This document shows, in pieces, positions 1 to 64,000 of a DNA stretch of 64,000 nucleotides; positions within the stretch are counted from its first letter, which is position 1; the number at the start of each line of letters is the position of its first letter. The DNA is taken from positions 3,785 through 67,784 of the IMG/VR virus record IMGVR_UViG_3300016469_000426, one strand, 5' to 3'. A program made the translations under genes and the position numbers. The notes beneath the pieces are model-generated. The model made no database searches. It saw nothing but the letters and a program-made list of their open reading frames with translations, and had not been told where the DNA came from. The stretch comes from a virus.

Positions 1-1869
1 AACTAGAGAATTACCACCTTCGCAATTTACATATCTAACTCTACATGGACTACCTTCTGGAGCTGTAATTTGATAACAGGTACATACCGGTAACAAACTT
101 GCTGTTACAGCATTAGGAGCAGTGCAACTAATAGGGTTAAATACTTCAATAATAGCTTCAACACAAGTAGGAGGACAACATTGTTGTAAGAAACACTTGC
201 ACAAATCCGGGTCATAGATAGCCTTTAAATCAAGAATTTGTTTCTTGATTATCCAGATATCAGGATCGTGGTCACAACAAATAGTTATTCCATATCTCTT
301 GGCCACCATTTCATCATATATCTGCTCAGCGAATTTACAGCTGATCTTTTCTGTGTATTCTGGAGGACAGCCTGGAGTATAGTAACCTGGTTTTATCCTT
401 CTAGGATGTAACTCAAAAGGCGGAGGGGGTGGAGGTAGACATGCGTTACAGTCTTCAACACAGTTTCGGATCTCCCATCCGGATGGTAAAAGAATACCGT
501 CCAAACAAGGACCTATAGCTGTAATAGTAAAACAGTAGCAATTTGTAATACCTTGTGTGGTAATACAAATTTCAACTACTTGACCAGCAAAAGCACTAAG
601 ATTTGGATCATTACTGTTAAACCCTGGAATAGCTCCTGTACATTCAACAACGCTATAACACTGGGGAGGATTACAAGATAGACAATCTACAAAGCTGATG
701 ATCTGCGCATCAGAATCAATGACAGTTGCTCCTTGACAATCTGAAGCCAAAGTTACGGTCCAACATGTATTTCCATAAAGATCCGGAATCTGTATAACTT
801 GTCCTACAAAAGGATCTAAAGATTCCCAATCTAAAAGAAGAGGAGCAAGTGTTCCAGAACAATGTGTTAAAGTATAGCAAGTGGGTTGTCTAAACCAAGT
901 CCAAACAGCATTTATTCCATAAGGAGAAGTCTCAGAAAGTGTTCCGGATGTTGCTCCATTACTAGTAAAAAGAATATTGGCATTAGTTGAAAAAAAACCG
1001 TTTTGATTCTGGTAAAAGTGTCCAGCCAAATGTTCAGGTCCACCTACTAAAAATGGAGAAAGAACACTCCAAGTGGTTCCTCCATCAATACTTTTGATAA
1101 TAATATCATTAGCACCAAAAGCCCATAATTCATTATCGTTAATCCAAGTAAGGTGTCGACCATCACGGATCCAATCAAATACTTGATTAAAAGTATTACC
1201 AGCATCTATAGATTGAAACATTCTTCCCCTACCGCATGCAACAATAGTTTGTTGATCAGAAGATAGGTGAATACCGACCATCCCTTGAGCATTTCCACTA
1301 GAACCTACTATGAAGTTTCCTCCATTAAGTACGGTCCAAGTTACACCACCATCGTATGTTATAAGTACATGTTCTCTAGCACCAACGACTCCTATAAGTG
1401 GTGTAATAAAATGAACGCTAAGAAGAGAAGGTATTTGAGGAGGACAAGCAATGCATTCCTGCAAAGCCGGAACTTGAGTAGATAAGTTAAAGGTCAAACC
1501 TCCATCTGTACTTACAGCAAGATATCCGTTATCTCCTACAACAAATATGTTATTCGAATCGAGTACGAATACTTCCCACCAACTATAGGTGCCACCTACA
1601 TTTTGGTTTAGATTATAATTTCCACCGGGAATATACCAAGAAGCACCTCCATCAGTGGAAACATAAATACCGTATAGACTATCTTGGAATAAACCTTCTC
1701 CAACAACGAAAACTTTGTCTCCGTTATTAGGATCGGTTTCTACATCAAATAGTTCTCCGAAAAGAGGTAATGAATTTGAAACAGAGACATCTACCCAAAG
1801 ACCAGTAAGGTCGTCAAGTCTTCTGACTCCGCCATTATCACCAACGGTATATGTTTTAGCTATAGCCAT
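1..1869 (-). CDS. BNR/Asp-box repeat (beta-propeller-like) protein with Pro/Cys-rich C-terminal part; putative tail or receptor-binding protein. N-terminal portion only; gene continues past window start
   Basis: Minus ORF with ATG at 1869-1867 (TAATG overlap with upstream gene), open to nt 1; hand translation shows five S-x-D-x-G-x-T-W/F repeats (STDGGASW, STDGGLTF, TYDGGVTW, SIDAGNTF, SIDGGTTW), then PPPPPP and >30 Cys. Confidence 0.6.
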   Translation of the reverse strand, partial: MAIAKTYTVGDNGGVRRLDDLTGLWVDVSVSNSLPLFGELFDVETDPNNGDKVFVVGEGLFQDSLYGIYVSTDGGASWYIPGGNYNLNQNVGGTYSWWEVFVLDSNNIFVVGDNGYLAVSTDGGLTFNLSTQVPALQECIACPPQIPSLLSVHFITPLIGVVGAREHVLITYDGGVTWTVLNGGNFIVGSSGNAQGMVGIHLSSDQQTIVACGRGRMFQSIDAGNTFNQVFDWIRDGRHLTWINDNELWAFGANDIIIKSIDGGTTWSVLSPFLVGGPEHLAGHFYQNQNGFFSTNANILFTSNGATSGTLSETSPYGINAVWTWFRQPTCYTLTHCSGTLAPLLLDWESLDPFVGQVIQIPDLYGNTCWTVTLASDCQGATVIDSDAQIISFVDCLSCNPPQCYSVVECTGAIPGFNSNDPNLSAFAGQVVEICITTQGITNCYCFTITAIGPCLDGILLPSGWEIRNCVEDCNACLPPPPPPFELHPRRIKPGYYTPGCPPEYTEKISCKFAEQIYDEMVAKRYGITICCDHDPDIWIIKKQILDLKAIYDPDLCKCFLQQCCPPTCVEAIIEVFNPISCTAPNAVTASLLPVCTCYQITAPEGSPCRVRYVNCEGGNSLV

Positions 1870-2084
1870 TAAGGTAAGCGATTATGAGGTGGAATATATT
1901 TCACAGAAACATTGCTAGGAGCTACCTGTTGTTTTGGAGCTTGAGTGGGCGTGGTAGATGGTACGACTTTACCAATTTTTGCTTCATAAGAAGTAAGACA
2001 GTTTGAACAAACAGTTTTACCATCTGAAGCTTTGCGAGATTGGCATCCGCAAGATAATTTAGTGTTACAATTAGGACAAGTCAT
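1869..2084 (-). CDS. small Cys-rich (zinc-ribbon-like) protein
   Basis: 71 aa ORF, CPNC...CGC...CSNC pattern. Confidence 0.4.
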   Translation of the reverse strand: MTCPNCNTKLSCGCQSRKASDGKTVCSNCLTSYEAKIGKVVPSTTPTQAPKQQVAPSNVSVKYIPPHNRLP

Positions 2085-2102
2085 ATGTTGGTTTGTTGAT
2101 TA

Positions 2103-2654
2103 CTAGCACGATTTACAAGTCATCTTATCAAGAAGCTTTACTGCGTAGTTAAAAAGCTCCATACCTTTTTGAGGTTGATGACAAAATTCAACTTGGGCTT
2201 TTGCAGCATCAAGATACATTCGAATCATATTTAGCTGCTTAAGCTTTTCTTTTTTCTCGGCCGGAGGATCGCATGCAGCTACATCCAGATCACAGAGAAT
2301 GTTGTAGTATCTCCACATAGCTTTAGTCATGCGAAGGTGATTATACTCTACGTAAACTAAATCATTCGGTGATACGCTATACTTAATAATGTAAATTCCA
2401 TCTGGGAGATCACTGAAAACCGTACCGCATTGAGCAGTCTGAATTTCAAGATCACATGCTGTCAAATTTACAATAAATCCTGGTTGAATAACAGATTCAT
2501 CAAAAGTTACTGGTCGATTGAAGCCTGGTAAAGTGACCTGAAGAACAGGACACGCAACCTGCACTTGACTATTGTAAACGCTTGTGTCTACAATACGAAG
2601 GATACACTTATTCATTGTATCCGGTGCTTCAAGACTTAAAGAGTGTTGTGCCAT
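2103..2654 (-). CDS. hypothetical structural-module protein
   Basis: 183 aa ORF co-oriented in tight gene array. Confidence 0.45.
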   Translation of the reverse strand: MAQHSLSLEAPDTMNKCILRIVDTSVYNSQVQVACPVLQVTLPGFNRPVTFDESVIQPGFIVNLTACDLEIQTAQCGTVFSDLPDGIYIIKYSVSPNDLVYVEYNHLRMTKAMWRYYNILCDLDVAACDPPAEKKEKLKQLNMIRMYLDAAKAQVEFCHQPQKGMELFNYAVKLLDKMTCKSC

Positions 2655-2739
2655 TATTATCTATTGTAGACGTTAATAAACAAAAAAGGGAGAGGAGAAA
2701 TAAACTCTCACTCTCCCGTATTTTGAAGTAATATGTTCC

Positions 2740-4071
2740 TTAGATAGGAACCACGTTACATGGTGTACAATCGTACACATCCAATGTTACGCAGTTCGCA
2801 CAGTTTTCAAGCCATGTTGTGAGGAACGTCTCAAGAGCAGCATTACGGCCGGTTGAGATAATCTCCAACATGTACTGGTCGTTATCAAACACACCTGTTG
2901 GGTTGTTCAAACGAGGAACATTGTGAAGGATGAAGTAACGAGTGTAAAGCGCATTACGATTTACAGAGTTCAAGATTTGGTCACCCTGAGTGATTTCACG
3001 GATACGAATATCAGTCGCGAAGAAGTTTTGCAGATAAGACTCAGAAAGAATCAAGTCGCGAACAACTTGCTCTCCGAAGCCCATTCCTTGAAGACCGCGA
3101 CACTCTTGGTATACGCAAAGACCTTCGAACACGCAAGGATCTCCGTTGTAATCCACAAGAGATGCGTAGATCAACACTGGCTCTTTTTCGAAGAAGTCAG
3201 TCAGCTGGAAAGAGCAGTTTCCAAACTTTGTTTCTACGTAAGCTCCGAAGAGACGAAGACCAGCACATGCATTTGCAGTGTGTCCAGGAGACACATAAGC
3301 ACTCCACCATTGAGCCGGCGTAATAGCATTACCCTGTGGGTCAACAGTGCTGTTTGGCGGGAACCATGCTGTTCCGGCTTCGTCATAAACAATTGGGAAC
3401 AAGAATGGAGTTAAGTACTGGTTTTCAACGATAGCTTGAGCCCACTGGATCATTACTAAAGTTGAATCAACCGGAGTAGGTGTAGGACCTGTGCAACATC
3501 CGGTGTAGGCCATCACGGTCTGGTAAGCCTGGTGATTCAGGTAACGCAGAGCTGGAGATCCCTTCACATCAATGCGAAGGTAATAGGTCTCATCACAAAG
3601 GAACTTTTTGCAGCAAAGAGGATCCAATGGTGAAAGAGTTTCAGTGTACGGAGTGTTTCCGATAGAAGTCACAGACTGCTGAGGAGCACACTCTTCCACT
3701 ACGTACGCCTTACTGATGTACTTAGGGTTGATAATTTTTGACTTGTTGGACTCTTTATAACCACCATGGAAAGGTCCGATCTTGTCATTTGCTAACAGGG
3801 AACCTGAAGCAAGAACAAGAGGACAACAAGCATTGTTTGACGCAAAGGTCAAATCAACAGACTGATACGTCTTAGGATCAAAGAATCCATAGGATCCTGG
3901 TCCATAGATCGTGTTGGGTGCACCAACAGTATTACCAAGTGCAGAAGATGGAATCCCTGCTACTGTGATAAAACCATTCGTCATGTTGACGTTCGGGTTT
4001 TGACCGGCCCCAGCTCCGGTTACCTGCGTTCCTAAGAAGCGCTTGGTAAAGGCATGATTAAAATACGCCAT
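2740..4071 (-). CDS. hypothetical Cys-rich structural protein
   Basis: 443 aa ORF, many Cys pairs (CC, CxxC), tight spacing. Confidence 0.5.
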   Translation of the reverse strand: MAYFNHAFTKRFLGTQVTGAGAGQNPNVNMTNGFITVAGIPSSALGNTVGAPNTIYGPGSYGFFDPKTYQSVDLTFASNNACCPLVLASGSLLANDKIGPFHGGYKESNKSKIINPKYISKAYVVEECAPQQSVTSIGNTPYTETLSPLDPLCCKKFLCDETYYLRIDVKGSPALRYLNHQAYQTVMAYTGCCTGPTPTPVDSTLVMIQWAQAIVENQYLTPFLFPIVYDEAGTAWFPPNSTVDPQGNAITPAQWWSAYVSPGHTANACAGLRLFGAYVETKFGNCSFQLTDFFEKEPVLIYASLVDYNGDPCVFEGLCVYQECRGLQGMGFGEQVVRDLILSESYLQNFFATDIRIREITQGDQILNSVNRNALYTRYFILHNVPRLNNPTGVFDNDQYMLEIISTGRNAALETFLTTWLENCANCVTLDVYDCTPCNVVPI

Positions 4072-4153
4072 GTGTAATTGGATTTTAAGGTTACAAACAA
4101 ACTATTATAATATAGCAAAATCTTGTCACTTGTGCAAGACTCTGCAGATTTTT

Positions 4154-4687
4154 TTACAATCCTTCTCCCATCTCGTTATCGAGTAAGCGTAAAGCTAATG
4201 GATCAGATCCGAAAGTCATAAGCTTATCGAGCCAAGTTTGGGTTTTGTCATGCTCTTCTACCTGTTCTTTTAAGTAAGAAAGAGCTAATTCGTATAACAT
4301 GTGATCTGCTTGTTTAAAAGCATCGGCTGCTAAAGCCTTTATCTGCTTGGTAACAACGATTTCATGTTCAAAGCTATCTCTGATAATTTCAGCCAAACAT
4401 CCAGGAAACTCTGTCTTCGGCTTTTGTAACATAGGTGTTGCCGGCGTTACACCCATAGCCAGAAGATAATTACGGGCCCAATCGGCATGAGCCATTTCCT
4501 CATCAGAATATTTTTTCCACAACTTAGCAGCACCTGTGTAACCTTCGTTATTAAGGCACATAGACATTGCTAGGTATAAACGGGCAGAAGCCTCTTCTTG
4601 CTCTATTCGAAAATTGAGAAGTTTCTCACTCGCTTCACTTAAGAGTGGATTACGAGATTTACGCATAGGACGTTTTAGTGCTTCCAT
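4154..4687 (-). CDS. ferritin-like (non-heme ferritin family) protein
   Basis: 177 aa; di-iron ligand pattern LNxxIxxExxAxxxYLxMS...GxAxxxxxxSxEEMxHAxxxxxYLxxxG and E.E..I..L...A.....D......L..Y..EQ.EE matches bacterial FtnA layout. Confidence 0.75.
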   Translation of the reverse strand: MEALKRPMRKSRNPLLSEASEKLLNFRIEQEEASARLYLAMSMCLNNEGYTGAAKLWKKYSDEEMAHADWARNYLLAMGVTPATPMLQKPKTEFPGCLAEIIRDSFEHEIVVTKQIKALAADAFKQADHMLYELALSYLKEQVEEHDKTQTWLDKLMTFGSDPLALRLLDNEMGEGL

Positions 4688-5391
4688 TAGTTATTTTGTT
4701 CTACAGATTGAGATGCTCTCTGCATTTGGTTCAACGATTCGATATCACCGGCAATAATTTTAACAGCTTCGTCTATGAATACTTCCACCATGTCGTCTTT
4801 AAACTCGCAGGGAATATCGACCGTGCTTGTTTGTTGAGTATAAGGATCTACACAGTTTAACATCTGTATTCTCACCGGTTGTCGATAATAGTACAATTCA
4901 GTATTAACGACGGCAAATTTATTATCCGTATAAATACGGACCTTATTGTCAATAAGCGTACAAAAGGTTTCTCCCCATTCATAGCTAGGTTGCTTATTCT
5001 TATCTCGAAGTAACTCGTCTACGTTTGCTTCTTCAGCAAGATAAATAATCATTCGACGAGGTTTATCACAACAAGGATTTACAACTTGAGCTGAGATTCT
5101 TTTCCACTCCATATAATCTCCGGGAAGAGCGGGAGATTCATAAAAAAGTTGACGGTCTGTCATCACTAAAGGGAGAGGCTTGAGTAATCTCTGAAGATCA
5201 TCAATTCTTCTTTTAGATTGTTCATCTCCCTCTTGTTTAATATTAGTACCATGAAGATTTCTACGACACCATTCCACTTGGCCTTTGTTAAAAGCCTCAA
5301 CAACTTGCCAGCATTCGATATTATCATAATCGTTACTGGCAAGTTTGTTAAGACGTTGCTTAACCTTTAGGAATATGGTATTGTTATCCAT
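4687..5391 (-). CDS. hypothetical protein
   Basis: 234 aa ORF, ATGA overlap with ferritin-like gene. Confidence 0.5.
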   Translation of the reverse strand: MDNNTIFLKVKQRLNKLASNDYDNIECWQVVEAFNKGQVEWCRRNLHGTNIKQEGDEQSKRRIDDLQRLLKPLPLVMTDRQLFYESPALPGDYMEWKRISAQVVNPCCDKPRRMIIYLAEEANVDELLRDKNKQPSYEWGETFCTLIDNKVRIYTDNKFAVVNTELYYYRQPVRIQMLNCVDPYTQQTSTVDIPCEFKDDMVEVFIDEAVKIIAGDIESLNQMQRASQSVEQNN

Positions 5392-5403
5392 CCTTCAGAT
5401 TAC

Positions 5404-5567
5404 TTTTTAGTCGATCCGCCTTTTTTGTAGGAAGATGCAGATCCTCCGGTTTTACGTTTTCCCATAGAAGCCGCAGCACGTTTTTCGTCTGCACGAGTTT
5501 CAGGTTTGTTAGTTGCTTTGGAACCGGGTTTTTCTCCGCCCATAGCCATCTTTTTCTTTGCTGACAT
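5404..5567 (-). CDS. small highly basic Lys/Gly/Ser-rich protein (not in ORF track, <60 aa)
   Basis: Hand-read minus ORF MSAKKKMAMGGEKPGSKATNKPETRADEKRAAASMGKRKTGGSASSYKKGGSTKK. Confidence 0.25.
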
Positions 5568-5585
5568 ATGTGTTGATTTTAGTGG

Positions 5586-5750
5586 TTACTTGTTTTTCTT
5601 TGGCACGTCACAAGCCGTTTTATTCAAACCGCCAGTATAACGCGTTGGATTTTGCACAACTTCAGGAGCTTTATTCATTCCTCCTTTGTAGCGTGTCGGG
5701 TTTTGTACAACCTCTGGACACTTATTGCTGTTCTTCATATTTCCAGCCAT
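5586..5750 (-). CDS. small protein with internal tandem peptide repeat PEVVQNPTRY(K/T)GG(M/L)NK x2
   Basis: Hand-read minus ORF of 54 aa between two longer genes. Confidence 0.25.
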   Translation of the reverse strand: MAGNMKNSNKCPEVVQNPTRYKGGMNKAPEVVQNPTRYTGGLNKTACDVPKKNK

Positions 5751-5767
5751 GGTATCGTGTTTTTATG

Positions 5768-6784
5768 TTATTTTTTCCAGTATGCCTCTACCACACTTAA
5801 AAGTTCTGCAAGAACCTTATCGTTCATAGGATTCTTCAGATACTCCAAACATTCATGTGCGTTGCGTCCCATCATACTCATAGTATTCATATGGTAAATC
5901 ATACCATCAGATTTAGGGGCAATCAATTTGTAGAAGCTTGCATCTCGGATAAGAGCTTTCAGCTTTAAAGTTTCGATGTCGAGTTCTGAAGCCGCTAAGA
6001 ATTGTTCAGCCGCTCTACGCAAGTTTTTCTCAACCCCTTCTCCTGTAATGAATCGATCCATGTTGTCATAGATCACATCATTCGGAGTAGACTTCTTGTA
6101 CTGAACGCTATTTCCATCAACTACCTTAGCTACATACATAAGCTTGTTCTGATTGTTCTTAAACATCTTCTCAAGTTCTGCAAGAGCTTTGTTACGAAGT
6201 TTCTTAACTTCAGTTTTAGTAGCTACAGTATGAATGTCCTTATCCAGGTAAAACTTTGGTGCAACTGCTCGACTTCGTGCATCTTCATAACTCTTGGCTA
6301 CAATTGAAAACCCTCCGGCTTCAATTGCACACACCTTAATCATATCCCAAGGGTTATGTTCAGGATCAAGAGGAACAGGTTGGTTACCACAACGAACTGT
6401 GATCTTTTCCCAGAATTCATAATTATCTGGACGAAGAAGTTTTACCTTATTCCAAAAATCCGGATCTTTAGGATCCAGAATATTGGCGTTAAGCTCAGCT
6501 TCAAGTTGAGCAACCTTTTTGTTTATTTCTCTGATACGAGCTTCTCTTTCTTCTTCAGGAAGAACTTTCACATCAGGAGCAAAAGGATTCAATCCTGTAA
6601 CATAACGCTTAGTACCGTTCATCTCAATACAAGCAAGTTGTTCTTCATGAAAAACTCCCTCATAAACTACCATTTGGTAATTCTGAAGACCTAAATTCTC
6701 AACATTCGGGTCAAAGAACGGTCTAATTGCAATCTTCCCTTGGTCTGAAACCGTAGGAACTTCTGTCATAGTAATCTTACTCAT
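5768..6784 (-). CDS. hypothetical protein downstream of capsid gene
   Basis: 338 aa ORF. Confidence 0.5.
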   Translation of the reverse strand: MSKITMTEVPTVSDQGKIAIRPFFDPNVENLGLQNYQMVVYEGVFHEEQLACIEMNGTKRYVTGLNPFAPDVKVLPEEEREARIREINKKVAQLEAELNANILDPKDPDFWNKVKLLRPDNYEFWEKITVRCGNQPVPLDPEHNPWDMIKVCAIEAGGFSIVAKSYEDARSRAVAPKFYLDKDIHTVATKTEVKKLRNKALAELEKMFKNNQNKLMYVAKVVDGNSVQYKKSTPNDVIYDNMDRFITGEGVEKNLRRAAEQFLAASELDIETLKLKALIRDASFYKLIAPKSDGMIYHMNTMSMMGRNAHECLEYLKNPMNDKVLAELLSVVEAYWKK

Positions 6785-6813
6785 ACGTTGGTTTGTTGGT
6801 TTGTGTAATATTG

Positions 6814-6907
6814 TGCCTAGATCAGGATCGAACCTACCGTAACTCTATTTCAAGTAACCATCTAGGCATGTGCGCCATTGAGAGAGGGATCGGAAGTACC
6901 CTCTCTC
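6814..6907 (-). other. two tandem perfect 9-bp-stem hairpins immediately downstream of capsid gene; the distal one is tRNA-like
   Basis: gagagaggg/ccctctctc (6880-6907) and tgcctagat/atctaggca (6814-6868); the latter encloses GGTTCGATCC T-loop-like motif in minus sense. Confidence 0.35.
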
Positions 6908-6917
6908 GGCGCGGGTA

Positions 6918-8543
6918 TTAGAATGATCCACCTGTAATCGGGTTTCTCATCACGATTTTCAAAACTTTAGTTGGGTCTTTTACCCAGATTGCCGGCATCG
7001 TTTGGGTCATGTATACACGGTACCCGTTGAACTGTCCAGAAGACTGGAAGCCTTGAGTACGTCCCATGTAGTCCATGGTTCCGTTTTGATACCACCACTT
7101 CAACTGGTTATCCCAAGCAAGCTTCAACATGAAGATGTTGTCGTTTCCGGTATCAGTGATGTCGAAGATCACGAAACTGTAAGAAGACAATGGGTTACCA
7201 TCGATGATCGGATTCTCGATGTCGTTAGTATGAAGGTTGTCGAATGCTGGGTTCAGCACGAACTTCACGTTCGCAAGGAACGGAATTACGTAGCTGGTGT
7301 AAGCGAATCCGAAGCCGAGATCCATACCTTGACCTGAGATAGCTCCGATACCGTTATTCTGAGCAGCTTGAATAACAAGACCGGAGTTAGATGCTTCTTT
7401 CTTGATAGCCTCGTTAACAAGGCGCATACCGCCCATACCGGTTTGAACAATAAGCTGACGCTTAGGATCTGGACCCTGGAATTCCACACGACCAGCATAG
7501 AAGTTGTACAACTCGGCACGGAACAACTCAAGGTTGAACGAACTTTTGTTGTACACACGCTTGAACGAGTTGTCCAACTGCTTCCAAAGACCCACAGACA
7601 TACGGATATCATCCGGACCGTCTTGCTTAACACGACCACCATGACCCCACATCAAGTAGGTTTCGATGTCAGTGGCAATCTTTGTAAGGTGGGCAGCTTC
7701 CATCGTGGTAAGGAATGTACGGGTCAAAGTACCATTGGCCATAGCACGCTTCACGTAATCTTTACCCATTTTGGAAGCCATTTGCTCAATGGTTGCAATT
7801 GATGGGTCCAAACTCTTGTCAAAGTTACGCCAGATTTCAGTTACCGGAACTGTACCATCAGCTTTCATACCACCACGAGCCATAAGGTCTGCGCGGCTAG
7901 AAACGCTATAGTGAACATGAGCTTCTGAACCTCCTACGAAGTTATAGAACTCACGGAATCCTGAGCGAGTTGTGATGTCAGAAAAACGCTCCCCGTATTC
8001 TCCGCGAGCAGAACCTTTACGGAAAATTTTAGTACCGTTTGCAAGGTACTTGTTGTCAAGGAACTTGTAGTTGTCGTTGTTCACCAACTGAACTGTATAA
8101 ACAAAACCGTCTCCCAAAGGAAGGATGTCATCAGCAGTGATGTACATTTCACAACCGTTGTACTTGTCGTAGGTGATGATATCACCGTGACCAAACTCAC
8201 GACGGTTGATTTTGATTTTGAAGGTTGTACCATCAATACCTTTTTGGGCGTTGTTCGGTTCAATGTCTTCGATGATGTACGGAAGATCCTGGCTTACCGG
8301 AGTTTGCCATTTGTACTCACCGCGGGCATTGTCAACCATGATGATGTTTTTACCACCAAAAGATGACAGCTGGTACAGAGGCATTTCTACCTTCTGGGTC
8401 ATAGCCCAGATATCCACTGGACCTAGGTCCATAGGCTCTGCATCTTTCAGCATGTTCACCAAGTGGTAGCTGTCTACGTGAGAACTAGCCTGGTAGTTCG
8501 TGTCACGTAAGAAGAGACCATTGTTTAAAACTGGAGTGCTCAT
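6918..8543 (-). CDS. putative major capsid protein
   Basis: 541 aa ORF directly downstream of acidic scaffold-like gene, portal and terminase (canonical order); size and position only, no motif. Confidence 0.5.
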   Translation of the reverse strand: MSTPVLNNGLFLRDTNYQASSHVDSYHLVNMLKDAEPMDLGPVDIWAMTQKVEMPLYQLSSFGGKNIIMVDNARGEYKWQTPVSQDLPYIIEDIEPNNAQKGIDGTTFKIKINRREFGHGDIITYDKYNGCEMYITADDILPLGDGFVYTVQLVNNDNYKFLDNKYLANGTKIFRKGSARGEYGERFSDITTRSGFREFYNFVGGSEAHVHYSVSSRADLMARGGMKADGTVPVTEIWRNFDKSLDPSIATIEQMASKMGKDYVKRAMANGTLTRTFLTTMEAAHLTKIATDIETYLMWGHGGRVKQDGPDDIRMSVGLWKQLDNSFKRVYNKSSFNLELFRAELYNFYAGRVEFQGPDPKRQLIVQTGMGGMRLVNEAIKKEASNSGLVIQAAQNNGIGAISGQGMDLGFGFAYTSYVIPFLANVKFVLNPAFDNLHTNDIENPIIDGNPLSSYSFVIFDITDTGNDNIFMLKLAWDNQLKWWYQNGTMDYMGRTQGFQSSGQFNGYRVYMTQTMPAIWVKDPTKVLKIVMRNPITGGSF

Positions 8544-8572
8544 GTGTGATTAGATTTGATTGTTATTTATGG

Positions 8573-9844
8573 TTATCGCTTGAAAAAGTTTTGGCTCGGT
8601 CTCTGAAGCTTCTGTCCTGCACGCTTTGCTGTTTCGTCATCGTCATCATGTGACGGTACAGAAGAACCGGCTTTCTTAGCCTCTTCTGATTTCAACATTC
8701 GTACTGTTTTCTCAGTCGCATCTTTTTTACCATTCTCTCTTACCTTGGTGCGGTAACCTTCTGGATCAGACAACAGCCATAGAGCCTCCGCGATTAACGC
8801 ATGGTTAGGTTCTACATACTGATGTTTTTCTAGAAGATGTCCAAGGAGATTGGTAGGTCTACCCGAGATCGAAGGGTAGTTTGGTTGAACTAGACCAGCA
8901 TATAACATGCTTTGGGTCTTTTTGTCGAGCTTCAGGCCGTTCAATTCGCCTGGTTCAAGTACTTTGTACACGTTATCCATGTACATTTTTGCTTGCTGCT
9001 GTTGTTGTTTACGCAAGTTTTCTTGCTGTTGTAGCTGGCGGCCTACAATTTGTTGTTGCATTGCATCCAACTTCGGCTTGAACTTTTGAGCTTTTGCTCC
9101 TAGTTCATCACGGTCTTTCCAGCTGTTAATCTCCTCTTCAATTTCTTCAGAGGTACCAAACTGGGTTGCGTGAAGGTAAGCACGTACAATTTGTTCCTGA
9201 TCGTTTTCACGTTGAGGATCCAACTGGCGTACTTCTTCTACCTGGGCCAATGTACGGAACAAGCTTTTGAAATCTGTTCCACCATCTGCATAATACTTAG
9301 CAGCTACTTGAAGCTCTTCAGGAAGGTTATCGAAGAATTCTAATGGTACTTCTTCACGGAGCTTACGTTCTTTCTCAGCCATGTTAGCTTCGAAGAGCTC
9401 TTTAAAGTCTTGCACAGTGTATTTCTCGATTGGCTTGTCATCATCAAACGGAATAAGTTGCTTGCTTTCGATGAGCTGTTTTGTAAGCTCGATCATAGCA
9501 TTTTTATCCATTTTAGGACGACCGCCTTTATCTCCTTCCGGATTATCAAGATCGCTCAGGTCAATGTCGGGATTCGGATTCGGATTACCCTTATCTTTTT
9601 CAAGATCTCCTTTATCAGGATTTGGGTCATCATTACCCGCCCCGCCTTGATCATCGTCATCATCATTGTCAAGGAACGACATGTCTACAGGTTTCGCTGT
9701 AAAGATGCTTGGCTTTTCAACCGGCTTCTTTCCATCATTGCCAGGCAGCATTACCTGCTCGGCCCCTGGTGTACCTAAGATCTCATTAATGTCGACATCC
9801 ACGGTTGTTACGGTTGTTGTACCGTTTTCGTTATTATCTGCCAT
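8573..9844 (-). CDS. acidic low-complexity protein, scaffold-like
   Basis: 423 aa; DDDDD, NPNPNP, QQQ and coiled-coil stretches; between portal and capsid candidates. Confidence 0.4.
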   Translation of the reverse strand: MADNNENGTTTVTTVDVDINEILGTPGAEQVMLPGNDGKKPVEKPSIFTAKPVDMSFLDNDDDDDQGGAGNDDPNPDKGDLEKDKGNPNPNPDIDLSDLDNPEGDKGGRPKMDKNAMIELTKQLIESKQLIPFDDDKPIEKYTVQDFKELFEANMAEKERKLREEVPLEFFDNLPEELQVAAKYYADGGTDFKSLFRTLAQVEEVRQLDPQRENDQEQIVRAYLHATQFGTSEEIEEEINSWKDRDELGAKAQKFKPKLDAMQQQIVGRQLQQQENLRKQQQQQAKMYMDNVYKVLEPGELNGLKLDKKTQSMLYAGLVQPNYPSISGRPTNLLGHLLEKHQYVEPNHALIAEALWLLSDPEGYRTKVRENGKKDATEKTVRMLKSEEAKKAGSSVPSHDDDDETAKRAGQKLQRPSQNFFKR

Positions 9845-9962
9845 AATCTGTTGGTTGGTTATTGTCTGACTGACATTATAATATACGCAAAAATACGTTT
9901 TTAAACTCTATACGTTTACACCTTGAAGCTTTAGATGCAAGATTTGGCGCACTATATGACTA

Positions 9963-12734
9963 TCAACTCTTTTTCTTGTCACTTGCTTTTTTGCCTGCGT
10001 CATATTTGTTCTTATTGGTACGAGCAATATCTAGATCCATCTGCTTCATATCTTTCTGTACCTGAAGCTTTTCTCTTTCAAGATCCATCTTTTCACGATG
10101 TTGTTGTTGTTTTATCGTTTCCTTGTTCTGATCAAAGCTCATCACTTGCTGAAATTCATCTCGCTTCCTGATATCATCCATGGTATCGCGGAAATCGCTC
10201 TGCATGTTTTGGTTGATGTCTTGCATAGCACCATAACCGGCAGCTCGAATCTCGGCCACAAGGATATCCTTACGACGATCTTTCTCAGCTTCCAGAGCAT
10301 CATGATCAAGCTCCATCTGCTTCTCTTTACTACGCTGCTCAGCTTCCATTTGCTTCATCTTCTCTTCATGTTGCATTTGTTCTTGACGTTGAGCAGTAGC
10401 TTTACGTTCTGTCTCTTTAAGAACAGTGGTAAGCTCAGATAAAGAGTCAGACTGGATAATATTTCCTAAGTCATAAATTGTAGCACCAGAAGTATTATTA
10501 CCAATAGCAAGTTGTTTCATCTGTTCAATTACAGCACGGTGATTAGCTTTGGTTGTACAGTAAACATTTATATCTCGTAGTAAAAGATCTGTACCATTGA
10601 TTGCAAAGTTTACCTGTTCATCTTTAGTGGTCATATACTGCAGACGAAGTGATGGTTTCTTCGAGTGATAATACTGAGCAAGGTCGGTTCTCATTTGATG
10701 AACACGAGGCATCAAATAATCACTGTGCTGAATGAAATACATTTCAGTCTGAGCGTAGGAACCAGCAATAGCTTGTTCTATACCTTTAGCTGTTTCAGTT
10801 TGACCGATCTGTTGACCCAAGCGCTGCGGTGTTATACCAATAGTTTCAAAGGCCTGTTGCTTGAAGTAATTTGCCAACTGGATCCTTGACATCATACGCT
10901 GTGTCTGTTCCAGGTTAAGTGTTTGGAAATGCTGGAAGTTAAGAGCGTTTTCTGTATTAGTGATCGAGGTATCCAGAGGCAACATCTGAAAATTCTTCAT
11001 TGCCACATAAGCTTTGGCCAGATTATTCTTACCCCAATCTTCACCCAGTGAATGGCGGGGTAGCGCGTTCTGATCCAACAGAATTACGGTCCCCAACTCA
11101 TCCACCAGGATATCCGCAATCTGATTGTTTACTATATTGTACCCAATCTGATAAGGCTTCATCAGGTCTACAAGAGCTGTAGAACGAGTATTACGATCGG
11201 AAAATACAGATCCCTCAACAGGTAGTTTACATCCGTAAAGGGTGTTGTCTCCTTTAAACTGGAATTTCAGAGGACCAATCTTGTTCTGGTTAATACCAAG
11301 GTACATCGGATTAACTCCTCCCGGGTTATTCATACCCCAGAAGCTTGGATGATTAGGTCCAATTTTCACTCCACCCCACGTTTGATTAATCCATATCCAG
11401 TCGATATGCTCACCAAAAACGAGGGTGTCTTTATTTTTATTCTTGATCAGAGTATTGTTGTACAAAGGTTTATCTGTGATACGATAGCTCTCGTCAACAA
11501 TATCTGTAATAGTTTCTCCGTTTTCTGTGATTTTAGTTAGATGACCAACCTTACGCTGAGACTTCCAATAAGCAGTAGTAACGCGTAACATGAAAGCCAT
11601 ACCCATGTCGAAATAGTCCTCCGACTCTCCGAGAATCCAGTTGATAATATCCCCTCCGTTATACACGAAGTTGTCATACATGGAAACAAACTGACGATAG
11701 GCAAGACCAGGCATGTTGGTATTCCATTCATGCGTTTTGGTAGCATCGTAGTAGGATCCGTCATTCTGGTATCCTTGTAGAGGATATCCTGCAGATCTTA
11801 CCGGATAAATGGCTTCAAGAGATTCAAGCTGTTCTTGCGTCATTAAGTAACCATACTTGTCGATTACATCAGCCACAGTCATCATCTCAATCTTACCTAC
11901 CCAGTTTCCTTGGGAGATATAGCGGATATCAGGAGATTTATGGTAAAAGGTTAGAACCGGGTTCCATAACTCGATCTCATAATCATCTTCGCCCATTCTG
12001 AAATGCCAGAACTCACGATCGGTAATTAAGCTATCGCGAAAACCGCGTTCTTCAAGCTCGTCCATTTTAAAGCGCTCTTCATCAATCTTGTGTTGATGGG
12101 CAGCCCATTGCTCACAAAGACTACGGTAGCTTTTATCAAAAAAACTCTGGATCTCTGGGAGCGACTTCAGATTTTCAGGAGCCATTTGCTGTTGCATATG
12201 CTGCTGAATCTCCGGATCATTAGGATCAGCTCCTTGCTCAATCATCTTAGTAATAAGCTTGTTTTGAGCATCTTGTAAAAGAACGTTTTCGATGGCCTGT
12301 CTTTTCAGCTCCATCTTTTCGTTGTAGGTGTATTCATCAACACCTCTGAAGGTTACTCGTGAATTACGTTTAGCAAACTCCGCGGTAAGGACGTTGATGA
12401 CATTGGGAATGATCGGGTAAAACTTAAGCTCCAAAGCACTGAAATCCTCTTCGATAAGAGTATCTACGATTTCTCGCATTTCGTTATCCTGCTCAACAAT
12501 ATAGTCTGTTTTGTCGATGATACCTTTGGCCAGCTTGTAGTTTTTCATTAACCGGCGAGCGTTTCGACGGATCTGTTTAAGACCTTGCCATTCCAGCCAG
12601 TCCATGTTCCAGGCGGTCCACTCATCATCCTTCTCTTTTCTCGGAAGAAACTGAATAGGCTGAGTAATAGAACCCATGCGGTTGTATTCCGCCTTGGCTC
12701 CAGCCTTTAACTGCATCGCATTTAATACTTTCAT
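9963..12734 (-). CDS. putative portal protein with C-terminal coiled-coil/charged extension
   Basis: 923 aa ORF immediately downstream of large terminase; position and size based. Confidence 0.5.
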   Translation of the reverse strand: MKVLNAMQLKAGAKAEYNRMGSITQPIQFLPRKEKDDEWTAWNMDWLEWQGLKQIRRNARRLMKNYKLAKGIIDKTDYIVEQDNEMREIVDTLIEEDFSALELKFYPIIPNVINVLTAEFAKRNSRVTFRGVDEYTYNEKMELKRQAIENVLLQDAQNKLITKMIEQGADPNDPEIQQHMQQQMAPENLKSLPEIQSFFDKSYRSLCEQWAAHQHKIDEERFKMDELEERGFRDSLITDREFWHFRMGEDDYEIELWNPVLTFYHKSPDIRYISQGNWVGKIEMMTVADVIDKYGYLMTQEQLESLEAIYPVRSAGYPLQGYQNDGSYYDATKTHEWNTNMPGLAYRQFVSMYDNFVYNGGDIINWILGESEDYFDMGMAFMLRVTTAYWKSQRKVGHLTKITENGETITDIVDESYRITDKPLYNNTLIKNKNKDTLVFGEHIDWIWINQTWGGVKIGPNHPSFWGMNNPGGVNPMYLGINQNKIGPLKFQFKGDNTLYGCKLPVEGSVFSDRNTRSTALVDLMKPYQIGYNIVNNQIADILVDELGTVILLDQNALPRHSLGEDWGKNNLAKAYVAMKNFQMLPLDTSITNTENALNFQHFQTLNLEQTQRMMSRIQLANYFKQQAFETIGITPQRLGQQIGQTETAKGIEQAIAGSYAQTEMYFIQHSDYLMPRVHQMRTDLAQYYHSKKPSLRLQYMTTKDEQVNFAINGTDLLLRDINVYCTTKANHRAVIEQMKQLAIGNNTSGATIYDLGNIIQSDSLSELTTVLKETERKATAQRQEQMQHEEKMKQMEAEQRSKEKQMELDHDALEAEKDRRKDILVAEIRAAGYGAMQDINQNMQSDFRDTMDDIRKRDEFQQVMSFDQNKETIKQQQHREKMDLEREKLQVQKDMKQMDLDIARTNKNKYDAGKKASDKKKS

Positions 12735-12739
12735 GGCTC

Positions 12740-14947
12740 TTATCTGATGTTTTTAAACGGGTTCCTAGGCGGTTTCTTTCCTGAACTCGCTGAGCTCCCC
12801 CCGATATGCCGGAAAGGGCTACTAGGTAATTTAAACAAATTCTGGGACTTTTCCAAGGGTTTCTTGCTCACGTTATCCACGCGTTTACGGTAACCACGGT
12901 TTGCTTGTTGCACTTTAGCAAAAGCGATTAGAGCGGCCAAAGATACTAAACGGTCAACGTTGACGTCGTCATCGTAATGTTCCATCTCAACCATGGCCAT
13001 GATATCAGGTATTCTTTCGATACCATACTTCCTTTTGACAATAGTACCATCTTCTTTGGTCTCTACATCAATCTCTTCTTTCAAGTACTCGATCAAATAA
13101 CTCAGCATGTGATTCTTGAAGAGAGTTCCTGTGTTCTTCCAACCGTAATCTTGAAACACATTAGTATTAGCACCGAGGTCTTTCAAAAAGGCTATCTGGC
13201 TTTTTGGTACAAGGTATCGCTGAAGACGCCTTGAAATCATGTGTCGGATAAAATGACTGACGTTGTTCTCAACAATGGTCCAGGCATTATACCACTCAAT
13301 AATTATTTCGAGGCGCTCATGAGTTTTATTGATATCATCAAATCGGCCACACCAAGAAGCAACGATTCCATCGTGTTCAACAAATGTTTCTGTCTGATCA
13401 CCGTTTATCCGGGTAACTTCGATCGGATTCTTATACACGTATATTGAACAAAGAGATTCTGATGTAGTAGTTTTTCCTTCTGAAACCGGGTCGACAGAAG
13501 CATAATATGTTCCCCATGGAGCAGTAGGATCAGGTCTTTCATAAACCACGATTACACCTGTTTTATCCTCAATGTCTTTTGTAATAGGGAATTCTGTGAT
13601 TGGTAACTTGTTGCTTATTTTGGCTTGGACCTTCCCATACTCGTCTCGCTGTAGATCTAAAAACTCAATAGGGTATTCCTTATCGAGGATACGTCTTTTT
13701 TGAGCACCAACTAGGTTAAGCGGGAACTTAGATACTTTTCTGTAAGCAAATGCCTCAGCAATATTTTTTGGATGCTGGGAAATACGGAGCTGGTATTTTT
13801 CTGGTGAAAGATCTCTCTTCCACTTTCCACGTTCTAGATCGATAGCCTTTACAGCTTCTTCAACAAGAGAGTTACCATACTGATCTATGTAAGGAGGCAT
13901 AGACCATTGCTCTGGAATAAACAATCCGGTGAGTCCTACAGTCCCTTCGTGATCGAGCAGATTTGACTCCACGGCATAAATACTATTCGCTCCTGGTTTA
14001 AGAACCATCTCTTTCAAAGGTTGACATTGATCAAGGTCACCCACAGATCCTGCAGCAATGAAAGTTCCAGTAGTAATGTGTCCAGATTGAAGCGCAGGGA
14101 AAAGAAACTCTACTGTTGTATCCATCTTGGGTGCGATACCAGCCTCCTCGTGGAAAAAGTAGGTACATGGACCACCGACACCAGATGTGGCATCCTTCTC
14201 AAAAGTTACCATTGAAAGCACACCCTTCAAACCTTTCATGTACTTTCTACCTCGAGTATCTGTTTCTTCAATCTGTTGTTGCCACATACCAACCTTACCT
14301 GGATTCATAGGTCTGTACCAGGCGGTGTGTTCATTCAAAAAAGACGAGTACTCGTTCAAGAACTTCCAAGAGCCTTTCTCATTCACATAGTCTTTTAAAG
14401 AAGCACCCATTTTAAGAATAGGCGTCTCCTCGAACCAGATTTGATTTATGAGTTTAGCACAGTGAAAGTATGAAGAAGCGATCTGACGTTTCTTTAAGAT
14501 AGCACAGTGGAGATAGTTCAGTTCAGCAAGAATTTCATACAAAGCCATGTGATACTGCGCATCGCGTACATCCGGAAAGTCGAACCTTCTAGTCTCCTTG
14601 TTGTTGATTGGGAGAAAGTTGATCCACATGTAGTAATCTCTAGTGAGATACCAAACCTTATCTCCGTTACGGAATATGACGCCTTTTCTACACTTAGTTT
14701 TTTGATCATCCCAATACTTGAGGAAATCTTTACTACGGAAGGGCGCTGCACAGTAGAAGCCTTGTCGATTATACCGACGACCCTCTTCATTGAAGAGGAA
14801 ACTGGTCTCGTCAAATCCATATTGACCCGGTTCTTTAAAGCAGGATCGCACAAAGATTCTAAACTCTTCCCGAGTTTCAAAGAGAGTAGGTTCTACCCAC
14901 TCACCATCTTTCCAAGTAGGAATCTCTATGTAAGAATTATTGATCAT
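12740..14947 (-). CDS. putative terminase large subunit
   Basis: 735 aa; Walker-B-like YFFHEEAG, RNaseH-fold nuclease-like GTYYASVDPVSEGK...LCSIYVY; sits upstream of portal. Confidence 0.55.
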   Translation of the reverse strand: MINNSYIEIPTWKDGEWVEPTLFETREEFRIFVRSCFKEPGQYGFDETSFLFNEEGRRYNRQGFYCAAPFRSKDFLKYWDDQKTKCRKGVIFRNGDKVWYLTRDYYMWINFLPINNKETRRFDFPDVRDAQYHMALYEILAELNYLHCAILKKRQIASSYFHCAKLINQIWFEETPILKMGASLKDYVNEKGSWKFLNEYSSFLNEHTAWYRPMNPGKVGMWQQQIEETDTRGRKYMKGLKGVLSMVTFEKDATSGVGGPCTYFFHEEAGIAPKMDTTVEFLFPALQSGHITTGTFIAAGSVGDLDQCQPLKEMVLKPGANSIYAVESNLLDHEGTVGLTGLFIPEQWSMPPYIDQYGNSLVEEAVKAIDLERGKWKRDLSPEKYQLRISQHPKNIAEAFAYRKVSKFPLNLVGAQKRRILDKEYPIEFLDLQRDEYGKVQAKISNKLPITEFPITKDIEDKTGVIVVYERPDPTAPWGTYYASVDPVSEGKTTTSESLCSIYVYKNPIEVTRINGDQTETFVEHDGIVASWCGRFDDINKTHERLEIIIEWYNAWTIVENNVSHFIRHMISRRLQRYLVPKSQIAFLKDLGANTNVFQDYGWKNTGTLFKNHMLSYLIEYLKEEIDVETKEDGTIVKRKYGIERIPDIMAMVEMEHYDDDVNVDRLVSLAALIAFAKVQQANRGYRKRVDNVSKKPLEKSQNLFKLPSSPFRHIGGSSASSGKKPPRNPFKNIR

Positions 14948-15449
14948 ATGCTAAACCGGCACCACCTCTTGTGTGAGTTTTTTGTTCTTCTTGTAGGTCT
15001 TTGTACACCCCCTTAAAGGATAATCTAATACCCTCAAAATTTTTGGCGGCGGCGACCAATGAGTTGATGTTACCATCTCGTCCATGAGTAATAGGCGTAG
15101 TCTCCATGTATTTAGCTAATCGATCCATCATCTTAGCCATACCATTATAAGCTCTGACAGTGGGTGTCTCATACAATTGTCGACACCTATCTTTAGCTAT
15201 AACGACCAAGTCATCTTCTGTAGAAAAGTCAGCCTTTATCTCTTGCAATATGATGTCTTCCTTATCTTCATCAGGCACGTTAAAGAATGGATTGACTTCC
15301 GGATTAGGACATGTCATGTAGAATAGATACTTGTACACCTCTATGTAAGTATCCGGATAAGCGTCCATTATGTTCTTGAGAAAACTCAAGGCATAACAAT
15401 GTTCCGTTGGAACAAGCTTATCATCCTGCACGTCAAATAATCTTATCAT
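14937..15449 (-). CDS. hypothetical protein (possible small terminase by position)
   Basis: 170 aa ORF directly upstream of and overlapping large terminase start. Confidence 0.3.
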   Translation of the reverse strand: MIRLFDVQDDKLVPTEHCYALSFLKNIMDAYPDTYIEVYKYLFYMTCPNPEVNPFFNVPDEDKEDIILQEIKADFSTEDDLVVIAKDRCRQLYETPTVRAYNGMAKMMDRLAKYMETTPITHGRDGNINSLVAAAKNFEGIRLSFKGVYKDLQEEQKTHTRGGAGLAYDQ

Positions 15450-15841
15450 GATTTCAGAGCTACTAAAGTATTAATCCTTTGAAGAACTTCTTCAGATGTA
15501 TGACCATCCCAGGTTGGAGCAAGATCTCTAGCTTTTACAAAGCTAGTCTTATCCCAATAACTCATAGGAAGATGATACGTAATTTGTTTACCAGGTTCTT
15601 CATCGATACCTAAGATAAACCAATCCGGGAATCTTGTGCCATCCGAGTGCCATTGAGATTTCCATACACGAGATGCTTCTCCTACATCACAAAGCATTTT
15701 ACACAAAGCAACATAAAGAATAATTCGGTGGTCATACAGTTCACCGAAGGAGTGATATCCATCTCTGATATCATTTGTTTTTATGAGCTTATCATCTGCA
15801 AGCTCTTTGATGAGAATGTTTAGTGCGTGTGTTTTATCCAT
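15446..15841 (-). CDS. hypothetical protein
   Basis: 131 aa ORF. Confidence 0.45.
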   Translation of the reverse strand: MDKTHALNILIKELADDKLIKTNDIRDGYHSFGELYDHRIILYVALCKMLCDVGEASRVWKSQWHSDGTRFPDWFILGIDEEPGKQITYHLPMSYWDKTSFVKARDLAPTWDGHTSEEVLQRINTLVALKS

Positions 15842-15856
15842 CTTGAAGAACTGTGT

Positions 15857-16690
15857 TTATTTGTTTTTGAGTGTTGGACGATTCTCGTGTAACCAGTTGA
15901 TCATGGCTATGACCTCTGATTTAAGATAAGGTACGTCATAAGGAAAGATTTCCTTTACAATAGGGTTACCTTGATCATCTTTTTTAGCAATAGGATAACC
16001 GTATTTATCTAACCCTTCTTCTTCAAATATGACGTGATGTAGTGTGAGTTTCCCAGGTTTAAGCTGAGGATTGTGCTTTATGATTATGTACATGTATACA
16101 CTAAGTTGTAAAGCATAGTGGTAGTAGTTACAATCATCCAGATGAGCACAAGGACCCAGCATTTTTTGGAAGATTCCATTGTAACTTTTGAAGCTCTTGA
16201 GCTTTATCTCTTTGTTAGTCTTATAATCGATGATATCAACCGTAGATTTGATAACTTCTACTCGGTCGGATTGACCACATAGACCTGCAGACTTCAGGTA
16301 AACGAAATGCTCTGGATAAATGCCTTCCACCAATCTTTGTTCTGGAGCTATCTTAAGTTCTCCATTATAGATGGGTTTTATGATAGGTATTTCTACACCG
16401 GCTCTTTGAATAGTAAGATGAGAGCTTATATCTTTTTCACGTTGATCGTGATACCATGTACCTAAGTCAGTTGCTCGTTTCCCTTCCGATTCCCAAGCAG
16501 CTACTATCTCTTCAACAGGTAGCTTGTACCACTTAGATTTAGGATTACGAGCTGATTTCACAGCTTGAGCTGCTGCATCAAACTTAGGTTTAAAGAGACC
16601 GACGAACGATGTAACACTCATCCAGTCTATGTTTTCTTCAGGATTTATGCTCTTGTAGCTGTGATCCTTCGCTTGGAATATTACTGACAT
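15857..16690 (-). CDS. PD-(D/E)xK family nuclease (RecB/Cas4-like fold)
   Basis: 277 aa; VDIIDYKTNK (D-x-x-D-YK) and QLSVY (QxxxY) motifs. Confidence 0.5.
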   Translation of the reverse strand: MSVIFQAKDHSYKSINPEENIDWMSVTSFVGLFKPKFDAAAQAVKSARNPKSKWYKLPVEEIVAAWESEGKRATDLGTWYHDQREKDISSHLTIQRAGVEIPIIKPIYNGELKIAPEQRLVEGIYPEHFVYLKSAGLCGQSDRVEVIKSTVDIIDYKTNKEIKLKSFKSYNGIFQKMLGPCAHLDDCNYYHYALQLSVYMYIIIKHNPQLKPGKLTLHHVIFEEEGLDKYGYPIAKKDDQGNPIVKEIFPYDVPYLKSEVIAMINWLHENRPTLKNK

Positions 16691-16856
16691 CTTGAGTTGG
16701 TTTTTGAGTTGACATATAACAAGCCGGCGGTAAACCGCTCAGCTTATTGATTATTCTAGCACCTCTACAAGTAGGACAAACCGGTATTGTATTAAAGGTA
16801 CCTGGACTAGGATCTACACCTGTCCCATTACATACTGGACATTTCTGAAAGCTCAT
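16638..16856 (-). CDS. small zinc-ribbon protein
   Basis: CPVCNG...CPTC pattern, 72 aa. Confidence 0.4.
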   Translation of the reverse strand: MSFQKCPVCNGTGVDPSPGTFNTIPVCPTCRGARIINKLSGLPPACYMSTQKPTQDVSNIPSEGSQLQEHKS

Positions 16857-17097
16857 ATTTTTGTTCTATTATAGTCTCGACCACGGTTAAGTTTTCTTCA
16901 TCTGGAGAATCTATCATCTGATCTAGGGTTATCTCCTCTTCCCTAGTTATCTTACCCTCTTTACGAAGTTCCGTCACAAACCCTTTTAAGATTGAACGTC
17001 GAGTAGGTCCTGTATATACAATGTTGACAACTCTTGTTGGATCTTTCACTATTACTCCTTGAAATGATAACATCATTTGTGCCCACGCATCCTTCAT
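16828..17097 (-). CDS. small protein carrying the shared IT.EE..L..M..S.D.EN module
   Basis: ...ITREEEITLDQMIDSPDEENLTVVETIIE near C-terminus. Confidence 0.45.
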   Translation of the reverse strand: MKDAWAQMMLSFQGVIVKDPTRVVNIVYTGPTRRSILKGFVTELRKEGKITREEEITLDQMIDSPDEENLTVVETIIEQKYELSEMSSM

Positions 17098-17099
17098 AA

Positions 17100-17432
17100 T
17101 TATGATTTGTCAGGATCAAAATCGATTTCCTTGTAAAGCTTATCTTCTTCATCCTGTTCCAGGACAGCTTGCCATTTAGCACCATCCGGATGAGGACACT
17201 CAGAAGATAATGACCTCGTTTTAAAAGCGAGCTTGCAGCCGCATACACTACAGCAAGGTTGTGTACCAGGCACCATGCATTTGCTTCCCTCATTGTCTAC
17301 TAGAGGACATTTAGCACAAGTATCAAGACGCTCTTTAGCAATCTTCTCTACGTACTCTTTCTTGAATAGAGAGTTTCCTACTCCTTCAAGAATTTGTTTC
17401 CGGTGATTCCAGATTTCTCTTATGTTCAGCAT
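17100..17432 (-). CDS. Cys-rich metal-binding protein
   Basis: CAKCP...C...CCSVCGC...C, 110 aa. Confidence 0.45.
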   Translation of the reverse strand: MLNIREIWNHRKQILEGVGNSLFKKEYVEKIAKERLDTCAKCPLVDNEGSKCMVPGTQPCCSVCGCKLAFKTRSLSSECPHPDGAKWQAVLEQDEEDKLYKEIDFDPDKS

Positions 17433-17802
17433 TGCGTTTTTCTTTTATCTGCTGCTTGCGACATCGATCTTCTTCAACCATCTTTTGCATCTTTGATATC
17501 TGCTCCATTCGTTGTTCGACCTCTGCTCTCACAGCATGTCTTTGAAATGTCATCTTCTCAGGATTGTGCTTAGTAAGCACTTTCTGATAATCATCTTTTG
17601 CTTCTTGAAGCTTCCAGCTTTTTATCCGGAAAGTTCCGAAGTTTGCTACTTCTACTCTTGGGCCACGCAGATCACTCAGAGCTTTACGAACTTCTTTCCA
17701 ATAGAAGTCGACGATATCTTGTACAAGATTCTCATCTGCACCTAAGGCTTCTGCCGTTTGCTTGACACACTCTTTAGGCTTCTTGGGATTCAACATGCAC
17801 AA
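17386..17802 (-). CDS. HU-like DNA-binding domain protein
   Basis: ...LSDLRGPRVEVANFGTFRIK matches the HU/IHF G-F-G-T-F core; basic coiled C-terminus. Confidence 0.45.
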   Translation of the reverse strand: MCMLNPKKPKECVKQTAEALGADENLVQDIVDFYWKEVRKALSDLRGPRVEVANFGTFRIKSWKLQEAKDDYQKVLTKHNPEKMTFQRHAVRAEVEQRMEQISKMQKMVEEDRCRKQQIKEKRNAEHKRNLESPETNS

Positions 17803-18145
17803 ACTTACAGTCTAAAAGTACGTTTCCAGTAGCTTGAATCTTCAGATCAGGATGAACCATTATTCTCTTTTTGTTCTTCCCTTCTTTGACGATGAACCCT
17901 TCATTCTCCATTTTCACCAAACAGTTTCGTACGGTCTGAGTAGTCTTGAAGATACCTTCAGTACTAGCCAAAGTACAGAACTCTGTCAGGTCATACTCAC
18001 CTTTTACAGCGAGTAGTGTCAAACAGTCCAGCTGTGATTCACTCAATGCTGCCTTTGTCAGGTAGCAATGAGTGATCAGCTGGAACTTAACTATGTCCCA
18101 TAGAGAAAGCCTAGCCCGCTTTTCTACGAGGTTAACCTTTGCCAT
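17774..18145 (-). CDS. winged-helix DNA-binding protein (MarR/ArsR-like)
   Basis: TQTVRNCLVKMENEGFIVKEGKNKK wHTH-like segment. Confidence 0.4.
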   Translation of the reverse strand: MAKVNLVEKRARLSLWDIVKFQLITHCYLTKAALSESQLDCLTLLAVKGEYDLTEFCTLASTEGIFKTTQTVRNCLVKMENEGFIVKEGKNKKRIMVHPDLKIQATGNVLLDCKFVHVESQEA

Positions 18146-18156
18146 GGTTTGTTGGT

Positions 18157-18759
18157 TTAAAAATCTACTCCTTCTTCAAGCAGAGTGTAGGTGAAGCTAT
18201 CACCGTTTCCTGCTGCTATATTCTTTTTGGCTATAGATAGAACATAAGCCAGATCCTTTTTGTATCGGTGTACTTGACACGCAGCACTGTTGTTCTTCAC
18301 GTTCACAGAATCATATCCGTGATGCTGGTTCACGCCAAAGAAACCTTCCATGATAGACTTAGGATCAAAGTCCATTATGTTGTCCTTGTTGCGGTCGCGG
18401 TAAAGCTTGACTTTGTTACCGGTTTGAACGAAGGCTTCGTACTGAGCAGCGCCATGCTTTCCGATCTTCCATACTCCACGATATTGTCCGCGGGCGAGAA
18501 TACCACAACCGGCCGGATTAAGAAGCTTCTGCTGCATGTAGTAAATACCAGGATCCGTAGTAAACTGATCATTTACCCAGATCATGTTCTTTCCGTTCTC
18601 TTGCCAGCATAGGATAAAAAAGTCATCCCAGTTGTCAACCTTACGATTTTTGGAACGTACACCGATCATGTTTACATTCATGTTTCCGGTGAAGAACTTA
18701 AAGCCAGCTTTCTCTACAGCAGCTTTTACTTTAGCATAGGTGAAATCTTCCTTTTTCAT
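18157..18759 (-). CDS. hypothetical protein, weak peptidase-like features
   Basis: 200 aa; NQHHGYD and SAACQVH motifs, no secure family assignment. Confidence 0.35.
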   Translation of the reverse strand: MKKEDFTYAKVKAAVEKAGFKFFTGNMNVNMIGVRSKNRKVDNWDDFFILCWQENGKNMIWVNDQFTTDPGIYYMQQKLLNPAGCGILARGQYRGVWKIGKHGAAQYEAFVQTGNKVKLYRDRNKDNIMDFDPKSIMEGFFGVNQHHGYDSVNVKNNSAACQVHRYKKDLAYVLSIAKKNIAAGNGDSFTYTLLEEGVDF

Positions 18760-19049
18760 GCTTCCTCCTTTTTAAGTTGACGAGCAGGTCTTTCTTCTTC
18801 TGAAGCTGGATCTGGCGGGTTAGGTGTTTGCTCCTTTTCTTGAGGAGGGCCTGCCATAATTTGAGCAATACGCATTGTCATGGTGACACGCTTAGCTCGT
18901 GCTTCTTCGATATCAGCAAGGAGAGTCTCATATTCTTTCTGAGACTTGAGCAAAGGAATTTGCTCTTTGTAGTACTGAATCATCTTCTCTCGGTAAGCCT
19001 TTAACTCAGCTTCCGTAGGTTCTCTGTCTTGTTGGTTGGTTTCTGACAT
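18756..19049 (-). CDS. acidic coiled-coil protein
   Basis: 97 aa, Glu-rich, overlaps neighbours by 4 nt. Confidence 0.4.
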   Translation of the reverse strand: MSETNQQDREPTEAELKAYREKMIQYYKEQIPLLKSQKEYETLLADIEEARAKRVTMTMRIAQIMAGPPQEKEQTPNPPDPASEEERPARQLKKEEA

Positions 19050-19183
19050 GACTGATTATGTTGGTTAAACTAACGCGAATGTACGCATAAAAGTTTAAAC
19101 TTGCACCATTTACTTACCGACAGGAGAAAAAAAAGGGACCGGAAGATCCGATCCCCTAGGGATATTGAGGAGGCAAAAAGCTC

Positions 19184-19858
19184 TTATTGAAGGTTATACC
19201 CTACAAAACCGAACCAACGACGAGGGCCGGTAAATCGGTAATAATAATGTTGTCCTGTTACAGGACGAAGAATTGGAGCTATGAAAGGTGTATTTATACC
19301 CTGAGCCTTGTCATAAGGAACTCGAAGGGTATTCCATGCTTCGGCCCATTCTGCTCCAGGAGTTAAACCTGTATCCAGAGTGGTTCCATCAGCAGCTTTA
19401 AGCTCTGTCGAATCGTCCCAGAATGTTCCCATCAAAGCTTCGTAACCATCGATCTCAGGCTTACTCCATGGACCAACTTGGTCAAATGGGTAAACGATAT
19501 TGAAGGAGCGAGAAATGGCAATCTGCAGCTCTTCCCATTCAGCTTCACTGAAAGCGACTACCATACCTAGTGTAAGAGAACGATTGTTCTGATTAGGCGT
19601 ATACTGTTTAGAGAATACTTCGCTGGCCGGAGGGGTTGTTCCCTCTAGCTGATTAGCAATCAAAAGCTCTCTCTGATAAACATCAGCGAAGAATTCTACA
19701 GCATCCGTATAAGGATTCTGATACTTGCTGGCTTTCTTTGCGGGAAGCTTATAGGTCCCTCCTGTAGAATAGCGTGTTCCCTTACGGTTGTTAGCCAAAA
19801 GAAGCGCTGTAGGGATCAATTTGTCTTGTGCTGCCATGATTTGTTGTTTACTTTTCAA
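19184..19858 (-). CDS. hypothetical structural protein
   Basis: 224 aa ORF. Confidence 0.45.
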   Translation of the reverse strand: MKSKQQIMAAQDKLIPTALLLANNRKGTRYSTGGTYKLPAKKASKYQNPYTDAVEFFADVYQRELLIANQLEGTTPPASEVFSKQYTPNQNNRSLTLGMVVAFSEAEWEELQIAISRSFNIVYPFDQVGPWSKPEIDGYEALMGTFWDDSTELKAADGTTLDTGLTPGAEWAEAWNTLRVPYDKAQGINTPFIAPILRPVTGQHYYYRFTGPRRWFGFVGYNLQ

Positions 19859-20438
19859 GTAGATCGGAACCTTTGCCTTTGTAGCAGATCCAACTCATAT
19901 CCTGGTAAAACCGGTATGATCTTGCTGGACTCATGCTATACCAGTTTTCCAAGAGACCTGTACCTACGTACATAATCCAGCTGGTAAACTCTGAGCAATA
20001 GAACGAGTTACTGTTCTTAGTTCCGTACCACTTACCTGATAATATAAGCAAAATCTGGTAGAATACCAAAGAAAAGTAGTCATATCTCAGACCGAGCTTC
20101 GACTTGATTATAGTCTTTAGCTCTTCTTTACTTTTTGTTCCATGGTTAACATAGAACTTACCAGGAATACGAGTGATGCAAAGTTTTTTATCCATGACCC
20201 AGTCTTTAAACTTGGTCTTCTTTATTTCCGGATCTGCTTCGTATACATAAAGCTCTGATCCATGCCATACAGCAATAGCTGTATGAGAATAGTATGCAGC
20301 TTCTGGTCCATAGCGAAGCTTTTGCATAAACCGGATAGCAGCTGCTAAATATCTTTGCGGCTTTTTCCAGTTGAAGGGAGAGTGTACATGAAGAACATCC
20401 AGATCTTCAATATACATTACACTATCAATGTTGGTCAT
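19848..20438 (-). CDS. permuted papain-fold (NlpC/P60 or YiiX-like) hydrolase; endolysin candidate
   Basis: His in HTAIAVW followed by Cys in FYCSEFTSW, the order seen in permuted NlpC/P60 amidases. Confidence 0.4.
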   Translation of the reverse strand: MTNIDSVMYIEDLDVLHVHSPFNWKKPQRYLAAAIRFMQKLRYGPEAAYYSHTAIAVWHGSELYVYEADPEIKKTKFKDWVMDKKLCITRIPGKFYVNHGTKSKEELKTIIKSKLGLRYDYFSLVFYQILLILSGKWYGTKNSNSFYCSEFTSWIMYVGTGLLENWYSMSPARSYRFYQDMSWICYKGKGSDLLEK

Positions 20439-20853
20439 CGCGTTTAGCTTTAAGGAAACCGGTAAGCTCTGCCAGAGAAGTATTCATAGTCTGTTGCATT
20501 GTTACAACACTATCAATCTTGTCTGAAAGCTTATCGTGTGCAAGTTTCTCCTCTTCTCGAATCTCATTCATCCGGGCATAGATCTGGTTCTCCTTTTTCT
20601 CGACTTCTTCTTTGTTGGTCTTGATGATATCCATGATCATCTGTATATTGGCTTTTTTACTATTCTTGGCGTGCAGGAATTTTTCCTCAACCGCTTTTTT
20701 GTACTCATCAAGATCCTTCTTTAAGGTAGCAGTTTCTTCTGCAGACTTCTCAGAAGTACGCTTAAGGGCATAGAGAAACCCTAAGATAGAGATGACAGCT
20801 ACTACGATAGTTATCACATCCTTGATATTAAATGTTAAGTCAGCAGCATTCAT
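20425..20853 (-). CDS. N-terminal TM plus coiled-coil protein (holin/spanin-like)
   Basis: ITIVVAVISILGFLYAL TM then KKDLDEYKKAVEEK coiled coil. Confidence 0.4.
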   Translation of the reverse strand: MNAADLTFNIKDVITIVVAVISILGFLYALKRTSEKSAEETATLKKDLDEYKKAVEEKFLHAKNSKKANIQMIMDIIKTNKEEVEKKENQIYARMNEIREEEKLAHDKLSDKIDSVVTMQQTMNTSLAELTGFLKAKRDDQH

Positions 20854-20862
20854 ATTTATACA

Positions 20863-21207
20863 CTATCTATTATCAACTATTGCAAGCACACAAGCTTCAT
20901 CTGTACAAGCTGTTACTTGAGCTTTTAAAACAGAACCAGATTGTAGTTGAGCATTCTTATAGTTAACCGCGCTCAAATAGAAGTTAGTCTTGTTAGCTAG
21001 CGAGAGAGTGTACAGGTTCTCATTTATATCCATGATCGCCAGGGGAAAAAGCTGATCTGGCAGATTAGGAAAGTTAGACCAGTTAATCTGAGCGGTAAAG
21101 CTCATAGAAAAAGTATGGCCATCAAATGGAAATCCCATTGCGATAAGCTCCTGAGTACGGAGATTTATCTCATTATACCTGATATCTTTTATCTCTTGCA
21201 GTGTCAT
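20863..21207 (-). CDS. hypothetical protein
   Basis: 114 aa ORF. Confidence 0.4.
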   Translation of the reverse strand: MTLQEIKDIRYNEINLRTQELIAMGFPFDGHTFSMSFTAQINWSNFPNLPDQLFPLAIMDINENLYTLSLANKTNFYLSAVNYKNAQLQSGSVLKAQVTACTDEACVLAIVDNR

Positions 21208-21800
21208 AATAATTCAGCTGTTGCGTCAATGAATGTGAGAGTATGTGTAATACCAGCGCCAGTAACAGTTTGATATTGCATATCGAGACTGTTAGCTATT
21301 GCTTTATTCCAAAGACCGGGTGCAATTGTTTTCACAGTAAGAATCTCCAGGGGAGTTCCTACCGAGTCGTCAGTTCTTTGAATACGAGCAAAAACTTGTG
21401 CAGTATTACCAGCTCTGAAATTGATCTCTACTTGAATAGTGTATGTGTCAATTGTACGAGCAGCATTACCCATAGATGTTGCAGTGAAAAGAAGAGTAAT
21501 GCCTCCTGTAACAACTTGCCATCTTGTAGTAGAAACCCCTACGGTCTTTGTATAGTTAGCTGTAAAAGAAAAACGCAGTGTGCGACCATCTTTAATCTGA
21601 GCATTTACCGGAATAGGGATGCTAATAACATTAGCCATTGCTGTGACACCAACTCTGCTAGCTACCACATCAGCAGTCCAAGCAACAGAGTTCGCATCTT
21701 GGAAAGTTTTGAAAGTATTGTTCGCAGATGGTGAGGAACCGAGACGTATAGCCTGGCTCTGATTAAATGTGAACAGTTGTTTTATGTCGCTCCAGCTCAT
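21204..21800 (-). CDS. hypothetical tail-associated protein
   Basis: 198 aa, Thr/Ser/Asn-rich beta-type composition. Confidence 0.45.
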   Translation of the reverse strand: MSWSDIKQLFTFNQSQAIRLGSSPSANNTFKTFQDANSVAWTADVVASRVGVTAMANVISIPIPVNAQIKDGRTLRFSFTANYTKTVGVSTTRWQVVTGGITLLFTATSMGNAARTIDTYTIQVEINFRAGNTAQVFARIQRTDDSVGTPLEILTVKTIAPGLWNKAIANSLDMQYQTVTGAGITHTLTFIDATAELL

Positions 21801-21802
21801 GA

Positions 21803-22825
21803 TTATACTACGCTAGTAATTAATAAATCTGTACCTGTTCCATTATAAGCAATTACTGCAAGAGTATCATCTTCGGCACCGGCAGCAAATGATACTTGCT
21901 CACCAGGAAGAAGAGTTGCTCCAAGAACTGTTGCGTTACCTGATCCTGCGTTGTAGAAAGATGCGGAACGAGCGCCGGCCGCTACGTTTCCTGGACCGGC
22001 TGCACGAGTCATTGTCGGAGTTCTTACAACTGCAGTAAACTTGCTGTCTAAAGAAGTGAGTGTTGCCTCAGATGCACGAGTAGACAATAACACGTCTAGG
22101 TTATCAGTCTTGGCCTTGATCAATAGCAATGTCGCTTCAGTAGCTCTGGTAAGTAATGTGGCTTCAGAAGCACGAGTACTTAATGCCACATCCAGGTCAG
22201 CATTGATCGCCGTTACTTGAGTAAGAACGGATGAAAGAGTAGCCTCACTTGCGCGTGTTGACAAAGCCACGTCAAGATCCGCATTGATAGCTGTAAGCTG
22301 AACCAATACAGAAGCAAGAGTAGCTTCAGTAGCGCGAGTTGAAAGATTCACATCCAGTCTACCGGAAATGGTAGTTAGGATGGTATTAGTTGCAAGAAGG
22401 GTAAGCTCCGAAGCTCTTGTTGAAAGAGCAACGTCCAAGTCAGTGTTAATAGCTGTGACCTGGGTCAGAATGTTATCAAGAACATACTGAGGATTCACAA
22501 TCTCAAGCGGGCCAATTGGAACAACCACTGCACCTGCAGCGTTGTAATAAATTGGTGGATCAAATGTGTGAGTAGTAGTATTCCAGATTCTGATCTGAAT
22601 ATACGTTGGATAAGGAGCTGGTGCACCAAGATCAAGAACAAGAAGTTGTTCAAATTCCTTACCATTCTGAATGGCGCTTAGAACTTGAACCAAGGTGGCC
22701 TCAGTAGCCAGACCTCCAGGAGGTGCTACAGATGCAGAAATGGCTCCCAATAACTGTAAAGCACTTATTTGATAGCCGAAATTATTACGCGGTCCGGCTG
22801 GATTATTCAACATTCCCTTACTCAT
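21803..22825 (-). CDS. tail fibre-like protein with tandem LSTRA(S/T)EATL repeats
   Basis: DLDVALSTRASEATL unit repeated ~7x in protein. Confidence 0.55.
   Translation of the reverse strand: MSKGMLNNPAGPRNNFGYQISALQLLGAISASVAPPGGLATEATLVQVLSAIQNGKEFEQLLVLDLGAPAPYPTYIQIRIWNTTTHTFDPPIYYNAAGAVVVPIGPLEIVNPQYVLDNILTQVTAINTDLDVALSTRASELTLLATNTILTTISGRLDVNLSTRATEATLASVLVQLTAINADLDVALSTRASEATLSSVLTQVTAINADLDVALSTRASEATLLTRATEATLLLIKAKTDNLDVLLSTRASEATLTSLDSKFTAVVRTPTMTRAAGPGNVAAGARSASFYNAGSGNATVLGATLLPGEQVSFAAGAEDDTLAVIAYNGTGTDLLITSVV
22050..22485 (-). repeat. imperfect tandem DNA repeats encoding ~27-aa units (VLTQVTAINADLDVALSTRASEATL)
   Basis: Repeated gcacgagt.../gcgcgtgt.../gcgcgagt... blocks; coordinates approximate. 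Confidence 0.45.
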
Positions 22826-22836
22826 AATTGGATGTT

Positions 22837-23127
22837 TTAAAGAGATTCAATGTGTTCACCAAATCCTATAAGATCTTTATGCATTACTGCCCACTTGAAA
22901 TTTGCAACTACGCCTTTTACGAGAAGCACTTCTTCTGTGGTCAGTTCCATTGTTTTACCTGGATTCTCCAGCTTATCGAGAATCTTGATACGATTACGCA
23001 TATCACCTATTGTAATTCCTTCTGAAGAAGCTGCACCCAAACAGACCTTTAAAAGATCAGCATAAGTCATTGGTGTGGCGTTTTCGCCTACTGTAATTTT
23101 TGTTTCAATATTCTGAAAGGTTGCCAT
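22837..23127 (-). CDS. hypothetical protein
   Basis: 96 aa ORF. Confidence 0.4.
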   Translation of the reverse strand: MATFQNIETKITVGENATPMTYADLLKVCLGAASSEGITIGDMRNRIKILDKLENPGKTMELTTEEVLLVKGVVANFKWAVMHKDLIGFGEHIESL

Positions 23128-23152
23128 GTATGTTGGTTTATTTTATTACTGA

Positions 23153-23392
23153 TCAGGTATTAGGATACTTCTCTGCTGAGAAGGTTGCAGCTTGCGTTTC
23201 AACAGATGCTGCCATTTCTACTCCAGTCATGGTAATAGGGCATTCAGCAAGAATAGTATCTTGCTTTGTGAAACCGTAAGTATCACCCACTACACCAGTA
23301 GTAACATTAGCATAGATCACAACTGTTGAAGGATCTCCTTGTTTTGTTTTTGGTGCACCTACCCAGGTCACATCTTTTACTTCGTATTGCAT
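23153..23392 (-). CDS. hypothetical protein
   Basis: 79 aa ORF. Confidence 0.4.
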   Translation of the reverse strand: MQYEVKDVTWVGAPKTKQGDPSTVVIYANVTTGVVGDTYGFTKQDTILAECPITMTGVEMAASVETQAATFSAEKYPNT

Positions 23393-23410
23393 AATATTGA
23401 GTTTTTATAG

Positions 23411-25006
23411 TTAAGCTAGTTCTACAGATAGTACTCCAGCATTAGTAAAGATACGATACCTGTTACCATTAGTTCTGTCTAACACAATGAAACCGCGATT
23501 ATTGGTGAGAGTTTCAACATCTCCGTTTACAGTAAGTTTAGATGTGATACCAGCATTAGTACCAATACCTACGTTTCCGGAACCATTCAGGTAAGAATCT
23601 GCTGTTTTAGATAAAGCAAAGCTTGGAGTAGTAGAGAGCCATCCCAAGAATAAAGCATCATCATGAGTACTTTCCATGTATCCGGAAGAGTAATTACCGT
23701 ATCCCATTACAATAGCTCCTCTATGAGAAGCTTTAGTAAAATACCCAACAGCTACACCATTTTGTGCACGAGCTTCAGCAAAAGAACTTAAGCTTAGTGA
23801 ATCTACAGAATTAGCTATGGTAGATACCCCGATGGCAATAGAATTTGCACCTGAAGCGGCAGCTAGATAAGCTATAGCCACCGAAAAGTTTCCAGAAGCA
23901 GTACATTGGGTACCAAGAGCCAGTGCCGCAAAAGCAGAGGCTGTACCAAAAGAACCGATAGCTGCGGCATAATCTGCTGTAGCAACAGATTGTGTACCTA
24001 GAGCTGTAGTTGATGGCCTTGTTCCGGAAGAATAAATCCCCATTACTACCGCGTTTGCACCTGTTGCGCTGGCCTCCTGTCCTATTACGATAGAAGCTCC
24101 GCTACCTAATGTGGTATTAGCATTAATACCCATGATAATACCACCATCATCTCTCAGATATGCAAGAGCTGCATCAGCAAAATTACGAATGTGTAAACTG
24201 TAAGTAGAATTACCAGCTCCAGCTCCTTTAACATTAAAAGTAGCATTACCGGTAATAGCATTCACCATTACTTTGGTATTCTGAATATAAATTTCTGGAA
24301 CTACACTGATTGCAGGAGAAGCCCCATCTACAATAAGAGCAATACTAGATATGTTGCTCTCGTTAGAAATTACAAGATTACCGGTGGTGCTTTTTGAAAG
24401 AACATATGCTCCTTGATACCAAGTCCCGACCTCATCTGTTTTCCCGTGAAGTGTAAGATGTGCAGTATCTGAACCACCAACCATGTATGATAAACGAGCA
24501 TATCTTGTAGGTCCAGTTTCCAACATCGCAGTTACAGGCTGACCTGCTCCGCTTTTATTTACATGTAGTTCATAAAGAGGAAGAATATTGATACCAACTT
24601 TTGCGTCATTGAGTGTTCCAAACTGAAGACTATGCCCACCAAAATTTACTGATCTTGGACCAGTAAATGTTCCATTACTGTTATAGATATTTACACTTAC
24701 CGGTGGAGGTAAAAGATCTATGAAATCTTCAATACTAACTGCAAAATTTTGGTAACTGCTTTGATTTCTGGAATCTTTTACTTTTTTACCAATGACCAAA
24801 AGATCTGCATTTTCTAGTTGCAATTCTGTAATCAAACGGCCGTTAGCTATAATGGCGGGAAAGTTTACAACATCCATGTGATAACTGTATTTACTATAAT
24901 ATACAGAATTATCATCACTTTGCCAAATTTTTTGTTGCCCGGGAACGATTTGAACGTCCGTTCTCTGGTCCAAAACCAGATGTCCTGCCGCTAGACGACC
25001 GGGCAT
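23411..25006 (-). CDS. tail fibre / receptor-binding protein
   Basis: 531 aa, Gly/Ala/Ser/Asn-rich beta repeats (GANSIAIGV, GNVGIGTNAG). Confidence 0.55.
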   Translation of the reverse strand: MPGRLAAGHLVLDQRTDVQIVPGQQKIWQSDDNSVYYSKYSYHMDVVNFPAIIANGRLITELQLENADLLVIGKKVKDSRNQSSYQNFAVSIEDFIDLLPPPVSVNIYNSNGTFTGPRSVNFGGHSLQFGTLNDAKVGINILPLYELHVNKSGAGQPVTAMLETGPTRYARLSYMVGGSDTAHLTLHGKTDEVGTWYQGAYVLSKSTTGNLVISNESNISSIALIVDGASPAISVVPEIYIQNTKVMVNAITGNATFNVKGAGAGNSTYSLHIRNFADAALAYLRDDGGIIMGINANTTLGSGASIVIGQEASATGANAVVMGIYSSGTRPSTTALGTQSVATADYAAAIGSFGTASAFAALALGTQCTASGNFSVAIAYLAAASGANSIAIGVSTIANSVDSLSLSSFAEARAQNGVAVGYFTKASHRGAIVMGYGNYSSGYMESTHDDALFLGWLSTTPSFALSKTADSYLNGSGNVGIGTNAGITSKLTVNGDVETLTNNRGFIVLDRTNGNRYRIFTNAGVLSVELA

Positions 25007-25015
25007 TGTAATCAG

Positions 25016-25087
25016 AGACCCTGGAGAGATTCGAACTCCCGACCATCTGATCCGTATTCAGAAGCGCTTCCGCTGCGCCACAGGGTC
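25016..25087 (-). tRNA. tRNA-Arg (anticodon ACG)
   Basis: Hand-folded: acceptor GACCCTG/CAGGGTC, T-loop TTCGAAT, anticodon loop ATACGGA. Confidence 0.7.
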
Positions 25088-25094
25088 AAATTGG

Positions 25095-25167
25095 GGTGAC
25101 CGGCGAGATTTGAACTCGCAACCTTCTGCGCCACAAGCAGACGTTCCACCGATTGAACTACGGCCAC
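25095..25167 (-). tRNA. tRNA-His (GTG)
   Basis: Acceptor GTGGCCG/CGGTCAC, loop TTGTGGC. Confidence 0.7.
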
Positions 25168-25169
25168 AG

Positions 25170-25243
25170 AGCCCGAGGACGGAATCGAACCGCCGACCCT
25201 CTGTTTACAAAACAGTAGCTCTAACCCGCTGAGCTACTCGGGC
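25170..25243 (-). tRNA. tRNA-Thr (TGT)
   Basis: Acceptor GCCCGAG/CTCGGGC, loop TTTGTAA. Confidence 0.7.
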
Positions 25244-25251
25244 TAATATTG

Positions 25252-25324
25252 TATCCCGGACGGGATTTGAACCCGTGTGACCAGACTGAAAACCTGGGAT
25301 CCTAGACCACTAGATGACCGGGAC
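25252..25324 (-). tRNA. tRNA-Glu (TTC)
   Basis: GTCCCGG acceptor, 3-bp D-stem, loop TTTTCAG. Confidence 0.7.
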
Positions 25325-25389
25325 ATGTGAGTGTTCGGGAGACCTGGTACTATATCTCCTCCTTTATCAGGCGTCATTATCACTCGTTG

Positions 25390-25463
25390 TTGCGGGAATG
25401 GGATTCGAACCCATGTCGTTCGGCTTATGAGACCGAGCTGGAACCGCTCCAGTCCACCCCGCA
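25390..25463 (-). tRNA. tRNA-Met/Ile2-type (CAT), atypical 4-nt acceptor-to-D linker
   Basis: Acceptor TGCGGGG/TCCCGCA, loop CTCATAA, D-stem CTGG/CCAG. Confidence 0.55.
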
Positions 25464-25471
25464 TTATTTTG

Positions 25472-25545
25472 TAGGCCCTACCGGGTTTGAACCGGTGACC
25501 TTTACCTTATAAGAGTACTGCTCTGACCAGCTGAGCTAAGGGCCT
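25472..25545 (-). tRNA. tRNA with anticodon TAT (Ile, AUA-reading)
   Basis: Acceptor AGGCCCT/AGGGCCT, loop CTTATAA, one G-A mismatch at top of anticodon stem. Confidence 0.5.
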
Positions 25546-25554
25546 ATTACTTGG

Positions 25555-25626
25555 AACCCCTGACCAGACTCGAACTGGTAACCTTGAGCTTAGAAGTCTC
25601 TTGCTCTTCCATTGAGCTACAGGGGC
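25555..25626 (-). tRNA. tRNA-Arg (TCT), weak anticodon stem
   Basis: Acceptor GCCCCTG/CAGGGGT, loop CTTCTAA. Confidence 0.5.
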
Positions 25627-25634
25627 AGCTTCAG

Positions 25635-25706
25635 TTCCCCCGCCGGGAGTCGAACCCGGCCCCATAGATTAAAAGTCTATTGCCTACACCAGTTTGCTAC
25701 GAGGGA
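25635..25706 (-). tRNA. tRNA-Lys (TTT), weak D-stem
   Basis: Acceptor TCCCTCG/CGGGGGA, anticodon stem ATAGA/TCTAT, loop CTTTTAA. Confidence 0.55.
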
Positions 25707-25808
25707 ATGTTAAATCATGCTGACTTACGTCTGCACTTTATCTTCTTTCGTATCAAGCTGTTGTATAACATGACTGTTAAATCTTCTTTTTTGCTTTGTT
25801 AATTGTTG

Positions 25809-25886
25809 TAGGAACAGAAGGATTCGAACCTTCGACTGACCCTGCTTGTAAGGCAAGCGCTCTGAACCGGGCTGAGCTATGCTCCT
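25809..25886 (-). tRNA. tRNA-Val (TAC), 7-nt variable loop
   Basis: Acceptor AGGAGCA/TGTTCCT, loop CTTACAA. Confidence 0.6.
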
Positions 25887-25894
25887 ATTTTAGT

Positions 25895-25965
25895 TGACAT
25901 GGCAGGGATTGAACCTACGACCTCCCGCGTATCAGGCGGATGCTCTACCGCTGAGCTACATGTCA
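25895..25965 (-). tRNA. tRNA-Ile (GAT)
   Basis: Acceptor TGACATG/CATGTCA, loop CTGATAC. Confidence 0.7.
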
Positions 25966-25972
25966 ATGTTTG

Positions 25973-26045
25973 CGGACTGTATAGGGTTCGAACCTATGAC
26001 CCTCGCCTTAACAGGGCGCCGCTCAGCCAACCGAGCTCACAGTCC
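25973..26045 (-). tRNA. tRNA-Asn (GTT)
   Basis: Acceptor GGACTGT/ACAGTCC, loop CTGTTAA. Confidence 0.65.
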
Positions 26046-26049
26046 ATTG

Positions 26050-26126
26050 CGGTCTATGTCGGAGTCGAACCGACCTGATGTCCCGCGTGACAGGCGGGTG
26101 TCCACAACCAAGCAGACCCATAGACC
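26050..26126 (-). tRNA. tRNA-Asp (GTC), 7-nt variable loop
   Basis: Acceptor GGTCTAT/ATAGACC, stem CCCGC/GCGGG, loop CTGTCAC. Confidence 0.6.
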
Positions 26127-26131
26127 ATTAG

Positions 26132-26205
26132 AGCGAGTGATGAGGCTCGAACTCACAACACCCTGCTTGGAAGGCAGGTACTCTAGCCAATTGAGCTACA
26201 CTCGC
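26132..26205 (-). tRNA. tRNA-Gly (TCC)
   Basis: Acceptor GCGAGTG/CACTCGC, loop CTTCCAA. Confidence 0.7.
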
Positions 26206-26318
26206 AGTATCAACACTGATGAGGCTTTTTCAGAACTTAAGCTACACCCAGCATAGCATACGGCCTTTAACCGTTCCTCATCCTCCCGCTTCTGGATTAC
26301 AGGAGTTGTTTCAACTTG

Positions 26319-26393
26319 TGGAATGGCTGGGATTTGAACCCAGGACCTTCTGCTTGCAAAGCAGCTGCTCGACCAGACCGAGCTCCGCACCCC
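26319..26393 (-). tRNA. tRNA-Ala (TGC) with G3-U70
   Basis: Acceptor GGGGTGC/CCATTCC (G3.U70, one C-C mismatch), loop TTTGCAA. Confidence 0.55.
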
Positions 26394-26447
26394 TAGTGAC
26401 CCTTTTCTTTAATTTTCAGTTTGTGGCGGCCGATCCATATCTGCTAG

Positions 26448-26520
26448 TCGGAGTTGCTGGACTCGAACCAACGGTCTCCTGGTCCCAAACCAGGCGCGAT
26501 ACCAACTTCGCTAAACCCCG
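26448..26520 (-). tRNA. tRNA-Pro (TGG)
   Basis: Acceptor CGGGGTT/AACTCCG, loop TTTGGGA. Confidence 0.7.
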
Positions 26521-26523
26521 TAA

Positions 26524-26560
26524 ACAAAAAAAGCCCCTGATTTCTCAGAGGCTCTTTCTT
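26524..26560. terminator. hairpin flanked by A7 and T-rich tracts (bidirectional terminator-like) inside tRNA array
   Basis: agcccctga tttc tcagaggct, flanked by aaaaaaa and ctttctt. Confidence 0.4.
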
Positions 26561-26751
26561 ATCAAGTTAATCCAAAATTCTTATTTCATGATGGACACAA
26601 CAAGAGCCTCTACGCAATTCGGTTCGTCACCTTTGCGCACGATATTCATTTGGGCCGTATGTTGTATGTTTCTCATTTGCGTTACAAATATACAAACAAT
26701 TTATACATGTGCAACACAACATGTATATTTTTTTTTGATTTTCTTTATATG

Positions 26752-26825
26752 TACTCCCGACCGGACTCGAACCGGTAGCTTACGGATTTTAAGTCCGCTG
26801 TGTTTACCCATTTCACCACGGAAGT
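26752..26825 (-). tRNA. class-I tRNA with anticodon TAA (Leu codon UUA) but short variable loop and Gln/Glu-type 3-bp D-stem; identity uncertain
   Basis: Acceptor ACTTCCG/CGGGAGT, stem GCGGA/TCCGT, loop CTTAAAA, variable AAGCT. Confidence 0.5.
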
Positions 26826-26829
26826 ATTG

Positions 26830-26907
26830 TACCCTCTGAGAGACTCGAACTCTCACCCGAAGACTAGATCCTAAGTCTAGCGCGTCTACCAATTTCGCCA
26901 AGAGGGC
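26830..26907 (-). tRNA. tRNA-Leu (TAG) with short (9-nt) variable arm
   Basis: Acceptor GCCCTCT/AGAGGGT, stem CTAGA/TCTAG, loop CTTAGGA. Confidence 0.55.
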
Positions 26908-26914
26908 GTATTAG

Positions 26915-27000
26915 CGGAGAACAGTGGCCCTGATCCACAATCGTAATATTACGATCAGACTGCTTAGCAGGCAGCTCCTACCCAGGTAGGTTTATTCTCC
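26915..27000 (-). tRNA. tRNA-Ser (GCT)-like, class II, atypical T-loop
   Basis: Acceptor GGAGAAT/GTTCTCC, loop CTGCTAA (as in E. coli Ser-GCU), long variable hairpin ATCGTAATATTACGAT, T-loop ATCAGGG. Confidence 0.45.
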
Positions 27001-27004
27001 ATTG

Positions 27005-27077
27005 AGGTACCGGCGTGATTCGAACACGCGTACTCGAGTTTTGCAGACTGAGGACTAAACCGCTCATCCACGGTACC
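27005..27077 (-). tRNA. tRNA-Cys (GCA)
   Basis: Acceptor GGTACCG/CGGTACC, loop CTGCAAA. Confidence 0.6.
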
Positions 27078-27083
27078 TTGTTG

Positions 27084-27156
27084 CACATGAGGAAGGGGTC
27101 GAACCTCCGACACCTGGTTTTGGAGACCAGTGCTCTACCATCTGAGCTACTCATGT
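27084..27156 (-). tRNA. tRNA-Trp (CCA)
   Basis: Acceptor ACATGAG/CTCATGT, loop CTCCAAA. Confidence 0.7.
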
Positions 27157-27160
27157 ATAG

Positions 27161-27251
27161 CGGAAAGCGGAGGACCCGACCCCCAGTCCAGTTACCCAGA
27201 CACCCGGTTTTCAAGACCGGTCGCGGCTCCAATGCCACTGCTTCACTTTCC
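27161..27251 (-). tRNA. tRNA-Ser (TGA), class II, atypical T-loop
   Basis: Stem CCGGT/ACCGG, loop CTTGAAA; similar to E. coli Ser-UGA; T-loop TCGGGT. Confidence 0.5.
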
Positions 27252-27256
27252 AATTG

Positions 27257-27340
27257 TGGGACCCGGTGGACTCGAACCACTCCTCCGAAGAGACCGAATT
27301 TACAGTCCGGCTGCCGTATCCAAGACGACTTTCAGTTCCC
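27257..27340 (-). tRNA. tRNA-Tyr (GTA), class II
   Basis: Stem CCGGA/TTCGG, loop CTGTAAA, variable hairpin CTCTTCGGAG. Confidence 0.6.
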
Positions 27341-27348
27341 ATGTTTTG

Positions 27349-27421
27349 TGGAGCCACCTGGTATCGAACCAGGATCTCAGGATTTTCAGTCCCACGCATA
27401 GACCGTCTTTGCTATAGCTCC
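27349..27421 (-). tRNA. tRNA-Phe (GAA)
   Basis: Acceptor GGAGCTA/TGGCTCC, loop CTGAAAA. Confidence 0.7.
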
Positions 27422-27450
27422 AAAAAAAAAGCCCGGATATTACTCCGGGC
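27422..27450 (-). terminator. Rho-independent terminator (minus orientation) upstream of tRNA array
   Basis: gcccgga tattac tccgggc followed on minus strand by T9. Confidence 0.55.
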
Positions 27451-27591
27451 CTTGTTCCATAATGCTTAACCTCAATACGAGACATTACTTCAATAGCTAC
27501 CCGGACCACCCTTAGGCGATAACCAGCAATAACTAAAGAGTAACGATTGTCTCATGGCACAAAGATAAGCATATTTTTCAAACACACAAGA

Positions 27592-28296
27592 TTAGTGGTA
27601 AGTTTTTATAGCATCTAAAACATCTGCTTCTGTTTTGATCCATCCCCTTTCTATAGCATTCACTACATATTTTTCAATTTGAGTTATAGTTTTAAGCTGA
27701 GCAGAGTTTGCGAGATTTCTCATGCCTCCTGCTTGGTGATAACCAAAAACTCTAGTGTTAATGGCTTTATAAACATTTTGATAAGTTAGCGCAGTAGCTT
27801 TACCGTTCAACATTCCGTTTATAGCTCCGTTAAGCGGTCTTACTTCAGTACCGGCCTCGATGCGATCAAATATCAAAGTATCGGTTAACCATATTACAAC
27901 CTTAGCATAGATCATGGGGTTGAGCTCCATAGCAAGAAGTACCCAGATATAGGGATCTGCCATTACAGTCTTGTTGCTTCCACGACCCGTAGTCTTCCAT
28001 ACTTCAAGACCTTTAAGAACGTTGACAATACCTTCTCTATCAACCATTTCGGTAAAACTAAGAAAACTTAGTTTTATGAGACCTCTCTCATACAGAAGGT
28101 GATAGGCCCTTTCCTTAAAATCTTTGGTTTGTAAAATCATGGTCAGGTTCTTATCACTCCACCCATGTTGCCACCTACCTTTTTCATAGGCGGCTTGTAG
28201 ATCAGACACAGATAAAAATCCCGGCTTTGTATTCTGCCGGATAGCCACACCAAACAACTCCCTGTCAGTGCTAGATAATGTTACGTTGGTTTTCAT
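27592..28296 (-). CDS. KilA-N/Bro-N-like DNA-binding domain protein (antirepressor-like)
   Basis: 234 aa; N-terminal FGVAIRQNTKPGFLSVSDLQAAY pattern resembles Bro-N/KilA-N. Confidence 0.35.
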   Translation of the reverse strand: MKTNVTLSSTDRELFGVAIRQNTKPGFLSVSDLQAAYEKGRWQHGWSDKNLTMILQTKDFKERAYHLLYERGLIKLSFLSFTEMVDREGIVNVLKGLEVWKTTGRGSNKTVMADPYIWVLLAMELNPMIYAKVVIWLTDTLIFDRIEAGTEVRPLNGAINGMLNGKATALTYQNVYKAINTRVFGYHQAGGMRNLANSAQLKTITQIEKYVVNAIERGWIKTEADVLDAIKTYH

Positions 28297-28441
28297 AAAG
28301 CCGAAAGTATGAATTCTTACTTATAAAGAAGGGATCATATATGACCTTTTATAAAAACTGTGTGGTAAAGTTATGAACATCCTGATATCTATTGATAGTT
28401 CTTGAACCGGCCTCAGGAATCTTGGAAGGATGAGAGTGTTA

Positions 28442-28453
28442 GGAGGGCCCTCC
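28442..28453. promoter_or_regulatory. perfect 12-bp palindrome GGAGGGCCCTCC in divergent control region
   Basis: Seen directly; lies between divergently transcribed modules. Confidence 0.35.
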
Positions 28454-28457
28454 AATC

Positions 28458-28466
28458 AACCCCCCT
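28458..28466 (+). promoter_or_regulatory. CAACCCCC motif copy 1
   Basis: caacccccc. Confidence 0.4.
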
Positions 28467-28703
28467 CGGTGTTTGGAAAGCGGGGGTACCCCGGGGTGCT
28501 TGACAGATCAAATCTGATTTCATGGGACATGAGGAAAAAGAATTCTTACAGGAGAATGTTTTCTGTGGCCTGATAGGATGAGAACATCTGGATGGTCTTG
28601 ATCATCCTTGTCTTGGTCATGTCTTGTGATGTCCAACGCACAAGGCCTGTGCTTGATTATACATTGATCTATGCACCTCGGGAACAAAAGCATATAAGGC
28701 GAT

Positions 28704-28711
28704 CAACCCCC
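28704..28711 (+). promoter_or_regulatory. CAACCCCC motif copy 2, 37 nt upstream of ATG 28748
   Basis: followed by TAAATGTTTAACC. Confidence 0.45.
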
Positions 28712-28747
28712 TTTAGCCTGTAAATGTTTAACCTTAATACCATCACC

Positions 28748-28972
28748 ATGAACAGTGTATTCAATTTTGAAAACGTTAACGGTCAGCGTAAGAAAACCGA
28801 GACAATTACTTACCGTAATGGTAACGTAGTAAAGAGAGTGTTTGACCACGTCAGCGATATCGTGCCAAGCGATATCATTCACGTTACAGATAATGCTCCT
28901 GTTGGTAAGATACCTGTAATGCCAATCGAGCATCGCGAGGTAGCCTTGTACAGACAGCACTACAACTGTTAA
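28748..28972 (+). CDS. hypothetical small protein
   Basis: ORF; start chosen at ATG following catcacc leader. Confidence 0.45.
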   Translation: MNSVFNFENVNGQRKKTETITYRNGNVVKRVFDHVSDIVPSDIIHVTDNAPVGKIPVMPIEHREVALYRQHYNC

Positions 28973-28975
28973 GAG

Positions 28976-29010
28976 AATAGCCAGGCCAAAGGGTCTGGCT
29001 TTTCTTTTCC
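28976..29010 (+). terminator. Rho-independent terminator
   Basis: agccagg ccaaagggt ctggct tttcttttcc. Confidence 0.45.
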
Positions 29011-29024
29011 ATGTTTCACATGTT

Positions 29025-29032
29025 CAACCCCC
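29025..29032 (+). promoter_or_regulatory. CAACCCCC motif copy 3
   Basis: 23 nt upstream of ATG 29055. Confidence 0.45.
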
Positions 29033-29054
29033 TTCGGGGATAAAACCCATCATC

Positions 29055-29357
29055 ATGAGAATATCCTTTGACCAAATGCGTACCATGAGATATGGTATCC
29101 ATTCTATAGGCACACATGTTCACGCAAAGCTACGCTACACAGCAGAGCTTACCGACAGAATGCTCACAGACAATGAGCTTCGTCCATACATGAATGACCT
29201 AACTGTCATGTTCAATAAGTCTAGGACGCATGCCCACATCGCATTCATAGCACATCAGAATGCTGGACTTGCACAATTGCTTTACCGCGTTGAACAAAGA
29301 CAAAGAGCTAAGCTTGCTATAGAGAAAGCGAGCAGAGTAATCGAGAGCCAGGCCTAA
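29055..29357 (+). CDS. hypothetical protein
   Basis: 100 aa ORF. Confidence 0.45.
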   Translation: MRISFDQMRTMRYGIHSIGTHVHAKLRYTAELTDRMLTDNELRPYMNDLTVMFNKSRTHAHIAFIAHQNAGLAQLLYRVEQRQRAKLAIEKASRVIESQA

Positions 29358-29372
29358 GCCTGGTTCTCTTCA
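29347..29372 (+). terminator. terminator-like hairpin plus T-rich tail overlapping gene end
   Basis: gccaggc ctaa gcctgg ttctctt. Confidence 0.35.
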
Positions 29373-29377
29373 TTAGT

Positions 29378-29384
29378 CAACCCC
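29378..29384 (+). promoter_or_regulatory. CAACCCC motif copy 4 (4 C)
   Basis: 26 nt upstream of ATG 29410. Confidence 0.4.
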
Positions 29385-29409
29385 TTAATCATCTCAAATA
29401 ACCATCACC

Positions 29410-29709
29410 ATGACAGCAACTCTTATTGACCCAAACTATGTTCTCAGCGATGAGAAGAAGACCAAGGTCTGTATGATTACAGACATCAACAAAGCCAACA
29501 AGCTATTACTTGGTCGCAATATCGATACTCAAGAGTTCGATATGCTTTACGATTCAGATGTGCACACACTGAGCGAAGTACTCAGACGTGTAGGCGAGGC
29601 TATCCGGTTCCGCATGAACGTGATCAACATAGCTCGTGAGCTATTTGAGATCAGCGAAGCAGCGAAACAATACCGTGAGAGACGGCGTTACGAGGAGGAC
29701 GGGAATTAA
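29410..29709 (+). CDS. hypothetical protein
   Basis: 99 aa ORF. Confidence 0.45.
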   Translation: MTATLIDPNYVLSDEKKTKVCMITDINKANKLLLGRNIDTQEFDMLYDSDVHTLSEVLRRVGEAIRFRMNVINIARELFEISEAAKQYRERRRYEEDGN

Positions 29710-29727
29710 TCCCGTTCTCTTTTTATC
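29697..29727 (+). terminator. terminator
   Basis: acggga attaa tcccgt tctctttttatc. Confidence 0.45.
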
Positions 29728-29732
29728 TGAGC

Positions 29733-29740
29733 CAACCCCC
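29733..29740 (+). promoter_or_regulatory. CAACCCCC motif copy 5
   Basis: followed by TATAAATATA then catcaccATG. Confidence 0.45.
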
Positions 29741-29765
29741 TTATTGATTATAAATATACATCACC

Positions 29766-30032
29766 ATGAAGAAGACAAGTAATGTAAGCAAGGTGTTACT
29801 CGTGACCTTGCTGGTAGCTGCAGTTGCATCTGCGGGCATCGAGTTATCTATCTGGTACTTCGGAGTAAAAGAGACCATGGTAGCGCTTGGAATCGTTGGT
29901 GGTATCGCATTCGCAATGATCATCTTCGGCCGTGAGAAGACAAGCTCACACTGGGTTGAAGATAATCGTGAGAGAATGTGGCATCAACAAAGGCTTACTG
30001 AAGAAGCCTTCAGGCAAAAGTACTGTAAGTAG
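29766..30032 (+). CDS. small two-TM membrane protein
   Basis: VLLVTLLVAAVASAGI and LGIVGGIAFAMIIFG hydrophobic helices. Confidence 0.5.
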   Translation: MKKTSNVSKVLLVTLLVAAVASAGIELSIWYFGVKETMVALGIVGGIAFAMIIFGREKTSSHWVEDNRERMWHQQRLTEEAFRQKYCK

Positions 30033-30220
30033 TACACTGGGTAGGGCAATAGCTCTACCCTTATCCTTCCGATTATCAGGTGATGGATAATGACACTGGG
30101 ACGCTCCTCATATGGAGGAGCTCTCAGCTGTCTTAAGTTTGGGACACGAGCCGCTCGCACTGATTACTTCAGGAACGCTCACCCAACGCACATGCCATCG
30201 CTTCATCCAATACACAAGAA

Positions 30221-30228
30221 CAACCCCC
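30221..30228 (+). promoter_or_regulatory. CAACCCCC motif copy 6
   Basis: followed by TAAATATTGTTTAACC. Confidence 0.45.
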
Positions 30229-30270
30229 TTTGGGTAGTAAATATTGTTTAACCATCTAAATCCAATCATC

Positions 30271-30654
30271 ATGAAAGCAACACTTGCACGCTCTTACAAG
30301 AGCAAGAACGGTAACACCGTATTCGTTTACGGCGTATCAGGCAAAGCAGACGAACTCGAAGCCTTTGCCAAAGCACAGGGCGATAACCATCGCGTTGACG
30401 AACAAACGGGTAAACCGCTTTGGTTCACCACACGTTGTATCGGCCAAACAGGTGAACTCATCATTACCACGAACGGTAAGGTCGTTCCCGACATGAGCGC
30501 CTTCGACCAGGCAGCCAGCCTTGCCAAGCAATACGGCGGTAACTTGGGCGACCAGCTTGCCAAAGCCGCAGCAGAGCAATTGCTCGGACATCGCGGCAAC
30601 ACAGCCAGCGTACCGCAGAACACACCTCAGGACACACCTGAAGAACAGTTCTAA
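30271..30654 (+). CDS. hypothetical protein, paralog A of duplicated pair
   Basis: MKATLARSYKSKNGNTVFVYGVSG...; ~70% identical to 31584..31970 product. Confidence 0.55.
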   Translation: MKATLARSYKSKNGNTVFVYGVSGKADELEAFAKAQGDNHRVDEQTGKPLWFTTRCIGQTGELIITTNGKVVPDMSAFDQAASLAKQYGGNLGDQLAKAAAEQLLGHRGNTASVPQNTPQDTPEEQF

Positions 30655-30660
30655 CAGAGA

Positions 30661-30695
30661 AGACACCCTTAACCGGGTGTCTTTCTTTTTTTTCC
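30661..30695 (+). terminator. Rho-independent terminator
   Basis: agacaccc ttaacc gggtgtct ttcttttttttcc. Confidence 0.6.
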
Positions 30696-30792
30696 TTCAT
30701 CAAAGATCTCCTACCAACAGGAGGTCACCTCGAGAGAAAGAAAGTTTTTACTATCATCCTCTCTGTCTGCCTCCATGACTCGCCGGCTCAAC

Positions 30793-30799
30793 CAACCCC
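30793..30799 (+). promoter_or_regulatory. CAACCCC(A) motif copy 7
   Basis: 21 nt upstream of ATG 30821. Confidence 0.35.
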
Positions 30800-30820
30800 A
30801 TTTCTTCATATCTTTGTGTC

Positions 30821-31123
30821 ATGGCTAAATCAACACGCAACAGCAATGCAGGGAAGTCGACAGGGAAGTCTGCCTCTGCCAAGTACTTTGCTTCTCACCC
30901 TGAAGCACGCGCTAAGAAGAACGAGTACAACAAGAAGTACCACGCAACCACCGAGCGAAAGAACTATCGTGAAGAACTCAACAAGGTTAACCGCCGGAAC
31001 AACGATGCCGGTTATGGCGACAACAAAGACTTAAGCCACACTAAGTCGGGTAAGCTCGTCCAGGAAAACCGATCATCTAATCGCGCTCGCAACGGTAAGA
31101 ACGGGAAATCCTCCAAGAAATAA
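30821..31123 (+). CDS. highly basic Lys/Arg/Asn-rich protein (nucleic-acid-binding candidate)
   Basis: 100 aa, pI clearly basic. Confidence 0.45.
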   Translation: MAKSTRNSNAGKSTGKSASAKYFASHPEARAKKNEYNKKYHATTERKNYREELNKVNRRNNDAGYGDNKDLSHTKSGKLVQENRSSNRARNGKNGKSSKK

Positions 31124-31140
31124 CCCCTTTCGCCAATCTA

Positions 31141-31168
31141 TAATCTTAGCTTACTAATCTTAGCTTAC
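31141..31168. repeat. perfect 14-bp tandem direct repeat taatcttagcttac x2
   Basis: Seen directly in 460-nt non-coding hub. Confidence 0.5.
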
Positions 31169-31272
31169 TACTCTATACTATATTACTCTTTACTGGTATT
31201 GTTAGGCGAGAAATGAACACGCCTAAGTGTCTGTGATTCTGCCATATAGCAGCCTTCCCGCTCACTTATCAA

Positions 31273-31288
31273 CCGACAAATTTGTCGG
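31273..31288. promoter_or_regulatory. 16-bp perfect palindrome CCGACAAATTTGTCGG (operator candidate, copy 1)
   Basis: Related copies at 32048 and 32155. Confidence 0.45.
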
Positions 31289-31319
31289 AAAAGCATTTGC
31301 TCTGTACTTGATCTCTTCC

Positions 31320-31327
31320 CAACCCCC
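31320..31327 (+). promoter_or_regulatory. CAACCCCC motif copy 8
   Basis: upstream of a 16-codon mini-ORF. Confidence 0.35.
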
Positions 31328-31494
31328 TTCTCCTTAGAACTTTTAGGTATGATTGAGAGTCGTCTGGTATGGCCTGACTATCTCATGATGCCATGAGTTA
31401 TTAACGCGAGAACGTTCAGAAGTGAGAGACATGTCAGTAAGTGGTGTCTTGAGCCGGCATTCTCGCTCACTTATTAACATCTTCAAGCTCCTAC

Positions 31495-31502
31495 CAACCC
31501 CC
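31495..31502 (+). promoter_or_regulatory. CAACCCCC motif copy 9
   Basis: upstream of paralog B; followed by TAATGTTTAACC. Confidence 0.45.
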
Positions 31503-31583
31503 TTTTCTCAGGACACATTGGCTCCATAGTCAGGATATGGAGATATGTGAGACATAATGTTTAACCCAAAAATCCAACTCAAG

Positions 31584-31970
31584 ATGAAAATCAAGTTGAT
31601 CCGCTCGTACAAGAGCAAAAACGGCAACACAGTGTTTGTGTATGCTGTAAGTGGAACCCAAGAGCAACTCGAGGCGTTCGCAAAAGCCCAAGGTGACAAT
31701 CACCGCGTGGATGAAGTAACCGGAACACCGTTGTGGTTCACAACTCGTTGCGTAGGTCAATCAGGAAACCTGATTATCACCACCAACGGTAAAGTTGTAC
31801 CTGACATGTCTGCGTTTGACCAGGCTGCAAGCTTGGCTGCACAGTACGGTGGTAACTTCGGTGACCAGTTGGCCCGTATGGCTGCTGAGCAATTGCTTGG
31901 CGGCGGTGCGAAGAGCACAGCTGTTGAAGCGAAGGCCGAACCGAAAGGTGAGGACATCAGTAAGCTGTAA
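31584..31970 (+). CDS. hypothetical protein, paralog B of duplicated pair
   Basis: MKIKLIRSYKSKNGNTVFVYAVSG...; alternative start 31557. Confidence 0.55.
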   Translation: MKIKLIRSYKSKNGNTVFVYAVSGTQEQLEAFAKAQGDNHRVDEVTGTPLWFTTRCVGQSGNLIITTNGKVVPDMSAFDQAASLAAQYGGNFGDQLARMAAEQLLGGGAKSTAVEAKAEPKGEDISKL

Positions 31971-31992
31971 AAGCGAGCTGATTTGCTTATAG

Positions 31993-32030
31993 GAGCTACC
32001 TTGAGAGATCTTGGTAGCTCTTTTTCTTTC
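31993..32030 (+). terminator. Rho-independent terminator
   Basis: gagctacc ttgagagatctt ggtagctc tttttctttc. Confidence 0.6.
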
Positions 32031-32047
32031 CCGACAAGGGTAAAACT

Positions 32048-32063
32048 CCGACAAAATTGTCGC
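32048..32063. promoter_or_regulatory. palindrome CCGACAAAATTGTCGC (operator candidate, copy 2)
   Basis: One-position variant of copy 1. Confidence 0.4.
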
Positions 32064-32154
32064 AAAATCGAGCACGCCAACTCGTAACTTATTGAAGATG
32101 AGAGAGAATGTGAGTGGGTATTAAACTCCCACTCCTTTCTCCACCTTCAAAACA

Positions 32155-32170
32155 CCGTCAAATTTGTCGC
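32155..32170. promoter_or_regulatory. palindrome CCGTCAAATTTGTCGC (operator candidate, copy 3)
   Basis: Half-site variant. Confidence 0.35.
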
Positions 32171-32224
32171 TAAGACAGACGACGACCTCGCACTATATAA
32201 CTATCACCACCTAATAACAAGCTT

Positions 32225-32470
32225 ATGGCTTTATCTGAAGACTCGATACGTTACCTATACTATCGTTATCAGGATCTTCTTAAAGATCTCAAGTATGAAA
32301 GAGACATTGCTCTAAAGCTAGGGGATAAAGAGCTATATGAAGTGCTAAGAGAGGCTATCGACCACGTTGAAGATTCTCAGAAGAAGGTTGATAACCATAT
32401 CCGCTTAACAAACGGCTCCAAAATCGTCCAACAGTTTAACAACTTACTGAAAGATGACTCGCTCAGCTGA
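32225..32470 (+). CDS. hypothetical protein
   Basis: 81 aa ORF. Confidence 0.45.
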   Translation: MALSEDSIRYLYYRYQDLLKDLKYERDIALKLGDKELYEVLREAIDHVEDSQKKVDNHIRLTNGSKIVQQFNNLLKDDSLS

Positions 32471-32681
32471 AGACGCTCTTGTAGAAGAGCATGAGAGATA
32501 CATGAAAGAAGTATCTGAGTCCGGCATGCCTTTGTGGATGCTGGATTACTACGCCAAGAGCAATGCTCAGTGGCAGGAAGAAGAACATCTCAAGAACCAA
32601 CTCAAAAACCCACACCATGAAGCCGACAAGGAAGATTCTCCGCCTCATGATGGAGGCGATGATCCCCATCTTTTTATATGA
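32454..32681 (+). CDS. hypothetical acidic protein (overlaps next ORF in another frame)
   Basis: 75 aa ORF. Confidence 0.3.
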   Translation: MTRSAEDALVEEHERYMKEVSESGMPLWMLDYYAKSNAQWQEEEHLKNQLKNPHHEADKEDSPPHDGGDDPHLFI

Positions 32682-32856
32682 GATAGGGGCAATAGGTTTC
32701 TGGTTACTAATATTTCCGTCGGGTACCCTGAGCGAAGTGCATTACCTTGCATGGAGACAGGATATACCCATTCTACTGGTCCTGTACAGTTGTCTGTACT
32801 TCACGGCCGGACTATGGTACCACTTTTATGCACATAGAGGTGAAGATGGAGATTAG
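32617..32856 (+). CDS. small membrane protein
   Basis: ATG after caccATG leader; IPIFLYEIGAIGFWLLIF and ILLVLYSCLYFTAGLW helices. Confidence 0.4.
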   Translation: MKPTRKILRLMMEAMIPIFLYEIGAIGFWLLIFPSGTLSEVHYLAWRQDIPILLVLYSCLYFTAGLWYHFYAHRGEDGD

Positions 32857-32952
32857 GTACACCAGCCAAAAAGTTTGTACAATCCTGGAAGATAATCCAG
32901 GGTTGCTAATGCATCATAATCCGGTTCCCAAGGCCGGACATCTGTAATATCC

Positions 32953-33348
32953 ATGAGCTCACCGATCAGCACTACATCGGAACACTCGCTTGATACCAAG
33001 CTATTACATATGAATGCAGAGGGGCAACCAATTAAACTAACGCGTATGAATGAGTATCTCGAACTGAGAAAAGAACTGAAAGATATCATCACTGGCCTAC
33101 TAGCCATGAAAGATCTTCAAGATCCCGACGGTGATCCTGCCGGTATACTTATTCAGAACTCAGCTACAGAGTACTGGTTACAGACCAGATACAATGCCTT
33201 TCTTAGGCTGGAAATATGTACTAAGTCCATGAACCAGTTCTTTACCAATGATGAGTTCCGACGACTCATACAAATGATAAGATCTGAGGACTCAGAGAAT
33301 GTTCATGTGGCTCGAGCCATACTGGATGAAAAGATTAAGACATTATAA
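32953..33348 (+). CDS. hypothetical protein with shared C-terminal module
   Basis: ...FRRLIQMIRSEDSENVHVARAILDE. Confidence 0.45.
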   Translation: MSSPISTTSEHSLDTKLLHMNAEGQPIKLTRMNEYLELRKELKDIITGLLAMKDLQDPDGDPAGILIQNSATEYWLQTRYNAFLRLEICTKSMNQFFTNDEFRRLIQMIRSEDSENVHVARAILDEKIKTL

Positions 33349-33546
33349 CATTGTTTCGCTAGGCAAGGCGAGACTGGTTGAAATACCTAATCTCCCAATC
33401 CGAATTCCATGAATGTAAAGAATCCTCTTGCACCTTCCTCTGGCGTTGCCGAGGGGTTGTCAGTCTCCAATGAGCTGGAGCAGTAATAGCGGGTGCAAGG
33501 CGCAGAACAGGATTGAGGATCAAAGCAGTCGCCAAATTGCTAAGAC

Positions 33547-33798
33547 ATGGAAAGCGAAACATCCCATTATAAACCAACTCAAACCCAACTCATTATGCAA
33601 GCTCAAGTTAAACTCTCAGATGCCTTATTCTCTACAGCAGAAGCCGTAGTAGCAATGGGCAAGAAGTCTGGTCTTGACATTAAGATCACCGACGTCTACA
33701 AAAAGGAAAACCTCGAAGGGTTAGCCATGATCTCAGGATTAATACGTCAGCTTGCAGAAAAAAGCAAAGGCGTCACGATTGAAGTACTTAATACTTAA
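33547..33798 (+). CDS. hypothetical protein
   Basis: 83 aa ORF. Confidence 0.4.
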   Translation: MESETSHYKPTQTQLIMQAQVKLSDALFSTAEAVVAMGKKSGLDIKITDVYKKENLEGLAMISGLIRQLAEKSKGVTIEVLNT

Positions 33799-33941
33799 AC
33801 TTGGGTAAAACACCCATGGATGATCTGCCTGAGTAAGATATCCGACTCACTAAAAGAGTCAAGACGTGAGGGTCGCACCCTTACCGGGCGCCTGGGCTAG
33901 GATCGGGGCGCCATTTTCTCTAACTATTAACTCAAATCATT

Positions 33942-34385
33942 ATGAAAAAGATACTCATACTTAGCTTAGCCATCATGGCTTTTACTGCTTGTAAGAAGGA
34001 GGAGAAGGCACCAACGCCTGCTCCTACACCTTCTACTACTACCTTGAATGCAACAGAGACTAGCTTAGCTGGCTCATGGGTGGTAACATATGAAGCACTG
34101 CTTGACACAGCAGGGAATATTATTCCGGGAAGTGTTATCACACGCACTGATACAACTAACTGCAGACTAGACCTGTTTACAACTCTGAATGCTACTGTAG
34201 GTAACAACTACAAGGATGGATATCAGGGATTGGCATGCATCTACGCAGTAACATACTGGAAAGCCACGCCCACTCATCTCGATTTATTCGGGACGCTTTA
34301 CTACATACGCACACTCACTTCCAGCATCCTCGAACTTACTTTTACAGCGGGTCCCAATACAGCAATCTTACACCTTGAGCGATGA
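33942..34385 (+). CDS. lipoprotein
   Basis: MKKILILSLAIMAFTAC signal peptide plus lipobox Cys. Confidence 0.6.
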   Translation: MKKILILSLAIMAFTACKKEEKAPTPAPTPSTTTLNATETSLAGSWVVTYEALLDTAGNIIPGSVITRTDTTNCRLDLFTTLNATVGNNYKDGYQGLACIYAVTYWKATPTHLDLFGTLYYIRTLTSSILELTFTAGPNTAILHLER

Positions 34386-34675
34386 AAAAGTTTTTAGCCC
34401 TATTGATCATATCACTATTCTTTATTTTGATGATGATGCTCATGAGTGGATGTGTAAACATGCCTCATAAAAGATACAAGATTGAATACTCTCCAGGTAA
34501 ACACAGCCGGTACATCTATACCAATTCTTACACTATCGATGAGAATGGATGCTTACATGTAAATGATGAAGGTTATATAGGTGGATGTGGATGTGGTGAA
34601 CCGGATATCATATGCGGTGACTTCACTATCACAGATAGAGGAGAACAAGGTGAATACAGCACAGTAGTTAATTAG
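34382..34675 (+). CDS. lipoprotein, Cys-rich mature part
   Basis: MKKFLALLIISLFFILMMMLMSGC lipobox; ATGA overlap with upstream gene. Confidence 0.55.
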   Translation: MKKFLALLIISLFFILMMMLMSGCVNMPHKRYKIEYSPGKHSRYIYTNSYTIDENGCLHVNDEGYIGGCGCGEPDIICGDFTITDRGEQGEYSTVVN

Positions 34676-35012
34676 TACTCGAGGATACGGCTCGCCTGCA
34701 GTAAGTCGCACGCGTAGTAAGTCGTAAAGCGAAGTCCGCCCTCGGGCAAACAATATTGCCGACCGGTCTAGGTTCGCCAGAAACAAGCCGTGACGTTGAG
34801 TATCCGGTATGCAACCTGGCTTGCCAGGATAACATCAGTGATCAGTGACTAGGTACGTGGAAACGGAAGGGTTCTCACCTGCAGGTAGACACGTCGGCAA
34901 CACCATTCCTGATTAAGCTTCATCGAGCACGTTTAATCAGAGGTCCGGTCTCAGCTACCTCCAAGAGATCGGACCACACTATTAAAGTTACACTCTCAAA
35001 ATAACCTAAGCC
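34676..35012 (+). ncRNA. ORF-free GC-richer structured region (candidate ncRNA)
   Basis: 337 nt without ORF, repeated gtaagtcg and cctgcag elements. Confidence 0.25.
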
Positions 35013-35315
35013 ATGAAAAAGAAAACCATTTTTGTAGTGTATACCAACGAAAAGGTAAACGCTAAAGAGGCAGGACGCTTAAAGCGATATGCCTTTAACA
35101 CGACAGCTCCAATCAAAGTAGGAGACATGTTGCAATCTCCAGAGTACTCAACCAAAATGCAGGTTGTAAACATACTGGACAGCGCTCATAAATATTTCAA
35201 CGGTTCCACCGGTGAATTGAGTGACAAGTTCAACTCAACAAGTCAGTGGGAGATTCGTGACTTCATTATCCGCGAGGACTCCGAGACCGCTGTCTACGGA
35301 AAAATCATTAAATAA
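35013..35315 (+). CDS. hypothetical protein
   Basis: 100 aa; preceded by aaaataacctaagccATG leader variant. Confidence 0.45.
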   Translation: MKKKTIFVVYTNEKVNAKEAGRLKRYAFNTTAPIKVGDMLQSPEYSTKMQVVNILDSAHKYFNGSTGELSDKFNSTSQWEIRDFIIREDSETAVYGKIIK

Positions 35316-35580
35316 TTGCCGGTGTTACCAGTGATGACGATCGCTGGATACGAAGTCTGTGAGAGCCCCGCTGGTGCATCGCAGTTAGCTGATCAGGCTA
35401 AAGCGGGATGACAGCCGGCAATACCCATTGGGGAGGAGGGGATGGGCAACCGCCCTCACTCATCACACTCCCTATAAGATTAAACCTGCTATAGATATAC
35501 TCCTGTAACACATGATGTCGTGATGCTCATGGGTAGAGGTATGTATAGCAGGTTTTCAATTAACCATTAAACCATTCACC
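35316..35580 (+). ncRNA. ORF-free structured region with long-range pairing (candidate ncRNA or ORF-less intron)
   Basis: ttgccgg...ccggcaa pairing enclosing ~95 nt; G-rich ggggaggaggggatggg. Confidence 0.25.
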
Positions 35581-35844
35581 GTGAAACTTATTGATAAACT
35601 CAAAAAACAGGTCAACGCCGCAGCAAAGGTAAAACCTGTAAAGAAAGGTGAGAAGCGATTGCTTTTCGTCTTCAAGGAAGAACATTACAAGAAAGAGATA
35701 TCTTCCGCCCAAGGATTCGGATCACAAGATCTTAAACCCAGCTATCTGGAACTGTACACCTACTTACTCGCTAAATACAAAGGAGCTCTTATCACCGAGG
35801 TAAGTAATCCGAGCAAGAAAGAAGTGAGTGTTTACATCAAGTAA
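35581..35844 (+). CDS. hypothetical basic protein (GTG start per ORF track)
   Basis: 87 aa ORF. Confidence 0.35.
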   Translation: MKLIDKLKKQVNAAAKVKPVKKGEKRLLFVFKEEHYKKEISSAQGFGSQDLKPSYLELYTYLLAKYKGALITEVSNPSKKEVSVYIK

Positions 35845-35871
35845 TAATTTTACCAACTCAACCCGCACTCT

Positions 35872-37287
35872 ATGGAAAACACAATGTTCAAACCTATACT
35901 TAAGACAGCGCCTGATCCAAAAAGAATGGAGCTGTTTGCCTGGATGTGCAAGAAAATTGAGAGCATGAGAAACCCTCTGCACAAGAGGACAGAGACCGAT
36001 GAAGTTATTACTTACACATACGGGACTATCGCCGATTCTAAATACGACGAGAAGATAAAGATGATAAAAGAAAATCATCCCAGCACAGTAGTAACTCCTC
36101 ATTATGAAATCGATCCGATAAGCCTCAGCCCAGAACCATCATGGCAATTCAAACGTGTTACCAAACACTTTTTGACAGTGCTATATGATAAGCACACTGG
36201 AAAGATATCTCTCTCAGACTTCGAAGTAGGTATGGCCTATAATCACAAGATTAAAAAGTATTACCCACTAAAGAAGAATCGTCCCATCTTTTGCTACAGC
36301 GATAAGCTTTACACATTCGTACACCCTTACAAAAAGAGTATGAAGGTTAAAGTAATGCCTGTAACTGGAGCTTTGATCAGCGAAAGTAGTGGAACGGATA
36401 AACTCACAAAGCTTTTTGCTGAAAAGTTATACGATCTGGACCGGTATGAAGAAGACATTACACTACCAATCACACTCAAATACTACGAGGGAACCACTAA
36501 TGAATACGAAGTAATAGAAAAACGTATGGGAATCAAGATACCTAAACGTCTCCGTGCTGCGTATCAACCTTATGCCCTCTATCAAGTTCTTCGCGTACTT
36601 CGTAATAAGAACGAGATAACAACGCTCAACATGTGGGTTGTCCAATCTAAAAATTCTTCTGTTGGAGGATTATTCCAAGGTGATTCCGGATGGTATGACA
36701 GGGGTGAAGCTATCTATAGACTGATGGCTTTACATATGCTCAACGATCCATCATCTTCATGGTTAATTCGAGACTGGGTAAAAGATCACATCAAACTTGG
36801 CAAAAAGCTAAGTCTTACTGTAAGATCTAAAATCCGGATCGAGGATGAGCACCAGAAGATGAGCAGGGAAATTTCTCGCAAAGAACTTAGTCCAATCAAG
36901 GTAGCAAAGAACTACCTGAAGATGTACAAAGCGTGGCCAATCCCTAACTCGGAGTTAATAACTACAAGAGAAAGACTCCGTGAAGAATCTGATATACAAC
37001 AACACTGTGTAGCCACATACGGTAACCAGATTAACTCGGGATCATGCGCAATCATTTCTATCTTATACAACGAGAAGAGATACACTCTTCAAGTTGCACG
37101 CGTTACCGTAGGTAAAAATCTTTATGACTACAGAAACGCTCAATTAAGAGGATATAGAAACGAGGATGCACCACAAGAACTACACGACCTTATTGATAAA
37201 TTCTTCTTGTCCATACGTCATCCTTATAATAAGATGATTGCTCCTGTACAGAAGAACCAAGATCAGTATGAGGATCTACCATTCTAA
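35872..37287 (+). CDS. PcfJ-like domain protein
   Basis: 471 aa; C-terminal ...ELITTRERLREESDIQQHCVATYGNQINSGSCAII resembles PcfJ core. Confidence 0.4.
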   Translation: MENTMFKPILKTAPDPKRMELFAWMCKKIESMRNPLHKRTETDEVITYTYGTIADSKYDEKIKMIKENHPSTVVTPHYEIDPISLSPEPSWQFKRVTKHFLTVLYDKHTGKISLSDFEVGMAYNHKIKKYYPLKKNRPIFCYSDKLYTFVHPYKKSMKVKVMPVTGALISESSGTDKLTKLFAEKLYDLDRYEEDITLPITLKYYEGTTNEYEVIEKRMGIKIPKRLRAAYQPYALYQVLRVLRNKNEITTLNMWVVQSKNSSVGGLFQGDSGWYDRGEAIYRLMALHMLNDPSSSWLIRDWVKDHIKLGKKLSLTVRSKIRIEDEHQKMSREISRKELSPIKVAKNYLKMYKAWPIPNSELITTRERLREESDIQQHCVATYGNQINSGSCAIISILYNEKRYTLQVARVTVGKNLYDYRNAQLRGYRNEDAPQELHDLIDKFFLSIRHPYNKMIAPVQKNQDQYEDLPF

Positions 37288-37313
37288 ATTATTGGGCGCG
37301 CCGGCTAACTATT

Positions 37314-37790
37314 ATGGTGATGGTTATGCCGGCGCTGTCCTTATTACTAACAATCAAAACCATTATCATGCGAGAATTAGACCCACTATGGGACGAAGGA
37401 GATTATCCTGTAGAAGAAATAAATCCGGATGCAGATCACCTGAACGATGCTCTCGGCATTTCTGAGAAAAAAAGTTTAGAACTCAGAATACTAGCTATGA
37501 AGAGTGTGCTCAAGCATAAGAATATTCATAAAGCTATGGAGGATGTGAGTGAAATATGCGTTCATCCTAATGAGCTTGCATACGGTAGCTACATCATAGG
37601 AGCCGAGGTAACCGTCTTCAAAAGTTTAGGAAATATCTACGAAGGAAAAATGTTGGCGGTCATAGAACAAATGGAAGCTCGACTCAGAGGTGAAGACAAA
37701 CAAGAGGAAAGCTTGCATGAGGTCGACCTGAACTTTCCGGAAGAAGAAGAGGAAAAAGAAGAGCCTCTTGTATTTGATGACGAAAACTAA
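37314..37790 (+). CDS. hypothetical protein with acidic tail; paralogous to next gene
   Basis: EICVHPNELAYGSYI vs ECVHANELFFVSHV in 37820..38164. Confidence 0.45.
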   Translation: MVMVMPALSLLLTIKTIIMRELDPLWDEGDYPVEEINPDADHLNDALGISEKKSLELRILAMKSVLKHKNIHKAMEDVSEICVHPNELAYGSYIIGAEVTVFKSLGNIYEGKMLAVIEQMEARLRGEDKQEESLHEVDLNFPEEEEEKEEPLVFDDEN

Positions 37791-37819
37791 CTATTTGTAA
37801 ATTTGCAAAATCTAAGCCC

Positions 37820-38164
37820 ATGAAAAAGATCAAAAAAATTTGGAACTCTCTCTTTAAACGCCCCAGATACATTGATGTAAAGTCTGGAGAGAAAGGTAAT
37901 CTTGTTGTTATTGAGATTGAAAAAGAAACCGGAAGCCTTACCGAAGGTTTAGGTGTTTCTCCGGAGAGAGCTAATCACCTGAGCAAACTTACACACGAGG
38001 TATTTCATAAATCTGATAACATTGTCGAAGTACTTGCTACCGTAAGTAAGGAGTGTGTCCATGCAAATGAGTTGTTCTTCGTATCACACGTAACAGCTAA
38101 TCTGCAGCGTGATAACCACCCTCCACGTTTTATCCAGGCTATCCTGGGTGGACGTAAGGGATAA
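37820..38164 (+). CDS. hypothetical protein
   Basis: 114 aa; preceded by caaaatctaagcccATG. Confidence 0.5.
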   Translation: MKKIKKIWNSLFKRPRYIDVKSGEKGNLVVIEIEKETGSLTEGLGVSPERANHLSKLTHEVFHKSDNIVEVLATVSKECVHANELFFVSHVTANLQRDNHPPRFIQAILGGRKG

Positions 38165-38188
38165 TTGAAATCAACATTCGCTGAGAAA

Positions 38189-38218
38189 GGGTCGGAGTGA
38201 TGGCCGACCCTATTCTTA
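38189..38218 (+). terminator. terminator-like hairpin
   Basis: gggtcgg agtgatgg ccgaccc tattctt. Confidence 0.4.
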
Positions 38219-38237
38219 AAGTTGCCCTGATGAGTCT

Positions 38238-38837
38238 TTGAAAATTAACAAAAAGGTGTATCTTTGCGGCATGACTTCAGCCGTATACATCATCAGAAAT
38301 ACTGTAAACAGCAAGATTTATGTCGGAAGTTCTCAAGATCTAAAAGGAAGATGGAAAACCCATCTTGATAAACTTCGTATAGGTAGGCATCACAACAAGA
38401 GACTTCAACACCATTACAATAAATACGGAGAACAATCTCTCATCATGGAAATTCTGGAAGAGGTATCGCACAATCTCTTAATACTTAGGGAACAGTACTG
38501 GATGGACAAACTGCAACCTTGGTTTAATCTTTGTCCTATAGCTGGAAGCTCCAAAGGAAGGGTATGTACTCAAGAACATAGAGCAAACTTATCTAAGGCT
38601 CACATTGGCAAAAAACATTCCGTAGAAGCCAGATCAAAAATGTCCGCTTCTCATAAAGGTACCAAGAAACCTTGGGCAAGAGGTAAAGGCAAATTAACTA
38701 TAGGACAGGTGCTGAAAATAAGAGATGAGCTCAGTATCAAATCTTGTGCTCAACTCGCAAAAGAATATGGAGTGAAGAGTTCAGCTATTAGCAAAATCAA
38801 ACAGGGTAGAACCTGGAACACCCTTTCTTTGTCCTGA
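38238..38837 (+). CDS. GIY-YIG homing endonuclease (I-TevI-like, with NUMOD3 repeats and C-terminal HTH)
   Basis: VYIIRNTVNSKIYVGSSQDLKGRWKTH (GIY-x10-YIG...R...H); three KGK/GK...S.E.R.K.S repeats; ...KSCAQLAKEYGVKSSAISKI. Confidence 0.8.
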   Translation: MKINKKVYLCGMTSAVYIIRNTVNSKIYVGSSQDLKGRWKTHLDKLRIGRHHNKRLQHHYNKYGEQSLIMEILEEVSHNLLILREQYWMDKLQPWFNLCPIAGSSKGRVCTQEHRANLSKAHIGKKHSVEARSKMSASHKGTKKPWARGKGKLTIGQVLKIRDELSIKSCAQLAKEYGVKSSAISKIKQGRTWNTLSLS

Positions 38838-39436
38838 TGATGTCAGGGGTGTATAAATATCAGACGAAACACTATGTGTCGGCAATGCACGAAGTTTAGC
38901 CGCCTAGACGCCATTCGAGCGAAGGCTGCCGGATACCTGGATCCGTGACAAAACCACAAGGTGGTCGAGTCTAAACCAGGAGAAATTGCTGGGAGCAAAA
39001 GTCGGGTGAGATTGTAAATCATCTCACTCGGCACTCTCAGCTTCTCATTAAAGGCTGCATACCGCACTTTAAAACAACGATCTGTTAAATCGAAAAGACG
39101 CAGCCTGCTCCTCTTAAGGACTCCGAACAGCACCTACAAACCACTTGCCTTTTAAGCAAACCCGGTGGAGTCCGCCCCTTTTTAAGGGATGCTTGCAGCA
39201 CTAAAAACCCATTTGAAACATGGCTTAGTGGCATCCTGCACCTATTGACTATAATGGATACATCAGCACTCTGAAACTATAAATCAGAGAGCCCGAAAGG
39301 GCAAACCTGGGAGAACCCTTTGCTCAATTAGCTAAGGTGGGTACCGTATCCTGTTATGTAGTCAACCCCACCGCCCGTGAAAAGGTGGTGGGTTCTCCCT
39401 CAATCCTCAAGTAACAACCATTAAATCTAAGCCGTA
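38838..39436 (+). ncRNA. 600-nt ORF-poor, highly structured region downstream of GIY-YIG gene
   Basis: GNRA hairpin gcccGAAAgggc, GGGAGAACCC...GGGTTCTCCC long-range repeat, GGACTCC...GGAGTCC. Confidence 0.3.
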
Positions 39437-40546
39437 ATGAGCAGACTTGTTAATGCAGCACGTAGCTATGACGCTACAACAAATAAAGGAGCAGTTACTC
39501 ACTCTACCTCCTTGAACTTCTGTCTCGATATGTTCTTCCTTGCAGGAGCATCTCGCAATATGGACGAGAAGTCTATGATCACCATCTTTGAAAGAGCTTA
39601 TGCTCAAGATCCAAACATTGCGGCCAAGATTTTATTCTGGTCTCGTGATGCTCGTGGTGGTGCAGGTGAGCGCCGATTCTTTCATACAATTATGCGACAT
39701 ATTCTGGATAAATATCCTGAGGTTGCAGACAAACTAATGGTACATGTACCAGAGTTTGGGTATTGGAAGGATGTGTTCGCAATAGAGAAACCGAACGAGA
39801 ACAACCTTAACTGGTTGAAACATTCTCTTGAGGAATCTCCTAATGCGAATCTCTTGGCCAAATGGTTCCCGCGCAAAGGTCCATGGTTTGTAGCCATGCA
39901 TCGTTATCTTGGTATGACGCCTAAAGAATTTCGCAAGAAACTCGTGGCAATGACTAAGGTAGTAGAAACGCAGATGTGTAACCAAGAATGGAAAGGTATC
40001 AAGTACGAAGCAGTACCTTCTATCGCGATGAATAAATACCGCAAGGCATTTTTCAAACACGATGAAGAACGTATGAAAGCATACGTTGAGGCCGTACATT
40101 CAGGTGAAGCTAAGATTAACGCATCAGTACTATTCCCTCATCAATTGTATCAAGCAATTAATAAAGGGGAGAATGAGCGTGCAGTCGAAGCACAGTGGAA
40201 TAACCTACCAGATTATATGGAAGGATCAACAGAACGCATCACTCCGGTGTGTGATGTATCTGGAAGTATGATGGGATTACCTATGGACGTAAGTGTAGCG
40301 CTGGGGATTTATATCTCTGAGCGTAACAAAGGTATCTTCAAAGATGCCTTCTTGACTTTCTCTGAAAGACCTGAGATGCAATACCTGAAAGGGTCACTTG
40401 CTCAAAGAATGCGTCAGCTGAATCAAGCTCCATGGGGTGGTACCACAAATCTGCAGTCGACCTTTGACTTAATCCTCAACAGTGCAATCAGAGAGAAAAT
40501 CTCTGAGGATGAAATGCCAACCAAGATCTTAATCATCTCGGATTAA
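39437..40546 (+). CDS. vWA-domain protein, 5' exon (frame stops at TAA 40544-40546 at intron start)
   Basis: MIDAS motif DVSGSM; ends ...KILIISD; preceded by taaatctaagccgtaATG. Confidence 0.65.
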   Translation: MSRLVNAARSYDATTNKGAVTHSTSLNFCLDMFFLAGASRNMDEKSMITIFERAYAQDPNIAAKILFWSRDARGGAGERRFFHTIMRHILDKYPEVADKLMVHVPEFGYWKDVFAIEKPNENNLNWLKHSLEESPNANLLAKWFPRKGPWFVAMHRYLGMTPKEFRKKLVAMTKVVETQMCNQEWKGIKYEAVPSIAMNKYRKAFFKHDEERMKAYVEAVHSGEAKINASVLFPHQLYQAINKGENERAVEAQWNNLPDYMEGSTERITPVCDVSGSMMGLPMDVSVALGIYISERNKGIFKDAFLTFSERPEMQYLKGSLAQRMRQLNQAPWGGTTNLQSTFDLILNSAIREKISEDEMPTKILIISD

Positions 40547-41504
40547 TCTTAGTCCCTCTCAGTAGAAATACTGATGAGAAAACGCTTTAAATTGCGGGAA
40601 ACTCTTTAGAACTCTAATTACCAACTCATCACAGTAATGTAGATGAGGGTGTTACTAATCATAACAGTATGGTAAAAACATTAGAGATTAGACAATCCGC
40701 AGCCAAACTTGTAAAATTATTTGTGTACGTGGAATTTAAACTGTATATTTGTTGTATGAAAACAAGACAATATACACTAGATGAAGACTTCTTCTCTGTC
40801 ATAGACAGTGAAGAAAAGGCTTATTGGTTAGGCTTTATATTTGCAGATGGTTCAGTAACTGTCCGGAGTGCTGGACAAGCCGTACTGCAAATAAAATGTC
40901 ATATTAAAGACGCAGCTCATCTAAATAAATTCCACAAGGATATTGGTACAAACAAGCCTATTAAATATTATAGTCAGAAAACAGTCTACTCAAATAGTAA
41001 GTATGCTCAATCAGCTTTAATATCTAATACACTTGTACAAGATTTAATCTCAAAAGGATGTGTTCCCAGAAAGAGTTTGATTCTCAAATGGCCTAACAAT
41101 CTTACAGAAGAATTAGCTCCTCATTTTATGAGAGGTTATTTTGACGGAGACGGCTCAATATGTGAAACAACTCAGAAAACCAAGCATGGTATCTGGAAAC
41201 ACCCTGCAATCAGTATTTGCGGAACAAAAGAGTTCCTTACCGAGTTTGCTAAAAGATTGAATATTGAAAAGTGTATCTATCCTGAGTACAGAAAAAAAGA
41301 CAAAAATTGTTGGTCTCTCAAGCTCAGCTCAAAAAAAAGATGTAAATCTTTCTTTGACTTGCTTTATAAAGATCAACATGTATGTCTATCTAGAAAACTT
41401 GAAAAGTTTTTAGAATTACAAGGAGGTTCAACGACTACAATAAGCGCACCTACACAGGTGATGGTATAGTCTGATCTTACATGAGAATGTAAGCTAACAT
41501 AATG
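40544..41504 (+). mobile_element. group-I-like intron interrupting vWA gene, carrying LAGLIDADG endonuclease
   Basis: Exon 1 ends on U (40543), downstream in-frame continuation MEFDSACSY... begins after G 41504; boundaries inferred from protein continuity. Confidence 0.5.
40669..41469 (+). CDS. LAGLIDADG homing endonuclease (double-motif)
   Basis: AYWLGFIFADGSV and MRGYFDGDGSI motifs. Confidence 0.8.
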   Translation: MVKTLEIRQSAAKLVKLFVYVEFKLYICCMKTRQYTLDEDFFSVIDSEEKAYWLGFIFADGSVTVRSAGQAVLQIKCHIKDAAHLNKFHKDIGTNKPIKYYSQKTVYSNSKYAQSALISNTLVQDLISKGCVPRKSLILKWPNNLTEELAPHFMRGYFDGDGSICETTQKTKHGIWKHPAISICGTKEFLTEFAKRLNIEKCIYPEYRKKDKNCWSLKLSSKKRCKSFFDLLYKDQHVCLSRKLEKFLELQGGSTTTISAPTQVMV

Positions 41505-41795
41505 ATGGAGTTTGATTCAGCTTGTAGTTATCGTAGATCAGGAACAAACCTAGATATCATCCGCGAAAAGTACCAGCAAGCTGGTTACAAGATGCCGGAG
41601 ATTATCTTCTGGAATGTAAATGGTCGTATCGGCAATTCTCCTGCACAGAAGAGTGATAAGGGAATCGGTCTTGTATCAGGATTCAGCCCGTCTATCTTGA
41701 AGTCAGTATTGAAAGGTGAGATCTACTCTCCTGAACAACTGATGATGGATACAGTGAATGTTGATCGATACAGACTCATCCAGGTAACTGAATAA
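41505..41795 (+). CDS. vWA-domain protein, 3' exon
   Basis: In frame with exon 1 after removing 40544..41504; exact 3' splice site within +/-3 nt. Confidence 0.5.
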   Translation: MEFDSACSYRRSGTNLDIIREKYQQAGYKMPEIIFWNVNGRIGNSPAQKSDKGIGLVSGFSPSILKSVLKGEIYSPEQLMMDTVNVDRYRLIQVTE

Positions 41796-41844
41796 GATCG
41801 GAGTATTATCCCGCTTGGCAACAGAAGGGATATCATGATATTGC

Positions 41845-41882
41845 GAGAGAGCTGTGACTTCACCACAGCTCTCTTGTTTTTC
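41845..41882 (+). terminator. Rho-independent terminator after vWA gene
   Basis: gagagagctgtg acttcacc acagctctct tgttttt. Confidence 0.55.
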
Positions 41883-41958
41883 ATCTTTGAGTAAAGAGGA
41901 ACAACTCAAAGCTCTGAAGGAAAGCTCGTTCCTCGAAAAACCATCTAAAAATCTAAGC

Positions 41959-42732
41959 ATGAAAATTGAACAAGTGCGAAAGCACCCAGCGCACGCGCTG
42001 CTTGCTGCAACTATCGGTGAAAAAGCAGCCGATGAAGCCATCATCAAAATGATGGAGGAAGAAATCAAGAAGAACCAAGCAGAGACTGAGTTCTCTACCG
42101 GAACTAAACGTATCATTCTTCCAGCCACAATGAATAAGTTGCAGGCAGCAAAAGAATTGAAGCGTCAGTGGGATGACGAAGAACAGGTAATTAATGTGGA
42201 CAGAATGTTCGGTGAATGGAACTGGAGAGATGTCCTTGTTGCAGTAAAGAAAGCTGCAGAACGTCACTTTGGTTGGATCCAAGGTAAGACTGTACATACC
42301 TTCTTCGGTACTCAGCGCCCTACAGACATTGAGATTGTCGTTGATATCAAAGACGGCAAGAAAATTACTGAGACCTGTTTCTACGGACAGTTCACCGCAA
42401 CTGTTTGGGAAGATGCAGTGGTCGAAGTAGGACCGAGCCACATCAGCGCAACTGTGAAGAAGCGCTATGCTCATGAAGCAAAAGAATTTTTCGACCTGAT
42501 CCAGAAAATCCTGGACACTGAGTCGATCTACCGTGGACGTGCAATCACTGTTACAAAGCAGACTTCACCATGGGGTGAGATCTCTTTGGATTTCGATATC
42601 TTCGAGATGAAGGTATCCGACAAGATTGTATTGAACGAAGACGTGGACACTGTTGTTCGCAACTTCATCATTGACGATCTTGGTGAAGATGGCAAGCGTT
42701 GCTATCTTTTCTCAGGTGGTTATGGAAATGGT
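41959..42732 (+). CDS. AAA+ ATPase, 5' exon (ends GGYGNG, first half of Walker A)
   Basis: Start after ctaaaaatctaagcATG; ...DGKRCYLFSGGYGNG then ORF frame runs into intron (stop 42751). Confidence 0.65.
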
Positions 42733-43756
42733 AGAATCAGAAATTTTGCGTAACTTTGTCACATGACAAAGTATGAACAAGGTGAAGAGTTATACAGACA
42801 AGGTATGTTCTTAAAAGACATTGCTCTGGAGCTAAAAATATCAGCTCATAGACTATCTGTATATCTCAGGAAAAGAGGTGTTCCGAAGAACCCTCATCAT
42901 TACAAGGCAACTGTAAAGTCTACTCTTAGAACCGACATCTTCAAAGATATCGATACTAAGGAGAAAGCCTATTGGCTCGGTTTTATCTTTGCTGACGGGT
43001 ATGTTTCAGAAAGAAACGTTTTTGAAGTGGCGCTATCCATTAAGGATATCTCTCACTTAGAAAAGCTAAAGCTCTTTCTAGGGATAAGCAATCCTATAAA
43101 GATTACAGACACAAGTTGTAGATTATATGTAACTGACAAGACTTTTGTTGCACACCTTAATAAGCACGGTGTTGTACCAAGGAAATCTCTTATCCTCAAG
43201 TATCCATCAATTGATCGAGCCTTTGACAAAGCTTTCATGATGGGCTATTTTGATGGAGACGGATGTCTTACATATAATCGTGTTAGAAAAAGACTTCAGC
43301 TCAGTCTAATAGGAACACCAGAGTTCCTAGAAGCATATAAGAAGAGACTTTCTACTACAGCAAAGCTGACTCTTTATCAGGATAAAAGACATAAGCCACA
43401 AACAAGATATATCTCCGCAGCTGGAAAACACGCTGTAGAAATCTATCAGCAACTTGTAGATGATTCCCCTATACACCTTGAGAGAAAACGCAAAGTATTC
43501 TCTGCCGCGCTAGGTAGTAATACTTAGTGTTATTAACGGGTAAAAACGGTGAAGGCTGAAATGCTAATACCGTGCTAAGACTTCTGATTACGAAAGGCAG
43601 AAGTACAGTGTAACGCATAGTCGGTGAATAAATATAATCCGACCAAGAGTATCCGTCACCCAAACAGTAAAGCTGTGGGTGAAAATGTATGCTGAGCTCA
43701 CACGAAAGACAAGTGTGAGAATCACAGGATAAAAAGCCTGTGAGATAACAAAACTG
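42733..43756 (+). mobile_element. group-I-like intron in AAA+ ATPase gene, carrying LAGLIDADG endonuclease
   Basis: 5' exon ends on U (ggT|aga), intron ends on G 43756; 244-nt structured tail after HEG ORF; splicing fuses GGYGNG|KT. Confidence 0.65.
42763..43527 (+). CDS. LAGLIDADG homing endonuclease with N-terminal HTH
   Basis: AYWLGFIFADGYV and MMGYFDGDGCL motifs. Confidence 0.8.
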   Translation: MTKYEQGEELYRQGMFLKDIALELKISAHRLSVYLRKRGVPKNPHHYKATVKSTLRTDIFKDIDTKEKAYWLGFIFADGYVSERNVFEVALSIKDISHLEKLKLFLGISNPIKITDTSCRLYVTDKTFVAHLNKHGVVPRKSLILKYPSIDRAFDKAFMMGYFDGDGCLTYNRVRKRLQLSLIGTPEFLEAYKKRLSTTAKLTLYQDKRHKPQTRYISAAGKHAVEIYQQLVDDSPIHLERKRKVFSAALGSNT

Positions 43757-44422
43757 AAAACAGAAACAGCTATGCGTATCGGTTCAGCCGGCCTTACAAA
43801 AGGTATGGCGTACTTCTACTGCAAAGATGCCGATGTATTCCACATGCTTCTTGGCCAAGCTAAGAACTACCAGCCGTGCATCGTGTTCCTTGAGGACGTG
43901 GATGAAATCGGTGCAGGTACCAAGCGTGATGCCGACATGAATAAGATCCTGAATACTCTGGATGGTGTACAGACTAAGGGTAACAACCTTACTGTAATCT
44001 TTACAACCAACCATGAGAAGCGTATCAACCCGGCTCTCCGTCGCCCAGGTCGTATTGACCTTGTGGTGAACTTTGAGAATCCGGACAAAGTTGCCGTTGC
44101 AGAAATCTATCATCGTTATCTGGCTCCATTGGATACAGAAAAGTTGTTGGATTACAACGTGCTTGCTGATCGCACTCCGGACTGTCCTGGTGCAGTTGTT
44201 GCTGAAATTGCTAAGCGTGCAGTTAAACTCTGCAAGAAGCGTGGCGCAGTAAATGATGACCTGGTAAAAGCAGCAGTTGATTCCATGAAGCATCATTTGA
44301 AACTGATGAAAGAAGAAGTGGAAGAACCACGTACTGGTGACATGACCATCACGGTTAAGAATGCCAGCATGAACGTTTCTGAAGCAGCTTCTAAGAATGG
44401 AGCGGCTGTCAAAGCCAATTAA
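43757..44422 (+). CDS. AAA+ ATPase, 3' exon
   Basis: Begins KTETAMRIG...; Walker B CIVFLEDVDE, sensor-1 TTN, Arg finger ALRRPGRID. Confidence 0.65.
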   Translation, partial: KTETAMRIGSAGLTKGMAYFYCKDADVFHMLLGQAKNYQPCIVFLEDVDEIGAGTKRDADMNKILNTLDGVQTKGNNLTVIFTTNHEKRINPALRRPGRIDLVVNFENPDKVAVAEIYHRYLAPLDTEKLLDYNVLADRTPDCPGAVVAEIAKRAVKLCKKRGAVNDDLVKAAVDSMKHHLKLMKEEVEEPRTGDMTITVKNASMNVSEAASKNGAAVKAN

Positions 44423-44474
44423 TATTGTGAGAGAATGGGCTGGCAATTAGGCTAGCCCATACTCTTTTTACACT

Positions 44475-44666
44475 ATGAAAAACGTGTTCTTATTTCTCGT
44501 AGGAGCGATCGTTGTTATCGTTCTGAACGGGCTCTACTTTGAATACTGCGTGAGTAGAGAAATGCCATTGTTCTTGTCTACAGTTGCTACTATAGTTATT
44601 CTATTAGTAGATGTGCTGGCAATGGTATACGCGGTAAAGTTACTAATCAAAATACTCAAAATCTAA
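44475..44666 (+). CDS. small two-TM membrane protein
   Basis: 63 aa, hydrophobic. Confidence 0.45.
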   Translation: MKNVFLFLVGAIVVIVLNGLYFEYCVSREMPLFLSTVATIVILLVDVLAMVYAVKLLIKILKI

Positions 44667-44670
44667 GCAC

Positions 44671-45654
44671 ATGATCTCATTGATTATTATCCTGCTTTCA
44701 ATCGTTGTCGCTGTTGGATGGCTTATCTCCACACGAAGTAATGCGTTCGGACCGGAACAAAAAGATCGTTACGGCGATGTTACCCGACCTTTCAATCCAA
44801 AGTGGTTATTTACTCCGATCGCCATTGTTGTAGTAGGACTCCTGACCGGAATGATTCAGCCTTATTCCCTTGAAAGAGTAGACTCTGGACATATCGGTAT
44901 TAAAGTGAAATTGACCGGTAATGAACGCGGCGTATCTGATTACACATACAAAACTGGATGGGTCGTATACAATACCTGGACGGAGAACCTATATGAGTTC
45001 CCCACCTTTCAGCAGCATATTGAATACGATAATCAGATTGTGATAACCAAAGGAGGATTTCAGGCTACTATTAAACCAACATTCAACTATTCACTCAAAG
45101 CCGATGCCGTAGGGGATATGTTCTCTGAACTACGCCTCGACATAAAAAGTATTGAGAAGGGATGGTTAATGACAGCTATTGTTGGATCTGTTAATGATGT
45201 GGCCAATCGGTGGGCAGTGGATGACATTTTCAATAAACGAGAAGAGTTTGAATCTGCAATCGTAGCTGAATGTAATAAGCGTGTATCCAAATGGTTCAGA
45301 GTAAGTCAGCTTAGAACTAATATTGTTCCCCCTGAAGCGCTAAAAGCATCCATCGAGGCAAAGACTAAAGCTGTGCAAGATGCCCAAGCTAAAATGCAGG
45401 AAGCATTAGTAGCAGAAGCAGATGCAAAGAAAAAGATTGCTATTGCCAGAGGTGACTCAGCACAAGCTGTAATTAAAGCATCCGGTCTAGCTGAATCCGA
45501 GATAATCGAAGCTCGAGGTACGGCAGAAGCTATGCGACTTAAACAAAAAGAGCTTAATGCTCTCTATGTGGAGTTCATTAAAGCTCAGAACTGGGATGGT
45601 AAACTACCAACAACTGTATTAGGGAATAGTACCCCTATGATCAACGTTAAGTAA
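44671..45654 (+). CDS. SPFH (band-7/prohibitin/HflKC-like) domain membrane protein
   Basis: N-terminal TM; SGHIGIKVKLTGNERGV...NQIVITKGGFQATIKP core; Ala/Lys/Glu coiled-coil tail. Confidence 0.6.
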   Translation: MISLIIILLSIVVAVGWLISTRSNAFGPEQKDRYGDVTRPFNPKWLFTPIAIVVVGLLTGMIQPYSLERVDSGHIGIKVKLTGNERGVSDYTYKTGWVVYNTWTENLYEFPTFQQHIEYDNQIVITKGGFQATIKPTFNYSLKADAVGDMFSELRLDIKSIEKGWLMTAIVGSVNDVANRWAVDDIFNKREEFESAIVAECNKRVSKWFRVSQLRTNIVPPEALKASIEAKTKAVQDAQAKMQEALVAEADAKKKIAIARGDSAQAVIKASGLAESEIIEARGTAEAMRLKQKELNALYVEFIKAQNWDGKLPTTVLGNSTPMINVK

Positions 45655-45701
45655 GGGCCAACGGTCCAGCCTATGACACGACCGATAATATCAACTCAAA
45701 A

Positions 45702-46112
45702 ATGAAAACTCTGTTTACACTCATTCTTTCGTTAATCTGTATGATTACAGTAGCTAACGAATCCGCTGCAATCAAATCCCTCACTCTTGATGGTCAATAT
45801 CTTGCAGAAAGAAACATTAAATGCGAAGTGTTTTTGTTACGACCAGACAGCACGATGAAATTAACCGAGACTATAAAAAGTCAGAGGTACTTCAGTGTAC
45901 AACTGGAAACATCGCTAAGCTATGTATTAAAATTTACTTCAAAGGATGCTAAGGTTAAGTATCTATACATCCCTGAAGTAATACCCGGTAAGTTCATATT
46001 CAGTGTAGATTTTGCAAGTAAAAGTTCGGCTACATTGAGATACGATGAAAAAACCCGGAAAATGAAGCTCGAGAAAACGGACAGACGCAAAATACCTATA
46101 CGTGAACAATGA
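45702..46112 (+). CDS. secreted protein (signal peptide)
   Basis: MKTLFTLILSLICMITVANE. Confidence 0.45.
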   Translation: MKTLFTLILSLICMITVANESAAIKSLTLDGQYLAERNIKCEVFLLRPDSTMKLTETIKSQRYFSVQLETSLSYVLKFTSKDAKVKYLYIPEVIPGKFIFSVDFASKSSATLRYDEKTRKMKLEKTDRRKIPIREQ

Positions 46113-46545
46113 AGATTACATAGAGGTAAAGATTCACAAGGAGCAAATCAGAACCCAGCTAAAAAAGATGCTGGGTTCTGAATACTCCGACTTGATATCC
46201 CAAGTAATCGTCGACAATCTGTCGGTGACAGAAGTGGGTCTCTCACAACTGTACAAGTCCTTCAGTGGACTGAAAGACGAATTCAAATTCAAGGTCGGAC
46301 AGAAGGTACTCCTAAACAAGTCGAATCTCTACTCGTGGAGAATAGACGAAGGAAAAATGATGGAAGCTGGTATGCTCAAACAAGGTAGAATAACCTGTAT
46401 GATAACCAAGCTTACCAAAACTCAAGAGAAGCCATACACTGTAAAGTATACTTATCTTGACTCTTCAGGAAAAGAAGGAGAAGACACTATAAATGTAGAT
46501 GAATCCGGAATGTTTCCTGTAGACGAATACCCTCTTGACCAATAA
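46102..46545 (+). CDS. hypothetical protein
   Basis: 147 aa ORF. Confidence 0.45.
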   Translation: MNNEDYIEVKIHKEQIRTQLKKMLGSEYSDLISQVIVDNLSVTEVGLSQLYKSFSGLKDEFKFKVGQKVLLNKSNLYSWRIDEGKMMEAGMLKQGRITCMITKLTKTQEKPYTVKYTYLDSSGKEGEDTINVDESGMFPVDEYPLDQ

Positions 46546-46556
46546 TACCTGATAAC

Positions 46557-46796
46557 ATGGAAAAGTTTGGCATCGTAAACAGTGATATCGTATCCGACCC
46601 GAACCTCTCGCTAAGAGCAAAAGGATTATACGCTATCCTGTCAAAGTATGCTGACTCAGAAAGGAAGTGCTATCCATCCATGAACACTCTGGCCGCAGAG
46701 GCCGGAACATCAGTGCGCACAATAGAGCGATTACTTAAAGAACTTAAAGAAAACGACTATGTCACTAGAGAAGGAAAATTCTTCAGGCTCAAGTAA
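46557..46796 (+). CDS. winged-HTH DNA-binding protein (replication-initiator N-terminal HTH type)
   Basis: LSLRAKGLYAILSKYADSERKCYPSMNTLAAEAGTSVRTIERLLKELKENDYV. Confidence 0.5.
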   Translation: MEKFGIVNSDIVSDPNLSLRAKGLYAILSKYADSERKCYPSMNTLAAEAGTSVRTIERLLKELKENDYVTREGKFFRLK

Positions 46797-47029
46797 AGCG
46801 CACAAACGCTATGTATACCTGAACAAATTCACAGACTACAGGGACAACACGGATCGAAAGTTTAACATTGTTGAAAACAACATGCGAGAAACTAAAAGAA
46901 AGATCCGCACGCTCACAATCTGGGCGACTGTCCTTACTATCATCCTCCTTGCTCAACTCGCCATCCAACTCACCACCTGAAAAAACATTTGCCCGTGTCG
47001 CAAACTTTGCTATATTTGCAACGGGAACC

Positions 47030-47323
47030 ATGATCTATCAACTACCAAATGGCAAGATCATACACTTATCTGTAGAAGAATATCTGGATCTTACTGATCA
47101 GGATATCCAATACCTCATGAGTGTTAATGCCGGGGACCACCCGACGTCTCCATGGCATGGCTCCGCTATCAAAAAGCGTAAACAAAGACCATCAGAAGAA
47201 GAAGATATCGATTCTTCTATCGACTATATGCCAGAACTTGATGAACCACTCGGACCCTCTGGCTCAGAAGAACCTTCTTATGAAGAAGAGTTCCCTGACT
47301 TTCCTGATGATTCCCCAGTATAG
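47030..47323 (+). CDS. acidic protein
   Basis: Start at MIYQLPNG after gaaccATG; Asp/Glu-rich tail. Confidence 0.4.
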   Translation: MIYQLPNGKIIHLSVEEYLDLTDQDIQYLMSVNAGDHPTSPWHGSAIKKRKQRPSEEEDIDSSIDYMPELDEPLGPSGSEEPSYEEEFPDFPDDSPV

Positions 47324-47437
47324 CCTCGTCGTTTCCTGACAACGACAACTATTATAAGACCGGATGAGCTGCCGGTCTTTTGCATTTATATGCACTCAAG
47401 CCAGCTCTCAATAATCAACTCACAAAATCAATTTACC

Positions 47438-47905
47438 ATGAACTCGAAAGTAAGAGTAACCGCTGATGCGGCCGGGAACGTTATTGTTCCATCAAAAAAC
47501 AACCCTGAGTGGGGTCACATTCGTGTTGAACAAACACGTATGGTGATTGACGAGCGCGGATTTGCTCGTAGAAAAACTGTTTCTGCCCTTATCCCGGGTA
47601 CCATTGCTGACCTTAAAGGGTTTGGCTGGTCTAAGGATCAGGAAGTAGAAGGAAAGATCATCGTAAAGGAGCGCCTTGAGCCCTTCAATACTGAAGATCC
47701 TGAACGCGATTATAAAGTCGCTGGAGAAACAAAAGTAGTATGTTGCCTTGATGGTCAACCAATCTACCGTAAGTCGTTCTACACCCTAAATGTGAACGCT
47801 CACGATGAAACCATCGAGCACAACAATGGCGATGCCATCAAAGCGGCTTATGCCGAACTTGCTGAAGCCAAGAAAGGTTCAGGCGAGTCTATCGATAAGC
47901 TGTAA
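47438..47905 (+). CDS. hypothetical protein
   Basis: Start at tttaccATG; 155 aa. Confidence 0.5.
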   Translation: MNSKVRVTADAAGNVIVPSKNNPEWGHIRVEQTRMVIDERGFARRKTVSALIPGTIADLKGFGWSKDQEVEGKIIVKERLEPFNTEDPERDYKVAGETKVVCCLDGQPIYRKSFYTLNVNAHDETIEHNNGDAIKAAYAELAEAKKGSGESIDKL

Positions 47906-47919
47906 TCGAATAAGAAGAT

Positions 47920-47960
47920 GAGGCGTAGGGACTAAACACCCCTATGCCTCTCTTTTTTTT
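47920..47960 (+). terminator. Rho-independent terminator
   Basis: gaggcgtaggg actaaacac ccctatgcctc tcttttttttc. Confidence 0.6.
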
Positions 47961-48010
47961 CTGTCGCCACAAAGAATTTTGCGAATGTTGAATCAGTTAA
48001 ACCATCACCT

Positions 48011-48523
48011 ATGACAAAAAAACACCCATCAAAGCAGGTTTTTCCGCCACCTGGAAAGGCGGATTATCAAGGTAGACTAAGCGACTACCAGGTAGAAGGA
48101 ACTTTATATCGTGGTAAGAGGTATCAGCAAATAGAACATGATCATCTCAACAGCCGACAAAACTTCCTTTACCATAGAGCCCTGTTTGGATTGAGTGTGT
48201 ACACGCAATTGGAGATCAAAGAGATGCGCAAAGACCAAAGAGAGCGTATCAAGAAAGTGCACAAGAGAACCCGACTTGTGCTGAATGTTTGGAAACAAGA
48301 ACTCATCAACCAATTCACCAACAACTTTTTCATCAAGTATTTTCCAAAGAGTCCTCTTACGAAGTCTCTTGTAGAAGGTACTACCATAGATCCAACATTC
48401 AAGTGCAGTATTAGTCTTGAAGCCTTAAAGATTGACAAGAGGCAGGTAGTGGATAAACTCATTAATGAGGGTATCCTTCCACACAATTTCTACGAACTCA
48501 AACCGGACCCAGTATGCAAGTAG
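48011..48523 (+). CDS. hypothetical protein
   Basis: 170 aa ORF. Confidence 0.45.
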   Translation: MTKKHPSKQVFPPPGKADYQGRLSDYQVEGTLYRGKRYQQIEHDHLNSRQNFLYHRALFGLSVYTQLEIKEMRKDQRERIKKVHKRTRLVLNVWKQELINQFTNNFFIKYFPKSPLTKSLVEGTTIDPTFKCSISLEALKIDKRQVVDKLINEGILPHNFYELKPDPVCK

Positions 48524-48753
48524 AATTTTTGGTGAACGGTGGCGTATCGCTACTGCTTAGCCCCGAAAACGAAATGGAAGAGCATTTGCTCAAGCAAATG
48601 ATGAAGCAGGACAATGAGCTAACCGAGATTCGGTCAAGTGTTGTAGTGCTGAACAAGACCTTCCGAAACGGAATCCTTGTAGCCAAGAAAACAAGCAACA
48701 AGAAGGAAGAAGAACCAAGTAAAGAAAATGAAGGCAAAGAAGAAACCGTGTGA
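48514..48753 (+). CDS. hypothetical protein
   Basis: 79 aa ORF. Confidence 0.4.
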   Translation: MQVEFLVNGGVSLLLSPENEMEEHLLKQMMKQDNELTEIRSSVVVLNKTFRNGILVAKKTSNKKEEEPSKENEGKEETV

Positions 48754-49171
48754 TGGTTGCGGGAATGATAAGGTGATTTGGAAAAATCACCAGGGGAAGC
48801 GTTACTGTAAGCAGTGCTGGAGTGCTCATTCAGTTACTACTCAGCCTAAACCAACGGCTAAACGGAAAGCGCTTCCTCATCGTTCCCAAAAACGTATAAA
48901 AGAGGAAGCAGAATATTCTCAGAAGAGAAGGGTGTTTTTACTAAATCATCCGATGTGTGAAGCTCATCTGTTAGGAATCTGTACTCAACATGCAACCGAT
49001 GTTCATCATAAAGCCGGTCGCACCGGAACTCTTTACCTCGACGAAAAATACTGGTTAGCCACATGTCGCAGTTGCCACATGTGGATTGAAACACACCCGA
49101 AGGAAGCCCGGGAAATGGGGCTTTCATTATCAAAGCATAATCAGAATGAGCAAGAAGAAGGAACTCCCTAA
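48728..49171 (+). CDS. HNH-type nuclease domain protein (NinG/Rap-like)
   Basis: N-terminal CDGCGN...CKQC zinc ribbon; C...HATDVHHKAGR...CRSCHMWIETH. Confidence 0.45.
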   Translation: MKAKKKPCDGCGNDKVIWKNHQGKRYCKQCWSAHSVTTQPKPTAKRKALPHRSQKRIKEEAEYSQKRRVFLLNHPMCEAHLLGICTQHATDVHHKAGRTGTLYLDEKYWLATCRSCHMWIETHPKEAREMGLSLSKHNQNEQEEGTP

Positions 49172-49406
49172 GATAGGTTCCAAGATGTACGCTATTCATC
49201 GTAAGTACATCGATGAAAATCTTAACTGTCGTGTGCTTGTTGCCACTGTGCGAACATACGAAAGAATAAACGGTCAAATTCGACCTGTATTGAACGTTGT
49301 GGGTAATCCTAAGCAGGAAGTCCACCATGACACTCATTATGTCTACGAAGACTTACCAGCCTGTATGAAAGCCTTGAAAGGAGGTAAACGTGGAGCATCC
49401 AAGTAG
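49146..49406 (+). CDS. hypothetical basic protein
   Basis: ORF overlapping upstream gene end. Confidence 0.35.
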   Translation: MSKKKELPKIGSKMYAIHRKYIDENLNCRVLVATVRTYERINGQIRPVLNVVGNPKQEVHHDTHYVYEDLPACMKALKGGKRGASK

Positions 49407-49689
49407 AACTTATCTTAAGAGGATCATGAAGAACTTCTGGAAGACTAAGTGGGTACCCGGTAGATCTCCTGAAATTTGGGCGAATGTTTATCAACGAAAT
49501 TGTCGCGATAGAGAAAGGATCGGACAGGCATTGCTAAAGCTTGAGCTGGAAAAACGTATTACACCTGAAGAAAAAGCTAATCTATCAAAGATGCTCGAAT
49601 CGCCTGATCATGAAAATATCTATATGGCTATATCTGTTATGGCCGGTTTAGCTCCTAGGAAATTTCAACGGAGAGAAAGGAATCGTTAA
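49390..49689 (+). CDS. small protein with shared module
   Basis: ...ITPEEKANLSKMLESPDHENIYMAISVMAGL. Confidence 0.5.
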   Translation: MEHPSRTYLKRIMKNFWKTKWVPGRSPEIWANVYQRNCRDRERIGQALLKLELEKRITPEEKANLSKMLESPDHENIYMAISVMAGLAPRKFQRRERNR

Positions 49690-50705
49690 TGGATGTACAA
49701 GATAAGATTGCTCGTGACGAATATGAGGTAATGAAGGCCAAGTTATCTCAAATGGTAGGAGGAGACCCTCAAAAGTTGGAGATTCTTCTTAACACAAAGC
49801 TTATGCGTTGGCTTAAAGGTAAAAATCAGTGGAGGTACAAACACACATTTGCAACCGGTAAAAGAGCTGGTCAAACACACGAATTCGTTTACAACGGTCG
49901 CATAAAACGTGATGTAAGAACTGCCAAGATTTTGTTACCTAAAGAGATTGAGAAGCTTTATGCTGCTCAGATCATAACAGAAGAGGAACGCGCAAATTTT
50001 AAGGCAATGTTGAAGTCTCCAGATGATGAAAACATTCTCATGGCTGAACTTAGTATTAACGAGCTTCGAAAGAAGCGTCTGGCAAAAGAAGCCAGAAAAA
50101 AGAATAAGAGCATAATGAAAACGCTACAAGAAATCTTTGCGCAAGACATGGCACAATTTCGGTACGAGATTAAAAACTTTATAGAAAACTTCTTTGAAGA
50201 AAATAAAGAGGTTCGTCCAATAGTGTTTGTACTCGAAAGAAGTGAAAGTAAAACCAAGTTCGGAATCCTTGCTGGTATTGGTCAGTTGTTTACAAGCGAT
50301 GAAGGAAAAAATCAAGCTGCTGAAATTCTTCGTGAATTCATTAAAGAACATAAAGTAATCGCAATGGCTACAGCTTTTGAAGGTTGGATGCGTGCAGTAC
50401 CGATTGAAGATAAGGATGAAGTCCTTGATGAAAACGGAAACTACCGTAATGACGTTCCGCGTCCTTCAGAAGCACCGGATCGTGTAGAAGTGCTCATGAT
50501 AAATTTCGAAACTCACAATCAGGAATCGAAAGTTTTCTACAAGATTAATCGTGAAGAAGCTGAACCAAAATTAGAGATTATGCAAAATCTAGATTGGTCA
50601 GAGAAAACTGGCAAATCTAAAGGAAGATTTGATGATCTTCTTAGTGAGAACTATACAGAAATGGCAGAACATCTCCGCGAAAGTATAGAAAAGAGCATGA
50701 ATTAA
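49689..50705 (+). CDS. hypothetical protein with shared module
   Basis: ...IITEEERANFKAMLKSPDDENILMAELSINEL; 338 aa. Confidence 0.5.
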   Translation: MDVQDKIARDEYEVMKAKLSQMVGGDPQKLEILLNTKLMRWLKGKNQWRYKHTFATGKRAGQTHEFVYNGRIKRDVRTAKILLPKEIEKLYAAQIITEEERANFKAMLKSPDDENILMAELSINELRKKRLAKEARKKNKSIMKTLQEIFAQDMAQFRYEIKNFIENFFEENKEVRPIVFVLERSESKTKFGILAGIGQLFTSDEGKNQAAEILREFIKEHKVIAMATAFEGWMRAVPIEDKDEVLDENGNYRNDVPRPSEAPDRVEVLMINFETHNQESKVFYKINREEAEPKLEIMQNLDWSEKTGKSKGRFDDLLSENYTEMAEHLRESIEKSMN

Positions 50706-50785
50706 TCTTGATTTGCAAGAACAGTAAAGATCGTCCTGGTCTTGCAAAATAATTATTGGCGATCGACAAGAGTAACATTAATCAA

Positions 50786-50977
50786 ATGAAAACCGGAACA
50801 GTAAAGTTCTTTAAAGAAGACAAAGGCTACGGCTTTATCACTGATGACGCATCTCAAACAGAAGTATTTGTGCACATCACAAATTGTAAGGGTGACATCA
50901 AAACTGGAGATCGTGTAACCTTCGAGGTCACCAAAGGAAAGAAAGGTGATCAAGCTACCAATGTAAGTAAAATCTGA
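50786..50977 (+). CDS. cold-shock protein (CspA family)
   Basis: MKTGTVKFFKEDKGYGFITDD...VFVHI. Confidence 0.75.
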   Translation: MKTGTVKFFKEDKGYGFITDDASQTEVFVHITNCKGDIKTGDRVTFEVTKGKKGDQATNVSKI

Positions 50978-50978
50978 C

Positions 50979-51281
50979 ATGGGTAAGCTAAAGCAGCTAT
51001 CTCTCGATCATCGAGGGTATGAAATCAGAGGTGAAGTCCTGATTAAAGCCTGGGGAGGAAAGATGGGTACAGTGTCAATGACTCCTGTATTTTTACCTGC
51101 TTTAAAATTAACTCACAACGCCATTAAGCGCTCCGTCAATGACGGAGGCTTTGGCTGTGAGAGAATAGAACAAGCAACCGTTATGATCTATGACGTATAC
51201 GGTTTCACACCAGCGTACAAACAATTCAATCGAGTCATAGAACTCGACTTCCTACAATGCCGGGAAGCATTCACAGGCTAA
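50979..51281 (+). CDS. hypothetical protein
   Basis: 100 aa ORF. Confidence 0.45.
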   Translation: MGKLKQLSLDHRGYEIRGEVLIKAWGGKMGTVSMTPVFLPALKLTHNAIKRSVNDGGFGCERIEQATVMIYDVYGFTPAYKQFNRVIELDFLQCREAFTG

Positions 51282-51282
51282 T

Positions 51283-51699
51283 TTGTCAACAGTTATGAGC
51301 AAGAAAAATGAACTAGGAGTAGCTTTAGTCAAAGAAGCCTGTCGTTTATGCGGAACCATCTATGATGGACCAATTGTGATGAATACAAGGCTGACTGTAT
51401 CCATGGCTGAAAAGGTAGAAGCAATGCATGGCAAGGTAATCGGATTTCTTCCCGAACCCTGCGATCAATGTAAAGACCTAATGAGCAAGGGATTTCTTAT
51501 CATCGGCGTAATAGAAGAAAAGACTGATGATAAAGATAATCCTTGGCGCTCTGGTCATCAATGGGTATTGCGCATGGACAAAGCTCGAGAAATATTTACA
51601 AAAGACGTCTGCGATAAAGGAGCGGCTTTTATTGATATTTCCTTAGCCAAAGCTTTAGGATTGCCTGTAGCAGATGTGACACCAAAAGCAGAGTCATGA
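51283..51699 (+). CDS. hypothetical CxxC...CxxC protein
   Basis: 138 aa. Confidence 0.45.
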   Translation: MSTVMSKKNELGVALVKEACRLCGTIYDGPIVMNTRLTVSMAEKVEAMHGKVIGFLPEPCDQCKDLMSKGFLIIGVIEEKTDDKDNPWRSGHQWVLRMDKAREIFTKDVCDKGAAFIDISLAKALGLPVADVTPKAES

Positions 51700-52034
51700 A
51701 AACACTACACTTTGAAAAGGAAAAAGGAGGATGGTTCATCGTCCTACCCGAATGGACAGGAAGCAAAGCTGACTTGGCCATGGTTGCCGGAGCCGACAAA
51801 CTTTTGGATGTATTAGCTCTAGGAGCTGATAAGGTATCTTTAAAAGTAGCTCAAGCACCAATCGATGATTTTTATCGTCTCACTCTAAAAGAGTATACAC
51901 CAAAAGAAGGAGGAGCGATATACAAGACATACGGTAACAAAGATTTCCCTAAGGAGATCTGGTTATGTGATGTCACCAAATTTGTGTTCGGTGGTTATAT
52001 GCCAACAGAACTATACTTCAGGAGAATCTACTAA
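51696..52034 (+). CDS. hypothetical protein
   Basis: 112 aa ORF. Confidence 0.45.
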   Translation: MKTLHFEKEKGGWFIVLPEWTGSKADLAMVAGADKLLDVLALGADKVSLKVAQAPIDDFYRLTLKEYTPKEGGAIYKTYGNKDFPKEIWLCDVTKFVFGGYMPTELYFRRIY

Positions 52035-52045
52035 ACAACTATAGC

Positions 52046-53143
52046 ATGGAAACAAGAGACCAAATCAAAACTCGTGTACAAGGTGAAGCTCTTGCTAAAG
52101 TGCTACCTCTACGAAGAGCCGGTGTATATTTATCGATGGGTGTTGGAAAAACCTTACTTGGTATTAAGCACATGGCTGAAAATTACACAGACTACTCCAA
52201 GTTTTTGATTGTTGCACCGAAGATCTCTATACACGATGAGTGGATAGAACAGGCTAAACAATACGGCTATGAGTATCTTATACCACATATGCACTTTACC
52301 ACATATCTATCTCTCCCAAAGCAGGATTTGGATTACGATGTAGTATACCTAGATGAATGTCACTCATTGCTCTTTTCACATGAGGAATGGTTGCGCGAAC
52401 ATCCAGGTAAAATACTCGGATTAACCGGAACACCGCCAAGGTATGAGAGATCAGAGAAAGGTAAAATGGTATCGCAGTTCTGTCCGATTGTCTATGAGTA
52501 TGAAATGGAAGATGCAGTGGGTGATAAGGTATTGAACGACTACAAGATTATTATCCATATGCTCTCACTGGATCCTAATAAGACTATGCGTGTAGAGCGT
52601 AAAGGAAAGGTATGGTATACGTCTGAACTTGCAACTTATCAGTACTGGAGTCAAAGACTTGATGCAGCTGCTCACAAAAAAGAACAGCAGATCATGAGTG
52701 TGATGAGGATGAAGTCTATGATGGATTTTCCAAGTAAGGAGGTACTAGCAGCAAAAATTGCCTCTCAAATAACGGACAAGCACATAATCTTTGCTAATAC
52801 GCAGGATCAAGCAGACAGATTGTGTTCTCACAGTTACCATAGTGGTAACCCTGATTCAGAGGATAACCTCATCCTGTTTAAGAAGGGAGAAATAAATCGA
52901 CTCTCAGCTGTACTACAGTTGAATGAAGGTGTAAACATCCCTAACCTTAGAGAGGGTATAATCCTGCATGCTTATGGAAACGAGCGAAAAGCTTCTCAGA
53001 GAATCGGAAGATTGCTGAGATTAAATCCGGATGATGTCGCAACAATCCATATCCTATGCTATCGAGACACTGTTGATGAAAGGTGGGTCAAATCCGCTCT
53101 TGAAGACAGAGATCCTAGCAAAATTTCTTACCAGCAATGGTAA
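52046..53143 (+). CDS. SF2 (DExH-box) helicase
   Basis: Walker A LSMGVGKT, motif II DECH, motif III LTGTP, motif VI QRIGRLLR. Confidence 0.6.
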   Translation: METRDQIKTRVQGEALAKVLPLRRAGVYLSMGVGKTLLGIKHMAENYTDYSKFLIVAPKISIHDEWIEQAKQYGYEYLIPHMHFTTYLSLPKQDLDYDVVYLDECHSLLFSHEEWLREHPGKILGLTGTPPRYERSEKGKMVSQFCPIVYEYEMEDAVGDKVLNDYKIIIHMLSLDPNKTMRVERKGKVWYTSELATYQYWSQRLDAAAHKKEQQIMSVMRMKSMMDFPSKEVLAAKIASQITDKHIIFANTQDQADRLCSHSYHSGNPDSEDNLILFKKGEINRLSAVLQLNEGVNIPNLREGIILHAYGNERKASQRIGRLLRLNPDDVATIHILCYRDTVDERWVKSALEDRDPSKISYQQW

Positions 53144-53144
53144 A

Positions 53145-53315
53145 GCTACCGTGGCGGAATTGGCAGACGCTCCACTTTGAAGCGCGGCATGTGCTTCCCG
53201 GCACCTAATAATGCTCAGCTGAGTGGTACGTAGGGATAAAGACTCTACTCCTTGAGGGTAGGACCTTGATCAGGTGACGACGGTCATGCAGGTTCGACTC
53301 CTGCCGGTAGTACCA
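53145..53315 (+). ncRNA. tRNA-like element with encoded CCA and ~95-nt internal insertion (intron-containing tRNA or tRNA-like RNA)
   Basis: 5' GCTACCG + D-arm GCGGAATTGGCAGACGC at 53145-53170; 3' GCAGG TTCGACT CCTGC CGGTAGT A CCA at 53288-53315; acceptor halves complementary. Confidence 0.35.
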
Positions 53316-53336
53316 ACTTCTAAAAAAATCATCTCT

Positions 53337-53708
53337 ATGTCAAACAGAAGAAAGCCAGCTGGGGCTAAAAAGCCAGCAAAATCAGCCGTTGTAAAAAAGG
53401 CAGATCTCGGGGATAACCCTTTCGAGATTGAATCGGGTGTTGTATTAACTGCTAATCGTTCTTCATCAAGCTTACACATTCAGCAGTTACTTGAACGAGT
53501 AAGAGAACTTCCTGTAAGCAAAGAAGTCTCGATTCTTATTCCCAAGAGTATTGCAGAGAAAGCTTCAGATGCTTCGAATCTTGTATTAGGTGTAAGGCGA
53601 CTTATTGCTGAAGATGCAAGTTTTCCCAAGAACTTTACGATAACTCTGAAAACCTTTAAGGATAATCAGGGTAACTATCTGAATGCTCGCATATGGAGGA
53701 TTCACTAA
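53337..53708 (+). CDS. hypothetical protein with basic N-terminus
   Basis: Start at internal ATG after tRNA-like element. Confidence 0.4.
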   Translation: MSNRRKPAGAKKPAKSAVVKKADLGDNPFEIESGVVLTANRSSSSLHIQQLLERVRELPVSKEVSILIPKSIAEKASDASNLVLGVRRLIAEDASFPKNFTITLKTFKDNQGNYLNARIWRIH

Positions 53709-53908
53709 AAGATCAGCGCCGATACGAAACTGCTCAACGAATCTACGACACAATGCTTATGGACATCAACCTTAAAGATAACCAAGGTAATGTCGATTAT
53801 GATGAGGTGGCAGACAAAGCCGTTAGAGCAGCTGATGCATTCATAAACAGACTATATTTGCATCATGAATCAGAAGGAAGGAATAGGGGCTCTAGCAAAA
53901 GCTCTTGA
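53693..53908 (+). CDS. hypothetical protein
   Basis: 71 aa ORF. Confidence 0.35.
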   Translation: MEDSLKDQRRYETAQRIYDTMLMDINLKDNQGNVDYDEVADKAVRAADAFINRLYLHHESEGRNRGSSKSS

Positions 53909-54054
53909 AGGTTTTGACAAAAGACACTGTCCTTCAGGTGAACTACATGTATTCCAGATGATAAAGGGCTCCGGAAAAAAAACCGGAGTCCCAACCTGGA
54001 AATGTGTTCGATGTGACAAGAAGGTCAAGTCTAATTAATCTTTATATTTGCGCT

Positions 54055-54348
54055 ATGCCAGTAACATCAGTAGAAATCCCCCAACAAGATGGCAGCAAGA
54101 GAAGGCTGCAATTTTATACTGAGCAACATCCAACCGGATTATTCGTAGGAGTAAGACAATGCGATCAGGAATGGATACCATTCGGAGAGCCTGCTGAAAC
54201 CACAGATCCTCGCTCAGAAGAAACTTACCACAAAGAACTGCGTCAAGCAGCTGTGGAAAAAGGACAATTCGTAGCTCAGTATTCAACTAACCCGGAGTGG
54301 AATCCAGGTTATACACCACCAGAAGATGGAGATCAAAGTACCCTTTAA
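54055..54348 (+). CDS. hypothetical protein
   Basis: ORF, start at gcgctATG. Confidence 0.4.
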   Translation: MPVTSVEIPQQDGSKRRLQFYTEQHPTGLFVGVRQCDQEWIPFGEPAETTDPRSEETYHKELRQAAVEKGQFVAQYSTNPEWNPGYTPPEDGDQSTL

Positions 54349-54637
54349 GGTCATCTGTATAGATGACAAATTCCGACCAGATGGAATCCCTACATCGAAG
54401 TGGGTAAAACATGGTCAGGAGTATACCGTTATAGAGGTAACGAAGATGCTTATTCAGGGAGGCATGCTTGGATACAAGCTTCAGGAACTAAACATTGACG
54501 ACTGCTTCCCTTATCAATACTTTGCAGCGAGACGTTTCGGAATCGTTGTAACAAATGATATGTTGCTTGAGATGCAACTGGAGAAACTCTTGGAGGAAGC
54601 TAAGAAGGAAGCAGCAGAACAACTGCAGCCAGCATGA
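54326..54637 (+). CDS. hypothetical protein
   Basis: 103 aa ORF. Confidence 0.45.
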   Translation: MEIKVPFKVICIDDKFRPDGIPTSKWVKHGQEYTVIEVTKMLIQGGMLGYKLQELNIDDCFPYQYFAARRFGIVVTNDMLLEMQLEKLLEEAKKEAAEQLQPA

Positions 54638-55143
54638 CACTACAAGAAACACTTACTGATCCAAAGATCGAGTATGAATCTTATATAACGGGCCCTAAAG
54701 GGGCTCGTTTTGTTTTGTACCCGGTGAAGGATAAACATACCACAGAAGATGTGAAAAGAGCCAGGCAATGGCTCTATCGAGAAAAAGATGTGGTAAGCCT
54801 TCAGATAAGGTGGAAAAGAGAAGGAGATGATGCTCCGCCACCTGAGAAAATACCAGACTACATTATGCTCAAAGAGCTTAAAAAACAGCTGGGAGAAAAA
54901 GAATCTTACATCGAAGAGCTTGAAGATAAGATCAAGCAGATGACGATCAGCTATAATCAAGAGCTGGATCGTGACGCACGCAAGCAAGTAAAAAGCGAAA
55001 CTCTATACAAACAACTTAACGCTCAACTCGAGAAGGAAAAGAAGACAAATAACAATCTCAGAGCTACCATATCGGAGCTCGTAACTAAACTCAACAAGTA
55101 TGAGCACAATAATGGGACAAACACCCAAGGAAACCTGGGATGA
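54634..55143 (+). CDS. coiled-coil protein
   Basis: 169 aa, heptad-rich. Confidence 0.45.
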   Translation: MTLQETLTDPKIEYESYITGPKGARFVLYPVKDKHTTEDVKRARQWLYREKDVVSLQIRWKREGDDAPPPEKIPDYIMLKELKKQLGEKESYIEELEDKIKQMTISYNQELDRDARKQVKSETLYKQLNAQLEKEKKTNNNLRATISELVTKLNKYEHNNGTNTQGNLG

Positions 55144-55324
55144 CTTTACCGCGATAGGTATAGCGGAAGGCTTCATCGAAGAAAAAGATGAAAAGAAGAT
55201 TATCTCGGCATGGCAGCACCTTGTTGATACAGGTTTAGCTTGGCGTCTCCAAGGCTGGTTCGGCCGGCAAGCAAATGCAATGATAGAGCAGGGACTCATT
55301 AAACCCGCAGGAAGTGACCGCTGA
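55100..55324 (+). CDS. hypothetical protein
   Basis: 74 aa ORF. Confidence 0.35.
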   Translation: MSTIMGQTPKETWDDFTAIGIAEGFIEEKDEKKIISAWQHLVDTGLAWRLQGWFGRQANAMIEQGLIKPAGSDR

Positions 55325-55350
55325 TTCAGGTCTACACAAAAAGCTAAGTT

Positions 55351-55572
55351 ATGATTGTCAAAATACAATCCAGCCAGTTTTCCTCCGATGGAATAGGGCG
55401 CTGTCTTATTTACGATCGTTCAAGAAGGGTCTATTATGAGACTGATAAGCGTGATGAAGTCGAGCCTTTAATGAAGGTGCTTAAGGGTCGCCCAAAGGCT
55501 TACTTCAACGCTGAACTCAACAAAGAGGGGAAAGTTATTGTCAAAGATGAAGCACCTAATCAAGACTGGTAA
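55351..55572 (+). CDS. hypothetical protein
   Basis: 73 aa ORF. Confidence 0.45.
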   Translation: MIVKIQSSQFSSDGIGRCLIYDRSRRVYYETDKRDEVEPLMKVLKGRPKAYFNAELNKEGKVIVKDEAPNQDW

Positions 55573-56303
55573 TGGAAACACAAACTCAAAAACAAGCACG
55601 AAGATCATTCGGTAAACCTTATGATTGTCTTAAACCATGGCCAGAAGATTGCGGAGTGCAATGCGGCGATTCAGGTATTGTCCTAGGTGGAAAAGGTTCC
55701 TTAGGTAAAGTACTAGGAGGAGAAGATCCTCTAAAAGAATTATCTGAAGCTGCAGCTCACGAAGAAACTTACACTACAGCTTTCTTTGAGGCTTTTCCTA
55801 AGAATCCTTCATGTTTCATCAGAGGTGAAGGTAAAACCATAGAAGAAGCTGAAGAAAAAGCTTATCAGAAATGGCTCGGTATTCTCAACTGTCCCGGACA
55901 TGAGTTTGAAGCTCGTGGTAGAAAAGATGGTTACGGATATTGTAAGCATTGCACACTCTCTAAATCGGGAGTTCTTCCTATACTGAACAAGTGTTGTAAG
56001 TGTAAAGTTCCTACTAACTGGATGAGTGATACCAAAGGTAACATCTATTGCAAGAAGCATGCGCAGAATATTCCTAAGAAATACCTCAGCAGATGGCTAC
56101 AGGAAAAGCGTACTCCTCGCAAGATAAAGAAGCTTTACAAGAAAGCCTTTGCAATCTTATTGACTCGAGAAGGAAAATCCTTCAAGAAGATCAAGATGCA
56201 AGGTAAGTATGCAGAAGTTCTCGTAGCTGACTCTAAATGGCAGCTCGCTATTCCTTTCAGAAGGAGAAAGCTCATAGAAATTGCGAGAAGAAAAATATCA
56301 TGA
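55572..56303 (+). CDS. Cys-rich basic protein
   Basis: 243 aa; CPGH...CKHC...CCKCK. Confidence 0.45.
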   Translation: METQTQKQARRSFGKPYDCLKPWPEDCGVQCGDSGIVLGGKGSLGKVLGGEDPLKELSEAAAHEETYTTAFFEAFPKNPSCFIRGEGKTIEEAEEKAYQKWLGILNCPGHEFEARGRKDGYGYCKHCTLSKSGVLPILNKCCKCKVPTNWMSDTKGNIYCKKHAQNIPKKYLSRWLQEKRTPRKIKKLYKKAFAILLTREGKSFKKIKMQGKYAEVLVADSKWQLAIPFRRRKLIEIARRKIS

Positions 56304-56472
56304 AACTAAAGATGCCCCGGCGATATACGGACCGGTTGGAGACTCACCATCTCCGGAATGGTAAAGTGGTGTGGAATAAACCCTGTGTCACGGTCACTGC
56401 ATGCAAACCGTTGTAAACAGACTGGTACTATACCGGATCGTACCCGGATCAGGGTCTAAAAACAAAAAAAAA

Positions 56473-56934
56473 ATGGGAAGCAATAATCACTTACACAAAG
56501 AAGAATGTGAAGCATGTGCAAACGGAATGGATGCTGTGCTAGAAAAAGAGCGTAAAAGTATGGAAACTATGGGCTGGTATGCACATTATGTACCAGATGC
56601 TCATGACTGTCCTTTTGGAAAAAATTACCATACACATGGTTTACCAGAAAGTTTTAATCATCCAGATTTGCAAATCTGTTTAGGTATGAGACCTGAAACA
56701 GCACATATGATTATCTCAAATGCTGTGGAAGAAATCAAGAAAGGTAAAAAGTACGAGCACGGGAAAAGATATGATGACTTAATTGTCGCTACAGATCCTA
56801 ATCTCAAATATGACGTACTTGTATTAGAAGCTGAAGAGTGTGAGCGTCCAGTACTTCGTCTAATTATGCCGGATAAAGCTGGTACTTTTGATGGAGAACT
56901 CGCAGCACAAATGGAAGGCTGTAAAGAAATGTAA
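56473..56934 (+). CDS. hypothetical protein
   Basis: Start at A9-ATG; 153 aa. Confidence 0.45.
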   Translation: MGSNNHLHKEECEACANGMDAVLEKERKSMETMGWYAHYVPDAHDCPFGKNYHTHGLPESFNHPDLQICLGMRPETAHMIISNAVEEIKKGKKYEHGKRYDDLIVATDPNLKYDVLVLEAEECERPVLRLIMPDKAGTFDGELAAQMEGCKEM

Positions 56935-57012
56935 CAACTCAAGTAGTATATTGACCTCTCATGCCTAGAAATAGGCTGACGCCCATGAATGGCAAAAGAG
57001 CTCTGTTACAAT

Positions 57013-57080
57013 GGAGGACGTAGCTCAGTTGGTAGAGCAACGGTTGCCGTGGGTCGTAGGTTCGAGTCCTACCATCCTCC
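57013..57080 (+). pseudogene. tRNA-like sequence with truncated anticodon arm (tRNA pseudogene or tRNA-derived element)
   Basis: GAGGACG TA GCTCAGTTGGTAGAGC (canonical D-arm) then ACGG-TTG-CCGT mini-hairpin, T-arm GTAGG TTCGAGT CCTAC, acceptor CATCCTC; ~68 nt. Confidence 0.4.
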
Positions 57081-57123
57081 CTAACTTAAAACAACAGTTA
57101 TTCACTAAAAAACGTAGAAGAAG

Positions 57124-57282
57124 ATGAGAAACCTAATCATCGCAGCGGTAGTACTTGTATCATGTAGTACACCAAAGCAACCTGAGTACACACCCGAAGA
57201 GTTAAAGAACACTAAAGAATTGGATTCCATGCAGAAGAAGTTGGATTCTATCGAACACGTTAAAGATTCATTAGGAATATGA
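57124..57282 (+). CDS. small lipoprotein (52 aa, below ORF-track cutoff)
   Basis: MRNLIIAAVVLVSCSTPKQ... lipobox. Confidence 0.4.
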   Translation: MRNLIIAAVVLVSCSTPKQPEYTPEELKNTKELDSMQKKLDSIEHVKDSLGI

Positions 57283-57743
57283 GCGAAGAAAAACAACCAC
57301 AGGAAGGCCGCCACGTAAACAGACATGCTTGCAGAAGACTGGTGTATCCTAGATTAAAGAAGCAGACCAGACCATCTATTAGAATTGCTCATCAAAGATG
57401 GTTAATGGTGATGAGACCCAAACTTCACGGGGTGAACGCGGAGAACTAAATCTCCAGGAGGAAGTAAAAATATGGGCACATGGCGCGACCGATGTGACAG
57501 CCGAAAAGTTGCAATACTTTTCCCCAGCGTAAGCTCATGGGTTAATGAGTGGCGTCTCTGCAACGGGACAACTAGAGAGGGAAACTAAGTCTAAACTGCG
57601 GTGAGGTACAACTCATCTAGGCTCGTATCCTAGTGCCCGGACTGAATCTCGAGGGCCAACCAGGGCGCATAAGCGGCGGGGGCTAACCCGAGGGGGCTGA
57701 TTAGGGTTCGATTCCCTTTGTGTCCACTAAAAATCTAAGCAAC
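57283..57743 (+). ncRNA. 460-nt ORF-free structured region containing a T-arm-like AGGG-TTCGATT-CCCT
   Basis: G-rich hairpins ggcgggggctaacccgaggggg; T-arm-like motif at 57695-57712. Confidence 0.2.
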
Positions 57744-58073
57744 ATGATGCATTTTACTTTTACTGGTGTAAGCCAGATCGAGCTTTCCTATGAGAAGGGA
57801 GCTCCAAAATCAAAGCACGTAGCAACTAATATTCGCTTGGAGGTATCAGAAAACTTGGACAAGAAACAATATCTTGATCCGGAAGGAAGACCTACAGCTG
57901 AAGGATGTCGTGCTTTAACCCATGCCTTAATCCAAGGTTTGGTAGCAAATATTCACAACGCTCATCAAAAAGGCTGGAGGGATTCAGCTGAGCATCTGCG
58001 TCATGTAATACAAGAGCTTGAAAGAGGTTTTGTTCAGGTAGCAGATGTGCAAGATGGCACAATGGATCAGTAA
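57744..58073 (+). CDS. hypothetical protein
   Basis: Start after ctaaaaatctaagcaacATG. Confidence 0.45.
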   Translation: MMHFTFTGVSQIELSYEKGAPKSKHVATNIRLEVSENLDKKQYLDPEGRPTAEGCRALTHALIQGLVANIHNAHQKGWRDSAEHLRHVIQELERGFVQVADVQDGTMDQ

Positions 58074-58075
58074 CT

Positions 58076-58453
58076 ATGAAAGCATTTGGACTAGAACTCC
58101 GCAAAGCTGGAGACTTTAAGAATCTTTACAGAGATGTGGATGCTATCCTATCTCGTGTACCTCCTGGAGGAATAAACGGTAACATCCAGTTTAACGCTGT
58201 TGCTCATTCTTTACACGCCATGATGAAGCCCGGAAAGTGGTTAGACATCTGCGCTATAAGAGAAGCATCTGAATTAACTGGTATTCATATCTCCTCAGAA
58301 CGTTTGAGTGTTTATCGCTTAGCACACTGTATCCATTGGAATGATATGGATCCTGAGTATCGACAAACCTTAATGGCTATGATACTGGATGATTTTCGCT
58401 CAGTACTGTGTCCTGATCAAGTAGAAATCGTAGTAAAACATGACGACGGATGA
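58076..58453 (+). CDS. hypothetical protein
   Basis: 125 aa ORF. Confidence 0.45.
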   Translation: MKAFGLELRKAGDFKNLYRDVDAILSRVPPGGINGNIQFNAVAHSLHAMMKPGKWLDICAIREASELTGIHISSERLSVYRLAHCIHWNDMDPEYRQTLMAMILDDFRSVLCPDQVEIVVKHDDG

Positions 58454-58688
58454 GTGGTTGTCTCTACAACCAGGAGATGTAATCTCCAACCAAAAAGGAA
58501 CCAACTGGAGGGTTGTTTTGAGCAGCAAAAACGGGTCAATAAGAATACCCTCTGATAGAGATTGGGGTAGAAGAGGCTATACAGTATACGGTAGAGGGGA
58601 TAAACGTCTCTTCAAGAAAACAGGACTAAGAGTAAAACTGATAAGAAGATGGCACACTATTACTATTGCAAAGGATGTGACCAAGTAA
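58440..58688 (+). CDS. hypothetical protein
   Basis: 82 aa ORF. Confidence 0.4.
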   Translation: MTTDEWLSLQPGDVISNQKGTNWRVVLSSKNGSIRIPSDRDWGRRGYTVYGRGDKRLFKKTGLRVKLIRRWHTITIAKDVTK

Positions 58689-58846
58689 TAGTCCGCAAGG
58701 AGCCTATTACAACATCTTACTGCGAAACTTCTGGCAAAACTATCAAGATGAAGGCTCTTACTCCAGAAGAAGTTAAAGACCTCCGCTTTTTGCAGAAGAA
58801 GGCAAAGAAATGAACCGAGTCAAACCGGAGTACAGGGCAACGGTAT

Positions 58847-59155
58847 TTGATGAGCAGATCAGATACCGTCCCTTTTACACAAAAGCTTATGACACTTAAA
58901 GAATACATCAATCAAAAAGATCCTGAGAGGATGCCTCATGTAATACTCAAGATCGAAGAGTATACTGAAGGTGTAAGAAGAAAAACTCGGATGGGTGATA
59001 TTCATACTCAGATCTTTATTACATCACCGTTATTCCATGAAGCTTTCCCTGAAGCACGTGGAGAATATTTGATGATGGGTAAATGGCCAAGACTCTACGC
59101 TGTAGACTCAGACGGTAATCCGAAAGGAGCAAGTTGTTTTAGAATAGAACTATGA
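58847..59155 (+). CDS. hypothetical protein
   Basis: 102 aa ORF. Confidence 0.4.
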   Translation: MMSRSDTVPFTQKLMTLKEYINQKDPERMPHVILKIEEYTEGVRRKTRMGDIHTQIFITSPLFHEAFPEARGEYLMMGKWPRLYAVDSDGNPKGASCFRIEL

Positions 59156-59361
59156 GCATGGAAGAAACAAAGAACAAATGGTGGGGATATGTCCACACCT
59201 CAGGTAGCCTTCAAGCAAAGCGCTACTTCGGGCCTGAAGATATTCAGGAAGCTAATGAGAGCCCCTTTTGTAAACAAGTAGTGGGGCCTTTCGACGCTAA
59301 AGATCGTGATGAAGCTTTAGAGATCGTTAAACAGAAAGTGCTGAAGCCAGATGTGTCGTAA
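59152..59361 (+). CDS. hypothetical protein
   Basis: 69 aa ORF. Confidence 0.4.
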   Translation: MSMEETKNKWWGYVHTSGSLQAKRYFGPEDIQEANESPFCKQVVGPFDAKDRDEALEIVKQKVLKPDVS

Positions 59362-59710
59362 ATGTATAGAAAAGCGTCAAGAAGAGCAGTTAAAACGTGC
59401 TAAGCTTGAAAGAAAAGAACGCGCAAAGGAAAAAGCATATTTGCTATTGAAGGCAGATCTTATAGCCGGCAGTCAATATGACTCGCTCTGTAAGATGATA
59501 GATTCTTCCGATGATGAAAATCTCACATTAGCAGAAAACATTATAGTGAACGTAAAAAGATCATCTGTTCGATACACCATCGAAGATGTTATTAAAGCTG
59601 TGGATACTTGTTATGTGATGGCCTCTAATAGTAGTCGTGAAGAAGTCTATGAAGAAGTAAAGATCAAACTCTCTAATGTTATACAAAATGAGATATCGCA
59701 GATACAGTGA
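59351..59710 (+). CDS. hypothetical protein with shared module
   Basis: ...YDSLCKMIDSSDDENLTLAENIIVNV. Confidence 0.45.
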   Translation: MCRKCIEKRQEEQLKRAKLERKERAKEKAYLLLKADLIAGSQYDSLCKMIDSSDDENLTLAENIIVNVKRSSVRYTIEDVIKAVDTCYVMASNSSREEVYEEVKIKLSNVIQNEISQIQ

Positions 59711-59776
59711 AAGAAGTACTCATGCTCTTATCATAGCATATGTTGCTCTGTTGATAGCTCTATTATCTTTAGTGCG

Positions 59777-60028
59777 ATGAAGGTAAACCTTAAGGAACAC
59801 TGGCAAATGAAGGAAACTCTAAAGTATATCCAGAGTGTACTTCGTGATCAGCCGGTAACAAAAGGTCTGGCCAGAAAGCTAGACAAAAGTATTCTCTTCT
59901 ACGAAGAAATAGAAGTAGACCTGGAACTAGGTGGTGAATCGATCATTGAGTTGGACCAGGAGCGTCTTGAAGCAATTCAAGAGCGCAATAAAGCACAATC
60001 ATTTATGAACCAAGCAGATGATTTATGA
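59777..60028 (+). CDS. hypothetical protein
   Basis: 83 aa ORF. Confidence 0.4.
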   Translation: MKVNLKEHWQMKETLKYIQSVLRDQPVTKGLARKLDKSILFYEEIEVDLELGGESIIELDQERLEAIQERNKAQSFMNQADDL

Positions 60029-60252
60029 GCCAAAACCAAGTAGAAAAAATGGTAGAGGAACCAGAACCAACGGAAAGCAGAGCCAGATGGATTGATACAC
60101 ACAGATTGTATCAGCATCTTTTACACTTGCACAATATGCAAGCTATAACACCTGACCAATACAAAACCTTATACAAACAGATAAATTCTCGAGATGAAGA
60201 GAACCTAGTTGTAGCACAGGAAAGTATTGCACAGTTGATCAGCAGTCTATGA
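60025..60252 (+). CDS. small protein with shared module
   Basis: ...ITPDQYKTLYKQINSRDEENLVVAQESIAQL. Confidence 0.45.
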   Translation: MSQNQVEKMVEEPEPTESRARWIDTHRLYQHLLHLHNMQAITPDQYKTLYKQINSRDEENLVVAQESIAQLISSL

Positions 60253-60434
60253 CAATTGAGCAACGAAATAACGCAATCACAGCTTTCATGGGTGGTCCAA
60301 GTAATGTACAAACCTTACTTCGAGCTCTTGAAGATTTTCTGTAGATGGAATGAAGTTTATCCTGACAAATTCTATGAAGAAGTGGAGGGTATAAACATGG
60401 ACGAACAAAAAGCTATAATCGAAACCTTGTAAGT

Positions 60435-60842
60435 ATGAGTGAGAAACACAACATATTCCACGGACAATTCGTAAAGAATATCTATGGAGAACTTGTACCT
60501 GCTACAACAGCAGATGCTACACGTTACGGAGAATTCAAGAAAGGTATCGTAGATGGGCAAACCATTGAGATCTTTATGGAGTCTAACGTTGACAATGGTA
60601 GTGTACCTCAATTAGCAAAAATCCATGCATGTATTCGAGAACTTGCAAAAGAAATCGGTTATAGCTTTGAGGATATGAAGCTGGAGGTAAAAAGACAGGC
60701 CGGATTATGTATAAGAAAACACTTAGGTGGTGATACCTTTATGGTGTGTAAATCTTTCGGAGATTGTTCCAAGGATGAATTAGCCCTTGCAATTGAGGCT
60801 ATTATTGAGATTGGAGATACTGTGGGAATGAATCTGCGTTAA
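60435..60842 (+). CDS. hypothetical protein
   Basis: 135 aa ORF. Confidence 0.45.
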   Translation: MSEKHNIFHGQFVKNIYGELVPATTADATRYGEFKKGIVDGQTIEIFMESNVDNGSVPQLAKIHACIRELAKEIGYSFEDMKLEVKRQAGLCIRKHLGGDTFMVCKSFGDCSKDELALAIEAIIEIGDTVGMNLR

Positions 60843-61135
60843 TCAACACCTTCTTCTGGAATCTCAATCTCTTCATCTTTTAAGAGGTTCTGCTCTTTAG
60901 CAGCATTCTCAATCTCCCAGATGAGAATGGTCAAAGTTTGTATGTGATACTCAAACTCACTTTTAGCCTGTTCATTTTTAGCTAGAGCTTGCATGGCAGC
61001 TACTAACTCTGAATGAGGTTTAGAGTTTCCATAGTGAACAACTAACTGTTGAACACGAGCATAGAAACTGCCGGGGATTTCGAGCTTAATCTTAGCATCG
61101 AAGGGGATTGTGCTTACCTTATACTTTTTTGCCAT
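60839..61135 (-). CDS. hypothetical protein (convergent to neighbours)
   Basis: 98 aa minus ORF in gap between plus genes. Confidence 0.35.
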   Translation of the reverse strand: MAKKYKVSTIPFDAKIKLEIPGSFYARVQQLVVHYGNSKPHSELVAAMQALAKNEQAKSEFEYHIQTLTILIWEIENAAKEQNLLKDEEIEIPEEGVD

Positions 61136-61178
61136 GCCTCAAAGATAGGCATAATTCGCTAAACTTTACAAGTGTAAC

Positions 61179-61427
61179 ATGAGTAATCTAGAAAGTGTAA
61201 ACTTACAAGAAGTACAGATGAAACTGTACGAGAGGTTAAAACCCTCAGGCTGGGGAGATAAGCTTAAAGGCTTTCTCCTTAGCGATGATTTCGGAAAGAT
61301 ACTAGAGGTGCTACTTGCTGAGGCAAGAGATAATCGAAGGTTTACTCCCGTAATCAAGCAGCTATTTAGAGCATTCGAAGAATGCCCTTATAGCGATCTC
61401 AAGGTAGTCATGATCGGTCAGGATTAG
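61179..61427 (+). CDS. ung: uracil-DNA glycosylase (family 1), 5' exon ending ...KVVMIGQD
   Basis: FTPVIKQLFRAFEECPYSDLKVVMIGQD matches the UDG ...F.AF..TP...VKVVILGQDPYH block; frame stops at TAG 61425-61427. Confidence 0.7.
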   Translation: MSNLESVNLQEVQMKLYERLKPSGWGDKLKGFLLSDDFGKILEVLLAEARDNRRFTPVIKQLFRAFEECPYSDLKVVMIGQD

Positions 61428-62280
61428 TTGCACAGATCAACAAAAAGCTATACCTTCGTCAACAAAACTGTTGTGTATGGTATATGAGAGAATAGCTCCA
61501 ATGAGAAACTATGACAAGACAACTGATACGCGTAAGTGTAAGAAGTGTAATGAGTGGAAACCTCTATCAGAGTTTAGTAGTAGAGTAAGGATCGCAAGCC
61601 CTACTACCAAAGACCTTGTTAAGAAGGTACCTACATTATACTATAGAAGTGAGTGTAAAAGTTGTTCACTTCTATCAATACGTAAACCTGAATACTGTGG
61701 ACCTGATGCTCGTAGGAAACAACATGCATTAGATCCTCGTAAAGTGATGCTTGTTCATGCTCGAATCAGAGCTAAGAAGAAGGGTCTAGTATTTGGTATT
61801 ACTTACGATGATATCATAGTTCCTAAAGTCTGTCCATTACTTCAGATACCTATCCAAGTATCTAAGGGAAAAATAGGACCTGGTAGTCCTAGTATAGATC
61901 GCTTAGACCCTACAAAAGGTTATGTGAAGGGAAATGTCATGGTTATCTCTCATAAAGCAAATACTGCAAAGAATACACTAACTCTTGCAGAGCTTGAATT
62001 GTTGGTCCGTAACTTAAAACGGGTCCTGAATAAAGAGGAAGAATTGCTGGAAAGCTAATGAAATATGGGGCTCGGCATGGTAACCAGTCCATAGTCTAAG
62101 GAGGGAAGTACTCCTGTGGGCTCCACCATATTTTTATGCCAATCAGCAGCCGAGCCCAAGGGGAGACTTGGGAAGGTTCAGAGACTAGGGACACTACGGT
62201 GAGCCCAGAGCATCCTCCACTCAATAGAGTGATGATATAGTCCGATCCTCGTGGAAACATGAGACAAATGGATATAGCCG
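61425..62280 (+). mobile_element. group-I-like intron in ung carrying HNH endonuclease
   Basis: 5' exon ends on U 61424, intron ends on G 62280; 222-nt structured tail after HEG. Confidence 0.6.
61471..62058 (+). CDS. HNH homing endonuclease
   Basis: SIDRLDPTKGYVKGNVMVISHKANTAKN HNH core; N-terminal CKKC...C zinc motif. Confidence 0.7.
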   Translation: MCMVYERIAPMRNYDKTTDTRKCKKCNEWKPLSEFSSRVRIASPTTKDLVKKVPTLYYRSECKSCSLLSIRKPEYCGPDARRKQHALDPRKVMLVHARIRAKKKGLVFGITYDDIIVPKVCPLLQIPIQVSKGKIGPGSPSIDRLDPTKGYVKGNVMVISHKANTAKNTLTLAELELLVRNLKRVLNKEEELLES

Positions 62281-62748
62281 TATCCATATCCAAACGTAGC
62301 AGACGGAATAGCTTTTTCATGCGGAAACGATGGAAAAGTTCAGGCCTCTTTACGATACATGTTCAAGGAAATAGAAGATACCGTTTATCCGGAAGGATAC
62401 ACATGGGATCCTGATCTGGCCCGCTGGTCAAAGCAAGGAATCTTAATGCTCAACATTGCTCTTACTACAACAATAAACCGAGTAGGTCAACACTATATAT
62501 TGTGGCAACCTTTTCTGGCATACTTGTTCGATATCTTATCGTTCAACAACCCAGGGCTTGTGTATGTGTTTATGGGTAAGAAAGCACAAGAATGGGCCAA
62601 ATCTATTCCTGAGAATAACTGGAAGCTGATGTGTAGTCACCCTGCATCCGCAGCACATCAGAACCAGGAAAAGTGGGATTCAGGTGACATATTCAACAAG
62701 ACAAGCGATCTAGTTCTTAAACACTACAAATACAAAATCATATGGTAG
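62281..62748 (+). CDS. ung: uracil-DNA glycosylase, 3' exon
   Basis: (Y)PYPNVADGIAFSCG...SLRYMFKEIEDT...WSKQGILMLNIALTT...HPASAAHQ aligns with UDG HGPNQAHGLAFSV...PPSLLNMYKEL...QGVLLLN...HPSP; 3' splice site 62281 or 62284. Confidence 0.65.
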   Translation, partial: YPYPNVADGIAFSCGNDGKVQASLRYMFKEIEDTVYPEGYTWDPDLARWSKQGILMLNIALTTTINRVGQHYILWQPFLAYLFDILSFNNPGLVYVFMGKKAQEWAKSIPENNWKLMCSHPASAAHQNQEKWDSGDIFNKTSDLVLKHYKYKIIW

Positions 62749-63146
62749 AAAGACATGCCAAAGGTGTAGACTGTAAACAAAAACATGTTGTGGAAGTAAC
62801 TGACCGTAAACAGGTAACATGTCCTCGATGCAAAATCCTTCTCACAAATCCCGAGATAGCTAAAGCATTTGAAGAACAAGCTTTCATGGAAAAGCTAGAG
62901 CTAAATCAGAGGATGAGAAGAATAGCTCAGGAACGTCTAGAGAGTATAGAATCTAAGGTAAAGGTAGATTTTTACACTGGACAACGCGCTTTTCGGATAA
63001 TATGTCCTCAGTGCGGAAGAGATATGCATCGAAGACAAAATAAGAAGAATGGAAGGCACTTTTGGGGGTGCACAGGATATCCTCGCTGTAAGGCTACAAG
63101 AAACGACTCTTCAGTTCAGAATGAAATAAACCAAAGCTCCACCTAG
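62742..63146 (+). CDS. topoisomerase-type C4 zinc-finger protein
   Basis: GRHFWGCTGYPRCKATR, plus CPRC and CPQC pairs. Confidence 0.5.
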   Translation: MVERHAKGVDCKQKHVVEVTDRKQVTCPRCKILLTNPEIAKAFEEQAFMEKLELNQRMRRIAQERLESIESKVKVDFYTGQRAFRIICPQCGRDMHRRQNKKNGRHFWGCTGYPRCKATRNDSSVQNEINQSST

Positions 63147-63521
63147 GATTACACTGGTAGATCCCCATCCAAACTTAAGCCATTTACGCTTGGTTTCAGA
63201 GCTCTCAAGTCTAAGGTTTATCTCCTTGATTTCTTGCTCTTTAACCTCGATGATCTTATCCTTAAGAACAAGCTGTCCTGAAAGCTGAGCAATCTCATAG
63301 TCTTTCTCCTTGATCAAGGTATCCCGGTTTGCAAGCTTAGCATTTGCATTGGACAATAAAGTATCACAAGCCCTGGCCTCAACCAGGGTTGCAGCTATAT
63401 GCTGGAGCTCGGTAATCCCGTAACACCTAACGGTATCGGGATTTGGTTTTCCAGTTTGTGCGGATGATGCTGTCCAATTCATCAGGAGTAGCAGTGCTGT
63501 AAATAAACTTGATCTTATCAC
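63111..63521 (-). CDS. secreted coiled-coil protein with C-terminal TM (spanin-like)
   Basis: Signal MIRSSLFTALLLLMNWTASSAQ; C-terminal WGSTSVILGGALVYFIL. Confidence 0.35.
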   Translation of the reverse strand: MIRSSLFTALLLLMNWTASSAQTGKPNPDTVRCYGITELQHIAATLVEARACDTLLSNANAKLANRDTLIKEKDYEIAQLSGQLVLKDKIIEVKEQEIKEINLRLESSETKRKWLKFGWGSTSVILGGALVYFILN

Positions 63522-63759
63522 GGGTCTTTGAAATTACGATTGGGTCAATGGCAAGTAGGCTATCAAATGACTTCTGCAGCTTCTCCTGGCGAACATGACT
63601 TGAATCAATGTTCCTTTGTAGAAGAATGAGAGAATCTCGTAATACTTGCTCCTTACCGATCACCTCAATAACCTGAGGTTTACGGAAGAAGATTATAGCC
63701 AGGAGAATAATAATAATTCCCAGAAGGCTGACGTATGCTATGATGTTAGCCTTACTCAT
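63427..63759 (-). CDS. N-terminal TM protein
   Basis: IIAYVSLLGIIIILLAIIFF; overlaps next ORF. Confidence 0.35.
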   Translation of the reverse strand: MSKANIIAYVSLLGIIIILLAIIFFRKPQVIEVIGKEQVLRDSLILLQRNIDSSHVRQEKLQKSFDSLLAIDPIVISKTRDKIKFIYSTATPDELDSIIRTNWKTKSRYR

Positions 63760-63995
63760 TATTGTTCTTCTGTACTTACGTTTGGGTCTGGACCCTCATC
63801 TTTCTTTATCTGCATCTCCTTAAAATTACTGACAGAATAAGTAATAATAAGAGAAGTAATCATGCCACAGAGAATCCCTATTACGGTAGATAAATTCTCC
63901 GAATTAGTGTACACAATGCAAAGCAAAGATGTAAGCCAGAAAAAGCCTACAGCTAACAACTTACGTAAGGAGTGCCCACCAGGCTTGTTATTCAA
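63759..63995 (-). CDS. two-TM holin-like protein
   Basis: LLAVGFFWLTSLLCIVY and VIGILCGMITSLIITYSV helices, charged C-terminus. Confidence 0.35.
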   Translation of the reverse strand: MNNKPGGHSLRKLLAVGFFWLTSLLCIVYTNSENLSTVIGILCGMITSLIITYSVSNFKEMQIKKDEGPDPNVSTEEQ

Positions 63996-64000
63996 GCCGT

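Follow-up and report, generated by a model that had tools for sequence, protein, structure and literature searches.

The window analysed here is a stretch of 64,000 nucleotides from the virus record IMGVR_UViG_3300016469_000426. On its plus strand, an RNA gene of ~168-170 nt (53145-53312) follows a gene for an XPB/Rad25-like SF2 helicase (52046-53143, plus strand, outside the RNA; Pfam ResIII and Helicase_C), the stop codon of which ends 1 nt upstream of the element. The best PDB matches of the helicase are XPBII and Rad25/XPB (top E 2.4e-11), and the idea that the adjoining gene encodes an RNA helicase was dropped, as XPB/Rad25-like proteins are DNA translocases. No promoter or terminator consensus was found adjoining the element. 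Protein coding across it was rejected as well: no frame is open in all variants, and stop codons occur in all six frames of every variant, except for one minus-strand frame of L226. The window phage carries a 23-tRNA array (ARAGORN) that includes tRNAs for Leu(UAA) and Leu(UAG), so that a further copy would not be needed for decoding. It also has a group I intron at 61973-62264 (Rfam search of the whole window), two LAGLIDADG genes and one GIY-YIG gene. A second odd tRNA-like sequence lies at 57014-57080 of the window, and its pattern has no match in IMG/VR.

The element belongs to a family of 11 diverged copies from one phage subclade, whose host genomes are a small group of environmental crAss-like phages. 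Scanning IMG/VR with exact and degenerate patterns of the insert returned only the clade of the window and L002, the remaining matches being chance or ordinary tRNA-Leu genes; the insert patterns gave one further near-identical copy in the JGI metagenomes and zero copies in the GTDB genomes. GenBank phages gave no megablast match; the 'distant' mode picked up generic similarities to tRNAs, all of them short. In Rfam, too, the family is missing, the best match there being tRNA. The location after the helicase gene, pointed out by an earlier sequence-only reading of this DNA, is the same in all 11 variants: the element starts -1 to +8 nt from the stop of the same helicase gene, and in L221, L222 and L002 the UAG stop of the helicase supplies its first base, the G. 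It is kept at this site even where helicase identity has fallen to 67% at the amino-acid level. The gene downstream varies by lineage (an unknown protein of 118-123 amino acids, ClpS, a deacetylase-like protein, others). ClpS directly follows the element in four lineages, which had suggested a link through Leu-tRNA and the N-end rule; this was abandoned, as most relatives have ClpS behind the helicase whether they carry the element or not, and the window has none.

In a local search the Rfam tRNA model (RF00005) matches 53145-53312 with 32.0 bits, above its gathering score of 29 (E = 9.7e-05), in agreement with the tRNA-like RNA proposed by the sequence-only reading; the element was missed by ARAGORN and by the Rfam run on the whole window with default filters. 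A search of 52900-53600 at E <= 10 gave this tRNA match, with one lower-scoring overlapping match to a family of the tRNA clan suppressed; no other match was reported, be it to tmRNA, Intron_gpI, the Y RNA models or riboswitch and ribozyme families. Look-alikes of the hammerhead, twister and box C/D motifs seen by eye were set aside, since their core positions misfit and Rfam finds none; to our knowledge, box C/D proteins are absent from bacteria. The sequence features listed earlier are all present at their positions, including CCACT (53172-53176), AGTGG (53222-53226) and the TTCGACT loop, and 117 nt do separate the D-arm from the T-stem.

The body of the element is that of a tRNA. The 5' strand of the acceptor stem (GCUACCG, 53145-53151) pairs with CGGUAGU (53305-53311) through G1.U72 and six Watson-Crick pairs. 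Across the family its seven pairs are 100% paired; a lack of covariation here in related genomes had been named beforehand as grounds for rejection, and the stem does co-vary, with compensatory double changes in five of the seven pairs. U8, G9, a Leu-type D-arm (53154-53170) and position 26 together occupy 53152-53171. The D-stem (53154-53156 with 53168-53170) covaries in two of three pairs and is accompanied by G13.A22, A14, A15 and G18G19; U8, G9, A14, A15, G18, G19 and A21 never vary, and every variant has U48 facing A15. In the T-arm (GCAGG, UUCGACU, CCUGC; 53288-53304) the stem (53288-53292 with 53300-53304) covaries in four of five pairs, and G53, T54, T55, C56, A58 and C61 are invariant. 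Overall, pairing in the acceptor, D and T helices is 100%, with covariation in 11 of the 15 pairs. At 3:70, all full-length variants have U:A. The 3' end is less constant. The discriminator, A in the window (53312), is A, G or U depending on the lineage, so that one conserved aminoacylation identity is doubtful. The CCA that had been noted as genomically encoded is indeed there in the window (53313-53315), and only there: relatives carry CTA, AGT, CAC, CAA or AAT, and the near-identical L001, L083 and L201 have CTA. It is thus incidental.

Several observations point to a Leu origin. BLAST with the D-arm region matches phage tRNA-Leu genes, the next-best matches of the family model are Leu tRNAs, and the related phage L050 has a tRNA-Leu(UAA) in the same genomic slot, whose D-arm equals that of L002 in 19 of 19 bases. 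Like a type II tRNA-Leu, the element has a 7-bp acceptor, U8, a 3-bp D-stem with G13.A22, A14, A15 and G18G19, the A15-U48 combination, a T-arm with a UUCGA loop, and a hairpin just before the T-stem, at the position of the long variable arm. Unlike tRNA-Leu, it has no 7-nt anticodon loop, the stem leading instead into a kink-turn motif and a 45-nt extension; its variable region is tied to this extension by two pseudoknots; its discriminator is not fixed at A; and it escapes ARAGORN.

What had been read as a single insertion of ~95 nt turns out to be two expansions at different places: the anticodon 'loop' measures 45 nt instead of 7, and the variable region (53227-53287) has grown to 61 nt, compared with ~15 in tRNA-Leu. 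The Rfam tRNA alignment must insert 41 nt at the first and counts 58 inserted nt at the second. Across variants the anticodon stem encloses 45-52 nt, and the anticodon-arm insert measures 38-45 nt. The suggestion that CCACT...AGTGG forms an anticodon stem around an inserted segment has held up: CCAC (53172-53175) pairs with GUGG (53223-53226), and the helix appears by lineage as CCAC/GUGG, CUAC/GUAG, UCAC/GUGA, CUGU/GCAG or CCGU/GCGG, with double changes in three of four pairs. This stem would serve as the C helix of a kink-turn. It is followed on the bulged strand (53176-53180) by UUU and by a GA that would form G.A/A.G pairs with the GA at 53221-53222, and an NC helix lies beyond. The arrangement of a 3-nt bulge and GA opposite GA between two covarying helices is found in eight of the 11 variants, and the third bulge base is an invariant U in the nine full-length aligned variants. 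As L226, L227 and L275 lack the GA/GA consensus, the kink-turn is common in the family and not obligatory. The motif of the window fits the published definition (a 3-nt bulge and tandem G.A and A.G pairs between C and NC helices; PMC5061560), the kinked geometry itself being a prediction from sequence. Kink-turns with a Watson-Crick 3b.3n pair are reported to need protein or tertiary contacts to fold (PMC4382518). Most family members have such a pair, from which we predict that the motif would not fold in metal ions alone and would kink only when held by a protein or by the first of the pseudoknots described below.

The strand 53181-53188 consists of the 5' side of the NC helix (AGC), a 2-nt internal loop (GC) and GGC. 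The NC helix occurs as AGC/GCU, AAC/GUU, GGU/ACC, UGU/ACA or AGU/ACU, with covariation in three of three pairs, and the GGC/GCU pairing beyond the internal loop shows no variation in the family. The extension ends in a hairpin (53191-53204) with the stem GUGCU/GGCAC and the loop UCCC (53196-53199); RNAalifold finds its 5 bp unaided, the outer pair is G:C, A:U or U:A, and UGCU/GGCA becomes UACU/GGUA in L217 and L226. A single-stranded junction follows (53205-53212), containing UAAU (53206-53209; T64, A65, A66 and T67), which is invariant in all variants and for which no pairing partner was found. The return strands (53213-53226) consist of GCU, the internal loop CA, the NC 3' strand GCU, the GA and the C 3' strand GUGG.

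The sequence-only reading had also considered an intron-containing tRNA. In this case a tRNA-Leu transcript would lose the extra sequence and so become a decoding tRNA. The setting is inviting: besides its group I intron the phage is rich in homing endonuclease genes, and tRNA-Leu genes with long inserts in the anticodon loop occur in other viral contigs (L209). Group I-interrupted tRNA-Leu(UAA) genes share with the element the Leu gene, the extra sequence in the anticodon loop and a genome with group I introns. Intron_gpI is unmatched at the element, though the same tool found the intron at 61973-62264, and the anticodon insert is far under the size of a group I intron (38-45 nt versus >140 nt). 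The extra sequence lies at two sites and not at one. Nor does the removal of any single segment restore a loop of 7 nt that includes U33, an anticodon and purine 37; the three bases after U33, an apparent 'anticodon', differ by lineage (GAA, GAG, GAU, UAA, GGA). Furthermore, the two inserts pair with each other, as expected of a mature structure rather than of spacers, and the insert is itself a conserved and covarying structure of kink-turn, hairpin and two pseudoknots. We know of no bacterial tRNA intron type that resembles such a structured insert, and the archaeal/eukaryal splicing endonuclease is not known in bacteria. We therefore regard splicing to a decoding tRNA as very unlikely.

The pairing between the inserts is the first pseudoknot, in which the loop UCCC of the terminal hairpin pairs with GGGA (53233-53236) in the variable region. 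Family-wide it takes the form of an NCCC loop with GGGN, where N:N' is U:A, A:U, G:C or C:G; it is UCC:GGA in L227, a compensatory change, and CCUC:GGGG, with a wobble, in L226. Two of the three Gs of GGGN are invariant, and the third is A only in L227, where its partner C has become U. An A-rich run follows GGGN in every variant (UAAAGA, 53237-53242, in the window). The second pseudoknot joins the linker CGU (53229-53231) to ACG (53280-53282) in the loop of the last hairpin of the variable region, GAC-GACG-GUC, which with the following A and U48 spans 53276-53287. It reads CGU:ACG in the window, L217 and L227, CGUA:UACG in L221, CUGUA:UGCAG in L226, GCUGU:ACAGC in L222 and L002, and CCGUA:UACGG in L275; it is doubtful in L223 and L233, where the sole option is CCG:CGG with an unstructured tail. 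The stem of the last hairpin covaries in three of three pairs (GAC/GUC, AAC/GUU, GAG/CUC, GCG/CGC, AUC/GAU, and GGAG/CUUC in L275). The enlarged variable region also contains hairpins that vary by lineage, identified by eye at 53244-53275 in the window (UCUAC/GUAGG, 53244-53248/53258-53262; ACCU/AGGU, 53263-53266/53272-53275) and replaced in L217 by UCUGUC-UUCG-GACAGG and ACCUU/AAGGU. As GGGN pairs with one loop and the adjoining linker with another, two hairpin loops, on this comparative evidence, clamp the short strand 5'-CGUAGGGA-3' of the window, and they are thereby predicted to join the anticodon and variable arms into one compact knob.

The architecture does not depend on the fold of one sequence. 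RNAalifold, run on a MAFFT alignment that had not been fitted to the structure, returned the same nested helices unaided, with compensatory changes in 19 of 30 pairs. The nested structure is 96.3% paired, against 30-45% for slid controls, and none of 500 shuffles did as well. With both pseudoknots included, 96.9% is paired and 24 of 42 pairs show double changes (shuffles as good, 0/500), in a curated alignment that was built with the structure in mind. Since there are only 11 variants from one subclade, such covariation counts rest on few independent events. L275, which had been left out of model building, scores 99.8 bits and has a perfect 5-bp second pseudoknot. The folding energy of single sequences is no better than that of shuffled ones (z = -0.69 and +0.13), and the single-sequence minimum mis-pairs the variable region as GUAGGG/CUCUAC, where the comparison supports UCUAC/GUAGG.

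This folding energy and the miss by ARAGORN are what could be said for a functionless tRNA pseudogene decaying through random insertions. The comparison of close relatives argues the opposite. Between the window and L001 there are 0 mismatches in 167 positions, against an identity of 93.3% for the helicase gene and 84.7% for the 400 nt downstream; L201 differs at 1 of 168 positions, with 90.4% and 80.4% identity for the helicase gene and the downstream 400 nt, and its lone difference falls in a loop of the lineage-variable hairpins. The whole element, including its lineage-specific hairpins, is by these measures under purifying selection. With 0-1 changes per 168 nt next to flanks that differ by 7-20%, compensatory changes in every helix, and retention at the same site over the full range of helicase divergence, decay is effectively refuted by conservation and covariation.

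A miniature tmRNA-like molecule had been raised as well. According to this idea, a frame encoding (E/D)-x-(R/W)-x-(V/L/I)-L-P-G-x before an invariant UAA would be the template of a tag, carried on a chargeable body. From the anticodon stem, the frame to the UAA is open for 10 codons in 11 of 11 variants, and the peptides are similar (FEARHVLPGT, NETRQILPGI, VEVRLLLPGN, others), with variation at the third position of the Leu codon. LeuRS does not read the anticodon, so that a Leu-type body could still be charged. With tmRNA the element shares the acceptor/T-arm module, the pseudoknotted extra RNA, the standing of a non-decoding tRNA relative and a short readable frame ending in UAA. But tmRNA has neither D-stem nor anticodon stem, presents G3.U70 to AlaRS, measures at least ~230 nt and has its frame placed between pseudoknots, none of which is seen in the element: its D-arm and anticodon stem are intact, unlike those of the SmpB-docking tRNA-like domain, and it lacks G3.U70. 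ARAGORN calls no tmRNA, and Rfam reports no match besides tRNA and the suppressed, lower-scoring one to a family of the tRNA clan. Variation at the 'synonymous' third position is already explained by RNA pairing, since this base covaries with its partner in the pseudoknot. In L226 and L275 the frame is shifted for 3-4 codons by a +1/-1 pair of indels, a run of 10 stop-free codons is not unusual (probability by chance ~0.6), and the frame is buried in the helices and the kink-turn. A tagging function is for these reasons likewise very unlikely.

The position behind the helicase gene allows another explanation, which elaborates the processing signal proposed by the sequence-only reading. Cuts by RNase P and RNase Z at the element would divide a polycistronic transcript and so define where the helicase mRNA ends (3') and the next mRNA starts (5'), or the uncut fold would protect the 3' end of the helicase mRNA, and there would be no function in trans. 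The constant distance to the helicase stop, with the UAG overlap in three lineages, and the lack of a promoter or terminator nearby are in line with this. So is the use of the slot elsewhere, which holds a normal 85-nt tRNA-Leu(UAA) in L050 (called by ARAGORN), a terminator-like hairpin in L011 and L003, and nothing in other relatives. However, a plain tRNA would suffice for such a purpose; the ~85 extra nt, the kink-turn, the two covarying pseudoknots and the invariant bases are left unexplained, and so is the strict conservation of the element next to diverging flanks. The majority of relatives do without the element and have overlapping or abutting genes at the slot. Processing may thus be a side effect of the location, and we think it improbable that it is the whole function.

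The invariant positions of the knob bear on another possibility, that the tRNA body is a mere carrier (for processing and stability) and the knob is the functional part, as a protein site, a small-molecule aptamer or a ribozyme core that has nothing to do with tRNA biology. GGC/GCU, UAAU, CCC/GGG and the third bulge U are fixed though pairing permits change, CCC/GGG being altered only by the compensatory change in L227 and the wobble in L226. Such invariance is typical of binding pockets and active sites, and purifying selection on the full element, lineage-specific hairpins included, fits a carrier with its cargo. The design also recalls SAM-I, a four-way junction in which one arm is bent back by a kink-turn, bringing its terminal loop into a pseudoknot with one of the junction strands (PMC4316175, PMC4382518). 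The element shares the kink-turned arm and the pseudoknot between loop and junction strand, but has no similarity to SAM-I in sequence or model, and no expression platform. In the kink-turns of SAM-I, 3n is mostly G and Mg2+ alone suffices for folding, whereas 3b.3n is Watson-Crick in most members of the present family. The missing expression platform and the different downstream genes among lineages make cis regulation unlikely, no Rfam riboswitch or ribozyme matches, and the Leu-type D-arm and tertiary core are conserved at least as strongly as the knob. A mere carrier is accordingly unlikely, although it deserves more weight than a purely cis-acting signal.

There are precedents for tRNA folds in the service of other RNAs. 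In the tRNA-miRNA units of MHV68, the mascRNA of MALAT1 and engineered tRNA scaffolds, the tRNA fold is a handle for RNase P and RNase Z and a source of stability. In those tRNA-linked RNAs the cargo lies outside the tRNA or replaces the anticodon loop, whereas here it is woven into both arms by pseudoknots. The YrlA RNAs, Y RNAs that partner with Ro60/Rsr, are likewise non-decoding tRNA mimics that keep the D/T elbow and an acceptor-like stem; Chen and colleagues are said to have described YrlA in 2014 as a tRNA mimic found in phages too. In YrlA the 5' and 3' ends lie at the anticodon-side stem and the acceptor is closed; the element, unlike YrlA, has the termini of a real tRNA, which lie at the acceptor and include a discriminator. 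As a parallel, the window phage encodes a DUF2828/DUF7788 protein labelled 'RNA-binding protein' by PHROGs, which is a candidate counterpart only, its gene lying 12-14 kb from the element. No partner protein of the L7Ae, aminoacyl-tRNA synthetase, CCA-adding, RNA-ligase or Aat type was found with Pfam and PHROGs among the ~65 window ORFs scanned, the rest being minus-strand ORFs taken as structural genes.

From the pattern of pairing and conservation, the RNA is very probably a tRNA-Leu derivative without an anticodon, pseudoknotted and under selection. For all its tRNA look, it almost certainly does not decode codons. The absence of a promoter or terminator nearby suggests that it would be transcribed with the replication-gene operon. 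Host RNase P would then cut its 5' end and RNase Z its 3' end, and the CCA would be added by the CCA-adding enzyme; we consider such maturation by tRNA enzymes into a discrete RNA reasonably probable. The product would be a stable L-shaped molecule, gripped by tRNA-binding proteins at the acceptor stem and elbow, with which the ribosome would be unable to decode. More tentatively, and at present more doubtful than otherwise, it may work in trans, its tRNA shape serving as a decoy or adaptor for some factor of host or phage that recognises type II (long-variable-arm) tRNAs; the knob would provide the specific contact or blocking surface for this partner, and its kink would close only when held by the first pseudoknot or by a protein. 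For the statement as a whole, a non-decoding RNA derived from tRNA-Leu, matured by tRNA enzymes and serving as a decoy or adaptor in trans, we lean slightly towards acceptance.

A bolder version can be imagined, in which the RNA is a phage counter-measure or hijacking device: shaped like tRNA-Leu, matured, possibly leucylated and excluded from the ribosome by the knotted anticodon/variable domain. It might trap a host factor that recognises long-variable-arm tRNAs, for example an immune nuclease of the sort for which cleavage in the variable loop of tRNA-Tyr has been reported (PMC13096335). Alternatively, it might be a dedicated donor of amino acids outside translation. The kink-turn would in either case be a conditional hinge, shut only with the first pseudoknot or a protein partner. 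This is speculative, and we rate it as improbable.

The usual explanations for tRNA genes in phages are codon supply and the replacement of tRNAs destroyed by host defences. The element described here would represent a third outcome, in which a phage tRNA gene is rebuilt as a non-decoding RNA with a tertiary architecture of its own and maintained by very strong selection. RNA biology would gain from it a compact natural combination of a kink-turn and two pseudoknots in a tRNA frame, of a size (~170 nt) that suits direct structure determination. As ARAGORN and Rfam searches with default filters skip such genes, more of them may hide in viral metagenomes. For the phages themselves, the family suggests that environmental crAss-like phages make use of a tRNA mimic whose function has gone unrecognised.

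The element at 53145-53315 (+) reads GCUACCG-UG-GCGG-AAUUGGCAGA-CGC-U-CCAC-UUU-GA-AGC-GC-GGC-AUG-UGCU-UCCC-GGCA-CCUAAUAAU-GCU-CA-GCU-GA-GUGG-UACGUA-GGGA-(39 nt)-GAC-GACG-GUC-AU-GCAGG-UUCGACU-CCUGC-CGGUAGU-A-CCA. It contains all motifs named in the sequence-only reading (acceptor, D-arm, CCACT/AGTGG, T-arm and CCA), though the CCA encoded at its 3' end is peculiar to this window among the relatives compared. ARAGORN calls an array of 23 tRNAs (24934-27421) on the strand opposite to the element, which is itself absent from the calls in the window, and an Rfam search with default filters did not report it. In a local search, RF00005 matches the element with 32.0 bits (threshold 29, E = 9.7e-05); the alignment has to accommodate 41 inserted nt in the anticodon loop and 58 in the variable region. 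The preceding gene (52046-53143) encodes an SF2 helicase of 365 aa with Pfam ResIII and Helicase_C domains, whose closest solved relatives are XPB/Rad25; its stop codon lies 1 nt before the element, and the ATG of the next ORF is at 53337, 21 nt past the element end. The nearest GenBank phage relatives of the helicase (~31% identity) are Flavobacterium FpV4-type and Bacteroides crAss-like phages, and environmental relatives in IMG/VR number hundreds, of 100-130 kb each.

Of the best 80 helicase loci in IMG/VR, only two carry the element: L001, with a helicase identity of 98%, and L002, with 71%. At locus L050 (helicase 55%) an ordinary 85-nt tRNA-Leu(UAA) occupies exactly its place, and most other relatives among these loci have no gap past the helicase, or a terminator-like hairpin. 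DNA-pattern scans yielded near-identical copies only (contigs L083 and L201). Diverged copies were reached via a helicase protein search, followed by contigs of 65-81% identical homologues (L217, L221, L222, L223, L233, L226, L227, L228, truncated where its contig stops, and L275). Compared pairwise across the diverged lineages, copies of the element are 63-92% identical; the element starts in every case at -1 to +8 nt relative to the helicase stop codon, and the downstream gene varies (an unknown 118-123-aa protein, ClpS, a deacetylase-like protein and others). ClpS is the N-degron adaptor of ClpAP; a phage ClpS lies right after the helicase in most of the phage group, with or without the element (54 loci by tblastn; L003-L080), and is absent from the window. 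Searches of GenBank phages, Rfam and 185,579 GTDB species genomes returned no member of the element family.

Between the window and L001 the element shows 0/167 mismatches, with the helicase gene 93.3% and the next 400 nt 84.7% identical; for L201 there is 1/168 mismatches, located in a hairpin loop, with corresponding identities of 90.4% and 80.4%. A decaying pseudogene was rejected, as the element has 0-1 mismatches while its flanks diverge. None of the six reading frames is open in all variants, stop codons closing every frame everywhere except one minus-strand frame in L226, and a protein-coding stretch was rejected on that ground. We interpret the element as a functional RNA.

Every copy has fully paired (100%) acceptor, D and T helices, with compensatory changes in 11/15 pairs; the acceptor pairing covaries in relatives. 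Invariant positions are U8, G9, A14, A15, G18, G19, A21, most of the T-loop and the last T-stem pair G53:C61; T-loop position 55 is nearly invariant and position 59 variable. All copies have U directly before the T-stem, opposite A15, which is itself invariant; we take this to be the Levitt pair typical of tRNA-Leu, as described for E. coli. Over 19 nt, L002 and the tRNA-Leu(UAA) of L050 share an identical D-arm. Based on the helix covariation, the invariant tertiary positions, the A15-U pair and this D-arm identity, we conclude that the element descends from a tRNA-Leu gene and retains the L-shaped fold. The acceptor helix can reach 10 bp in L002 and L222 (CUAGUUAUUG/CAAUAACUAG).

The anticodon stem covaries over 4 pairs (CCAC/GUGG, CUAC/GUAG, UCAC/GUGA, CUGU/GCAG and CCGU/GCGG), and the three bases after U33 vary by lineage (GAA, GAG, GAU, UAA, GGA). 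In 8/11 variants exactly three unpaired bases and GA follow on the 5' strand, with GA directly before the stem on the 3' strand; the 3-bp helix beyond covaries as well (AGC/GCU, AAC/GUU, GGU/ACC, UGU/ACA, AGU/ACU). This arrangement accords with the kink-turn motif as defined in PMC5061560. Since L226 (AA...UA), L227 (5x4 internal loop) and L275 deviate, this putative kink-turn is frequent and not universal. The 3b.3n pair after the G.A pairs is Watson-Crick in 7/8 canonical kink-turns and G.A in L221, and neither 3n = G nor 3b = C occurs in the family; kink-turns with such a 3b.3n do not fold in metal ions alone and require a protein or tertiary contact (McPhee et al., PMC4382518). The GGC/GCU helix past the kink-turn is invariant, and a junction of 3 nt separates it from a hairpin with a stem of 5 bp (window: GUGCU-UCCC-GGCAC). 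The outer pairs of this hairpin covary, and after it comes a single-stranded stretch with an invariant UAAU. Unguided RNAalifold on a plain MAFFT alignment returned exactly the nested helices, with compensatory changes in 19/30 pairs. In a pair count (count_structure_pairs) 96.3% of cells are paired, vs 30-45% with partners slid 1-3 columns, and 0/500 shuffles reach the observed values.

Two pseudoknots complete the fold. The first joins the hairpin loop NCCC to its complement GGGN', six bases past the anticodon stem, with N:N' being U:A in the window, A:U in L217, G:C in L222 and L002 and C:G in L226; in L227 UCC faces GGA, which is a clean compensatory change. The second joins the bases directly 5' of GGGN' to the loop of the final hairpin ahead of the T-stem (CGU:ACG in the window, L217 and L227; CGUA:UACG in L221; CUGUA:UGCAG in L226; GCUGU:ACAGC in L222 and L002), whose stem differs in every lineage (GAC/GUC, AAC/GUU, GAG/CUC, GCG/CGC, AUC/GAU). 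Pseudoknot 2 is weak in L223 and L233, where the sole option is CCG:CGG to an unstructured tail. With both pseudoknots the structure is 96.9% paired, 24/42 pairs show double changes and 0/500 shuffles are as good, in a family of 11 variants and an N-padded alignment in which the pseudoknot register was set knowing the structure and which MAFFT returned unchanged. A fairer test is therefore L275, which was fetched after model building and left out of every model. Its score with R1, the covariance model of the family, is 99.8 bits, and the loop of its last hairpin (GGAG-UACGG-CUUC) can form 5 perfect bp with the linker CCGUA. At L275 2033-2047 the hairpin loop is GGGAUCCC, with an extra GGGA, a copy of the pseudoknot-1 partner, inserted beside UCCC; it could compete with pseudoknot 1, which hints at a switch.

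The strand 5'-CGUAGGGA-3' (53229-53236) would thus be held by two hairpin loops, of the anticodon-arm extension and of the variable arm. From its location, the kink-turn could direct the extension back towards the tRNA core; in the SAM-I riboswitch, a kink-turn likewise brings a loop to a strand of the junction (PMC4316175). The predicted shape is a tRNA L with a compact knob at its lower end. Of the proposed tRNA-like RNA, the tRNA body is thus confirmed by its helices and tertiary positions, but no anticodon is displayed. An intron-containing tRNA does not fit, as there is no Intron_gpI match (E <= 10), the insertions are two and separate, and no excision restores a 7-nt loop. Neither does a mini tmRNA, given no ARAGORN tmRNA call, no G3.U70 and an intact D-arm and anticodon stem. 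A tag of the tmRNA kind, with (E/D)x(R/W)x(V/L/I)LPGx-UAA as its short template frame, is scarcely credible. No copy has a stop within this frame, but where its third codon positions vary, the bases involved belong to covarying pairs of pseudoknot 1 and the hairpin stem, and the frame is shifted internally in L226 and L275.

In our view, comparative sequence analysis establishes how the RNA folds, that this fold is conserved, that it lacks an anticodon and that its place past the helicase gene is fixed. The element would be co-transcribed with the replication genes and released by RNase P, RNase Z and CCA-adding enzyme. These enzymes recognize the acceptor/T-arm and elbow, which are conserved in the element. 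It may then accumulate as a stable tRNA-shaped RNA, unusable by the ribosome. Neither a sigma-70-type promoter nor an intrinsic terminator consensus adjoins the element. The earlier suggestion of a processing signal may hold as a side effect. In L221 (4096-4098), L222 (4048-4050) and L002 (4096-4098), the last base of the helicase UAG is element base +1; RNase P cleavage would therefore leave a stopless helicase mRNA ending in UA, resembling mitochondrial tRNA punctuation. A role purely as cis punctuation, one of the two main alternatives, is unlikely in our view. Because the whole Leu-type core is kept, more than processing alone needs, and because the rebuilt arms are the two arms known as targets of host tRNA-targeting defences, we favour a role in trans, as a putative mimic or decoy engaging a factor that recognizes type II tRNAs. 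Such defences attack anticodon loops (PMC10264068), and Septu cuts the variable loop of tRNA-Tyr (PMC13096335). The other main alternative, that the tRNA body serves as a carrier for a ligand- or protein-binding knob, is unlikely too. The discriminator base varies (A, G, U), which argues against a conserved aminoacylation identity, and domain scans (Pfam/PHROGs) of about 65 ORFs in the window found no candidate partner protein.

Other unusual tRNA-like genes were observed. At 57014-57080 (+) a second one (Rfam tRNA 54.1 bits, missed by ARAGORN) has normal D and T arms and an acceptor normal except for one C.A mismatch; its 'anticodon arm' ACGG-UUG-CCGU has a 4-bp stem and a 3-nt loop, and therefore no anticodon, so it appears to be non-decoding. 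An IMG/VR scan with a degenerate pattern of this gene returned zero copies. At 26318-26406 (-) ARAGORN calls an 89-nt tRNA-Gln(ctg), vs a 73-nt Rfam tRNA at 26319-26391; the anticodon loop UUUGCAA gives UGC (Ala), the sole amino acid otherwise unrepresented in the 23-tRNA array, and the acceptor stem has two mismatches. In L002, 2.8 kb downstream of the element, an odd Leu-type gene at 6903-7011 (+) scores 39.7 bits with Rfam tRNA and 52.6 bits with R1, and its 6-bp stem UUACCC/GGGUAA closes a 22-nt loop, vs a 7-nt anticodon loop. A tRNA-Leu-like gene on the unrelated viral contig L209 (1325-1541, +) carries a ~130-nt insert past the anticodon stem, probably a small group I intron; it was rejected as a family member (30.1 bits).

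Mobile elements in the window comprise one group I intron (61973-62264, +; Rfam 73.9 bits, E = 6.9e-17), overlapping the end of ORF 61471-62058, and three homing-endonuclease genes in a dense region at 38238-44419 (+): a GIY-YIG/NUMOD3 gene (38238-38834, +), a LAGLIDADG gene (40669-41466, +) splitting a DUF2828/DUF7788 gene (39437-40543 plus 41502-41792; PHROG label 'RNA-binding protein'), and a second LAGLIDADG gene (42763-43524, +) splitting an AAA-ATPase gene (41854-42750 plus 43772-44419). The 7.6 kb at 28296-35872 hold zero ORFs of at least 150 aa and many short plus-strand ORFs, which seem likely to be small early genes.

Mimics of tRNA are already known, such as tmRNA, YrlA and viral tRNA-like structures. 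The architecture of the element matches no Rfam family, and no description of it was found in the literature searched. What appears to be new is a complete tRNA body whose ends lie at the acceptor, with anticodon and variable arms fused via a kink-turn and two pseudoknots, an architecture that should clearly interest both RNA and phage biologists.
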